Positions 1 through 64,000 of a stretch of DNA of 64,000 bases are shown here, piece after piece. The notes beneath the pieces were generated by a model that was given only the letters and a program-made list of their open reading frames with translations, made no database searches and was not told where the DNA came from. Each line of letters begins with the position of its first letter. Within the stretch, counting starts at the first letter, position 1. Both the position numbers and the translations under genes were made by a program. Origin of the DNA: Lepidodermella squamata (lineage: Eukaryota; Animalia; Gastrotricha); contig JBLDXI010000028.1 of the NCBI GenBank assembly GCA_047495785.1, positions 248,001 to 312,000 of the forward strand, given 5' to 3'.

Positions 1-407
1 GGAAGCTAGTTGTAAACTTCACTCGAATATTAACAATGCTTTCACCTCATCAATGAATGATCATGAATTTCAAAATCGATTACATGATCTGAAAAACGGA
101 AATGCATCAAGCACGCACATGGAGTAAAATTTCATGATATGACAGAAGGTTGCCCAGTAAGGATAGTAGAACAAATAATTGACGCTGATTTAATTAATCT
201 GTGGATGCGCCAAGATATGACCTAGTTCAATCTTTTTTCATTTCGTAATTTGAAAAACACTGACATCGAATTATACAATTCAGCGTGGACGTTCCACAGA
301 TATTTACGTGTTTGAAAAGCTCAGTTTTAGTCCGATGATACTGTTTCGTCTATTCTTGACTCTTGAGCAGTTCGATCAGACCGAGACTTTCATTCGGTCG
401 TTTCCAA

Positions 408-548
408 CCCAGACCGGCACAGATAAACAACGATGAACAAGTGGGGATGAACAAAGGGGTGAAAACGATTCGTTCTCCGTCGTTCACCACGTTTTCGTCC
501 TAAAACTCACTGCTCATCGTTGTTCCCCTATGTCGTGTATGGTCTGGG
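408..548. mobile_element. Small MITE with CCCAG termini (CMC/EnSpm-like)
   Basis: Imperfect terminal inverted repeats CCCAGACC..AACAACGATGA / TCATCGTTGTT..GGTCTGGG, with AA on both sides (2-bp TSD). Confidence 0.55.
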
Positions 549-1245
549 AATTGAAATCATTCTTCGGCATAAATTGCCCATGACCGAGTATGCGTGACTA
601 CAAGGATGATCTTGTTTCATGAAAAGGACAGATTAATGAATCTAGGATCCGAGCTTGTGATCCGAGTATGGATGCAAACCATTAGGAGTGTCAGATATTC
701 CAGAACAGAATAAAACCTTCCAAGATAACCAAGATACAAGACACGGCAGGCGAAAGGCTCGGCTATGCCCTCGGATTTGTCAATCACACTGATTCTTAGC
801 CAGCTTGAACCAGTTAGCAGTTGGCACCACTTCCTGTAATTGAAGATTGTTGTTATACCCCGCTCTTAATCGTATCTTAAAAGAAGGTCGAAGCTAAGTT
901 CGAAAAGGTTGCTGGGCGTTGGCGGAACCGCACGTTACGCGTATTTTGCGTGAATTGTTATTGCTACGGCTCAAGGAATTATTAAATTGCCTCGGGTGGT
1001 ATATGCACATGACACACCGCGTAAAACCGCCCGTTGTTCTCGTAATCGCCTTAACGCCGTGACGAACGAAGAGAGAGCCGGATTAGGCACGCTTCATTTC
1101 ACGCGTGGGTTGTTTTGGCATATCAGAATATGGCACCTGTACACAAATTCAATAGAAAATTTACTCATACTCCTTGTTAAAAACCAATTCCAGAAAAATT
1201 AGTTGATTACATTTTAATTTAGTTTGCGATATAGGCGGAAACCTT

Positions 1246-3220
1246 ATGGTGAAAATGTATTGCCTCGCGCTGGTGATTTGCGCGATCATCGGCCGCGTTC
1301 AGTCATGCATATCATCGATATCGACGTCATCTATCGTTGTGACGACCTCGACTGCTCGTGTCACCCCAGGCAATCAACTGACAACCCCTGCCCCGCCAAC
1401 AGCCATCGCCTCCACTTGCGGCCATTCCACGTAAGCTAGAATCGCCACGCTCGAGTAACTTCTTCGAAGCATGAAATTTAGTTGAATTAGCAAGAGACAT
1501 ATAGAGTTTTGCTAGGGTGGAAAAATTAGTCACGCTTCGCCGAACTGTCACACTTCATTGAATTTGAAATGTTTCGTTTCCAACTTTATTCAGGTACTAT
1601 TATAACACAAATGTCCCCGGTTCTGGGATTGTCGGAGGAGTCAACGCATCTCTGAATCAATACCCGTGGCTCACTCGTCTTGTGATCACCGATGGAAGTG
1701 GCAATACGTACCAATGTAGCGCTTCTATCCTCAGTACAACTTTCCTAATTACAACGGCTCGATGCATTGTGTAAGTTTATCAATTTCACTCAAAATCCCG
1801 TTTTAAATTTTCCCATTTTCTAGATCTGGCACAGCGTAAGTTGAGAAGAAGCTGTCATGCAACAGGTGGTTCTAAATTTCGTTTATTCAGGAGCATTCGA
1901 GCGTATTTCAGCGATTGGGATTCCGCTGTCGCGAATCCTAACGAATTTTCTATTGCGGTTACCAAGGTGATTCAGCACAGTTCGTTCGCGGCCAATTACG
2001 ACTACGACATTGCTCTTCTGCAATTGACAACTGCTTTGAATTTCACCGCTTCGTGGACTGTTCAGCCGATTTGCCTGCCTAAATCGTGCGATGACGGCTG
2101 CAAGGAGGGCACGACGGCTTACATTGCCGGCTGGGGCAACACCTCAGAAAGTGAGTTCCGTGATATTTTCATCCATACAAGGCCGTCACGGTCATGGAAA
2201 CCACCTGATATTTGTCGATATTTGTCGATATTTATCACAAAATGACCAAAATGACCAAATCCAATAAAAAATCATTTCCCCTTGTATCCTATTTCAACAA
2301 TTGAGAAGTGCACACTCCGAGTCCTAAAGTTATGGTTTCAGCTTTAAATTTTCTAAAACTATGGAATTTTCATTTTCCCATCTGCTTGATCTCACTATTT
2401 TAAGCGTAATTTTAACTATCGGTGGACAGTTTAGAAGCTGAAGTAGATCTGATATCAAAATGATTGATTTTTCAGCAATCAAGGCTCCAAAGTCCTAATC
2501 TTGAAAGTTACTCTATGTGCCTGGGTTTTTCCCCGTTCCACAAAAAAAATATAAAGAAACCACAATTGTAAATATGCTTGGTGCCCTCGGGCTGGCAGAA
2601 GAAAAAACTTGAACGGATTATTTAAAAAACAAGAAAATTGAAAATTGCCTGGGGACAAACTGGGCAACCCCAATCGAAAGCCCCAAACCCGGAAACGTTT
2701 TGTGCTAGAAGCTCATTTTTTTTAAATATTATCAAAATCCATTATTAATTTTGAACTCAAACTCGATGCTCACCTGAATTAGCCCCGTCATTTCGAAGAA
2801 GGCGACGTGTTAAGATATTTGAATATTGGTACAAAATATGTTTTTTTACAGCTTCGACAACATTTTCAAGAGTCCTACAAACGGCCTATGTCAAGATTGG
2901 TAACAATGCCGACTGCATAATGCAGTACTGGGGCTCTTCGACACCGATCAGCGACGTTAAGTACTGCGCAGGTGCGTCTTTTGAAAAAATTATTGCTTCA
3001 TTGAGCTAATGATTTTGACATACCAGGTTATCTTGATGGAACGATAGGTCCGTGTTACGGCGATTGGGGCACTCCATTGATGGTTATGGAGGATGGTTTC
3101 TACAAATTATGCGGCATTTACAGTTACTCGAACGGATGCGCTAAACAAAACCAGCACGGTGTCTTTACTCGAGTTTGCGCACTGCTATCTTGGATCAAGT
3201 CCAACGCTGGCATCGCCTAA
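1246..3220 (+). CDS. Secreted trypsin-family (S1A) serine protease homologue, catalytically inactive, copy 1 (~315 aa)
   Basis: Exons 1246-1430, 1594-1770, 1824-1835, 1891-2150, 2852-2971, 3027-3220 splice in frame (948 nt). Signal peptide, Thr/Pro-rich linker, IVGG..YPW, DYDIALL, PICLP, GWG, GVFTRV. The His motif reads TTARC and the Ser motif reads GDWGTP. Confidence 0.92.
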
Positions 3221-3699
3221 ATTTCGATAATCCCCGAAAAATTGATCACTTTAGAAAGAAGGCATCTTGTTAAAATTTAGGTAAATTCTCTGGAATATTT
3301 TTTCGTATGAATAAAAACCTTCGAAAATTCCTTTGATCGATTTTTTATCGGTGTCAATACCTGGTAGTTTAGTCACGCTTGAATGCACACGAATTCTCGT
3401 TACAAAAAGCCTATTGGTATTATTTATATTGGATTACATAAACATTTAGTGGGTGTCAAGACATGATTCAAGGTGGTCGGTGACACGATTCACAAGCACA
3501 CGAACACAGCGTGGGCAGCAGCCAGTCAATTGACCTATAAATGTTACACACGAGCCGCTCACACGCGATTGTTGTTGTAGCTATTGTTTTCACAGCGCGC
3601 ACTTTCACGTCACGCATCCTTCTTCTTACAGGAGAACAATAGTTTTGATTTTTTCTCAACTGTATTTTAAATTTTCACCTCGCTGTGGTTTCGAAAAAA

Positions 3700-5232
3700 A
3701 TGTCTCGTTTATTCATTTTGATTGCGCTGGTTGCGATTTTCGAAATCGGCCGTGTCCAGTCATGCCTATCGTCGACCACCACGTTGGTTGTGACGACTAC
3801 AACGGCTAGAGTTTATCCTGGCAATCAATCAGTGACTCCGGCGCCACCGACGGCCGTCGCAGCTAGTTGCGGCCATTCAACGTTAGTCATCGACACGCAT
3901 CATTAATTTTCGCACATTTAAAAAACTATTTTAGCAAAAAAATTGCAAAATTTTAAATAATTTTTAAACAGGTATTATTACAATTCGAATAACCCTGGCT
4001 CTGGAATAGTTGGTGGTGTTAACGCTACAGTGAACCAGTACCCGTGGCTGGCGCGACTTGTGATCACCGATTCGAACGGAAACACTTATCAATGCAGCGC
4101 CACCATCGTCAGCACCACTTACCTCCTTACGACAGCTCGATGCATTGTGTAAGTCTGTCGAATTTAGAAAAACTAATTTACCTATTTTAGCTGTTTGCAT
4201 TTCTACTTTCAGATCTGGCGTGGCGTAAGTTCAAATCTCATTTTTGTAGAATGGCACTGTCTAATTGTGTCGCCCCTAAAGGTCTATCCGAGCGTATTTT
4301 AGTGATTGGGATTCAACGGTGGCGGATACGAATGAATTTTCGATAGTAGTCAGTAAGGTTGTTCAGCACACCTCGTACTCAGCTACCACCTACGACTACG
4401 ACATTGCCCTTCTGCAATTGACAACTGCACTTAATTTCACGACATCGTGGACGGTTCAGCCGATTTGCCTGCCGAAATCGTGCGATGACGGCTGCAAGGA
4501 GGCCACGACGGCTTACATTGCCGGCTGGGGCAACACCTCAGAGAGTAAGCCATTTTAAAGTAATTAAATTAATCGATAAATTTTTCGAATTTGGAGAAAA
4601 TATTCAATAGTTGTGCGTCATTTCAGCGCGCATTTTTCATCTTTTTACTCCCCTTAATTATCGCTTATTTTCCGAAATCATTTTTTTCATTTTCAAAGTT
4701 GCAACGTCGTTTTCGAGATACCTGCAGACGGCCTACGTTAAAATCGGAAATAATGCTGATTGTGTGCTGCAATATTGGGGATCAACGACGCCTCTCAGCG
4801 ACGTTAAATACTGCGCAGGTAATAAAAAACCCTTCGATCAGTGAGTTTCGAAAATATCGTAAATTCCAGTGATTTAAAGACAGAAATAGAACTGGCTTCC
4901 GGAAAAATTTCGCTTGGAAATATTCTAAATTTAAATGTCTTTCATCAATTTTAAATCTCACAAAATCGACACTACTTAATTTATTTTTGATTATTTTCGA
5001 CGCTATACAATTGTAATTTGTTGTCTGATTTTATTCAGGTTATCTTGATGGAACGATAGGGCCGTGTTATGGCGATTGGGGTTCTCCGTTGATGGTTATG
5101 GAGGACGGTTTCTACAAATTATGCGGCCTTTACAGCTATTCGAATGGATGCGCGAAGCAAAACCAGTACGGTGTCTTCACGCGGGTCTGTTCGTTGCTGT
5201 CTTGGATCAAGTCTAACGCTGGAATCGCCTAA
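3700..5232 (+). CDS. Secreted trypsin-family (S1A) serine protease homologue, catalytically inactive, copy 2 (~315 aa)
   Basis: Exons 3700-3881, 3972-4148, 4213-4224, 4282-4544, 4699-4818, 5039-5232 (948 nt), with the same intron positions as copy 1. Motifs TTARC and GDWGSP. TATAAA at ~3536 and AATAAA at ~5304. Confidence 0.92.
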
Positions 5233-6062
5233 AATAATATATATTTAATAATCTTATTCCGCTAATTTCTCAGCGACCTTAATCTTTTTGATGCGAAAGT
5301 TTTAATAAAAATCAGAAAACTTGCGAATTGTATTCAAACTGAATTTGAGTTCGATTATAAAATTATTGATACACGAGTTGAAATAGAAATGTGAACCATC
5401 TAAAGGGTACGAGCTATTTTTATTTGAACTCGATAGGTTCGTATGCATGGTGTCGGTGTTCAATCCATTTTCCGCCGTAGTCTATTTTTAATATCTTTTT
5501 CTTTATAAACGTACAGCGAGAAACACTCCGCACAGGAAGATGATAATGCGCTGCTTAGCGGAAACGAGTTCGTGGACGATGATTCGCTGTCCGATTGGCA
5601 ACAAAACAAATCGTTTTCGGAGATGATTATTGCTGTTAGGCACCTGCTACCGGTTCAATCTTGTAAAACTCTTGTCCGCTACGCCTTATTTCGAACAAGC
5701 AGTGGAGCCGGATATGTTTCATGTCTAGGGTTCAGCGTTTAAAATTCTCCGACAACTGCCAAGTAACTTTCAACATTAGGATTAGTCGAAAGTGAAGCAA
5801 CAGCAGTGAAGCGGAAAGAAACGTGACCGTCAACGAAAATAGCTCGCCAGCAAAATTTCGACGTGGCTTTAATTATGTCAATTAGTGCACAAGGACGCAT
5901 GTATTTCCGCAGAACATAGCGTCAATTGACACCGATAGAAATCGCAGGGCGGCCAGCGACAACTGAATACGAGCCTCGTCTGTGAAATGGCGCTTTCTAA
6001 TTTCAATTTATACACAGGGTGCATCTTAAAGGACTTTAATAATAAAAGTAGAGAATAATGAA

Positions 6063-6066
<4 letters not shown>

Positions 6067-6106
<40 letters not shown>
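6067..6106. repeat. (TTA)n microsatellite
   Basis: About 13 perfect TTA units. Confidence 0.9.
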
Positions 6107-6111
<5 letters not shown>

Positions 6112-6741
6112 TATGCGATGATTTGATTGCTTTTTCATAAGAGCGCAATTTGATGATGATAAAGGGCGTCGCGCGCTGGGATCACTTGTCATCAATCATT
6201 TTGTCCTCATTATCGCTAGGCGAAAATTTTTAATCTCCGCGCCTCTTTTATTATTATTGATATTATATATTATAATAATAAATCTGATGATTATGATATC
6301 ATCATTCAGCGCATTAGCGACTCGCAACTTTTATGATGAGTGCGCGCGCGCAATAAAAGGCGCGCAATAATATTATAAATTTGCGCGCAATAATTATTAT
6401 CAAACGTCTCGCCCAATTGCGCGCGCGAGCGAGCGGTGCGCGCTCTGGTGTTAAACTTCCGCCTCACATTTGATTTGATATTGAGCGCCTATTAGCCGCG
6501 CGAATATTCAACGCGCGCGCGCGCCCGGGACGCGCCGCCTCATTATTTAAAATATGACAGACAAATCACAAAATGTGCCGCCGCTGAGGCAATTTATCGC
6601 AATAATATCCATATTATTGTCAAATATTAAAATTTAATACCCACAGCGCGCGCCTTTTATCAAAAATCACTTTTCATTTTAAAAATCGTCTAGAAATAAT
6701 AAAGCCATTATTATTCGTATTTTTTTCCCGTCATCGCCATC

Positions 6742-8467
6742 ATGGCCTCGCTCAGCAGTTTCGACGAGGAAGAAACTCCGGCACCTCAGCCGCGGAAACA
6801 CCTACGACCCGACAAGAAGGAGGGAGGGGCAAAACGAGCGAAATTGGACGATATGGAACCGGATATAATCAGCACGACAACCCAGCAACAACAAGCTCAA
6901 TTAATGTTGTTGAACCAAGCCCAGTTATTAGGCCTCCTCGGGGGTCAGAACGACCTGAACCAGCTCCTAATGTCATTGGCCTCAGGTTCCAACGGCGGTT
7001 CCAACATGGCACCAGCCCAAAATAACACGAACAACCAACCCGTGGCGCCATCTCCAGCGCCAAGTAGCCGAGAATCACCGGCTCCGGATGCGGATGGGGG
7101 TGATGATGGAGGCGACGATGAGACTGGGTCAAATGGGGGTGGCAAGAAAACGAGGCGAACAAGGACTTCATTCACGTCGTACCAGCTACATCACCTTGAA
7201 CGGGCCTTCCAGATCAGTCATTATCCGGACGTTTACGTTCGGGAGCAACTGGCTACGGCACTGAAGTTACCCGAGGCTCGCATTCAGGTAAAAAATAGTT
7301 TGAAATTTCCTTTTTCATTTTTTTTATTTTTTTTGTCTTTATTCAGTTTAATTTCAATTTTTAAATCAAACTCCTCCCCTGAGCAATAATTTTATTTTAC
7401 ACCTAATCATTTAGGAATTTGAAATTGATTTAGTGCAGGAAATTGCTCGAATTAAGATGATCACGTATTTTCGTGACTCTTGTTATAAACAACGTGATTG
7501 TCCTCGTGAAGGAGTAATGTCTGAACATAGACATTCCGGTGACGAATTGTAAAAAGTTTCCTGAGTGACGATTCGTTATAAAAGTTTTGACCTAACAGAA
7601 TTGACTCATTACTGCCAAACTTCCGTTAACAGGCTTACCTGGGAAATTATATTCAAGTATCGATTTTTTGCGCTTTCTCAATTTGGACGATTTTCGCTTT
7701 TTGAATCAGATATTTTGAAAACAAAATTGAATAAAATTCAAATTATTTGCATTTGTTATTTTTTAATGAAAAAATACATTTAAATTTTTCAAACATTACT
7801 TCATTCAAATTTTTGAAATTAGGTATGGTTCCAAAATCGCAGAGCAAAATGGCGTCGATCGGAACGATTTGTTGTACCAAGCGGCCCAGCCGCGGCCGCT
7901 GCTGCCGCCCACGTGCTCATGGCAGCTCGGGCGCCGTTCCTATTCGCGAATGGCATGCCTCCAGGGCTCATGTCATCCAATCAGCAATCAGCCGGCGCCA
8001 TCAACGACATGAACCAACGCGCCCTCGCCGCAGCTATCGCCTCAACGCAGGCCGCCAAGGCCCAGGACGCAACGAACCAGAACGACTTCATGGCCGGGTT
8101 GGTCAGCCAGCTATTCGGCGGTACCAACTCGGTACCAGCGGCTCCTACTCCGCCGGATTCAAACGCAGTCTTAGCCCAGTTGCTGAAAGCGAACCTCGGC
8201 ATTGAAACACCTGAGGCTAATACGCCGAATTTGACGAATTCAACGAAACCCGACGCCGCAGCTATGGCGGCAGATATTGGCGCCGTGCTAGCCCAAGCGG
8301 CCGCCGCGGCTGGACTGACGCCGCTTGATTACAAGGTTCTACTTCAAATGCTGGCCGGCAACGGTGGGAATGGTGCCCAGGTAGCGCCGAAATCGCCTCA
8401 TTCGTCGTCGCCCTCGCCGCCCTCGGACGCGCCGTTATCTTCGCCTAATAAGCAAAAGGTGAAATGA
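6742..8467 (+). CDS. Paired-class Q50 homeobox transcription factor, most similar to the Rx/Rax family (~396 aa)
   Basis: Exons 6742-7287 and 7823-8467. Homeodomain [47 protein letters not shown]|[14 protein letters not shown], with the PRD-class intron between Q and V. YQLH.LERAF..SHYPDVY and LPE are Rx-like. Confidence 0.85.
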
Positions 8468-9012
8468 TCCGCGATTCGTGAGACCTAATTTTTTATTAAA
8501 TTATTATTTCGATATTATTCGAGCAGAGATGAAAACTGTTTGCATTTTGTAAAAAAAAATTCGCAAAAATTGAAATGATTTGAATTTTTATTATTTCATG
8601 CAAACTATTTTTCATCTCTGCGAAATTTTTGTTGAAATTGATATTAAAATATATGAAAATCAAAAGTTCAAGTCTATTGTAACTATCATCATAATTTTCA
8701 TTGTGATCTCCACGTATTATATCTGAATTCTATCTCTCTCTCGCTCTGAATATTCATATACCAGCTATTTTATGTCTCGTGCCGCAATTGTTACCGCGAT
8801 TTAACCTGTGCGTAATGATGAACTAATAAAAATCGAAATAAAAGCACGGTTACCGATTCGTTATCATTCTGAAACGTGAAGTAAGTCATCAAGTCCGGCG
8901 GATGTTGCAAATATCACCGCGGGTCGCGTGTCTTGTGCGTGCGCGGCATAGCGTTGCGTGCCACGTATGTTCTATAGGTATACCACACACATCAGTTCGA
9001 GCTCGGACGAAG

Positions 9013-12000
9013 ATGCACAGAGAAGTTTTCAATATCATGCCGATGTTGATGTTCAACACTCTCGTAGTATCAAGTTTTTGGCTGATTTTGGCTCTGATTC
9101 TCGGAAACGTGAAATGCGACCCACTTATCGCTGCGTCGGTGGTTGTTTCCGACGAAGGCTATATTACCGCTGCGTCAGGAGATGCGGAACAGGCGGAAAT
9201 GGTGCGTGGAGGCATTGAAGAAGTTGGACGCGAATCGAGCAATCCGACACCTATCGCAGATGCAATTCCCGTCCTTGACGACGAGATCGGCAGTTCTAGC
9301 GACACTGTCTTGCACTTGTGCGAGTTCAACAGGTACACAAAACAATAAATGAAAATATTAACAAAAATTCCAGTGGAGTTCCATTTTAATTGTTAAATGC
9401 TGAAAAAATTGGTAAAATATTTAATCAGCATATTGTTGCAATTTCAGAACCACATGTGGTTGGATGCCTCAAAGCAGTGGCGACGAGGAGCGACTATTTT
9501 TTCGAAGTCCCGAGGACCCGCCGCCGGTCTTCGACGAAACAACTAATCTTAAAGAAGGCCCAGATCAATGTATGAGCTGCTCGGCATTATTTCAAGCTAT
9601 CAAATTAAAAAATTGAAAGAAGCTTCAATTTGAAATGTTTTAATGCTTAATTTTAATTTGAAATGTTTATTTTTTTTCTTTCATAATTCAACACCCTTGA
9701 CTGATTTTACAGGGCGTGATTATGCTTTCGTGAATGGAACCGGATTTTTTACGCTAACTTCGCCTGAGCTCTACCTAATCAGCGATATTATTGACTTGAA
9801 CCGAGACGAAAATGCTGGGTCACATCGCGGCCACCCGCATAGCCGAAATGCGGACGCATTTTGCGCATCATTCGCCACGCAAACGTCACACTGGACGCGG
9901 GCTGGTCTCTTCGTGATGACGCCGTCGCCCGCAAATGGGTCGTCGCTGAGTCTTAACGTGACAAATGACCAGATGCGGCTGGTTTGGAACGTCGATGCGT
10001 CGCCTGATTATTCGTGGACGACGTATCACGTCACGGTTCATTTACGCGAGCAATACATCAGCGATGCGTCCTGGCCGGGTAAACGGGTGTTGAAGTGTCA
10101 GTTGAAATTTGCGGTCGCGAAATCTGAGTCGGAAAATCACGCTGAAGGCGAAAAACCGCCGCCAGGGGTCTATTTCGGCCTGGGTTTCGTGAAACTGCAG
10201 CGAGGAGGCTGTGAGCAGGAGGTAATAACTTACGAGATGCAGAGTGTGAAGAAGCGAATTGAAGAACCTGCCCAACCTGGAACCGATAACTGGGGCGAGG
10301 CTCGAATGACAGTCAACTCAGATTCAGCCATCTGGCCAGGTGGTATCGTTCCTTACGAGTTCGCAATAGGATTTTTCAGTGAGTTCTTCTGTTTTCAAAT
10401 TCATTTTCTTAATTTAGGAAAATTATTTCAACTTAATTATCCGATCTTTTCCTGTTTTTTCTCATCACAGATAGTACTCATAAAAATATGATTCGAGCAG
10501 CGATGTTGGACATAGCTAACCGGTCCTGTATTCGATTCGTCCCGCATTTCCAATCCTCGGCGTATCTAGAAATTCTAGGTGAGAATCTCGGCTGCTTCGC
10601 CAATGTTGGCTACACTGGTGGCTACTCGTATGTCAACTTGGATCCAGCCTCTTGTTTCGATATGCGAACTATTCGACATGAATTACTGGTAAGTTGAACC
10701 TCGGAATCCCAGTTTTCAAAGATTTCAAAACCTCTAAAGCTAGGAAAAAATTCTGAAGCTCCAATGAATATGTTCAAAAGCTTCCCCAACCTTCGGAAAT
10801 TCTAACAAAAAGGTTGGAATTGAATTCGGCAATCTTCTGAAATGTCCAAGGCATCTAGGTAGCCAAAAGAATGCAATTGATAATATCACAAAGTCTGCTT
10901 TAGGAATCTTTTGCCGGATCTTACGCTTTTAACATAAAACCTGCTTCAAAAGATTTTTATTTTCAGCATGTCGTAGGGTTCTATCACGAGCATCAGCGTC
11001 CCGATCGTGACAAGTACATCGACATAATATGGGAGAACGTTCGCGAGTCGACGTACACTCAATTCGGCATTTACTCTGCCGAAGAGGTCGAATTGTACAG
11101 CCTACCCTATGACTACGAATCGGTCATGCATTACGGGACGAAAACCTTTTCGAAGAACGGTCTGCAGACAATTCGTGCCAAGAATCCTTGGGCAACTATA
11201 GGGTCCATACAGACTTATTCGTTGCTGGACACAAGGCGGATGAGACTTTTGTACCATTGTGACAACCTAGGTTAGCTAAAATTCAATTCACAGGGTTCTT
11301 TTCTATTTAGCTTGATTGTTTTGCAGAAACATCGGCTATTTGGGGTGGATTCTGCACTGCGGATATTGGCGACTTCAAATGCCGCCGTTACACCCCATGC
11401 GAAATCGGAACCTACGTCTGCCCATCGCCCTTAGTCTATGATTCGACCACTCGAAAATGCAAAGCCGGACGGGCTCTTGGCGAGACATGCGCCTCTAGTA
11501 GCGACACGTGCTCAGCAACTAATTCACAATGCGATTCGACAACGAAAACTTGCGTCTGCTCGAGTGGCTATTATAAAGGGCCACGGAATGATTGTATAAT
11601 TTCGGTGGCAACCCGGCGACTCGGCCAGTCATGCGCTAATGTGCTTGAATGCACCTACGAGCTCATCTGTGACTCAGCCACAAAGGTAGTTTTTTCTTCA
11701 ACGCATTTTGCAATATCTGAATGCTTATTTTAGGTATGCAGATGTCCTGTCTCAATGATTCCAGAGGGCGACTACGGCTGTGTTAACAGTAAGTTATTTC
11801 GAGTCGAATTTGCACAGCTTATTTCGATTTAACTTATAGAACAATTTGGGTCACCCTGCACAACGAATCGGGAATGTAGTCAAGCGGTACCGGCAGCTTG
11901 GTGCATCGGTGGAGTTTGCGCTTGCACCAGTCTCTTCGAAGCGGTTAGTTATAATTAGAAATCATGTTATCAGTCTTTACTACCACGCCCCCACTGTAGA

Positions 12001-12382
12001 CTACCTATTACGACGAAAATGGTGCTCTGCAACAAGCTTGTGCTCAGAAAAACTGTACGTATGAATTTATGCAGCGCTTGTGCATGGATTTATGCTGATT
12101 TCCTTGTGTTTAGCTCCAAGGTCACTACTGGGAGAATCATGTGACATAACGAATGGAAACCTATGCGTCACAGGAGCAATTTGCCGGTCTTGCCCGAATT
12201 CTATTAACGATATATGCACCGCGCCGACTGACTTCGCCTTGCTTTGGGCTTCGTTTCCCGATAAACCGCCAGATTTCTACGTTATTGCCGGTGCAAAGCG
12301 ATCAAACGTTTACTGCCCAAAGTCCTTATTAAGCATCATTGTAATTTCATTAATGTATCAGCAAGCTCACTCACTGTCTTGA
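9013..12382 (+). CDS. Secreted astacin (M12A) zinc metalloprotease with N-terminal MAM-like domain and C-terminal Cys-rich EB-like repeats (~823 aa; start codon uncertain)
   Basis: Ten in-frame exons: 9013-9332, 9448-9569, 9713-10378, 10471-10688, 10967-11270, 11327-11685, 11734-11788, 11840-11943, 12000-12054, 12114-12382. HELL|HVVGFYHEHQRPDRD zinc motif, YDYESVMHY Met-turn, WPGGIVPY, CEFNRTTCGW (MAM-type start) and LGxxC..C repeats. AATAAA at 12388. Confidence 0.9.
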
Positions 12383-12482
12383 TATCAAATAAATGTGTTC
12401 GATTTTTGCTTGAATAATGCTCCGCTTCAATCAAGGGGCACATCGCTTTGCAGCAAGTGCAGGGAAGTTATAACAATTAGGC

Positions 12483-15400
12483 CTAAGGGTTGAATTCCTC
12501 GCGTTTGACCACAGTTTGCTCGAGGCGGTTTGCTAACTGCTCTTCCATTTGTAAATCGACGGATTGACTATCGATTGAAAGTGATGATATTGTTTTGCTC
12601 ATCTCATCGTCGTTCATGTTAAAGTAATCGGCTGAAAGATGTACGTGGGCCATTTCCTTCCAAACAATTGCTTTACCACAGCCAAATCCTTTTTCTTTCA
12701 AATAAAGGTGAACATTGAGCTTGCCGAGAGAAGATGATGCTCGTTGATATAAATTAATAGAGCGCATTTGGATGCCCCGTGAGAACCATGCAACCCAACT
12801 TTCAAGATGGGTCTTAGCGGATGCGGCCGCGCTGCTAAATCGCGACGCGGCCATTCCATTGGAACGCATATTAGTCGGCACCATGATATCGATAAGTTCT
12901 GCTGGATCAAGTGGAACCGAGAAAAGTCTCGCGACTATGCCATCTACAGAAAAACGAACCGTACTTTTGTATTTACGCTCATTCACAATTTGTATAGCCT
13001 TTGCCGAAATCAGCCTATCCAGAAAATTCAACCATGAACCATAAACGGGGTTCTTCATAAAAATGTTAGAAAGCTGGAGCCATAGCGTTGCAACATCAGG
13101 CGTTGGTGGTGAGGTGTTTTTCGGATCGTGAACCAAAAATTCAAATATGCAGCGTAAATCGTCGACATTGATGCATCCAAGTTGACGCGTGTAGTACTCA
13201 ACTTTCTTCACGCGACTAGGCAGAATTGCGATGCTAGGACTTGATTGTTTCACAAACTCGTAGGCTGTGTCGGTTTTTTTCCAAACCCAGTGGACTTGGT
13301 TGGTTATTGGATCTGGTAACAGTTGACTCAAAGGCATGGATCCACAGGTAGTAGGACCATCACAACCCTCAACACGAGTCCAAACGAGACCGCAATGCGG
13401 GCATTTCCGGAAAGGAAATACGGCATCGCGACTTCCTACGTGGTAATTTTTAAACTGTTGGCAATGAACAACGTATCTCTCGAGATGGAAGTTGAGCTTT
13501 TCACGGACATGTTTATGCCAGAAGTAATCTTCGAACACATTGCTCTCAAGGGAGTTCTCATCGACAAAGGTGTCGAACATCGCATTGAAATGTTCTCGCA
13601 TCTTTTGAAGCATGGAGAACATAAAGTCTTGCCGCTCAAAAGAATTTTCTATCTGTTCCGCATGAACCATTGCACTGTTTTTGAAAAGCTCGGCCTCGGC
13701 TAAGGTCTGATTGGCCGATCTCAGCACGCCATGTTCGCTTTTTTTCAAGTCAAAGTAGCGGGGAAGGTCGTCAACTGATATCTCAATCATCTTAGCACTG
13801 GTCTGACGACTTCTGTTGTTCAGGAAATCAACGAATTCCTGCTCGAAGTGGCTTGAATTTTTCGAGACGAACAAAACGCTGCCGATTTTAAAGCGCGATA
13901 GGATTTTCGCTCTGACCCTTCCTTCGACTTCAGTTTTGCTTATTCGCAAGTTTTCAGCATGGTCCCAATGAGTAACGACAATCGTAATAATGTCAACGAG
14001 GTCAGCTGCTAGGGGGTCCACAACGAGTTCTACATCGTTGATCATGTTATCTAGTCGGCTGTCGAACTTGCATAAAACAAAAATTTGGGTGACTGGTTGG
14101 TCGGTTAACGCCTTGGCAATGTAGATGGCATGGTCGACTTTATTTTCGACTGATCTATAGCCAGGTGTGTCGGCAAAGTCAAACAGTGGCATTGAGTAAA
14201 CCGTTGTCTCTTTCGTTACACTTTCATCAAAGTCGCTGGTATCAAGCCTCTCGCCAAGTAAACGCTCGGCCAAAGTAGTTTTGCCGCTACCGACCGCCCC
14301 GATGAAGACAACGTAAGGTAGTTCTAAAGTAGATCAAAGTAAAAATTCAAAGCAGCTGGCTAGCGAGTTATTTACTCAGAAACGAATGACCTGCTGCCTG
14401 TGACATTGTTGCTCTTCTATTTGAGTCATGTACCAGTAATTTGGAAATTAAATCGTCTAAATCTTTGCTGTAACCGAAATCAGCTGCTTTGCAAGGGGAA
14501 TCAAACTGCGCATAAGGTTTGAATTGCTAGCGTATTATATGTGACTTCCGTTAATCTTACGTTCATGTTTAGAGTTGCCATTTCGTAGATGCTGGCTCCT
14601 AATGACCAAGCGTCACATTGCGGCGTGTACATGGCCCCAGCCAAAAATTCAGGCGAGGAATATGCGAGCGTTCCAAACCTAGTCGTTGCGGTCACCCTAT
14701 CAATAAAAAGGCTAATCAAATGACAATAACAAACATCATATTGTGCTAACTCGGTTTTCTTTTTGGTCAAACCAAAATCTCCCAACTTTAGAACTCGGCG
14801 ATTGGAGCATAAGAGCATGTTCTAATTACAAACACGGGTTCTACAACTTCACTTGATTTCACTTGATATAGCTTCTTACATCTGGTTTGATGTCGCGGTG
14901 CACCAAGTCGCAACGATGTAAGTAGTCCACGGCGTTAATCATCTGCTTGGCATAAGACTGGATGGTCAGTTCAAGTAAATGCCTGTTGTCGTTGATTGCC
15001 TCGGTGATGACTTGTTTCAGAGAGCCACCATCACAGCGTTCCATAACCATGTAGATTACAGGCCCTCCATTACACTCTTCTGTTCATTTAGAAAAGTTTC
15101 ACTACCGTAACGAGTGGTAACTTTGGGCAAAACGTGTTTTTCGGAGATCAAAAATCAGCCTTTGCTCCTAAATTTCTGGAATTTTCACCAAAGGTGGGGA
15201 CAGTGATTCTTGAATTTACTGAAAATTTTGAAGATTTTGAGAATTTTACCTGACCTTTGGCAAATTAATATGTGTTCGGGTAACTTTGGACAATTAGAGG
15301 GTAATTTTGGACACTCATTTGCATATGCAATTTCATTGCCATTTCATTGTGAATTAGAGGACCCCGCCCTAATTTCGGCCACTTCCTAAATTCGGCCGCT

Positions 15401-18400
15401 GCGTCCTAACTTCGGCCACCGGCCGAAATTTGGACACGAAGTGCTGTGCAGCAGTTTTATTTGCACGCAATTCAAGAACTTTGCATTGTTGGGCCCATCT
15501 GTTTCATGATTTTTCAAGCACGTGATCGCAAAAAAATAATTCTAAATGCGAGCGAGCGGGCTTATGTCACTTCTCGAGTGCTCAGTTACCGCTACTTTGC
15601 AGGTATAATTTACCTGAAACTGGCTCTTTAAAATTTACTGCTTTCACCTCAATAATTACCAGCTAAACCCCACCTTCATTTTGGTATAAAGTACCGTATT
15701 TCTCGAAAATATACGACACACCTGTATATATTCCCGCTCCCTAATACAACCCGACGAAAAAATCGTTTGTTCATATTTAACCCAGGCCTCGAAATTGTAC
15801 CACAGCTATTTTAATTTGGGCGAAGCATGCGTTGGAACAAAAGAATAATAATAATATAATAATGTTTTTATTTATCCTCTTCGGGACTGAGCGTCGTGTA
15901 CCGTTTCCGGTTTTGAAGAGGGCGAAGGCAGGCAAAGAATGATCCTCACCCACCCCCACAGTCGAGGATTCTGCTTTTTGTATAGAATTCGTAATTTTCA
16001 ATCGAGTTAACAACCATGCGCCATTCATCTTTTTCAAAAGAAACCGATTCCGCTAGTTGGACATTATCGTATTAATGACGCATTATCGTAATCAGTGATT
16101 AGCTATCGCTTCAAGGATGGAAAGCCGTGCGCTGCTGGCCGAGAGCTACTGGCTTCGAAGATGGCATCAAACGACACGTTCGATCAAGTCATCAGCCTGG
16201 ATGATTTCAACGATGACGAAAGTGAACCTGACTTTTTTTTTATTGATAATTGATTTTGTTGGTTGATCAAAAAATTGTTAACTTTTTCACTTTTTCACTG
16301 AATCGACAAATAAAACAATCTAAAAACGTCGTCTTAATACGAATTGCTCGCGGCTTTTTGTGATGATTCGCAATTAAACAGCACACCCGTATATATCCCC
16401 ACTCCCTAATACAACCCGAATCAAAAATCATTTGTTCATAAATATAGCCCGCGGTAAATTTTCGAGAAATACGGTATTCTATCTAAAACCGCCCAGGTGA
16501 AGAGATCCAGAGGGCCAATTTTAGGGTTTTTGAGGGTTTGATTCCAAAAATTAGCAGTCAATAGGGGAATTGAATTCGGGAAAACAAAATCAATAATCTC
16601 ATTCTACAGAAGGCAAGGGATTTTTTAGATATTTTTCCAGAATTTTAGAAAGTCAACCGCAGTTAGGCTATTAGGTAGAAAACAAGTTATCAAACTTGTA
16701 CCTGTCAAAACAAGTTTGAGTTTCAGGCATCACGTCGTCAAGGAAAAGCTCACAGGTGAAGCAACAAAGGCGGTTTTTATAGTCAGCTTTTTGAGACAAA
16801 TCTAACGATACCAAACTTATGGTATTAGTGTACCTGGATGAGGTGGCCGAAATTAGGGCACCCCGCTCCCTAATTCCGGCCGGGTGTCTGGGTGACTAAA
16901 AAATTAGCCATAAATCAAGGTAAAATCGTCCGGACTTGCGGAAAGCGGCATTCGATAGCCTAATAACGCCTCTTTAATTCTGCTTATGCCGAATATTTTC
17001 TGAAAATTTACCTGGCTGGCAAAGTCGGAAAAACCTGAAAAGCGGCCGAAATTAGGGCGGGGTCCTCTATCTGTTTTTCATGGTTTTTAATCTTGGGCCA
17101 TATTTCGAAATAAATTATGAACAGATGGCGCATCATCTGTTTCTCGGAAGTCCAATAAAAATACGTTTCTGCGCAGCAGCATACTTAACCCGTCCAAAAG
17201 TGTCCAAAATTACCCCAATTTTCACCTGTTTTTCAGGTAAATGCCCTGCTGAAACGCGTCGATGGATTGTCATTTTTCTTCGATTATAGGGAGAGTAAAG
17301 ATAGGAGAATACTCATGCCAACTTTTATTGAAAACTGTTCGATTTTTAGAAAGATAGAAGGGGGGTCCCAAAACGGCACCCAAAGTCTCACTGCTTGCAA
17401 CTTTTTCTGAAATTCGATTTAAGCTCTAATCGTCTTGATTTTTATTTCAAAGGAAAGCTGAGGAGACGGAGAATTTTATGCGAAAACCCCCATGATTTAA
17501 ACGTTCAACCCTGAAAAGTTGCAAACCTGCAAAGCCGAAAGTGTCCAAAGTTACCCTGTCCACAATCACCACACGTTACGGTATATGAAAATACCATCGC
17601 CGCGTTGCATTCGAAAATCGCCGTGCGTTTATTAGCATAGACATAATTTAGGATAGACTGACTACTCACGAGAAAAGAGCGGAACACCATGGGTCGCAGA
17701 TGTTCAGCTGAATCATCAAAAATGCTCAAAATTTCGGTGGGAAAGTAAACAAAGAAGTTGATTTTTCTTCGATCGATTTCGTTTTATCAGCGCTGGTTCT
17801 CTCAATTTCGTTGATGGAACCAGGAAGAGGATTTTGAGAGGAACAAGATGGTTATTTTTTCGTGAAATTATGATTTTTTTCAAATTGGTCAAAATGCATT
17901 TTTTAGTTTTTGAGCCTACAAATAAAATGGAAAATCGACAAGAAGGAAAGTGAAATTGAATCAATTGTTGACGAATCTAATTGCGGCTGGGCGTGAGCTA
18001 TATTTTGAGCCCAAGCTTGACCTTCAAACCAGAAAAAAGCATGAACCTTGCGCAGGAGTCACAAGTGTGGCCAAGATGGCCAAACCAAAAGTAATGCTAT
18101 TTCCCACCGAAAAACTTAAACAAATTGTCAAAATTCAGCAAAAAATCATTGAAGCTTGGGCTCAGAAGAAAGCTAACGCCAAGCCGCGTTTAGAACCGTC
18201 GGCAACTGCTTCAATTTCCTGTCGATTTTCGATTTTATTCGCAAGCTAAAAAACTCAATAATTAATGTTCACCCATTTAAAAAAATCCAAAATAAAGAAA
18301 AAATCATCATCGTGTTCGTCGTAATATTCTCTTCTAGGTACCATCAACAATCTTCAGAGAACCAGCTCTGATTTCAAAAAATCGATCGAAGAAAAATCAA

Positions 18401-18981
18401 CTTCTTTGTTTACTTTCCCCCTGAAATTTTGAGCATTTTTGATATGATTTTTGATGATTCAGCTGAACATCTGCGACCCATGGTGTTCCGCTCTTTTCTC
18501 GTGAGTAGTCCGTCTATCCTAAATTATGTCTATGGCATAGTCTATATATTCATAATCCCTAATACCTAGCAGCTTTTCTTTCAACCACTATTATTGAAAT
18601 GAGTATAGTATCTAAGCCTTATTAGCCATTTTACTATGTAGACTAGATCTGGGGATTCTGCTTACCCTGGAAATATTCATGCACCATGACGACATTTTTC
18701 GACTGCATGTTTTCCATGTTTTCCGCCTGCGATGAAGAAGTAATAACGGAAAGCCGCGACAACAAATTATATACCTCTCGCTGAGCCATTGTCCACAACT
18801 TTTCGCATAGGCGTTGATTACCCGAGCAATTTCTTAAAATCTTAGCCTTGCTGGTAATTTTCACGGCGTACAAAGTTTCACTCTCGTCATTCTTTTTGGC
18901 AAGGAACACATGGCCGAACCCACCTTGGCCAAGAAGACCCAAATTCAAGTAGGTCTCAGATTTGCGCAAAGACATCGCCAT
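12483..18981 (-). CDS. Fusion protein: NEK-like Ser/Thr kinase + TRAFAC P-loop GTPase + RBR-RING2-like Cys motif (~881 aa)
   Basis: Exons 18981-18775, 18726-18666, 15079-14880, 14821-14751, 14696-14561, 14505-14376, 14323-12483 (2646 nt, in frame). Kinase motifs GQGGFG, YAVK, HRDIKPDN, DFG, SPE, DAWSLG. GTPase motifs GAVGSGKT, SVT, DTPG, THWD. RKCPHCGLVWTRVEGCDGPTTCG follows. Confidence 0.82.
15357..17067. mobile_element. Non-autonomous TA-inserting DNA element B, nested in A
   Basis: TIR GAGGACCCCGCCCTAATTTCGGCC and its reverse complement. The TA duplication is confirmed by the empty site (gaatTAtctgtt) in the 24798-25567 copy. Subterminal TTCGGCC repeats. Confidence 0.9.
15694..16474. mobile_element. 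Tc2/pogo-like MITE C, nested in B
   Basis: TA-CCGTATTTCTCGAAAAT...ATTTTCGAGAAATACGG-TA, with an internal direct repeat CTCCCTAATACAACCCGA near both ends. Confidence 0.85.
17636..18534. mobile_element. Foldback-type element with long (~300 bp) imperfect TIRs
   Basis: CATAGACATAATTTAGGATAGAC...GTCTATCCTAAATTATGTCTATG. The outer ~140 bp are a near-perfect inverted repeat. TSD not resolved. Confidence 0.85.
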
Positions 18982-19777
18982 TGGACAGATATAACATCAA
19001 TGCCCTGCTTTGAGGATTGCGCAGGTATATAAAAGTTCAATAATATAATGATTCAACTTTCATTTCCAGTTGCAAGTTGCAAGTCAGCGGTCGTTATTTA
19101 AGATAAAATGGAACTGATAAAATGCCTCCTAGAGATGGGTGGGTCTCTCTATCTCTCACAAGGCTACCTATATCCAAATCATGATAAGTGCAAAGTCTTC
19201 TGTGGAATTTTGTTTTATTTTTTGGGAAAAGCAGTGACGATAAACGTTTTCGCGTCATCCGCACTACACTGCATTAAAATATTATCTAACTTAGTATAAA
19301 CAGCGCGTGTGACAGGAATGCGCCACGATGAAACCTTAGGAAACAAAGTAAATATTTTTTCAATTGTTACTACTTTATTCAATCCATTTTATAAAATTAA
19401 AATACAATTTATAACGGACAGCTAACTATTCTAATAAAGCTGAAAACAACTGAGTGGCACAAAAAGACAAATATACTCGAAAGAGGTTTCAACGAAAAAA
19501 TATACCTGATTTACACAAAAATTATAAGCGATTTTCACGCAAAAATTATCGGCTTCGAAGATGATCACCCAAGTTTAATAGAGATTTTCTGAGTAGGACA
19601 AGTTAACATGACATGATTCATTCAACATCAAGAAAATAAGCGATTTATAGAGTTTGGGGAAATAGCCGCCAACTTTCAATCATTTTTGCACACGGGCGTT
19701 AAAATTTAACGAGAAGTCATTCATACAGTCGAGGTTATAAGTTCGGTTTTTGAAACTTGTTTGAAATCCGGAACCGC

Positions 19778-22127
19778 TCAAGTGTTGCGTGTGACTCGGT
19801 AGCACTTCTGCTGACCGCAGCGCTGCAAAATAAAAAAGTTAGCTCAATTTGATTCAAAAATAGAAGAAAAAGTATAATGAGGTTGATCGAAGGTCACAAA
19901 TCGAGTAGCAAAATCGAGGTTCACTCATCAAGATTCGCCAGCGTCATGCATAGTGTGAAAAGAAAGCGCAGACGAAAGCTCGTGAGTAAGCCCCAATTTG
20001 CAAAATAATTGCTATTGAATAAAGCTGAGTCATCGCCTAATTCTTATTCACTCACCTGAACGTTGACGTTGCCGACCTCGCTGTACGTGAAATTGATATT
20101 TTCCTCCTGCTGCAGACGTTCGTAAAGCTTCTGGCTCAGCAAGACATCTCCGCCAGTTGCGATCTGCAGCAAATACGAAACCAGAACGCTGCCCTCGGTG
20201 AAGGCGAAGTAGCGGGGTAGTTGCAGGCCTTTTCCAATGAGACCGATGGCTGGACCGGCATAGGCGCCAAATTTAAGCTGGATGCGCGGGTACAGCTTGG
20301 CGGCCTTGTCACGAAGGTTGAAGCAAAAGTTGACGGCTCGGGAGGCGTGGTTCTCATTTTTATCCGGAACGCCAGCAAGAGCAACGAAAGAGTGCCCCAA
20401 GCCCTAAAATCAGACAGTTTTACAAAGATTTTACGAAGATGTTGAAGAGCAAACCTGTTGAATGTAGAGGCCGTATTTCTTGGCCACGTCGTCGGTTAGG
20501 CGATGCAGGTCCTCAACCATCTTGCAGAAATCAGCTGGGTCCGTTTCGGCCACGACCTTGTCAAACGCCGCGATAGTTCCCATAACCATGGAAACTTCCT
20601 TGAACTTGGACGCGCCAGGAATATCGCCAGACAGCACTCTTTTCTGTACCGTAGGAGGTAGACAAACAAGTAAACGTTGACGCTCACGACGCTGTTGAGC
20701 GATTGTTTCAATGACGCGCAGAGCTTGTCGGTTCATGTTCGTGTAGAGCAGGAAGAAAATGCCGACTATAGCCGCGCCCATAACGCACGATAGGATGAGT
20801 AAGGCCTGATCGCGAGCAGCTGTTTTCTGAATTTGCTGCTTCTCAGCTACGACTGAATCGCGAGATGTATTCGTCACGCCGCTCAGAGTTATCTGTGAAA
20901 AGTTAGAAAATTTGAATAGGCAAATGAGTTGGAGAATAATTTGTCGTACCTGAAACATGGCGTCGATGTAGGCTCGCATTGAGTAGGCCCATTCCTGGAA
21001 ATGGCTCTTATCGATGTCGCTGAGGGTAACCAACTTCTGAACAGTCGCATAGTCGTCAGAAATTTGAATTCGCGCGATCGTGTCTTCGTACGCCTTAGTT
21101 TTCGTCAAGAAAAACCGCTGGTTGTAGAAATCGCCGATTTGCTGGTACCGCAGTGCCGCTAGTCGATCAGCGTTTGAGACGTTACCAGTTGCGTAGACAA
21201 CCCCGACTGTAGAGTACAGCCAGGCGTAGGCGTCGAACATTTGCCCGAAAAAGTGCAAATTCAAGAGGTAGACGGCTTGAGCGTCGAGATCGAACTGCGT
21301 TGTATCGATGTCTTTGAGCACCTCAGTCAGTCGAATTACAGCGGATTGGAAAGAGGTTTGCAGGGTGGTCATCAAAAGCGCTGAATAAAGGAAATGGAAT
21401 AAAATGAAATTAATATGAAACTGACAACTTACTATCTTTTGTGCTGAGCGCCTTTCGAATACGCGTTTCTTCGACCGATTGAAGATTCGCAACTTCCTGC
21501 GCTTTCTGTAACGCTGTCATTGTTGTATTGACTATGTCGTCCAGCGTTCGATACCCACTCGTATCAGCCTGGTACATGTAGACCTCGGAGCGGGCCATCA
21601 CGACCTCGAGCAGAATTTTCACGTACTGCATTTTCGAGACCATGGTGTTGAAATTGGTCGTCAGCGAGTCGATGCGGTTCGTGTTGTAGGACAGCATGTA
21701 AGCGTTGCGGATCATCATGAGGAGGAAAGGGATGGCTGTTAGGACCAGGATGTAGATTTTCTGCCGAAGACGGCCGTCGCTCTTCTTCAGATCCATGTCA
21801 AACAGACGCCTGGAAAATTTGAATGATTAATTCGAAAAATTATGAACTAATTTTGCCTTACTTGATGAAGGAGCGACGTGACCTGTCGCGGCCTCGAAGT
21901 GTCTCATCGGCATCGGCGCCGCCCTGCAGAGCCGATTCCCATCGAATGATCTGGCCCGCAATCGTACGGCTACGCTTCGATGACCCAGCAGAGGAAGCGG
22001 GGTGCGGGCTGGCCTCGGCCGCCAAATGCTGCTTGTCGCCAGCTTTCGACACCGTTTTCTGGCTCGGAGCGGCCGTAGATCGGGCCGAGGACCCGGCCGG
22101 TTTAGCGAGTTGCGTCTTTGAAGCCAT
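19778..22127 (-). CDS. Two-TM membrane guanylate/adenylate cyclase homologue with NIT-like sensor domain; catalytic residues lost (~634 aa)
   Basis: Exons 22127-21862, 21809-21433, 21380-20950, 20892-20455, 20403-20056, 19822-19778 (1905 nt). TM1 IYILVLTAIPFLLMMI, ~270-aa helical ectodomain (WAYSMRAYIDAMFQI), TM2, S-helix LLVCLPPTV. Class III cyclase fold motifs NHASRAVNF, FGAYAGPAIGLIG, LPRY. Confidence 0.8.
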
Positions 22128-23106
22128 GCGCAGGCAGGTAAACTCAACTTGCTATCGAGTTCGGAATCGAAACGACTGATCGAGGTGCGCGGAGACGCTG
22201 GCAAGCTAATTAGTCACCGAAATGAGCTGTTGTGATTAAAAAATAATTTCTCATCGGTGACATGTTCGATTGAGCTGATGAAACGGGCACGGGTGCGGCG
22301 CGTATATATACGCCGGCGGTGCGTCGCGCGGCGATTACGCTGAGCCGCCGCGCCAATCAACCCGGCTTTGCGGCTAATTATCCGCCGAGCGCGCACGTGC
22401 GCCCGGTAACTAAGCCGCGCATCTTCTCGCACCGGTGAGCTCAACCAGGTAGCCTTGCAAGACGCCGCTTGCATAAGACAGCAATCAGCCTTCGGTGATT
22501 AATTTATAGAAATTGCTTCCTAAATTGCGCCGCCGTGAAATCAACTTGATTAAACGATATTATGCCTGCGTTTTAAGGCAGTTAATCCGAATTACAGGTT
22601 GACATCTTGTTTTGCGTTTTATTTTGATTGAGGTCATTTTCCAGGCCCACAAATACCTTCGATCGTCATCCGCCAGATTAATATTTAGCCGCTTCCTCGG
22701 TGAGTCAACCCAGTCACAAGTTTTGTGACGCAAGTAAAACATGTCCTAAACAGGAGCAAAATTAGCCGGAATATGACGGAAAACATGCGAATTTCCCCAC
22801 TTTAAAAATGACTAACGCCGGATTTTTCGAAACATTTTTTTTTTATTTTGAAAAATGATAATAATAACCGCAATAATATCAATAACCGCTTGTACAAAGA
22901 TGCAAATTTCCACCCTTATAACAATAAAACGCAACGAAAAACGAAGAAAAACAGTGAAATAAAAGACCAGTTCAATTGTTGCAAGTTTTATATTACATTT
23001 TTTTCCGGCAGGAAAAATGACACAAAGTTTCAGATTATTTTGGCTGAATCTCGCCGAGAATTATCTTTTTTTTCCTTTCACATGAAAAAACAAAGTGTTC
23101 CGCAAA

Positions 23107-26100
23107 TCACGCGAAGAAGACAATGTCCGGGATCTGGCCGTCCTCCACCGACGTGCCGTTGTTCGAACTGCACGCGTAAGAAAACGAGAAAGTGACCGAA
23201 GTCGATGCGCCGGAACTGGACGCATTTTCCGACGCCGCCGCAGCCGAGTCGCCGCCGTCGATGTTGGTCGGCGAGACAGGCCGCGTCAGTTCGACGGTGA
23301 GTTTCCGCTGCCCGCGCGTGCCGTAGTACGTGTCCGGGCCGCGAATCGTCGCGCAGCACAGGTAGGGCGTGTCCGCGTCCACTGGCACCGGCTCCGAGAA
23401 TCGAACGACCGAGATTTTCTTAGAGCCGTCCGTTTCGTAGTCGGCCTCGGCCTGGCCGCGGACTTCACGTGTCTCACAATGAATCAGCTGAATCATCGAC
23501 GAGTAAGAACCGGGTGACTAAGAAGAAAGAAAATTAAAAATAGAAATTAAAAATCTGATTTTTTTTGTACTCATCGATCAAAATTTATCGAATAAATTAT
23601 TTGAATAATTGTTATTAAAAAAATCTATATTATTTCAATTTTTTTTGCTTTTTTCAAATTCATTCAAATTTTCAATTTCTCGCAACTCCGCTTTAACCTT
23701 AATATGTTCGAATTGCCCAACTCAGTTATTTTTTACCTGAGCACTGCCGTATAAGCCCAGTCCAACGACGTAGATAGGCCGCGAGACGGTGAATTTGATT
23801 TTATCGGGGGTGCCCGAGTAGCCCCATCGCATTTCGACGTGCTGGAAGCGCGAAGCCGTCAACTCGCGGCCGGCGGTACAGCAGCGAGGTTGTATTGAAA
23901 ATACCGGAAGTTGCTGGCCGGACGGCTTTGGAGTCGCCAAATACCATAGAAATAACGACACCTGGATGAAGAAACAGAATAAAATAATTATTAAAAAGCT
24001 CAGGAAATAAATTAGAAAATTCAAAAATTTAATTTAAATTCAATTTTAAAATTTAAAATTGGATTCAGCGTTTCTCAAAAATTCGATTTGCTGATTGATT
24101 TTTAAACTGATGGGAATTTAATTCAAATACTGGAATGAATCTTTTTGAAAAACGCCAAAAATGCGATGAAAACTTCAAAAATAAAAATAAAAATTCCTGA
24201 AATGTACCAATTCGTGATTTTCGAGCAGTCCAGTTTGAGCGGCGTCGTTCGCAAATTCTTCCGGAGTCATCAACGGGAATCGAACCAGTGGCAAAGCCGG
24301 TCCTAAAACTCGCCGTTTATTGGCCGGAATCGGCTCAAGGCCCAGGCGATGGCACTCGTGTTCGGCCCAGCGAGTCACGTGGTTGAAAATGCGATTCTCG
24401 CGGATGCAGAGCGTGTCCCGCTGCAGAACGGCACACAGCGTGCTGATGTCGATGTCGAGGAACGACTCGGTCGCCATCGCCTCGTGCGTGTGCCGGTCGA
24501 TCACGTCGAGGCACAGGCTGGCAAGTTGCGGCTCGTCGAAGAGGCGCGCTTGGCTGAGCAGCAGAAATGCGTTGTCTTTCGACAGTTTCGAGCGTAGGAA
24601 ATCAACACAGCGTTCCTGCAGCGAGTCGACCGCGTATTTCTTCGACGCGTACAGCACGGCCATGACAGTTTCTGGGCTCAATTCGACCTGAAAATTTTAA
24701 AAATAATCAAATTTCAAACAAATTTGTTTACCATTGTTCGGAAAAATCATAACACAGTAAATACAGAACAATCATGTTTGAAAATTATTGCAGCTTACCG
24801 TAACGTGTGGTGATTGTGGACACGGTAACTTTGGACACTTTCGGCTTTGCAGGTGTTTAGCTTTTCAGGCTTGAACGTTTAAATCATGGGGGTTTTTGCA
24901 TAAAATTCTCCGTCTCCTCAGCTCTCGTTTGAAATAAAAATCAAGACGATTGGAGCTGAAATCGGATTTCAGAGAAAGTTGCAAGCAGTTAGACTTTGGG
25001 TGCCGTTTTGGGACCCCCCTTCTATCTTTCTAAAAATCGAACAGTTTTCAATAAAAATTGGCATGAGCATTCTCCTATATTTACTCTCCCTATAATCGAA
25101 GAAAAAATGACAATCCGTCGACGCGTTATAGCAGGACATTTACCTGAAAAACAGGGGAAAATTGGGGTAATTTTGGACACTTTTGGGCGGGTTAAGTATG
25201 CTGCTGCGCAGAAACGTATTTTTATTGAACTTCCGAGAAACAGATGATGCGCCATCTGTTCATAATTTTTTTCGAAATCTGACCCAAGGTTAAATGAAAA
25301 ACCATGAATAACAGATAATTCACAATGAAATTGCAATGAAATTGCATATGCAAATGAGTGTCCAAAATTACCCTCTAATTGTCCAAAGTTACCCGAACAC
25401 ATATTAATTTGCCAAAGGTCAGGTAAAATTCTAAAAATTTCTGGAATTTGCAGTAAATTCAAGAATGACCGTCCCCACCTTTGGTAAAAATTTCAGAAAT
25501 TTAGAAGCAAAGGCTGATTTTTAATGTTCGAAAAACACGTTTTGTCCAAAGTTACCACTCGTTACGGTATATCAGAAACACACGTAAATTTGCTGAGAAA
25601 TTTAGAGAAAAATAAAAATACTTGTGGTAAATTGTAAAATTAGGCCGCTCGACTAAAATCAAGCAATACCTAATGATTTGAAAAGCAGCGAAAATTCAGG
25701 CCATATTTGCCTTGGCAGCTATTTTTCGCACGCCTGGGATATCGGCATCTACTCCCAATCAGCAATCTCCCTTTCCGTCTATGTACTCGGTGGGCTTATA
25801 CCAAAACTTGCGCTGGCCGATTTTTCATTCGCAAGTCCCGAATTACCCGTTCTTAAACTCAGCAGTCTCGATCGCCAAGATTGCTACAGTCTCAATCTCA
25901 AGCCGATCGATGAAGATCGCCGCCACAAAGAAAAGCTTCAAATGTTTCGCGAACTTGGCGCCCAGTTCATTCCCAAAAAAGACTCAAGTCTGCTCCTTTC
26001 AGTCATCTTGATGAAATTCGCCTGACTGTTTTGCGAATTATCCTAAATCGGACGCTCTTTGTTGACCGTTTTCAAACTCGGCATTTAATAAACTTGAAAG

Positions 26101-29100
26101 GCTTTTTGCAATTTAAATAGTTCACTTTTCACTTTTTCATTTTGTTTTACACATCAACTTTCATCGTATTTGTACGAGTTCAATCGCGTGCCTAAAATGG
26201 TGCTCGAAAAAGACCTCAATGATATCAACAAAGCAGTGTTGAGGCTGCTATTGAAAAAGCGTTCGGCCCTATCATGGGCAGGCTTGATCAGTTACTTTCT
26301 CGTATCGACTTCCTTGCGTCGAAGATCTAAAAGCTTGTGAGTGAAGTTATTCGCTCACAAGAAAAACGTCTTCGCTGGCCCGATTCAACAAGTATTGGCG
26401 GGGGCAATGGACCGTGGCCATCAAATTGTGGTCGGAGTGAACGCTGTTGCTATTATCTCAGACAGCTGGCAGTAGCTTGTTCGGAGCGTGGGCCGGGCTA
26501 GTATTGCTGGAATAGCCGGTGTAACCGTGTACGCCGTGAATATTAAATAAAACAAGTGTTAAATTCACCACTGTTGTTAACTTCAATCCAATCTTAGCGC
26601 GTTGCTTCACGAAATGCTATTTTTAACGTTGTCATGTATAACGCGAAAGTCAACCGGCGCGCCAAGTTTTACCACATCAATGCATGGCGGCTGATTGAAT
26701 TGTTGCGCAAGGAGAAATCCGAGGCGGCTGCCAAGGTCACTATGGCCGCCGAGCCAAGTTCCAAATGCGTTCGAAGCGTTCGAAAAACACGTGAAAATAA
26801 ACAAAATTGTGTTTGTTGCCAATCCTAATAACAACTTGTTATTAAGGCTAACGGCCCCGGAGTTCATGCAGCACTGATCAGGTACCTGACGAAAGTCGAA
26901 GAGATTCCTCAAGATTGCCGTGTTGTATCCCTTGGTACCTATGATGCGAAGCCCAAACCAGGTCGTCCTCCTAAGAGCGGCCCAGCTCTAGAGATGGATC
27001 CTGAGACCAGCGACGACGAGTCAAGTCTGAACTTGGACGAAGTCGATCATTTTCCTTTGAATGTTCGAAACAAAGCGAGCGGCAGTCGGCGAGGAACAAC
27101 ACCTGGTCGCAAGACATCCGACTTTCATCAGACGAATTCCAATTTTTTTCCAAAATTCAAAAAGTTGCCCTTAACTTTCAAAATGCGCAGCTGAGACAAA
27201 TTGTAAGATTTTTTAATGGATTTTACAGTTACAAACTATATTCAATGCCCGATTTTTGCTCTATTTTGGCAGACATGCTATACTATCTCAGTTTTTATCA
27301 GTTCAGGTCGTACAATTGAACGTATCGAAATTTGATGTTGAAAAAGTGACCGCAGAGAAAGCGCTCAAAAACATGCTTTTTCTATAACTACCAAGCGTTA
27401 CGGTACTATTATTGTCAAAAAATTGTTCAATTTTTCCATTCAAAACCGAGTTCGGTAAAAAATTTAAATTGGGCCAAAAATTACCTGGTCAGTGTAGATG
27501 AATTTGAGTAGGGCCATGAACGCGCCGAGTTCAACGTCCGGAATGTGAATGTCCTGCTGCATGCCGTCGCCGTTCGGGTGGCAACTCAACGGCCCGTTGA
27601 ACATGGCGTCGAACACCGGCGACGCAACGGCCAACAACAGGCGGTGAGCCGGAACTCGGACAACCTGCGAATCAACGGCAATCGCCGACGACGCTTTATC
27701 GCTGCTCATCTCACCATCCATCGCATCCATCGAGTCGGCATTTTCGCCCGACAATTTCGAAGCATCCAGCTGCTGCGAGTCATTGTTCGACGAGCTGCTC
27801 GAGTTGTTCAGCTGAATCGGCGTCGAATTCAGGACGAAATGAACATCGGCCATGCGTTCGCTGTTGAACAGCCGGGCGAGGCGGTGGCGCAGGCAAACCG
27901 GAGCCCGGGTGACGAAATCGGGCGGCTGCTGCTGCGATTGCTGGTTGGGAGGCATCGAAACGCCGTTAGCCGCCGCCATTTCCAACATGGCCGCCGAGCA
28001 GCATACCTACGAAAAATGATAATTACAAATCGATCAATCACTCAATTATCGATTATCGATTTTTTTGTATCAAATTATTCAACTTAATTTGAGATTCAAA
28101 GAGCCCATTTTGCAATTTGCAATGGTTTTACGCAGGAATTTCTCCGTTTGAACATCCATGCAAAGGACGACATCGGCCACGGAGCCATATCGGGTTGGTA
28201 AAATAATTGTTGTGCTTTTCTAGTCGCGTTTTGAAGTTCAGCCTATTTTTAGAACCGTTTAGTTGTTGCTTTTTTGGTTGATTAATCAATTGCAAGTTTT
28301 CAGGTCAAGTTTTGTCATGAAGTTAGCGGATCACTTTTTGCACGTTCCGCCAGAAATCGCCGAAATCGAAAAAGTCTCGCCAGTGAAAACAAGCCTGAGC
28401 CCGGAGTGCATCCGGCGCTGAGCCGGTTGAAAATAACATTCTCTCTGCCGTTTTCGGAAAATGTTTTTACAAATTGGCTAGAAACTTCTCACTTTGTCAC
28501 TCGACGAGCGAATAATGGGATTCAAAAGCCAAGCTGGATTTCGCCAATTCATACAAAGAAGTAAGTTCAGTATGATTGCGTGATTTTCCAGACATTACAT
28601 ATTTTACATATTCGTGAATGACTCTGACCGCGCTTTTGCTATTCTACATCTCCTGATATGGCTGAGCACGCGGCTCTTGCCCTTGACAATTTCGCCATGG
28701 CTGAAGTTTCTAGTTACAAGATCACCGAACGGGAACGGGGACACGTGGTCGGAAATAGAAAGAGAAGGCGCCTTCCTGTCTAGTTTCGTTCCTGACCAGG
28801 TGCGCAACACCGAGAAAAAAGCTACGGTCCAACCTCACGCTGTGGTTCCAGTCGCAGGCGGGTGTCGTTAAATGGCAGCATACAATTATTAGCAATCATT
28901 ACGTTGTCTACTCTGCTTCAGTGCGCCATTTCGCAAAAGAAATTGGTCATTGTGTCGAGGCGGCTCATCCGCCCTTCTCCCCCGAGGTTATCGTCAAATT
29001 GGACGCCTACTTTCGAAACAAGACGCCCGACATTTGCCAGCAGTGCATCTTCTCCATTCTTGAATAATATTTTGGTCTTCGCGGCCGCGAGAATTTCAAG

Positions 29101-29728
29101 ACATCATTCGAAAATTCGCTGGTGTTTCAGGCCGAGCCCGATGGCCTTGAAGCGGTTACTTTAGACCGCGGTATTACGCATAGACAGTTAACCCCATTCA
29201 GAAGGGAGGCTTCTTAAACAATCGGACCATCTGAATGGGATCAACTCTCTGTGTTGGAACTGGAGCGAAGACGGATTATATTTCTGATATTTATTAAACA
29301 ATATCGGAGAAATCACTGATTGAAAATTATGCTTGGAATCGATTTCGGCTCAAGAACCTCGAGTATAAGTTGTATAAACTGGCGGCTCATAGCGCAACAT
29401 ACGATCATCTATCGATTGGGCAGGATTACATAAAATAGTGAAACGCCATATTTTGGGGAAATCTTTCGAAATTTTTTATGAAAAAAAATAACTTGAAACG
29501 GACCTCCATATTGCGTAGATTCCTCGCCACAGCCCCATCGTCACGGTTCGGTGAAGCGCCAACCGGCAAATTCGACAGCGAACTTCGATGCTGAGCATTG
29601 CCCAAATTGTGCAGCTGATTCATGCTGCTGTTGTTGTTGCTATCTCGCCTCACTGCAACAGGCGAGTTGTCATTGCTCACCGGAGGGCCGCCTTCGTCGT
29701 CGATTGGCCGAAATCGCACCGGCCTCAT
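23107..29728 (-). CDS. BTBD2: BTB-BACK-PHR protein BTBD1/2 (start codon uncertain; open frame extends to ~29875)
   Basis: Exons 29728-29504, 28006-27485, 24687-24208, 23961-23737, 23517-23107. Motifs [60 protein letters not shown]. Confidence 0.92.
24798..25567. mobile_element. Uninterrupted copy of MITE A (inverted relative to 15105-17581)
   Basis: TA-CCGTAACG...CGTTACGG-TA; sequence highly similar to the halves of the interrupted copy. Confidence 0.9.
26630..26730 (+). pseudogene. Possible Mutator-like (MULE) transposase relic
   Basis: [26 protein letters not shown] resembles the H(P)NIWxxIxxLKxE segment after the catalytic Glu of MULE transposases. Short fragment only. Confidence 0.35.
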
Positions 29729-30332
29729 TTGGTTATTCGCGAGTTGAGGCGGAAGGCCGTTGTTGTTGATGGAACCGCCGTCGGAGAACGACCGACTCGC
29801 GCCGCGGCCGACGACAAGGCCACGGCCGAACGGTCCCACCTGAGACACGTTTTGCGACGACAGGATTGACAATTCTATTCAGAACTAGCCGGTTAAAAAT
29901 TCTACAGAAAATTGAATAACAAATGAAAAAATTATTATAGAAAATTTAAGAACTTGAGAATTCTCGCGAAATTTTTTGAAAATTTTAGCAAATTCGATTC
30001 CATTTTTAATTTAATTTCGAATTAATAATTATACGAATTTTAAATCGTTAAGCTACGGCATATCATAAAAAATTGTATTGTTGGGCCGGTTAAAATGCAT
30101 CTTTACCGCAAAATTAGTATTCGATTTAGAATCAATACTGGAAAAGATAAAATTTGAAATATAAATGAATTGATTCAACATTTTGATTCAAACGCAGGTC
30201 TTCGTCCATCGATTTTTATTATAAAAAACAGAGCAATATTTTAGAGTAAAAAAAGCACGGGCAAGGCATTGAAAAACAAGAAGAAAGGTATCTGAATTGA
30301 CAAAATTATTCCGCTTTCACTCATGAATTATA

Positions 30333-31370
30333 CTAAGAACCGGAATCGGCGAGCAGAGGCCGTCTGACGGCTGAAGACAGTGGCAGCAGGCGTTCTTCCT
30401 GCTGCTGAGCCGGGTTCGTCGCCACGTGCTGGCTGCCGGCCGAACTGCCCGGCCCACCGCCCACGCCGCCGCCCACCACCGAACCCGACGCGGAGCCGCC
30501 GCCGCTGGGGCCACTCGTCGACGGGCGATGACCGACATTCAACCGGCCTGAAGTCGCTTGACCCGCACCAGCGGACTGAATACTAAAATCAAGAGAAAAA
30601 CACGTTTAAAATGATTGGTTTTCATTTGAAATTTAAAAAAATTGGGACACAAATTTTAAACACTTCTTAAAATGAGATGAGAATTATTGAATAATTGTAA
30701 AAATTTCCAACAGTCCGAATCGATGATCTCTTAAAATTAAACTAGAATCGCGCACTAGAAATTGTTCAGGGACACTAAGTAATTTTTTCTATCGATTTTA
30801 ACCAATAACTTACGAATAGAGCAGTTGTTTCAGCAGTTCGTTGTATTCGTCCAATTTTTCAGCTCCATAATAGCCTGGGTCGTACCTCGCATGCTCGTAG
30901 AGTGAGACAAAGTCATTGATGACGTCAAGACTCGCCAGTTTCAACGGGCCCCCAGTCACCCTAGGATCGCACAAGTGCCGCCTGACGTCCAAAAACGGCC
31001 GCCGTTTCAGTTGCGGCGCAACTTCGGCCAACGCCGCGTCTAACTGCTTCATCGCATCGATGGTTTTCATGCGATAAACGATATCACTCGAGTTCGACGA
31101 CGCGCTCGATTGATTTTGCGATCGATTCAGAAGCAACTGCGGCTCTTTTCGAATTGACGCGACGATAGCGAGACACTCTTCAATTTCGTCGACCATCGCC
31201 TTTTTCACGCCCTGGCCGTAAGGCAGCCCTGAGATTGTCGTGATTTGGAACCGCATCCGCTCGATATGCCGTTTGATGTACAAAATAAATATCGCAACGA
31301 CCAAAATCATGGCGGTTAGCACGAAAGTCACGTCACGAATCGACGCATTTCCAATGTCGATCCGACACAT
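30333..31370 (-). CDS. C1orf43: NICE-3 / C1orf43-family protein (~268 aa)
   Basis: Exons 31370-30814 and 30582-30333. N-terminal TM followed by KRHIERMRF, then YRMKTID and YEHARYDP motifs. Confidence 0.85.
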
Positions 31371-32163
31371 GATTAAAAAAAAACTAGAATGAAAAAATTG
31401 ACATTTTTACCGAAAATTCTTTTTTTTTATCATCGCTTGGATCGTTAACAACGCAATATTGTAACAATAGAATAATATTAATAAGTACGACAAAGCAATA
31501 AGTCTTTTTTACACATTTAATCGCGACACGTGCATAGTTCGTGCAACGAATTTCGAGAGAGAAAAAGAGCAGAAAAAGAAAGAGAAAAAAAATTGTAATT
31601 TTTCATCAAATTAGATTTTTTTATTGATTTTTCATCATCGGGTGAATTGAAATAATAACTAATTTAAGAGACGTAGATAGAGACGCAGAAAGAAGAAATA
31701 AGCCGGCTTTTGTCTAATCGCGAGAAAGAAACACACGCACGTAATATTTTTTTTCGATGAGGTGAAAAACTAAACGCTAATTATATGAACAAAATATTAG
31801 GCGGCAAACAATTTTTCACGCATCTTCCCAAAACTCAATGTTACACAAGTAAAGAGCTCCAATGTTTTCTTAAATTTTGTTCGAAAATCTACTTTAACTT
31901 TTTCTCAGGAATTTTGTTACGGGTCATCAGAGCTCTTTACGTCAAACAAATAACTCGCATACAAAATTTCACAAATTTTTATCGCTCCCACAATTATTTG
32001 AGCCATGAAAATGTTTTATCATCAGGAATCCAGTCGAATTTAATTTTTTTGAGTAATTTTTTCAACCTCGGTTTTTTTTATTAGTATTCCACTAGAAGAA
32101 GCAATCACATTATACTTTTGTGTTTCACGTCGTCGAAAAATTGTGCAATCGACTGAAAAAAAA

Positions 32164-35100
32164 TCAATCGACCTGGTCGAGATAGGACGAAGACGAGCCG
32201 GACGGCGGGTTTTGAGGCGGACGGCGATTGTTATTGTTAGCCGTCGAACCGGCAGCCGCGCCCGGACTGCTGTTGGCCGGGTTCGAACTGCTGCTCGAAC
32301 TGCGATTCGACGCCGCCGCGTTGCTGTTTGAGCCACCTTGTGGCCGGTTTCGCACGCCGCCGCCCGCGTTCGGGCCCATGTAGATGCCGGAGCGGAAGGG
32401 CGCGCGGAACGTCGCCGCCACGCCCAGCGGGTTCGACGAACGCTGCGAGCGCGACGGTTGCGAGGATCGACTGAAAAATTCATAAAAAAAAATAGAATTC
32501 AGTTAGGCGTTAGCTGTTAGCTTATTTTGAAAGATTTCAAAATAACGTATATCTACTAATTTTCGGTTTGATCTTTGAATTCGGTATTTTTCAAAATTCC
32601 GGCAAAATTCGCACTTAATTCCGGCGTCCTGGCTCAACAATTTTCCTGGCTCTCTGCGACATCAAATTTTTCGAGTTTCTATTGACAATGATGCCCTTCC
32701 TTTAAACCTGGGATTTTAGCTACAGGGCGCCCTAATATTTAGAAAATAATGGGTTTCAAACCGGCTAATATCCGAAAAATTCCTGATTTGTAAAATCAAT
32801 ACTTTGAATCGATATCGGCTCTGTAGGCGGAACTAAGCCTTAAAAATTAGCGTAATTGAAGACCTATTGCTTAGACAAGATAGAAAATTTAGATTCTCCA
32901 AAAACCATGAGTTGAGGAAATTTAGTGCTCCAGTCTCAAATTTGGTGCTAGAAGCTTAAATTTAGGGATCAATTAGAAGTTAGTCAAAACTGTATCCCGC
33001 GTCAACAGACCTTGTCTGCTGGGTGCCGGACGTGCCCGGGGCGTCGAAGCTGAAAGCGGTGGCGGCGCCGGGGGGCAGGTCGCCCATCGCGGCCGCGGTG
33101 GCGTCGTCCTTGGGCGTGGGCGACGCCGGCGCCTTGCCCTCGAGGTCGGAGCGGCACACAGGGCACGTGCCGTGCAGCTTCAGCCACGGCATGATGCAGT
33201 CCTCGTGGAATGCGTGTTTGCACGCCAGCCGCTTCACCTCGGCGCCGAGTTCGTACTCGTCGAAGCAGACCGGGCACTGCGCGTTGCCGGCCACCTCCTT
33301 CTCGCCGATCTTCTCCGTCACGATCAGCTTCGCCATGTCTTCTTCTTTCGCCGGCGGGGGGCCGCCGCCTTCGTACTGGTTCAACAACTGAGTGATGATG
33401 TCGTCGAGGCCGCGCGGCCCGAAAGCGTAGTCGCCAGGATTACCTGCAAAAAATTCAAATTATTCCATATTTTTCAATTTTTTCAAAAAATTTCAAAAAA
33501 TTCAAGTTTTCGCATTTCCTAAAAATTGAGACACATTTTGGTCAAACCATACCTGATATGAACATTGAGCCACCGCCCCCACCGAACGCGCCACCGCCTC
33601 CGCCGCCGAAAGACCCGGTGAACATCTGCTCGAGGATTTCTTCGAGCGGCATGAAGCCGTCGCGCCGGCGCCGGCGACGCTGGTTCGACCGGTTCGCGCC
33701 GCCGCGGTTGCCTCTTCGCTGCTGGTTCTGATTCTGGCCGGTAGGAGCTGAGGTTGATGTCGAGGAAGACGGCGCCGCTTCGCCGGCCGCTCCGCCCGAA
33801 GCTGCGGCTGCTGCTGCGGCGGCCTGAGCAGCGGCCGCCGCGTCGTTATCAGGCTGTTCAGTACCGGCTTGCTCTGAAAATGACACAAAATTACCATTTA
33901 ATTTAACAAAAATTGAGAAATGCAAAGTAGGCGGAAAAGAACTATTTTTGAATTAAAATCATTGAAGATGGACCCATTACTAAAAATCGGTCTAAAAATC
34001 GGTTCTATCCGAGAAAGCTTCGCCTTCTAGCCTTTTGTGCTAATATTTAGTCTTGCCGTTGTTCCCCGAACCAGGTCAAGGCTATCGACCGTTCATTGGC
34101 GCCGAGACCCGGGATCAAACCAGGAACCCTTAGATTTTGAACCTTTCGACATTCCGTAGACTCTCTCACATTCCTCACGACTGTTAGGTGTGACGCTGGC
34201 ATCTTCGTTAATATTACAGGGCGCTTGAACGCGACTACCATGACGTTGGGTCCTCGTTGTGGATCATACGGTCTCTCATACGCCCGGCTTATTCATCAAT
34301 CATTTCTTTACTTTTACTTCTTTCAAGTATCAATAATTTGCAATGTTCATGCGACACTATGCCCTTTTATTATGGCTCCATTGACTTCGTGAAGGAAAAT
34401 GATTTTGAAGAAAGCAGAGAGCTTGTCATTTCGGATACGGATAACTAAGCGGAAATTGTTCCGCTGGTGGGATCTGATGGAAAATGTTTGGAAGCCGGCT
34501 GCGAACACTGATTTTCCCCAACGTGGTAACAGGAGCTTTGTGTACGCATGGCTCGATAAATATCCGTTCCTGAGGTACAGCGCTCGTGAAAATGGCGGGT
34601 TTTGTTTGCCTTGTGTCCTGTTTGGCTTGGCTGGTGGTTGACTGACAGCAGACGAGGTGATCAACGAATTCGCTGCTGTCAGCTCGAGAAGGCTACATTT
34701 TCTGCTCTAAGTGTGCGCTTTGCTATTGAGGATTATATAGCGAAATAAATACGAGGAGAAATATTGTTAATCTGCAAAATGGCTAATAAATGATGACCAA
34801 AGTTTTTCAGCTTTTTTTGAATGCACCCCTCCCCCTCCCCAGTGATCGACGTCTGGCCACGCGCTTGTGCCTAACCCTCGTCATTCCTATTAGTTCAAGC
34901 TTCCATGTATGAAAAATCGACAATTTTACCTGTAGCGGGCGTCGACGCACTCGACTCGGAATTGCGAGCCGAATTCCGCTCGCCGCGATTGCCGCGATTG
35001 CGCGTCCGCATGCCGCCACCGAACGGCTGGTCGTCCGGGTCGTAGCCGAGCGGAACGCCGCGAATCAGCGTTCGCAGCAACCGGCTGAAGTCGGCGTACG

Positions 35101-35496
35101 CCGCCTGGGGATCGACCGGCTCGCCGTCGTCGTCCTCGTCTTCGTAGTCGTTATCGTCCTCGCCGAACGAATCGCCAAACGCGTCGTAGTCCATGAGACC
35201 GGCGCCGGACGACGAGCCGAAATCACGCGTCCCGGCTAACCGGCCCGTTCCGGTTCGATGGCTCTCCTGCACGGGCTCAACGAAACCGCCAGAACATGTC
35301 GGACAAGTGAAGTCCTTAAAATGAGAAAATGAAACAAGAATAAAATTAACAGATTTTAGATAAAATAAAATTAGGAGCATTTTTGGATAGCAAAATTTAC
35401 CGGTAGAGTAGGGTGAATTTCAGCTCGACATTGGTGGCACCAAAACAGGTCGTCGGAAAATTGCGGGGGCTGGACAGCTACTGCTCCATCGGCCAT
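32164..35496 (-). CDS. RNF126: RING-H2 E3 ubiquitin ligase RNF126/RNF115 family (~513 aa)
   Basis: Exons 35496-35401, 35314-34930, 33873-33553, 33443-33011, 32470-32164. N-terminal FWCHQC...CPTCSGGFVE zinc finger, NPGDYAFGPRGLDDIITQLLNQ, and RING-H2 CPVC..CKHAFHEDCIMPWL..TCPVCR. Confidence 0.93.
34097..34135 (-). pseudogene. tRNA-Phe-like 3' half fragment ending in CCA
   Basis: The reverse strand reads ATCTAAGGGTTCCTGGTTTGATCCCGGGTCTCGGCGCCA, similar to the 3' half of eukaryotic tRNA-Phe. The 5' half and anticodon are not recoverable. Confidence 0.5.
34480..34630 (+). pseudogene. hAT transposase relic (TTF-type zinc finger, PRKRIR/ZMYM1-like)
   Basis: FPQRGNRSFVYAWLDKYPFLRYSARENGGFCLPCVLFG matches the F..WL..Y.WL.YS...G.FC..C.LF pattern. 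It terminates immediately after. Confidence 0.7.
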
Positions 35497-35953
35497 TTTC
35501 GACAGAGATGGGCACAAATAAGCGGTAACAAAATAAAAACGTAACCACCTATACGCAAATTACAGAAAGGATGAAAATTCGCTTGAATTCTTTCATTTAA
35601 ATTCATTTTATTATCTATTTTTCTATAGCCAAGTCACCAGTTGCAATAAATAGAGATATCATCTTCGATTGCCACCGCAAAAAACGAGGGCAATGAAAGA
35701 ATATTTGTGTTGGCTTATTATGGCTGTGCTCTCGTGTAGTGCAACAATTCGGCCCCTTTTATATCGCTGATAAAAAGAAGGAAAAATCCAGAAAAATTAT
35801 TCATAATTCTTTAATAACAACCATCACCGTGGAGCTTGCATCTCGCATCATCATCACAGGCAGATATTTTTTGGAATAACCGACATAAACTTTTCAAAAA
35901 GACCCCATTATCGCTCAACGGAATAGCTTGAATAATATTATTTGATAGAATTT

Positions 35954-38900
35954 CTAAGCAGTATTGCCATTTTGTTGCTGCTTCGACAGCCACGATTCGT
36001 GGCGCTTTTTCTGTTGATCAAACATTTTGCGCCATTTTTTCACGCCCGTTTTCGTCAGTTCTTTGCCCTCCTTGTCGTGGGTCGGAAAGCCGGTCTCGTC
36101 CCACTTGGAAAATTTCGACGCCAGTGGGCCGTCGGTGAACATTTTTTCCGGCGGCATCGACGCGGCTGGTGGCGCATCTTCTTCACCGTCGTCGCCATTT
36201 TTCGGGGCATTTTTCGCCTGGATTCAAAAGGAAAGTACATATAAATCAAGAATTGAAACGTCAGGATGCAGAATTTGAAGCGGAAGGTCACATTTTAAGA
36301 ATAAAATTCGACTTCAATTTATGATATTCAATTTCCAATTTTCACAAAAAATATAAGTAAATTTTCGAATTCTCGCCAATTTGTTTCTCGTTCAGTTTTT
36401 TCGGATTTTTTTCGGATTTGCAACTTCCAAGGAAGCTATGATTTTACCTGTTTTGCGGCTTCTTTCGCTGCTTTTTCCGCTTCCTTGGCTGCCTTTTCAG
36501 CCGCCTGTTGAGCTTCGAGTTCTTCCTTCGTCACGACAGGCGCTAGCTTCACAGCTGCCGGTTGGCCAGCGGGGCGATCTTCGAGTTTAATGCCCACCAA
36601 CGGCAGCATCTGATCGCGTAGCACGTCGCACAACTGCAGCATCTCGACGTCTTTCGTCTTCCGAGCGGCGACTCGGACCATATCACGGAAATCGGCGACA
36701 ACTCTCGCAACTGCAAGAGCTCTCGCGCCACCAGTCTATAAATATTGAAAATAAAATCAGCAATAATTAAAAATGGGTAAACAATTCAAATTTTTATAAA
36801 TTATATAAAAAATATGATTTTTTACCAAAAACTTGAAATTTCAATATTATGCGAAGGCTTTCATTAATTTTTGAGAAAAGTGAAAGAGAAATCAAACCTC
36901 AGCCTCGGCATTTTCCGAGCCCATGGCATCTTTAGCCTGAGCAACGAGCGACTCATCAGCTCCGAGCCATTCCTTCTCCGAGCCTAGGCCGAACAGAGCC
37001 ATGTGCTTCGCAACGAACTGAGCGACCGAGTACAGCAACGCCGCATCAGGCGCAATCGAAATCAAACTCGTGCCCTGCAGGTAAATGTGAACAGCCGCCA
37101 TCAGATTTCGCAGCGCTTGTAAGACCAACTTCGAATCAACGTTATCGCACAGGGCGTTGTGGACATTGCGCCGCGCCTCACTCAACGCGGTCAGCACTTC
37201 GAGTTCGCCCTGCGTCGGTTTCGCGCGATCGGCTTTCTTGCCCGATTCGATGAGGATGACCGGCATGACCGTGGAGAAGAACTCGCGCGTGTAGCGCAGG
37301 TACTCGCGGGCCTGCGTGATGACACCCTCGTTGTACTCCATCGGGGCGCACCACGAACCGAGCAGGAACGCCAACCGCATCTGCCGAGGGGTCATTTCAC
37401 GGAGGGCTTGCCGGATTGTGATGAAATTTTTCAACGATTTCGCCATTTTGAGACCTAAATAATCCAGAAAAGTTATTTAAAAATATTCCCGCAAATAATT
37501 TTTCCTCAAAATTTTACGTCAGTTATGCCAAACCCCACTTTTAACTTTTTAACGTCTCATTTTATGAATTAAATTTGAAAATCCTACCTGCAATGGTGAG
37601 ATGTCCCGAATGAAGGAAATACCGCACCCAACCCTGTGAGTCGCCCTTCAAGTTGAGGAACGCCTCCGTCTGCGCCAGTTCGTTATCGTGATGGGGAAAC
37701 CGCAGATCAATGCCACCCGAATGCACGTCCAACGGCTCGAATCCCGAAATGGCACTGGTCGCCATGGCCGAGCACTCGATGTGCCAACCTGGCCGGCCCT
37801 TTGCCAGCCGACTGCCGGCGCCTGGCTGCCAGAACGGTTCTCCGGGTTTCCACGCCTTCCATAGCGCGAAATCGGTTGGGCCGCGCTTCTCACGCCCGGC
37901 ATCTGCGTCGGCATCGGCGATTTGAGCAATCGCCTCGCCGCTCGTGTCTGTGCCCATTTCGGGCACGAGTCGCGGGTATTTATAGCCGTCGGCGGTGAAT
38001 TTCGCCACGTCGAAGTAAACTGAACCAGTTGGCGATGTGTACGCGTATCCGAGATCGATCAGTTTTTCGACAAAAGCGATAATCTATGCGTGAATTAGTA
38101 AAGTTGAAATATAATTGTGGTAAATTTGAAAAAGTATAAAAAATTCTTATAGGGTTGTGAAAATTTACAAAATAACCAAATATGGAGACAATTCACTCTT
38201 TGTTTGGATGTTTCCAATTATTTTGAAGATTTTCAAAAATTGACAGAAACTGAACTTTTCAACTATGTTTTCTTAATTAATTGGATGAATATTTTACCTC
38301 TGGCATGTAGTCTGATACGCGAGTGACGACATCGGGTGCCTCAACGCCCAACGCTTCCATGTCTTCGAAAAATTCACGCTCCCATTTGGCGGCCAACTGA
38401 CGGAAAATATCTGGCTGGGACACCTCACTGCCGTGCAGTTTATCCAGCCACTCGCTCAACAAATCGCCCGGCTGGCCGTCGATCAACGCGTTAACAGCCG
38501 CCGCGTCAAACGCCTTCGTATGCTTAGCCCGATAGTCGGCAATCGCCTTCTCGGCCTCGGCCAGAATACGAGCCATTGCCTCCTTCTTCTCGGCTAACAT
38601 CAGTGGATCAGTCATTTTTTCGGCGAATAATTTCGCCGCAGCGGTTAAATCAGCATCGAATGCAGCTAAATTAAAAAAATAGCTGATCAATCAGGAAAAA
38701 AATCGTGAAAAAATTTATATTCTTAACAATATTTGCAATTTTCAAATCAATTTGGCTAAAGACAACCAAAACTGTTACCTAAATCGGCTTTTTCAATCGT
38801 ATTAGTGCGATACGTGGTCATGAGATAGCGAATTCGAGCTCGCTTGATAATTTTATCGTCCACATCCGTCACATTCATCTGGTATTTCACAGAATAGCCG

Positions 38901-39103
38901 AAATAGTCGCGCAGAACTCGCCGCAACACGTCGAAGGCAACGTAAGTTCGGGCATGGCCGAGATGCGCTGCGTCGTAGACGGTCGGGCCGCATGAGTACC
39001 AAGTCACGTTGCGGCCATCGGGTCCACTGCCTCGAAACAGCTCCTTTTTACGGGTTTGGCTGTTTAATAGATACAGCTGCGGGTCTGCGCTGTTTTCACT
39101 CAT
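35954..39103 (-). CDS. CARS1: Cytoplasmic cysteinyl-tRNA synthetase (~765 aa)
   Basis: Exons 39103-38779, 38665-38298, 38083-37588, 37454-36898, 36735-36448, 36217-35954. Motifs [58 protein letters not shown], and C-terminal [13 protein letters not shown]. Confidence 0.96.
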
Positions 39104-39270
39104 GGTTTCTTCAAGAATAATCAGTTAAAATTCTAGAGAATTCGAAAAATGTACTGAATGAAAATAAGAAGCTTTCAAAGTTTTCTATCCAGTAAACAAA
39201 GTTTTCCACGAAAGCACAGGGAGCGAAAAAAATGCCGGAACAATATCAAATGAATTAAGTGAAAGATGTC

Positions 39271-40353
39271 CTAGACACAAAGCTCTCGAGGCGGAGGTTT
39301 GACCGGAACAGAATCTAGCCTATCAAAACTGTCCGCTTTGAATGCATCGATCTCACTTTGAGTCAGCTCTTGTAAAGACGAATAAACGCCCGGCGCAGAC
39401 GATGCTGCACTGTTATCCTGTGTTACTGTTGTTGCGACTTCTTTGCCAAACAGAGTTTTCGGCTGTGCTGGAGCTGCTGCTGGTGCGGGTTGGGATGGAA
39501 CTGGCGCTTGGAATAATGCAGATTGGCCAAAAGCAGGCTGTGGCTGCTGAGCTGGTTGTGGGGCTGGGACAAATGCAGGCATAGCTGGCTGTTGAGGCTG
39601 ACCGAAACCTGTAAATGCATTCGTTTGAGGGGCTGGAGGTTGGAAATTGAACTGCGAAGGCTGAGTAGCCACAGTTGGTTGCTGTACTGCAGGGGTAAAC
39701 GCTGCTTGACCAAACATGCTAGTTTGTTGATTGGTTGCTGGAGGAGCGAACGAAAATGTCGGAGTCTGCTGGGCAGGCTGCGGTTGCGGCTGTTGTTGTT
39801 GCTGCTGCTGCTGCTGGCCAAAACCAAAAATCCCACTACTGCTGTTTGCGGTCGTCGATCCTCCGAAAATCGACTTGGCAGCTTGGCCCATTCCCTTGGC
39901 TTGGTGGATGAATTCGCGAAGATTAGCACGAAAATTCATATCAGGATTCATCAACACAGCCTTCTGCTGCCTTGCTTGCTGCAATAGCCCAGTCAATTTT
40001 GCTACGTATTGGTCGAATGTGTTGTTCGCCCTCGCTTGATACGCTTCCCATCGAATTTCTTCAAAGCTGTAGTTTTCAAGCCCAGGCAGAATTGGAGCGG
40101 CATTAGCAAAAGAGAACACTGATAACGGCCACATTTTGCTTGTTTCCCACGTGTGAATTTCTGTCGAGATGCCTTTCAGAATTTCATCGTCAGACATCAT
40201 CCGCCAGTCTGTTACTTGCTTCTTAGCGCCTTGCTGTTGCTGTGGTGCACCGGCTGGTTTGACCGGGCCGCCGGCAGAGGCAGCGTCGTGTCTGTTCCAG
40301 CATGAATTTCCGAATCTGCAATTGCCTTGAAGCCAGTATTGACATACAGACAT
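39271..40353 (-). CDS. NUP42: FG nucleoporin NUP42 (NUPL2/hCG1), single coding exon
   Basis: N-terminal CCCH finger CQYWLQGNCRFGNSCWNRH, WPLS, SFEEIRWEAY, FG-rich region, and C-terminal Gle1-binding motif FKADSF..VPVKPPPREL. Confidence 0.9.
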   Translation of the reverse strand: MSVCQYWLQGNCRFGNSCWNRHDAASAGGPVKPAGAPQQQQGAKKQVTDWRMMSDDEILKGISTEIHTWETSKMWPLSVFSFANAAPILPGLENYSFEEIRWEAYQARANNTFDQYVAKLTGLLQQARQQKAVLMNPDMNFRANLREFIHQAKGMGQAAKSIFGGSTTANSSSGIFGFGQQQQQQQQQPQPQPAQQTPTFSFAPPATNQQTSMFGQAAFTPAVQQPTVATQPSQFNFQPPAPQTNAFTGFGQPQQPAMPAFVPAPQPAQQPQPAFGQSALFQAPVPSQPAPAAAPAQPKTLFGKEVATTVTQDNSAASSAPGVYSSLQELTQSEIDAFKADSFDRLDSVPVKPPPRELCV

Positions 40354-41108
40354 TTTATGCAAAAGCTATCTAGATAATGGATGATCAAGTACGAAACATT
40401 AAAAGATGAACAAACAGAAGTATGTTATAAACCGTAGACAAAAAGGTTCTTTAATACTCTTCGATTAGTAACTGACTCAACATTTCAGTATCACAAGATT
40501 TTGACAATGAAAAATGATGTAAGATGTAAGATGTAAGAATTCAAAGTATTTGACTGCGAACTGCGAACGATGAATTTTTGTGTTGAGGCCAAAATTACAA
40601 TCAACAAAGGACAGCATCGCATGAACATGAATTTACAACAGATCGACACGAAAAACCTGGCACAGCCTCCAGCCTCCAGCCAACACAATATTTTATTTTT
40701 GCTGAAAATCAGGATGTGTTCGGGCGGCCAAGTCGATTTTTTCAAGAAAAAATGCGCGATTTCATTCATTCTTTACTTGGATTTTCTACAAAATATTACA
40801 TAATTTTTTATTATAAATTAACACACAGGAATGCACTAATTTTTCCTCTGCAAAATTTCACTATATAACCGGCCGGACTTGGCTCTCAAGTCAGTTTGCC
40901 GGTTTTTTTCCGCTTGAGAACGTCAGTAACCACGCTATTTCATGCCGGTCGTTGGCAACGCGTTGACAGCGTCCTACCTGTTGCTCGCATCTTTAGCATA
41001 TTTTTGAATAATGTCACCTTATACAGTTTGAACTGTTATCACACCATAGTAGTCTGATTTAACGCGTAATAGTTTCCGATCATTAGCTGAAAGCTGACTG
41101 AATCCAAT
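40354..41108. promoter_or_regulatory. Putative bidirectional promoter between NUP42 and SETD3
   Basis: 755 bp between two divergently oriented start codons; positional inference only. Confidence 0.55.
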
Positions 41109-42491
41109 ATGAAGAACAATGACTTAACGGCTGTATTAACCGCACTGTGTGAGGCCTTGGATCAGAATGAACTTCAAGCGTTTAATGAGGACAGCAAATT
41201 GATGCTACTGGTCAAGAAGCTCCTTGAAATACAACAGCCTTTCAATGTTTCTCCGGATTCCACTCGGAGCACTGCTGATTTAATGACTTGGTTCGCACAG
41301 AACAAAGGCCAATGTCCCAAAATAACTTTATTGGAACTAGGCAACAATAACTATGGCATGCAATTGGTTGATCAGGCGAATGAAGCCGAGCCTATTGTTC
41401 GTATACCTCAAGAGATATTCCTAACAGCCGATTGCAGCAATTGCCAAGAGCTATTTGATATCTGCAGTAAAGACTCCACACTGTCTGGCATGCCAAATCT
41501 ACGTCTTGCTTTGAATCTATTGAACGAACGTCTGAATGATCAGTCGAAATGGCACAATTACATCAAAGCTCTTCCGATTACATATCCTGGTCTGATGTAT
41601 TTCACTGAAGAACACTTTCAAATGCTCCGTCCTTCGCCGGCTTTTGCAACCTGCGCTCGCTTGTACTGCAAACTGCTTGGCTCTTACGTTTATTTGTATT
41701 CGAAATTCTTTGGGCAAGATAACGAGAAGCCATTCGAAGGCTCTAGCATTTATTTCACGCCGGATAACTTTACGTTTGCTGCGTTTCGCTGGGCTATTTC
41801 TACGGTTATGACCCGGCAAAACAATGTCCCAATCGGCGGCGGTTTGGCCCTTGTCCCAATTTTAGACATGCTTAATCATGACCCGCATCTGAAACCAAGT
41901 GTCGATTTTGACGATGAACTCGGTCAAGTCGTTGTCTACGCCGCCAAGAATTTCGGCAAAGATGAAGAATTCAAGATTTTCTATGGAGTAAGGCCGAATC
42001 ACGATTTATTTGTCCATAACGGCTTCGCGTTAGCCGACAATCCCGCAGATTCCTTCTATCTACATGTCCCGTTTCGAATGGTTGATAATGACGATGAAAA
42101 ACGGCGAAAATTGATTCAACGTCTCGGCTTGGAACGTGATATATTTAAATTAACTCTGGCCCAGCCTTTACCGAGAAGCTTAGTGGCCTGTTTGCATATT
42201 GAATACGCTTCTGAAGAAATTATCGACGAATGGCTGTCGAAGTCTATTGCTGATACGTTGGATGAAGTCGTGGTTGAGAAGCCGCAGAAACTTGGCCCAG
42301 ATTTATATCGAAAATCGTACGTTTCTTTGGCCGCTCAACTTGCAGTCCGACTGCGTGGCTACAAGGATAAACTGGCGGTGAATTCGGACCAAATCGATGA
42401 AATAAGTGCAAATATTTCGACCCTGCTTGCCTGCGAGCGGCAAATTCTGGAAGCTGTTGTCGCTCGACTTCAAAGTCTTCTTCAAAAATAA
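41109..42491 (+). CDS. SETD3: SET-domain actin-histidine methyltransferase SETD3, single coding exon (460 aa)
   Basis: FRWAISTVMTRQNNVP, LVPILDMLNH, IFYGVRPNHDLFVHNGF and a Rubisco-LSMT-like C-terminal domain. AATAAA at 42569. Confidence 0.88.
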   Translation: MKNNDLTAVLTALCEALDQNELQAFNEDSKLMLLVKKLLEIQQPFNVSPDSTRSTADLMTWFAQNKGQCPKITLLELGNNNYGMQLVDQANEAEPIVRIPQEIFLTADCSNCQELFDICSKDSTLSGMPNLRLALNLLNERLNDQSKWHNYIKALPITYPGLMYFTEEHFQMLRPSPAFATCARLYCKLLGSYVYLYSKFFGQDNEKPFEGSSIYFTPDNFTFAAFRWAISTVMTRQNNVPIGGGLALVPILDMLNHDPHLKPSVDFDDELGQVVVYAAKNFGKDEEFKIFYGVRPNHDLFVHNGFALADNPADSFYLHVPFRMVDNDDEKRRKLIQRLGLERDIFKLTLAQPLPRSLVACLHIEYASEEIIDEWLSKSIADTLDEVVVEKPQKLGPDLYRKSYVSLAAQLAVRLRGYKDKLAVNSDQIDEISANISTLLACERQILEAVVARLQSLLQK

Positions 42492-42650
42492 TAACGAATC
42501 TCCAGCATGCTTTTATTTGCTCCGCGTGGCTTTTATTGGTGCTATTATTACTGCTTGAATTTGAGCTCAATAAAATGTGTGTTTTTTGGTTAATTTTGTT
42601 TTGTTTTGTAAACTAGACTTTTAAATTGATGGTTTGAACGCGGCTTGAAT

Positions 42651-45600
42651 ATGGATTTATTGGATTCGGGCTTGATGGGCCCGCCGGTATTCTTCCAGCC
42701 GTCGATTCTCGAGCAGCGCGGGAAAGATGAGCACGAGCGCAAATTGGAGAAGTACCTACAGACAATCTCGAAAATGAGCTCCGGTCTAACGGAACGCGAA
42801 TCTATCGACGCTTTGAATCTCCATGTGAGTTTCCGCTTTATTTTTCTCGAAAATTAAGAAAACTGGATCTATAAGAATTTTGATGGAAAATTCGTTGTTA
42901 GTTATATTTCGCAACATCGAATTTTTTCATGTTCTAGATTTCGTTATTTATTTGTTCGGGAATCTCATTGCCAGCTAACCGTAGTTCCTATTATATAAAA
43001 CTGGATTCAGATCGCATTTGATGTTCAAATTTGGTCAAATTTTCAGTAAAAATTGACCCGAAATTGGCTTCTGGGTTGATAGTTTTCATTAATCATGACT
43101 TGAGTCTTATTTTTGCAAAAACCTAATGTGAAATTTTTGAGTTCAGAACTAATATTCACTGAATCCTTGAAATTCGCTGCATAAGACCTAACCAAAAATT
43201 ATGGAAAAATAACGTACACGTTTGTCGAAAATGTTTTAATGACAGTTTAACGACAATATTTTATGAGACCCTCTTCGGTTTTTATGCCAATTTCGCCGAT
43301 TTTAAGACGCTCATTTGCAGTGGCATTGTGAGCTTTCAGATTTTATCGACACTTGGCTCTAATTTTGAAATTTATTTGAAAAATACGGGTTATCTGTTGT
43401 ATTTTTCCTCGTTTTCCAACATGCCTTGCGCTAATTGTGAATTTTCGTCCAGAATTTTCTTTATTTCATAATTTTAATTGTGCTCAACTGTTTCCATGAT
43501 TAGATAAGCCGCGGCAATTACGAAGAGGTGCAACTAGGCCTGCTGAGCATGATTCTGGCGTCGACGTCGCCGACGCAGGCGAGCCGGTCTTTCAACTCGC
43601 TGACAATGACGAACCGCGACCAGTGGAAGTGCGTGCGCGACTGCCTGTTCAATTTAACCTCGAAATGGCGGCGCCTCACCGAGACGACGCAGGCGCAAAT
43701 CGTGTGGTTCACGGGCGAAATGCTGCGCCTCGGCCCGAACCCCGTCATCCTCGACCTCGTCATGCTGCTGTTCCGCAACATCGCGCCGGGCGACGTGTCG
43801 CCCCGCAATGTCTGGCTCGCCGATGCGATGCTGCGCGTGCTCATCGAGCACCGCGTCGCCTTCGACCGGCAGCCGTTCCTCGTCGACTGCATCGTCTACT
43901 GCTACCTGTCCATCATCGTCGACCACTGCCACCCGGCCGTGGCGCCCACGCTCCGCAAGGCCGAGATCGACTTCACGGTCTCGCTGCTGCGCGACAAGTG
44001 GGACGAGTGCAGCGGCATCGGCCGCGACCTCGTGCGCCTGCTGCACGGCGTCGCGCGCCTGCCCGAGTTCGAGCCCATCTGGTACGACCTGCTGTACGCG
44101 CCGGCGAATTTGTCGCCCAACTGCACCGGCCTCGTCGCGTTGCTGCGGCGGCGCACGTCTCGCCGCTTCTTGCTCCTCCGGATCACGCCTGATCTCGAGC
44201 AGAAGTTCTTCTTCATCACTTCCAAGGTCTGTTTTTTACTCTTTTTTGAAAATTATAGTCAGAAATTTGGAGCTGAAAAATCGGGGACCGAAGATGAACA
44301 ACAGAATTTGAGGTTTTTCTGGGGTGAAAGTAGTAAGTGTTTGGTTTGAGCGTCATTTTTAACTACTGCTAATAGAGCTAGATCCTTCACGTGATACTGA
44401 AATGCTGAATTTTGATATATGTTGTTTTTAAGCAATTTTTTAAGCCGAAAATCGTAATTTTGTGCGTGCGAACGACCATGAGTCATCAAAATTGGATGTT
44501 CAAAAATAAGCTTTGCGCAAAAAACTCTTTTTCAATAATTACGCAACAGTGTTTACTCAGTGAAAAACTGCTGAAAACAGTCAAAAAATTGCTTTTTAAG
44601 AGTGATTTAATTTTGAAAATTTCCACCGATCAAAATATGGGGGTTCCAGATCTAAATCAGGTGTCAAAATGATCGTCTCCACTTGATGAATAACTTGGCT
44701 TCAAAAGGTCGTTCAATTTCACCTTAGATCCAGGTGAGGACCGCCTCTAAGGTAAAAGGTCGAATAGGGACGTTGACTTCTCGGTCGCCTATCGACCACT
44801 TCTAAAAATGCTACCTGGTTAAATTTAGTATCAAAAAATCGGCCGTCTCTCAGTTTAGCGATGACCCAGAGCCCGACTCTGTAATCGATAATCGAAGCGC
44901 TGGCGCCAGCGATTTGTGCGATCGATCGATTTGTAATTAGTTCAGTTTTGTACTCCAGGACGATGAGTTAATCCCCTGCCATATGGCCCCCATAGCGTTG
45001 TATGGTTTTGGTGGGGAGTGAGCACTCTATCATCTCTATGGAAATTTCTCAAATTTTATCCCAATCTAACGAGGATTTCAGGAAACTAGTTTACAACAGA
45101 CTAGATCTATCGACAGGTGTTACCCGCTTCAAAAAATTCCTCATGGTTGCGGAGTTATTAAAGAAATTCGAGGCAAAAATATTATCAACCGTACTTTATT
45201 TCGCTGTTTGCAAGGTACAGCATTGCCATGCTAATAATGCGACATTGCTAAGGCTTTCGGTGAGTAATAGCTTGGGATGGGTTAACGCATAACATGAAAC
45301 ATGACCCGGTGGAATACGTAGAGGCAAGGCAGCCAGCGCCCAGCCTTTTGCATCTCGGAGACGGTGGGCGGCGTGGCGCGGTGGAAGCGAACCTGTTCGG
45401 TGGGGTCTTTGCGATGTCCGCGCATGATTTTCACTTCGGTTTGCCAATTTTTGCCATATTTTTCAACGAGATGCTCCTAGAAGAAGTTTCGATAGTGATA
45501 CCAACCTAACGCCTCGACTGGAAATCCAACGCGACGCAGGAATTCCAGTCGAGAATCCATAGTCCGTAACCACGTCTCGGCGCAATGACGGTGGAACTGT

Positions 45601-48600
45601 TGATTGATGGCATCGGACCATCGGCTGCGCGACTTCTTCTAAGCAAACTACGCACGAACCCATGATTGAGCTCAAATAAAGATTGCAGCGCTGAGGTGGT
45701 AAATGATGTAATTTCGGCGATATTTATGCCAATTCAGCGCCTCGAATCTGGGAATTCTAGGAATCGTAGAAAGGTGATGTTGGCCTCTACATCTAGAATT
45801 TGCAAGTACGGTGGTACAAGCTCTACATATCTCATTATATTACCACAACATAACATTGTGCAACGATTGTTGGTGCTAGAGGCTTCAGCGCAAATGTGAC
45901 AACTCATAATTCTAATGAAATTCAAATGATACGATATCGATAAAAATGTCAATGCGCGCCCGTTTATTGCTGCTGCGGTGGCATATCACTCATGTGGAAT
46001 TCGATTCGAGGATGTTTTTGCCGGTGAAGCGGCAACGAGGGATGAACATTCGACGTGCTAGAAGTACTAAGTGTATTGATCTAGGTGCCGGCAGCACGGC
46101 GAAGCGAGCCTCATCGCCTGCCCAAGTAAAACCTTCGCCGAATCACGAAAACCGGCGAAAACCGGCTCTGACAAGCGCATTCTCGAAATGACAGCCTAAC
46201 AGCCAAGTCCTCGAAGGTCGCCTGGAGCAGCTGGACCTACGTAGAAGGTGGTAGGTCGCATAGGCTATTCAGAGATGCATATTCAGATTGGATAAAAAGG
46301 AAGCTTTCGTCCAATATACTATGGAATTAGGATCGAAACATTCACAGCCTATGCAACAAGCAAATTGGTCCGAAAAGCATTGTCATGTCAAGCACTTTAA
46401 CAAAAACTTAACGGCGAGTTAGACGCCGCTCTTGAGTATGACCTTCGGTATCTATAAAATATGCAAATGACAACAAGTCAAATTTTCACAGATGAAACAG
46501 CGTTTTTTAAGGTGTGTAAGCGTGTAAATTTTACACACCAACGTGGGAAAATTTAAACACCAAAATTTAGTCTTGGTAATTGCGTTACCGTTGAGTCGAT
46601 CCGCCAGCACTAGGCTGCTATGGTAAAGGTTGAACGCAACTTACCGAACCACCTCATCCAACTCACGGCGCAGACTAGGGGCAAAGCAAAATTAAATCTT
46701 GTATTGTCGCGGCTAGTGTCAAAGCTTACTTACACTACATCATTGGTGCTTAGTTTATTCAGCTGACGATTTTCACTGTCCGGTGTCATCATCAATCTGG
46801 TATAAAAAATACAACATTTTACGAACTTATTATCTGTCTGTTACACTGGCGATTCTGCATTTCCAGCTATGTTGACAATTATGTTCGTCACGTCCATTAA
46901 TTGATTTTCCTCCATTGCGATGGGTAATATAGCAAACAGCTATATTAGAAGTAGCATCATTCAAGTTTGGCCTAGGCGTTGCCGTTTTACATGCGTTATT
47001 GACTATCAAGCGTGGGTTGAAAGAAAAAAATGAACAAATCAGTTGAATTAAGGAGATGATTGTTGTGATGGAATCGAACGGTGGCGTCAACAATTTATTC
47101 GGTTAAAGTAGTCAAAGTATATCACCAGTCGAAGCCAGGGTTTGCATTTTCACGAACACTCCGCCCCAAATGCACTCTAATTAATTTGAAATCCGGGCAC
47201 CCCGCCCCTATATCCGGCCTGGTGCCTATAAAATTCGCCATAATTGTTGTTATTATTTGGTGATACATGGCAGCCGGCGGAACGAGACTATTGAAGCATA
47301 GCTGACCATCAGACCTATCTCCTCTCAAAAAATCCCGAGTTTACGTGATACGGCAAATTTTTCCGATTTTTCAAGATTTTATTGATTCGTTCCATTTCTT
47401 TTTAATTATTTGTTTCAATTTATTAGGTTCGTCTTTCCGGCCCGTACATGCGGCATTTGGACTGGCTGAAACGGGCGATAATCGCGGCTCAGGGCCCAAC
47501 ACTACGGTGCGAGCTGATCCGGTACATCTGTGGGCTCATCCACCCGAGCATGGACATCATCAACTCGGACGTGATCCAGCGCTGGTACATCATCGGCTGG
47601 CTGCTGAAGTGCAACCCGGCGGCGCCGCCCGGCGACATTGCCCTCGCGAAACTGGCGCTCTACTTCGACTGGCTCGGCTTCGAACCGGCGCACGACAACG
47701 TCATGAACATCGAGCCCGGCGTGCTGTTGATTTTCCACTCGAAACCGCAGCACGGCAATTTAGGCTCACCCTGCCTCGACTTCCTGTGCCGCATCGCCTC
47801 GTCGTTCCACCCGCCCGCCGCCGAAGACATCCGCCAGGGCATGTTGACGGCGTTCAAGCACCTTAACGAGAAGCGAGTCGTGCCCTTGCAGTCGATCGGC
47901 CTGCTCTTCGACCAGCGGCACCTCGACCAGGAGGTGTTCTTCCTGTGCCGACAGACGTTTCCCGAGTTGTTGCCGCAACCTGTTGCTGCGATGGCGACGG
48001 GCGTCGATGGCGTTAACCCGGTTGTTCGCGGCGGAATGGTCGGGGTTGGTGGTGTTGTCGTCAATAATGCGTCGAAATTCAGCGACGACGAGGACGCTGA
48101 TCGGCAGGAACTGCCGACGACAGAGGTGAGAAATGCACATCTTTACAAAAAAATATCTCGATTTTAATTTAACAGTCGGAATTAATTAATTTCGAAGGAA
48201 ACAGATTCAAAGTAAAAACTGTGCGAATGCAGTTTGAATTATTTTAGTGCGAAGATTCCAATATTTTTGCTGAGATTTCGGCAAATTCCTGGCAAACATT
48301 CACGACAAATATCCGCATAAAACTTATTTAATTTCGGCTCAAAGAGGGCATGAACGAGTGAATCTACATTTTTTAAGATCTGTGAATGAATGGGACGTGT
48401 CGCGCGTTTTTCAAGCTAACCAATGGGGCTTTGACCACTCAGAAAATCGTGGATTCGGAGGTCAAATCAGTTCCAATTAGCTTTACCTATTTCAACCACC
48501 TCATTTGGCTCACGAATTTGAGTTGGTAGAAATTTTAATAGATTTTTCGGTCTGATGGATGCATAAAAATTGTATTGAGAAGCAACGTGGGGATGGGAGT

Positions 48601-51600
48601 GGTACTTGTGGGGATATGGAACTGATAGGAATAATTTGTTACACAAATAAATAATTTGGTAATGAATTCACTATATCCCATGAAGAAACTTCGTCTTTCG
48701 AAATCGCTTTATTGACTACGGACTGACGCTCATTAGAAGAAGTTCGAATTTGTATCTGACTTGCTTGGAAATTTCACTAGGAAAAAATTTTTTTTTGGAG
48801 TTCTGCATTTTTAACGAGTTTGCTTTTCATTTTACGTGAATAATATGCTATTTTTCGTCATTTTAAATTTTAAATTCGACAATACACCCCCAAATTTTTT
48901 TCTCGGAATGCAAAATAGTAAATGCAACAAGATGTAATCCTCGAAATTGAACATTTAAATTTGATCTTATTCTTATAATCTCCAGGTATTTCACGCGAGC
49001 GACGCGCTGCCTTTCAAGCCGTTCCAGTTCATCGACGAAACCGAGACGTTGGACGACCTCGAGACGCAAATGACGCGCCTCGGCACAGAAATGGCCCTGG
49101 CGTTGCGGCAAGTAGCCGTCGCGTCGGAGAACGAGGCGAAATCGCAGGCCGTGTACGACGTGCTGGGCAAGTACCAGGCGGCGCTGGACGCGGACGACGC
49201 CGGGCAGGAGTCGACGGCCGAACTCATCTCGACGCTGCCGCTGTGCCTGCTGAGCGCGCTCCGGCCCTCCCTCCTCACGCCGCCCCTCGACTCGGTCACC
49301 CCCACCCCGGCCAAGCTGGACGAGGCGATGAAGGCGCCGCACCACGTCGTGTTCCGGGCGATCGTGTCGTCGTCGAGCCTCGACGAGGACGACCCCACCC
49401 GCTCGTCGCTCGTCGCCCTCGTCGCGAACATGGCGGCGAAGCAGGGCCGCGTGCTCGGCCACTTCCTGTTCTTCATGTCGCAGGCGGAGCGGCTGCCGCA
49501 GGCGTCGCAGGCGCAGTTCGCGCAGCTGGTCCGCGAGCTGACGGAGGCGGCGCCCTCGCCCAAGCCCAGCCTCGAGCAGTACCTCGTCGGCGCGCTCGAG
49601 TTCTGCCAGCAAACGGACGCGACGCTGTTCGTGTTCCTGCTGCCGTTCCTCTACGCCACGTTCCGCCACCAGCTGTTCGACGCCGAGTCGCCGGTGCTGA
49701 CGCGCATCCTGCGGCTGACGTGCCAGGCGGCCGACGCCAGCCACATGGCCTATCTCACTACTCAGGTTTGTCGGATTTTTTCTAATCAAAATTCGACTAG
49801 TTTATATCGGGTCGCTCTGTTTATTGATGGATTTGAGACTCTATCCCAGTGTGGTCATTTGGACTCTTTTGAGCATTTGTTTACTCATGGCTGACTCCGG
49901 TACTAAGCCTACTGTGACTCCGAAACAAGTCACAAACTTAGCCAAAACTGACCCCGGGTCTGACTGTGACTCCAAAACGAACTGTCTTTGATTCCACACG
50001 GCTTTTTTATCTTGGTCCTGATATATCCCTGGTCCAAAAAATCGGAGAAATATCGTTGGCTGAAGCTCGCAGCTCGCAGGTGGCTATTCTTCGTGTTGCT
50101 AAAATTACGAATTTTGTTAAAAACCAGTCAAAAGCCGCGAAAAGTTGTAACGACCGGCGAAGATAGACGGCAATTTACGCGCAAGAATCGGAATCGGAGT
50201 GATTAGCTCGTTTCCGGCAACTCAACTCTTGCCTCATTTTCGACTCCGGTTTGTGACTCGCCACAACAACACTGCTCTATGCGGTCGTAACTCGGCTCTC
50301 AGCCATCGGAATATTGCAAACTTAATTGTACATATTCTATGATATAAATTTATTAATAATAGTTTTTCGAAATTTATATATCAAGGACACTGAATCATGT
50401 TGTCCGCTATTTACCCATAGTTGGATAAGCTGGCGCGTGTGATTTCGATTGGATTTCGCCCTTTAAAGTTAAAGACTCCTGTTAAATGTCCGAGTTGCCT
50501 ATCTACGTAGTCTACAATGTCATTTTATGTTCAAACGGATAAGTTATTCTTCCCTAGTAATTCCCTAGTTCGGCGGCAGAACACTTATGGTCGCTATATT
50601 CGAGATTTTTGGGTATGACCACCACGGTATTCCGAGTAACAAACACTGGCCGTGTTCATTGTATTACGGGGCACAGTCATCCTGATATCAGTACAGCCAA
50701 CCGCCATTGTATACAATTGTTAGTGAGCGAAGTTCTGAAACAGGCCGGTTGTATAGCTTTACAATCATCAGGAGATCATGGAATTTCGGAAAAAAGGCCC
50801 AAGTATTCGCATGATGGGACGAAATTCTCTCGAGCATGTAATTTTGCTCACAGAGAGAACAATTAGAGACAATTTCACCTTAGTTGAGTAAGATGAAGCA
50901 GCGGTCGTCAAATGCCTCTTTGCGATGTCGATTGCAGAGGGAGGAGCGAAGGGTCGCGACACTGACCAATCGATACCGCCATCAGGTTTTCTAACAGCAT
51001 AAGATGGCGGGTCCGCCGCAGGTGGAACGTTTTCTTTAGCAAGTAGCTTGCGACTTTCCGGATTCGCTCTTTCTTTCTAACGCACTTACCCTTGCCAGAA
51101 TTGATAGATAGGGTTGCCGACAACTCGCCCATTTCAGTTTTGAAATGCCGTTTACAAAATTTAATTGAAACTTTGTTCAAAGCTTGTTCGTTAGGACGTC
51201 TAGTAAAAATGACCATAACACAGCAAATAGTAGATGGTAGAACAACCTTACCCAGATAGTCTCAACCATTCACGCCTCAATTTGGGATGTTGAGGCAGCG
51301 TCTTTAACATTGCAACCAGCACACCAACATAAAGGCATCCAAGGCATGCAAGATCTCAGACATTGCAAATGTATTTACGTTGGAATATCTTAGAAGGAGT
51401 TGATTTTCGATTCGCTTCGTGTTCCGAATTTTTCGCCCGCTTTGATTTACGAAATCAAATGAAAATGTTTTATTTAATGTCCTCCGCGGTTTGTAAGCCT
51501 TCACCCTTGCGGGTTTAGGGGACTACGGCGACGAGAGATCAGCTTCAGTGTCAGACAACCTGCTTTTATTTTATTACCAAACAATAATTCATATCAAATA

Positions 51601-52791
51601 TTTTAGAGCGCTCAAGGCTAACAAAGATACGACCGCTTTTCCTGCATCTTGTTTTTTTCTAAATTATTCATCTTTAAATTTGATTCTTTAAATCAATCAA
51701 AATCAAAATGCTAATTTTTGAGCATTCTTCAAATTATGCTGTGAGCGACTTATAAAAGCCTTGGTAGCTTGGATTTGTCCATTATTATAATCATATCATA
51801 TATCATATCTTCATATCTTATCATTTTTTCTGTATTCTTTTAGATTTTGCTCAAACACGTGGTGTTTTTCACGGAAGCGAATGCGTCGTCGCTGCTAGGC
51901 GCCTCGCTGCAGTGGGAGACACTCGAGCAGGTGTTCGCGTGGCAGCTCTTCTTCGCGCACTCGAACATCGCCGCCACGCGCCTGCTCGGCCTAGTCACTA
52001 AGCTGAAACTGGACAAGCACCACGAGGCCCTCGTGTCGCTGTGCAACCGCCTCGCCCAGCTCCCGCCCAGCCACGACGTCGTGCTAGCCGTGCTGTCGCG
52101 GGCAGCCGCTCCGGCTGAATTCGCCGCCCCGGCCCTGCTCAAATCGTGGGCCGACTCGAGCCCGTCTCAGCTCGTCGAGTCGCTGAACCAGCTGCTCGGA
52201 GGCCCGGGCCAAAATGTGATAACCCGAACGAACCGGGGCGGCAAATTGCAGTCGACAAACAGCGGCAATAGCAGATCGGCTGGGCTGAGCAAGGAGCAGC
52301 TACTCGCGCACCTCGAGCGGTTCAGGGACGTTGTGCAGGACGCGAAATTTCTGCTGCTGCCGCCGGTGCAGCGGCTGCTGTCGACGCTGCACGCGCAGGC
52401 GAGCGAAGCACTGAAAAGCCGATACTCCGATTTGTTCGCGCTCATCGACGACAAAATCGTGGCGGCGTCGGACCGCGAGAACTCGAACGAGTCGTCCGCC
52501 TCCTCCGCCTCCTCCTCGTCCAGCCCCGTCGTCATAGCAATGTCGAATAGCAATAACAACAACCAGTCTCCCCTTTCGGCGGTGTCCTTGCTCGACGGCC
52601 TCGACGGCGTGCCGAGGTTGAGCAACTCGAGCAACCCGGCAGCCGCCGTGCCTGGCCCAGCCGCCTCGAAGCTGCGGCGCGTGCAGAAGCGGTCGCCGTC
52701 GCAGCAGACGGGCGGGCTCGGCCAGGCGGGTGGTCCGCCGGTGCCGCAGCCGGGCAAAATGGCCAAGTTTTCGGCGTCGGATTTCGCCTGA
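42651..52791 (+). CDS. INTS3: Integrator complex subunit 3 / SOSS-A (~1107 aa)
   Basis: Exons 42651-42824, 43504-44226, 47427-48125, 48986-49765, 51844-52791. Motifs IGRDLVRLL, TSRRFL..RITPDLE, RCELIRYICGLIHPS, LAKLALYFDWL, SLQWETLEQVFAWQL. Confidence 0.95.
45063..45200 (+). repeat. Dispersed repeat, second copy at ~59876-60010
   Basis: Shared TCTAACGAG.ATTTCAGG, ACTAGATCTATCGA, TTCAAAAAATTCCTCATGGTT and CCGTACTTTAT. Confidence 0.75.
45285..45910 (-). pseudogene. Two tandem degenerate RING/PHD-like ORF relics antisense within INTS3 intron 2
   Basis: MSCHICAE...CTMLCCGN...FLRFLEFP and MGSCVVCLEE..VRC/(frameshift)NQQFHRHCAETWL...FLRRVGFP; an in-frame stop occurs downstream. Confidence 0.45.
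49847..50274. mobile_element. hAT-type MITE
   Basis: CAGTGT..ACACTG termini, 8-bp TSD CTCTATCC/CTCTATGC (7 of 8 match), and subterminal GACTC motifs. Confidence 0.75.
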
Positions 52792-53673
52792 TGTTGATAG
52801 TTTCCCTCTTTCTCTCGCTGCTTTCGACTGGTGGTTATATATACATATAGTATCAATAATGAAAAACGGCTGGATTTTTTTTAAAGTTGACAAAGTGATG
52901 AAAGATCGTGCTTCTGATACACAAAAAAAACAATAATGAATAAACTTTGAATAAAATACATGTTCTTTTTTGTTCAATTATTAACATGGCGATCTTACAT
53001 CATACAACATAAAACAAGCATGGAGTAATACTGTGAAGTGGGCTTGTAAAAAAGAGAATAGCCTATGGTTGTGGAGTACCGTTCGATAACCTGAGCATAC
53101 CCAGTGACTTTAAGGATGTCGCGAATCGATAGCAAGCTGTTTTGCAACTCGGCGTCACTTTTGCGAATTTGCATAAGTGCAAGATAGGGAAAAAATAAAT
53201 GGCATCAAATGGACTTCATTATACGAAAAAAGTTATGAATTTTGAACCACGCCGCTGCGTTAACCGCGTTAACGGTTGGACGAGTTGCGTTCATGAGACC
53301 GTGAAATTTACCTATATCAGGCTCGTAAGATTTGTTCATCGAAATCCGCTTGGGAACAATTTGACCGATTCGGCGAACTTTTCGTGTTCTACAAGTTCTT
53401 CGACTGCAATACATTAAATTCATGAACCACAAACTGTGCCAAATTGACTGTCAATGGCGCGGACTGGCACTGCTTCCCAGTCTGGCTCGGGCATGCCAGG
53501 CTTGTTTTTACAATTGGCGATGGCGATAAAACCGGCCACAAACAAACTTATCACATTTTCTCGAGAGGGAAACTCCCGGGTTATAATAAATAACAAAAGG
53601 AAAGGACTTATCGCCTCCATTTTCTCTTGCTCTTTGAGCCCGCTTCGCTGATTATTTCCAGTCTTTTTAATTA

Positions 53674-54846
53674 ATGCAAGAACACGGCGGAATCACTTCA
53701 TATCCACTGCCGATGGATGTTAAACTAGCATTGAACGTGCTCGGATATCGCGAACTCAACCCACCCCGACGACTGGGTTCAGGTTGCTTCGGAGATGTCT
53801 TCCTGGTTGAAAAAGACAACGCTCTTTACGCTGCAAAACAAGTCGTCGAATCCAAAGTGATAGCGATAACCAGCAGGGGCAGACCATGGGAGCGCGAGGA
53901 GATGGGTGAAAAGCTATGGGCAGCAGCTCAGCTAGAGGTACGAATCTCCGCATCTCAACAAATAATTAAATAACAAATAATATGGTGCTTTTCTTGCAGG
54001 CTGAAATGATGAGGATCGCAAAGTGCGGCAACGTTGTTGCTGTGATTGACAACATCGTCACAGGTTCGAAGTACGTTATCGTCAACATGATTTAAAGTCG
54101 TCTAATTTAACAGAAAATCCGAGCACTCAGTTCATTGTGATGGAATACTGCAATTGCGGCTCGTTGCGCGAAGCAATCGAAGCTGCCAGGATGAATCATA
54201 AACACTTTCGCAAGCGGACTCTCCGTTCATGGTCAAAGCAAATGGTTAATGGGCTCAAGTTCATTCATAGCCGCGATCTTGTGCATCGCGACATTAAGGC
54301 AGGTGTAAGTCGCAATTGCCAGCTGCGTTATCTCATCATGTATTTTAACTCTTCAGAATATTCTGCTCACCAATAATCGACGTACCGTAAAATTTGGCGA
54401 CTTTGGATTAGCGAAACGGGAAGATGAGTAATCTTTTCAGAATCTAGTGATGGCTTTTTCCCATAACGTCATCATCTCTTCAGGGTGTCAGATACGCCAG
54501 ATAAATATCGTCTGCATTTCCTCGTATTCATACTTAAATACGCACCTGAGTTCCGAAATGGGCAAAGATACACGAAAAAATGTGACAACTGGTCACTCGG
54601 TGTTTTAATCTATGAATTGGCAACTTTCGATGAGATGAGGGTATAGTCACTTTCGACGTGAAGTCACGTGTAAACAATGTAAATAAGAGTACTTATTTCT
54701 ATTTATAGAACATAAGGCAAAGCAAGCCCTCCGATTGGGGTTACAGCACCAAACTGGATGATCTAATCGATAACCTTCTCAGAGAGTTGCCTGACGAGCG
54801 ATTCACTATGAAACAGGCTGCCGAGCATCCCTACTTCAACTCATAA
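53674..54846 (+). CDS. NEK-like Ser/Thr kinase, kinase-only paralogue of the 12483-18981 gene (~294 aa)
   Basis: Exons 53674-53937, 54000-54063, 54114-54304, 54357-54427, 54484-54640, 54709-54846 (885 nt). Motifs GSGCFG, YAAK, HRDIKAGN, DFG, APE. Shares EKLW..AQ.EAE.M and GYS..LDDLI..LL with the fusion kinase. Confidence 0.88.
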
Positions 54847-55963
54847 TGTTTGCGTTGCTATAGCTTTAGCCTAAATTATAACTCGATCATGAAAATCAAA
54901 CGTCAAAATCGGAAACCAAATGGGTCGCCTGACCGAAGAAATAACTTGCTTGTATCATAGTGAAAAATAAATGAAATTGAAAAATCTCAAATTATAGCGT
55001 CATACGGCAATTCAATGTTCTTTAGGGCCTATATGTATTTGCTCGAAAAATGACATTATTTGGCAACGCGCAAAAAATTAATAAAAATGCTATATCGACG
55101 CGAATATTTTTAGCGGAACCAAATCTGCCCAATTGTTGAACTATAAAGTTGACAGCAGCGGAACCAAATCTCAAAATATGGCATCCATTATTCGCAAAAT
55201 AGGACTTTTGAAATCTGCCAAGTCGAATTATTTTCCGAATAAATTTTCAAGATAGCGCTCATATAAGTTGGGACTGATTTTGTGGTTCTCTGATGGAATG
55301 AGCAGATGTTCTTTTTCTCAAAAGGAATCGTTATTTAGCTGACTAAAATTAATTTCGATATGTATAAAATTGGAAGTGAAATTCTGTCATCTGATAATAA
55401 ATTACTGTTGCTCTTTGAATTTTACCCTGCCTAATGTTTCATTTTAATATAACTATTCTGCGAATATTAAAGCAAGAAATTGGCGCCAACAAAATCAGCG
55501 AAATAAAAATTTGTCGCGTGCCTTATTTATAGCTACTGATCAGGGCTAAAAGCAATAAAATTCATTCATTACTATCATTGCCATAGAAGTGGAATTCGAA
55601 GAAGACGCAAAAAATAACAACCATCATTCACGTGAACAAGTGAATGCTAAAAATAGATGAACGGCAAACGCCAGTTGTGCCGTGGCAAATTGCTGATGGA
55701 AAAGGTGTAATTAATAAAATCAAGGTATGTAATTCAAAAATTTCCTGGTCTATTCTCAAAGTTGTAATGGATCGATGTTAACGCCAGGAAATGTCTGCGA
55801 ACATTTCCACGCGGTAATCTAACGGCTGGGAAAATGCGTAAAAAAACGCGTGTAAATTCCTCGAGTATTTGAACACTTATTCAGCAATTTTCCAGCTTGA
55901 GTCAAATAATTCCTGAAAATGCACTTCGAAGAGTTAACAACCGATAATAAATCAAGCGTTTAA

Positions 55964-58900
55964 CACTTTAACTGCCCAAATAAGGGGTCCGAGCTCCAGG
56001 ATTTAGATCCAAATATTGGATCCAGATTTTGGATCCAGATTCCAGCTCTAAGAATTAGATCTAAATATCAGATCCAGATTCTGGATCCAGAAGCTGGCTC
56101 TGAGAGCTGGCTCCGGTTTCTGGACCTTGCTCTATTTCACCTGTTTTCGATTGGCATTGAAGTCCAAATTCATCATTAAGTGATGGCACTGCGTTTTATT
56201 GCATAGCTATATCAAGTTCTCGAGTTAATTATGCGCTCATGTGGCGAACGAAACATAAGTCTTAGATCTGTCATAATCACTCAAATTCTGTTGCACAATA
56301 GAGCTAGAAATTTTCCAAAAAATAGAAAGCAGAAGCAATTCAGCAGAGAATCCATCGGGCTATCGAACGGTGTCTCAGGTGTCCCCCAGCAATTTTTTCT
56401 TTATTTTTACGGATTTTCTTGCCTCATCGCCTGATCATACTCCGTATGGTACGAGATGTAAGCTATTGATTTTCTCAAAGATGTAAGCTATTGATTACTT
56501 TTGATGTTCCTGAAAGTTTCGACCGGTCAGTAAATTATGTTGGATGTCGCAGTAATGAAAGATAGTTACAAATACTTACTTACTTTTGATGGATATTCAG
56601 TACTAAAATCCACTGTTTAACCGTGGGCAGTAAGTATGCGCTCGCGCATGCGTTATACTGTAACGAGCATCGAGAACTGTTTTAATCTACCGGTTTTTTT
56701 ACTAGTAGGACCACTTTATGTTTACAACGACTCGGTTTTTTTGGGAATCCTGCCAACATTTTAATATCCCTGGAGCTTTGATATCCCTTTATAGCAGATA
56801 GCAGCACTTTGTGAGCAAACTAATGAAAGGTATCATCAACAGCTATTTACTAAATAATTCGCTCGAAATTGTAATTTGAAGTTATGGCTCGGAAGTTACT
56901 GTCAATGAGCGTAATTCATTCGTCAAAACTTCAAATTTACGAGGATTACAGGCGATCAATTATTTCAACTTATAGCCATAAGCCATAACTCACTTCTACT
57001 ACGAATCCTTGATTATTATATTTGGCGAAAACTTCAAGAAAAAATTCTTCAAAAGAGGTTTTTTATATCACCAGACTCATCTCATTGGGAGGATTCGTTC
57101 GTCAAATTCGAGCCGAAATTCAATTCAATTGTGCACGAAATATTTAGTAAATTGCTGGAAATCGAGTGATTGCCCCACGACTTTTAGTGTCACGGTATAA
57201 TTGACGTGATTTCCATTTTTCATTTGAGCCCATTCGAAATAGACCAGAGACGCCTTCACAGTCAAAATTCCGCTGTAATGCTAATCCATCTATTATGTAC
57301 CTTAAAATAGTAGGTGAAGTAAGAGTTTGAATCCATGTTTGAATTTGAAATGTTTGTATATCAAATGAAATAACAACTGTATTGCCAAGTCAACAACTGT
57401 TAGTCCAAGCGCTAATTGCTAATTTGAACTGTGGAAAGAGAGGCAGCCCGTATATGATCCTTTTAACCGTCTTCCAACTCTCGTCATGTGTAAAATCTTT
57501 TTATAAAGTTATTAAAGTTACACATCATAAATTAGTAAAACTTAATTATTCTCTTAGTCCTAGCAGAATTAAACCGCGACTTAGAAGCCCATTGTAGTAC
57601 TTTCGCAATCGCAGAGGTCAGACCCTCAGCGATGAATAGCTTGGCTATCACGAACCAACAAACCAAAACCTTCTTCTACCACGTAGAGAATCGGGATGCC
57701 GATTGGATCGCTCCTCTGCAAGATCCTTGTGTTAATTCAAGTCAAAGTATCTTTTTTGAGACGAATAATTTCATCTGAAATTCAGTACTGGGAATCGATT
57801 CACCTGAATTATATTATTATACTGCCAATACTGCATGTTTTATGTGAAGTTAAAAGTCCAAAGTCTAAAATCATCGAAAAGTGGGCCTCTTCTATTCCTA
57901 TTGGAACGAGCATATTATAAACCAGAATGTCGAAAATCATCATTACATTTCAAGCTGAAAATACTCTATTTTCCTGAAAATCAAGTCAGCGATTGCTATC
58001 CTTAGTGCAACCGCTGAATCCTCACTATCAATATTGGGTGGACTAAAAAATTGTTGAAGCCCGCGACGGAGTAGATTTTCCAGCATCTCAGTTTGAAAAG
58101 AAAGAAAATTCCGAATTTCCCGCGGATTCCATTCGAGCTGGTCAAGCATCGTTTTTTCGAATATTTTTCCACTTTTGAAGAAATAAAATGCTAAGATTCT
58201 GGACAATCTACCCATCCGCGTGCTTTAGCAATCTTTACTGCTTTTTTGGTCTGGGTCTGATCGGTTTCGGTAGACGGTATATCGAACCTGGGGATACCAA
58301 CTAATTTCACTTCTGTTTGAATTCAGGTATTTGGCTAAGCTCGATTCTTTATCAGTCTAATGCGTTATCAGTGCTTTATCAGTCTAATCTAAATCAGCCA
58401 TTCTGATTTTCGGAAGAAATTAGGCATTTGTCGGAAAGAATACTCCAGGTCATATTGAATAAAATTACGCATCGATAACAATTGGCATAGGTATGTTCTG
58501 GCTTTCTGTTCTCGCCCTACTGACCTACTTACCGCAGCATCATAGTTCAAGCTGTCGAGGGAACCTTTCGTGTGAGGTGGGATACTCTGATCATCCCTGA
58601 GCTTCTAATCCATCACAATTGATTAATAAGACTATTAAATCGGGTTACAAACGGCTAAATGTTATGTCACAGATACGCTCATAAATTTTCATATAGTCCA
58701 CCCTTAAAAGCAAGACCCTTGTCACTTAAAATGTCTTCAGTTCACTTTGTGATTTGTATTACAGCTAATAGATTAAATAAATGTTGAGCTAAAAAGTGTG
58801 ATAATTCGGGCTATCTCTGGCTATATACAGGGACCGGCAGAAGTTATTCTACAGACGCATTACTTATTATCATTATTGTCATCATTAGGAGTCATGTGAC

Positions 58901-59235
58901 CGTCAATTTCTTCAACTTCTTCAATTTCGTAGAGAGCAAATAGACTAGTTTCTTCCTCTCCTGTCGACGGCCTGGTGTCAAAGTGTCACTGGGGGCTTGT
59001 TGGTAATCCTCATTTTCCTACAAGGATATAGAGCCGCATTGAAAATGCGTTAAAATACAGTGAAAATAACAACAGCTCCAAAAAGTGGATCTAATTCTTG
59101 GATCCAAAATCTGGATCCAGAATGTGGGTCTGACATTTAGATCCAATTCTTAGAGCCAGAATCTGGGTCTAAAATCTGGATCCAATATTTGGATCTAAAT
59201 GTCGTTTTTTGACCCTTATTTGGGCAGTTAAAGTG
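55964..59235. mobile_element. piggyBac-type non-autonomous element (3.27 kb)
   Basis: TTAA-CACTTTAACTGCCCAAATAAGGG...CCCTTATTTGGGCAGTTAAAGTG-TTAA, with inverted subterminal arrays of a 12-bp GGATCCAGATTT-like unit. No transposase recognised. Confidence 0.88.
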
Positions 59236-60114
59236 TTAAAACATCCGACAGTAGTTACTTGTTAGTTAGTTAGTAGTTGTTACTTGAAACCAAGTTCCAC
59301 TGCAACACTTAGCGAATGAGGGAACGTCAAGAAGGATTCGGCGACCTTTGATAGCATCAATCAATTCTGAAGTCGAGATTGATTCGCAAAAGGTTCATTT
59401 GATTTGGGAATATTCTTGAACTCGAAAAACCGTCAGGCTTCCGAACATAACTGATTCCTTTTCTACGTCAAAGGAGGCCGTTTTGAAGTCCCGATTCTGC
59501 CAACTCGTGGGTTGCATAGAAAGTGCCAAGTTATTGAATGGATTAGAGCCACGTAAAGAACTGAGTTGTCAGGTCCCTGGGGTTGGCGTTTGGGCAGAGA
59601 TTATCGACAAAGATTGAATTTAGGCAAGTTTCATGTCGGTATTTTAGGTCTTATTTTAGGCTGCCGAATGAAATATAGGTTTTTCTGGAATGCCGAGGCT
59701 GCGGGCTGCGTTTATCGTTATTGACCTAATTCCCTGCTAAAAAAAATTGCCCTATAAAAAGCCTTTCCAAAAGGATGGCGCCATATCAACACCCAAAACG
59801 CGGATAATTCTGTTTTTCAAAAATCGGAATTTTTCGCAAAAATCATTTTCGCCACAATTTTTCCGCTCGAATACGAGTCTAACGAGAATTTCAGGTAAGT
59901 TAACCGCACACTAGATCTATCGAAAGGTGAAAACCGTTTCAAAAAATTCCTCATGGTTACATGGTTATTGAAATATTGCTCGGCGAACAAAAAATATGTC
60001 CGTACTTTATCAGTTACTGTCATCACTGTCACATATTCACAGGTCGCTGTCTCACACGCGCTTTTTTAGCAGTACATCGAAGCTCGCGCTGTAACATGGG
60101 AACGATTGTTACGG

Positions 60115-60122
60115 TATAAAAG
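60115..60122 (+). promoter_or_regulatory. TATA box of the secreted Cys-rich gene
   Basis: TATAAAAG ~110 bp upstream of ATG 60227. Confidence 0.5.
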
Positions 60123-60226
60123 TTCGCGCGATTGAACTATCAGCAATCGAGCTTAAAAGCAGACATTTTCACCTCATAAACACAAACTGGTTCTCAGCTT
60201 TAATTATATCTCATTTGACAGAAAAA

Positions 60227-61036
60227 ATGTCGACCTCTTTGACGGTAATAATTGTAGCCCTATTAGCTGCATTGCAAGTGACTCTCGGAACACAGCCAGG
60301 TACATAAAATGCCAAATATGGAATTTTTTGCCTTGATAGGCTATTTCAATTTCAGCTGCGTCGAAAACCTTCGTCCGCTGCGTGACAACGGCCAACTCGC
60401 AGCTTCAAGGTTGCCGCGAATCTACCCCAGGCTGTTTGCCCGGCGAATTCCAACTCGGCTCCACTTTCTCGAGTTTGCGAAGGTGCAGAAGAGGGGTAAT
60501 AAATAAATTAATCGCATGATTTTTCGGCTAATTTGTGGTTTTGTTGCGAATCACAGGGAGCTCGCCGCTGCGTCAACCGCTACACCGGTGCGACGAGATG
60601 CATTGGTGAGCACAAGCATTGTACCCATGGCCCTGAGATTCCCGTAAGATTCGCGCGTCTTGTCTGTGAAAATCCGTCTACCTAGATTATTGTTTTCTGC
60701 AGTTCGGCAAACTGTTCGACTTCTACAAGTTCTTCGACCGCAACTACGTTGAATGCATCAACCACAACCCGGTCCAAGTTGGGTTTTTCTTTTACAAAAT
60801 GGCATCAATTTTCGAGCTTCGTTTTTTCAGGACCACGTTCGCTGTGTTAAGAAAAATAATCCAAAGGCCATCGAGTGCCGTAAAATTTCTCAACGCTGCA
60901 ACGCGGATGAGGTAATCAAAGTTAGAATTTTTCGGGTTGCGAATGTTCATCTTGTGCTGTTTTGTAGAATATGATCGGCCCCATTTTTTCAAGCGTCAAC
61001 AAGTGCTACGCCAACTTGCCCAGAATTCGCCTTTGA
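60227..61036 (+). CDS. Small secreted Cys-rich protein, unknown family (~155-157 aa)
   Basis: Exons 60227-60299, 60356-60482, 60557-60605, 60703-60771 (or 60777), 60831-60911, 60968-61036 splice in frame. Signal peptide MSTSLTVIIVALLAALQVTLG and 8 Cys. Confidence 0.75.
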
Positions 61037-61149
61037 AATTTCAAGTGAAAAATGACAAGATCGCTGCAAAAATGGTCGGAAGATGTTGAAAGAATCTATG
61101 AAGCCGATGACAATGATTATAATATTCTAGATTGTTAAGCCTTATTATA

Positions 61150-61468
61150 CAGGGTGTTCAAGAAATAAAATCTAATCTAATTATAGAATGAACTTTAACC
61201 AGACAGCACGCGATACGAATTTTCAAATTTAGAAAGAAACTGGACGGCGTGTTACTCGAGTTTTTGAACTAGTTCAAAAACACGTCTTTCTTGAATAGTT
61301 TCGCGTCAATATTCAATCATTTTTAGGGACAAAGTATTTAAACCTTTGAAACTGAAAAATTGAAGTTCAGTAAGACGAGAAAGAAAATGCGTGCCCAGTT
61401 CAACAGATGTCACTCGTTCAAAGTTCAATGCTAAATATAGAGCTAGCCATTATTTCTTGAACACCCTG
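61150..61468. mobile_element. Tc1/mariner-type MITE
   Basis: TA-CAGGGTGTTCAAGAAATAA...TTATTTCTTGAACACCCTG-TA. Confidence 0.88.
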
Positions 61469-62317
61469 TATGTGTTCTCCCATATTTACGTTGTGATTTT
61501 ACTGCAATAGATTTAGGTACGCGAAGAGTTAATTTTTTTCTGGTGCAAATTGTTGGATAAAACTGAGAAAGGAAATTCGTAAACAAAATATACAAGTAAA
61601 AAGTAAAAAAAAACTTGGGAGAGTTTCGAACGGATGAAACTATTAGTAGTCTGCCTAAGAATTGACGAAAAGCCGAGAGGGAATAATTTATTAAAAAATG
61701 TCACCCATTGGCTCTCAACACAAATTTTCGCTAGCGAATCAATTTGGGGAGGCATTTATTCAATTTAATTCAATTTAATTTAAGGAGGATGAATACTATT
61801 AAAATTCGGAAAATAATAGATTTCGAAATCAATTACTAGGTACTTAATTTCAATATATCAGTTAACGGGTGGAACAGAAATAAACTAAATTCCTGATTTG
61901 TTCGCTAGTTTTCCATGCTACATCCATCAAAGATTTGGTCAAATTAGATTTGGTCAACATGTCTAAAGTACAGGCCCCCGGTTTTCAGCGGGATTTTCGT
62001 TTACATTCAAATCGAAGCCATCCATAGTCAATAAAGTCGCAGTAAAGGTAGATTCTGAGCTATCAGATTTACTCGGTGTAACTATTAGGGGCTTAGACTA
62101 TCAAGGCAAGGAATTAGCGATTCCACTCAGACACCAGACACAATCTCACTATTTAAAGTCTTTATCAGTCTATTTCGCTGGACGTTGTCAAAAGTAGCCG
62201 GCGAAAGAAGTTGGTTGTTGTAAAAATTGATGTGGAAATTTTTGTTTACCAAATTTAAAATATCTGGATTTCTGAATTTAGGAAATGCCCACTTGATTAT
62301 AAAAGTAAGGGTCTTAC

Positions 62318-62639
62318 TTTTAGCGGAACCAAATTTCACTGTTGCGGAACCAAATTTTGGAATTTTCAATGGGCCTAAAACCCATTTTCGAAGCTTTTAA
62401 GGATGTTAGGAGTGATCGACATAATTTAAAATAAATTATCTTTGAATTCAGCGTGAAATTCCGTATATGACACATTCTTCACCATTGCCTTAATTTCGTG
62501 GAATTATTCGAAAAGCGACCTTTTTCCTATCTAAAATTAGGTTCCGCAACATGCGGTACCATGGTACGTCTCATGGCGGATTTGGTTCCGCTACAGCCAC
62601 ATTTGGTTCTGCAACTGGCGAATTTGGTTCCGCTAAAAG
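62318..62639. mobile_element. MITE-like element with GCGGAACCAAAT motifs; related fragment at ~55101-55172
   Basis: CTTTTAGCGGAACCAAAT and its reverse complement at the ends, with repeated subterminal copies. Confidence 0.65.
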
Positions 62640-63260
62640 ATATTCTGTAAAAGTAACATGGCTATAAAAATGCTAAATCCGCGTTCGTAGGTTTCACAAA
62701 GTTTTTCGCAAAATGCTAAGTTGGAATAAGTTGGGCCCACGACAGAGCGAGCCAAAAATGTCAAAAAGAATTATTCTAAATTACGGCTTTATTGACAAAA
62801 ATAGTAACGCTTACCTGTAGCATTAGGCAAAATCTTGGGCAAAATAAATAAAAATTTCTACTTGGGTAGAATGCGCCGTACAAGCCTTCATTAGTCCAGA
62901 TAATGCTGTGCAATATCGCATTTTTGGACTAACCCAGCAAAATTGTCTATAACATTATGGCGGTTCTTGACGCCGTTCTGCTATCGCTAATTGCATGCGA
63001 GGCTGAAAGATTGTCGTAAAAAAAGTGCGTGGACAATAATTGAAATGAGCACGGCCGAACATCGCACGCGTTGTAGTCACCGTCACCTCGAAGACGCGCG
63101 AAAATTCATGGCAATTATTATCAGGCTCCTATATTGCGCAATCATCACGCTGCTAATATTTAAAAGCAGCAAAAACCACCTGTATACATCTTGTCGATTA
63201 GTTTTTTCATATACTTTTTTTCACAGTCGCAGAATCGCAGTAGTGACGTTTGCGTGAATC

Positions 63261-64000
63261 ATGGTGACGCGAATGGATGTGTTTGCCGTCACTGGTTTCG
63301 TTTTGCTGATTTTCTACCTCGTTGCCGTGAAGAGCGATCCTACATGTGAGAATTTGCCTGAAAATATCCTATCCAAATTAGATATAACTCGTTTACTTAT
63401 TTATCATTTTTATATCCTGTGCTATAATGGGAAGAACAGTTGTTCATCATATGCATTGCAATTTTTGGTTCTACGACAAATTAGCCAGAATTTTACAGTC
63501 AACGACAACTCAGCTAAAATTCAAAGTTTAATTTTAAATAAATTAAAACGACATTGCAGCCAAAACTCAGCCGAAAATTCATTAATGTCATAAAAATGGG
63601 CAATTAATTGCGTAATATCAATCAAATGGTTCGAGAGGGCGTCTGGGAACGATCGCAGACCCGGCGGAATAAATTCTAATAATTTAAAAAACTTGTCAAT
63701 TCCTAATTGTTATGTTATTTTGCAGTTCGATGCATCGACTCGGTGACCTTGGCCTTTGTCGGCTGTCGCCCAGCATGCCAGGAGCAACTCGGCGAGACGC
63801 CACTGGGTCCAGCATTAGAGAACGAGAACTTTTGCCGCTTTGGGGTCGGTTTTGCGAAAACCTAAAACAATTGAAATTAAGAATTTTAATCGTATTTCAA
63901 TCGCTTGCTTTTAAATTGCCTAAATGAACTATTGATTAATTATTTCAAATTATTACTGTGTTCCGTTTTTAGATTGCGTATGGATGCTATGAGGGTGAAG
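63261..64000 (+). CDS. Secreted Cys-rich protein, probable relative of 60227-61036 (partial, runs off window)
   Basis: Exons 63261-63345, 63726-63844, 63973->64000. Signal peptide exon with a phase-1 intron, then FRCIDSVTLAFVGCRPAC. Confidence 0.65.

Follow-up and report, generated by a model that had tools for sequence, protein, structure and literature searches.

The question raised by this locus, which occupies positions 18981 to 12483 on the minus strand of the window (the whole 64,000-nucleotide stretch of DNA that was analysed), is whether a protein kinase and a GTPase are made here as a single chain. A sequence-only reading had proposed that they are, by way of a predicted phase-1 splice, and the 881-aa length, the motifs, and the positions that it gave were all found again. 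Read from the sequence, the gene has seven exons summing to 2646 nt, i.e., 881 codons plus the stop, with implied reading frames that are stop-free across all seven, and its introns (48, 3586, 58, 54, 55, and 52 nt in transcript order) are all of the GT-AG type. Two runs were set against this model: X1, which consists of spliced-transcript contigs, and X2, which we took to be genomic DNA. The exons, introns, and kinase features are the following.

18981-18775, minus strand: exon 1, with the start codon, the glycine loop GQGGFG (18913-18930), and the start of helix C
18859-18861, minus strand: catalytic Lys of AVK in exon 1, read in the translation
18727-18774, minus strand: 48-nt in-frame GT-AG intron, from the sequence
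18726-18666, minus strand: exon 2, with the last part of helix C plus strand beta4, exiting in phase 1, from the sequence
15080-18665, minus strand: 3586-nt intron with GT..AG ends, dense in high-copy repeats
15079-14880, minus strand: exon 3, with the hinge, helices D-E, and the catalytic loop HRDIKPD (14880-14900)
14821-14751, minus strand: exon 4, with the catalytic-loop Asn and DFG (14771-14779), from the sequence and X1 depth
14696-14561, minus strand: exon 5, with the activation loop, SPE (14648-14656), and DxWSLG, from a Pkinase match and X1
14505-14376, minus strand: exon 6, with a shortened helix G region, the subdomain XI Arg, and the kinase end, exiting in phase 1
14324-14375, minus strand: 52-nt phase-1 intron that creates the fusion, spliced out to the base in the X1 contig and still there in the DNA contig of X2
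14323-12483, minus strand: exon 7 (1.84 kb, 613 codons), with the GTPase, helical domain, and Cys module
12483-12485, minus strand: stop codon TAG of the fusion gene

The predicted splice is borne out by a 1786-nt X1 contig that maps with 0 mismatches to 15079-14880, 14695-14561, 14505-14376, and 14323-13236, crossing four introns exactly, namely the 14376/14323 junction and the three introns before it, while an X2 contig is colinear with the genome over 13100-15157. The X1 bin depths of 22.5, 22.0, 13.3, and 28.9 equal 30.4 times the exonic bases of the seven-exon model and, because they match those exonic bases, no intron-retaining X1 contig is indicated; the depth of 13.3, from bin 14692-14890, matches 87 exonic nt in the region of exon 4. 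Exon 7 is transcribed at least down to 13100. Further upstream, the X1 depth in bin 18672-18870 amounts to 125 nt at a contig depth of 30.4, in line with the 131 contig letters that lie upstream of 15079 and are not listed, and it is compatible with the 48-nt intron being either removed or kept. X1 contig depth is 0 over 18871-19050, which takes in the first ~110 nt of the coding sequence with the ATG and the glycine loop. Over the 3586-nt intron, X2 depth is ~600-16,000 versus ~100 in the flanks. One expressed seven-exon gene encodes an 881-aa kinase-GTPase, the join of the two parts being seen in assembled contigs.

The 52-nt intron contains two stops, one that would end the kinase (14368-14370) and one in the GTPase frame (14334-14336). 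Retention of the intron would end the kinase frame two codons past the donor, after FLSK, and the GTPase frame has no ATG ahead of the P-loop. With no such ATG, the exon can yield a functional GTPase via the fusion only, which agrees with the claim of the sequence-only reading that the GTPase frame needs the upstream exons. The window also contains a stand-alone paralogous kinase at 53674-54847 that shares the intron positions of the fusion gene; it has a stop of its own and terminates at the same place as the would-be kinase stop described above. At the codon position of the 48-nt intron (AQLE|AEMM), this paralogue has an obligatory intron that contains stops. The paralogue and the nearness of the stop to the donor both lend something to the view that read-through yields the fusion as a minor or non-functional product, with a stand-alone kinase as the real product and the GTPase exon as an acquired gene in decay, and contigs do drop rare isoforms. 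Nevertheless, the spliced form is the sole X1 form seen, X1 depth over the intron is zero, and the exon, which lacks a start of its own, is open for 613 codons with its G motifs and every invariant residue of its protein family (see below) intact. We regard decay behind a stand-alone kinase as improbable.

In the exon translations, the catalytic set of the kinase is complete: the glycine loop, the VAIK Lys, the helix C Glu, HRD, the Asn, DFG, SPE, and the subdomain XI Arg are all present, with the HRDIKPD|N catalytic motif split by the exon 3/4 boundary. The Pfam Pkinase (PF00069) scan was run on three separate pieces, two of which scored above the family cut-off (E 7.6e-10 for the ORF piece 14889-15050 in exon 3, and E 1.2e-7 for the exon 5 piece); the first-exon ORF (18643-18981) fell below it at E 2.8e-5. 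Judged by its motifs and by Pfam, then, the product of exons 1-6 is a complete Ser/Thr kinase, as had been proposed. A scaffold of the GIMAP-like membrane type, built on a pseudokinase and working without phosphotransfer, would be compatible with the shortened helix G region and with the difficulty of placing the kinase in any known subfamily, the best PDB matches of single exons being scattered over CDPK, STK33, CHK2, PKR, ULK1, PAK, NEK7, and MEK1. With all catalytic residues and motifs in place, however, such a scaffold appears unlikely.

The kinase runs without a linker into strand beta1 of the G domain, where the P-loop region of exon 7 reads LPYVVFIGAVGSGKTT. The features of exon 7 are the following.

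13797-14323, minus strand: G domain (MMR_HSR1 match, AF2 pLDDT >90, Foldseek)
14277-14300, minus strand: G1, GAVGSGKT, from the sequence
14160-14171, minus strand: G3, DTPG, from the sequence
13962-13973, minus strand: G4, THWD, from the sequence
13458-13775, minus strand: helical domain, a packed set of three long helices following the G domain (AF2 helices 183-288, pLDDT >90)
13224-13424, minus strand: Cys module part 1, CPHC-x9-GC-x5-CG (13341-13403) and a beta hairpin
12696-13223, minus strand: insertion of ~176 residues within the Cys module, frame open throughout
12483-12695, minus strand: Cys module part 2, GCGK-x-I-x-W (12672-12683) and a C-terminal helix pair (pLDDT 88-94)

Pfam assigned MMR_HSR1 to exon 7 with E 3.6e-6 (27.5 bits against a cut-off of 21.9), and AIG1 (PF04548) stayed sub-threshold at 12.4 bits against 27 (E 0.095), although it reached 22-27 bits in a few homologues. 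By structure, the best 13 Foldseek matches of the G domain were mostly GIMAP7, GIMAP2, GIMAP1, and Toc34 (E 1.6e-8 to 5e-6), led by GIMAP7 3zjc at E 1.6e-8, and in the ESM Atlas the nearest clusters after those of ciliates (rows 4-10) were all AIG1/GIMAP. The GIMAP/Toc34 match covers the G domain and part of the helical extension, and the P-loop of the type GxxGxGK[ST] and the G4 of the type T-H-x-D are shared with GIMAP/AIG1 proteins as well. These fold matches uphold the proposed AIG1/GIMAP relationship; Pfam AIG1 itself being below threshold, the case for GIMAP-like behaviour is one of fold similarity. The family profile matched EngA at 1.5e-17 and GIMAP4 at 3.3e-9, together with Toc and septins, so that by sequence profile EngA/Der outscores GIMAP; compared with the PDB by phmmer, the G domain alone was too weak for an alignment with GIMAPs. 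On modelled structure, the domain is a TRAFAC GTPase that is GIMAP/AIG1/Toc-like in its fold.

Everything in exon 7, i.e., the GTPase, helical, and Cys parts together, belongs to an unnamed family of proteins of ~450 aa. Only 3 matches were returned by a word-indexed protein search; in contrast, an exhaustive search gave 402 cluster representatives, the best of which by phmmer had E 3.4e-60 over residues 1-360, with identities of 35-37%. Members include proteins of Tetrahymena, Paramecium, Physarum, and Pelomyxa (for instance, Tetrahymena malaccensis ABPG74_017062 and Paramecium tetraurelia GSPATT00037622001/A0CEG8), and by these sequence matches the family is common in ciliates and Amoebozoa. 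The sequence-only reading had called the protein lineage-specific, which holds for the kinase join and fails for the rest, a widespread protist family. Shared with this family over the whole 1.84-kb exon are G1, the switch-I Thr, DTPG, T-H/K-x-D, and the helical domain, which is kept in all homologues aligned, along with CPxCG-x3-W-x5-GC-x-G-x-T-x-CG and GCGK-x-I-x-W. In a 43-sequence alignment whose column labels are the fusion protein's own residues, G8, G13, K14, D51, and P53 are invariant across the family. The wider set of invariant or near-invariant columns, all of which are present in the fusion protein, adds T36, the remainder of D51-T-P-G54, H64, R89, D120, and F190, and in the Cys part consists of C307, C310, W314, G319-C320, G322, T324, C326-G327, and C548-G549.

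The family differs from the fusion protein in two respects. Its members have their own start and, in those checked, no kinase, whereas here a kinase stands directly in front; and the 176-residue insertion in the Cys module, which AF2 predicts to be helical with low confidence, is missing from all homologues in the alignment. Pfam detected no kinase in 33 family representatives, long or N-extended ones included, and tblastn with the kinase exon pieces found none at the two nearest readable loci (L001 and L002). The two nearest GTPase homologues with readable flanks are single-exon, stand-alone genes. A single-protein query of JGI metagenome contigs found no relative. Elsewhere in the family, domain partners include the Crinkler N-terminal domain, ART, CBM20, and tandem G domains.

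For the cysteine-containing end of the protein, the sequence-only reading had gone further and named an Rcat-like motif and a ubiquitin effector. The motif is real and conserved in the family: C307, C310, and C320 are invariant among the 43 sequences, and W314, G319, C326, and G327, like C548 and G549, are conserved in at least 90%. Part 1 of the module is modelled by AF2 as short strands with pLDDT of about 80-94, and the whole, in which five Cys are conserved, presumably binds one zinc. The idea that it is a minimal Rcat-like catalytic domain whose active Cys is C320, which would make the protein a kinase-GTPase-ubiquitin (or UBL) ligase, draws on the fifth conserved Cys, one more than the four that a single zinc requires, and on the arrangement C-x2-C-x9-(G)C-x5-C plus a distal Cys, a spacing that we take to resemble the first zinc site and catalytic Cys of RBR RING2 (Parkin, HOIP). 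Likeness to Rcat or IBR fails in profile and fold tests, however. Of 40 family members, one was matched by Pfam IBR (PF01485), with E 0.096, and no RING or IBR match was found in the 612-aa exon, which lacks the RING1, IBR, and second zinc site of an RBR triad. When the isolated Cys module was folded alone, insertion included, and submitted to Foldseek, nothing was significant (best E 0.64), and the RBR chains ARIH2, RNF216, and HHARI stood among the weak rows at E 3.5-5.2. Language-model features retrieved one weak IBR-containing giant-virus cluster with a score of 0.76, but atlas scores of this kind lie within the range reached by shuffled sequences, and in the VIA-wide search the insertion, with its low-confidence helices, dominated the matches, so that this search is silent on the zinc part. 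A ligase of this kind is improbable, and the ubiquitin effector as proposed found no support in these comparisons. Slightly less likely again is the far-reaching version in which the five-Cys module is a new minimal transthiolating ligase, the protist proteins are GTP-regulated E3s, and the fusion is a kinase-GTPase-ligase chain in innate defence. A weak Pfam match of MZB (PF09369) on P0011, made up of summed repeats, was given no weight.

An architecture without a described counterpart had also been suggested, and this goes too far. Pkinase+AIG1 gene models were noted in Biomphalaria glabrata, with salmon and fungi also mentioned (Lu et al. 2020, PMC7053062), and the gene is therefore not a new kind of system, kinase-AIG1 models having been reported already in other organisms. 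Like the fusion protein, the Biomphalaria models combine an N-terminal kinase with an AIG1-like GTPase of the immune type, in an invertebrate whose GTPase family has expanded; unlike it, they have a true AIG1 domain, and a zinc module is not reported for them, and as they are predictions only, they are likened here by architecture and not by sequence (PMC7053062). Beyond that remark on Pkinase+AIG1 (PMC7053062), our literature search found no published function for the G-domain family and none for its kinase fusion. GIMAPs themselves have neither the cysteine module nor a kinase. The ROCO proteins (LRRK1/2, DAPK1) share the combination of GTPase and Ser/Thr kinase in one chain and the concept of a kinase regulated by a G domain, but their Roc is Ras-like and accompanied by COR, whereas the septin/GIMAP-like G domain of the fusion protein lies directly C-terminal to the kinase, without repeats. 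In agreement with the sequence-only reading, the Pfam scan found no Roc-COR tandem: Roc reached E 0.18 over the P-loop only (residues 4-29), and no COR family was among the matches up to E 1, a three-helix domain following the G domain instead.

Taken as a whole, the observations are best explained, with a probability that we put at roughly 60%, by an expressed fusion in which a captured GTPase gene brings a kinase under GTP-driven control. An intron-less GTPase gene would have landed just behind a member of the local stand-alone kinase family, and a donor two codons before the kinase stop would then splice the GTPase in frame onto its P-loop strand. GTP binding may drive dimerisation or oligomerisation via the G domains, as it does in GIMAPs, septins, and Toc GTPases, so that the kinase domains, being rigidly attached, would meet and trans-activate each other; GTP hydrolysis would reset the kinase pairing, and the helical and zinc modules may bind a target or a membrane. 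Since domains of the conflict type occur as partners in the family, the setting is likely, by association, to be signalling in defence or under stress.

The gene is a further transcript-supported example of a pattern that keeps returning, in which dimerising GTPases of the immune type are coupled straight to an effector enzyme, and on this explanation of a captured GTPase controlling a kinase it would illustrate a route to fusion in which an intron-less, protist-like gene behind a local kinase is captured by a splice donor. The G-domain family appears to be unstudied; its members in ciliates and Amoebozoa number in the hundreds, and it also mixes with Crinkler, ART, and carbohydrate-binding domains. 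Because no linker separates the two parts, the kinase offers a readout of GTPase action, and following phosphorylation against nucleotide state could make the mechanism of the whole family testable. As a minor observation on the G domain, an Asn in the P-loop is a feature of K+-dependent GTPases, and the fusion protein carries Gly at that position.

The fusion gene lies on the minus strand of the window (18981-12483), with the kinase exons preceding a 1.84-kb GTPase exon. The predicted exons, each translated separately, are as follows:

18981-18775, minus strand, exon 1
18726-18666, minus strand, exon 2
15079-14880, minus strand, exon 3
14821-14751, minus strand, exon 4
14696-14561, minus strand, exon 5
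14505-14376, minus strand, exon 6
14323-12483, minus strand, exon 7 (GTPase exon)

All six introns (48, 3586, 58, 54, 55, and 52 nt) are GT-AG, the phases are compatible by arithmetic on the individually translated exons, and none of the seven exons contains an in-frame stop. The exons sum to 2646 nt, i.e., 881 codons and a stop, in agreement with the 881 aa given in the sequence-only reading. The 48-nt first intron is itself in-frame, and its removal is predicted, X1 depth being compatible with either form. The GTPase exon opens at strand beta1 itself (LPYVVFIGAVGSGKTT), with no ATG upstream of the P-loop and an in-frame stop within the 52-nt intron, so the GTPase frame does depend on the kinase exons as had been proposed; if that intron is left unspliced, the kinase frame terminates two codons past the donor. 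The 3.6-kb intron (15080-18665) is filled throughout with high-copy repeats (DNA-run depth of ~600-16,000 vs. ~100 in the flanks), and several short GC-rich motifs recur within it (ggccgaaattagggc...), which suggests MITE-like elements.

The splice from 14376 to 14323, on which the sequence-only reading had staked the fusion, is crossed by a contig from the public sequencing run X1. This contig (1786 nt, depth 30.4) was placed on 15079-14880, 14695-14561, 14505-14376, and 14323-13236 with 0 mismatches, the junction included. A contig of the other run, X2, is colinear with window positions 13100-15157, and X2 holds all sampled words; it is presumably a genomic DNA run. Mean X1 depths in 199-nt bins (22.5, 22.0, 13.3, and 28.9) each match 30.4 scaled by the model's exonic bases in the bin, which confirms the short exon at 14821-14751, and the same depth arithmetic detected no intron retention among the X1 contigs. 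The contig carries 131 additional letters upstream of 15079, and X1 depth in the bin 18672-18870 is the equivalent of 125 nt; together, these are compatible with the contig running into exons 2 and 1. X1 depth is 0 over 18871-19050, the region of the start codon and glycine loop. Given the splicing and the depth match, X1 behaves as RNA, and at the level of assembled contigs splicing joins the kinase exons to the GTPase exon. The claim of a spliced, expressed fusion therefore stands, while the interpretation built on it is supported in part, and not in its ubiquitin ligase component. The X1 contig breaks at 13236, where no GT donor is found, and 30 of its letters are left unaligned. X1 depth nevertheless carries on to 13100; the break may be an allelic bubble.

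Three pieces of the kinase were scanned with Pfam, and each matched Pkinase (two above the cut-off, at E 7.6e-10 and 1.2e-7, and one below it, at 2.8e-5). The catalytic motifs reported as intact were all found (GQGGFG, the AVK lysine, HRDIKPD|N, DFG, and SPE). A helix C glutamate, DAWSLG, and the subdomain XI arginine are present as well, and shortening is confined to the region around helix G. A paralogous Ser/Thr kinase at window 53674-54847 (plus strand) shares 45-59% identity across matched exons and matches the intron positions codon for codon, with an obligatory intron at the site of the 48-nt one. It terminates directly past the kinase domain with its own stop (..EHPYFNS*), followed by a likely AATAAA signal, and looks like the ancestral, unfused form.

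On the GTPase exon, MMR_HSR1 scored above gathering (E 3.6e-6), and, as the sequence-only reading held, there is no Roc-COR tandem, the Pfam Roc match being confined to the P-loop and COR being absent. Homologues of the 612-aa exon product numbered 402 cluster representatives (of 1.84 billion) at E <= 0.001 and 150 at 1e-10 (top 3.4e-60, 35-37% identity). Most are ~450 aa and form an unnamed protist family with a G domain, a helical domain, and a cysteine module; the members that carry a name are annotated as "G domain-containing" or hypothetical and come from Tetrahymena, Paramecium, Physarum, and Pelomyxa. In a 43-sequence alignment, the (near-)invariant positions are G1, the switch-I Thr, DTPG, His64, Arg89, the G4 aspartate (T-H/K-x-D), and Phe190 in the G part, C307-x2-C310, W314, G319-C320, G322, T324, and C326-G327 in the cysteine part, and C548-G549 within GCGK-x-I-x-W past the beta hairpin. 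AF2 gave pLDDT > 90 for the G domain and three-helix domain and acceptable values for the cysteine module; residues 367-542 were predicted with poor confidence, and this insertion has a counterpart in none of the aligned homologues.

The top Foldseek matches in the PDB were GIMAP7 (E 1.6e-8), GIMAP2, GIMAP1, and Toc34. In the ESM Atlas the query groups with two ciliate clusters (64 and 366 members), and the next structural neighbours listed are all AIG1/GIMAP. Family-profile matches were led by EngA/Der (1.5e-17) and GIMAP4 (3.3e-9), followed by TrmE, Era, Toc, and septins; Pfam's AIG1 scored well under threshold on the window protein. The G domain is thus, as modelled, GIMAP/AIG1/Toc-like by fold within a TrmE-Era-EngA-septin-like group, so that the earlier AIG1/GIMAP/septin assignment holds for the fold and not for bona fide AIG1 membership.

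The cysteine module had been called Rcat-like. Its five cysteines are strongly conserved in the 43-sequence alignment; a single zinc requires four. Their spacing is reminiscent of the first zinc site plus catalytic Cys of RBR Rcat, which would favour a ubiquitin ligase. However, Pfam's IBR appeared in one of 40 family modules (E 0.096), no Pfam family in more than 7 of the 40, and the isolated module's best Foldseek match had an E of 0.64, with RBR chains at just 3.5-5. Language-model neighbours scored 0.76-0.81, a range that shuffled sequences also attain. Homology of the module to Rcat is unsupported on all three counts, and a ligase is improbable; we regard it as a zinc-ribbon-like domain particular to this family. 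A VIA-wide search with it was dominated by helices of the insertion.

Some Biomphalaria AIG genes are listed as having N-terminal Pkinase domains, and such genes are said to occur in salmon and fungi too (Lu et al. 2020, PMC7053062). A kinase with an AIG1-type GTPase is thus not unheard of, being already reported from predicted gene models; we found no literature describing the cysteine-module family or its kinase fusion. By Pfam, none of the 33 family representatives listed and scanned, long and N-extended ones included, contains a kinase. Other partners include a Crinkler N-terminal (header) domain (P0122), an NAD:arginine ADP-ribosyltransferase (ART) domain (P0036, Pelomyxa schiedti), a CBM20 starch-binding domain (P0008), and tandem G domains. 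The family thus apparently undergoes shuffling with domains of the conflict or effector kind. The 812-aa ENA metagenome protein P0011 has three near-identical tandem helical plus cysteine-module units after one truncated G domain; the unit was either genuinely triplicated within the protein or multiplied by an error of assembly.

GIMAPs, septins, and Toc GTPases work via nucleotide-dependent G-domain dimers or oligomers. Because the kinase is joined to beta1 without a linker, G-domain assembly of this type leads us to infer, by analogy, that GTP would drive kinase activation: assembling G domains would bring the kinase domains together for trans-activation, hydrolysis would reset them, and binding to a target or membrane would fall to the helical and zinc module. 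The family's conflict-type partners are why we propose defence or stress signalling as the setting.

As for origin, the kinase half probably derives from a local stand-alone kinase family, since the paralogue at 53674-54847 has the same introns and its own stop; the donor making the fusion sits two codons ahead of the old kinase stop position. The intron-less GTPase half looks, from its sequence, like protist genes, and its horizontal acquisition is plausible. Of the homologues with available DNA, the two nearest are single-exon genes that have a start of their own and lack an upstream kinase, and no close relative was found in JGI metagenome contigs. At L001 9090-11170 (ENA contig, GC 32.5%), the nearest stand-alone homologue adjoins a non-LTR retrotransposon (RVT_1 plus endonuclease domain). 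Neighbours in the window are ordinary animal genes, which argues against contamination and supports a normal chromosomal context:

6742-7389, plus strand, homeodomain exon of a homeobox gene (E 1.1e-13)
39271-40362, minus strand, CCCH zinc-finger ORF
51847-52791, plus strand, INTS3 C-terminal HEAT region (E 1.1e-37)
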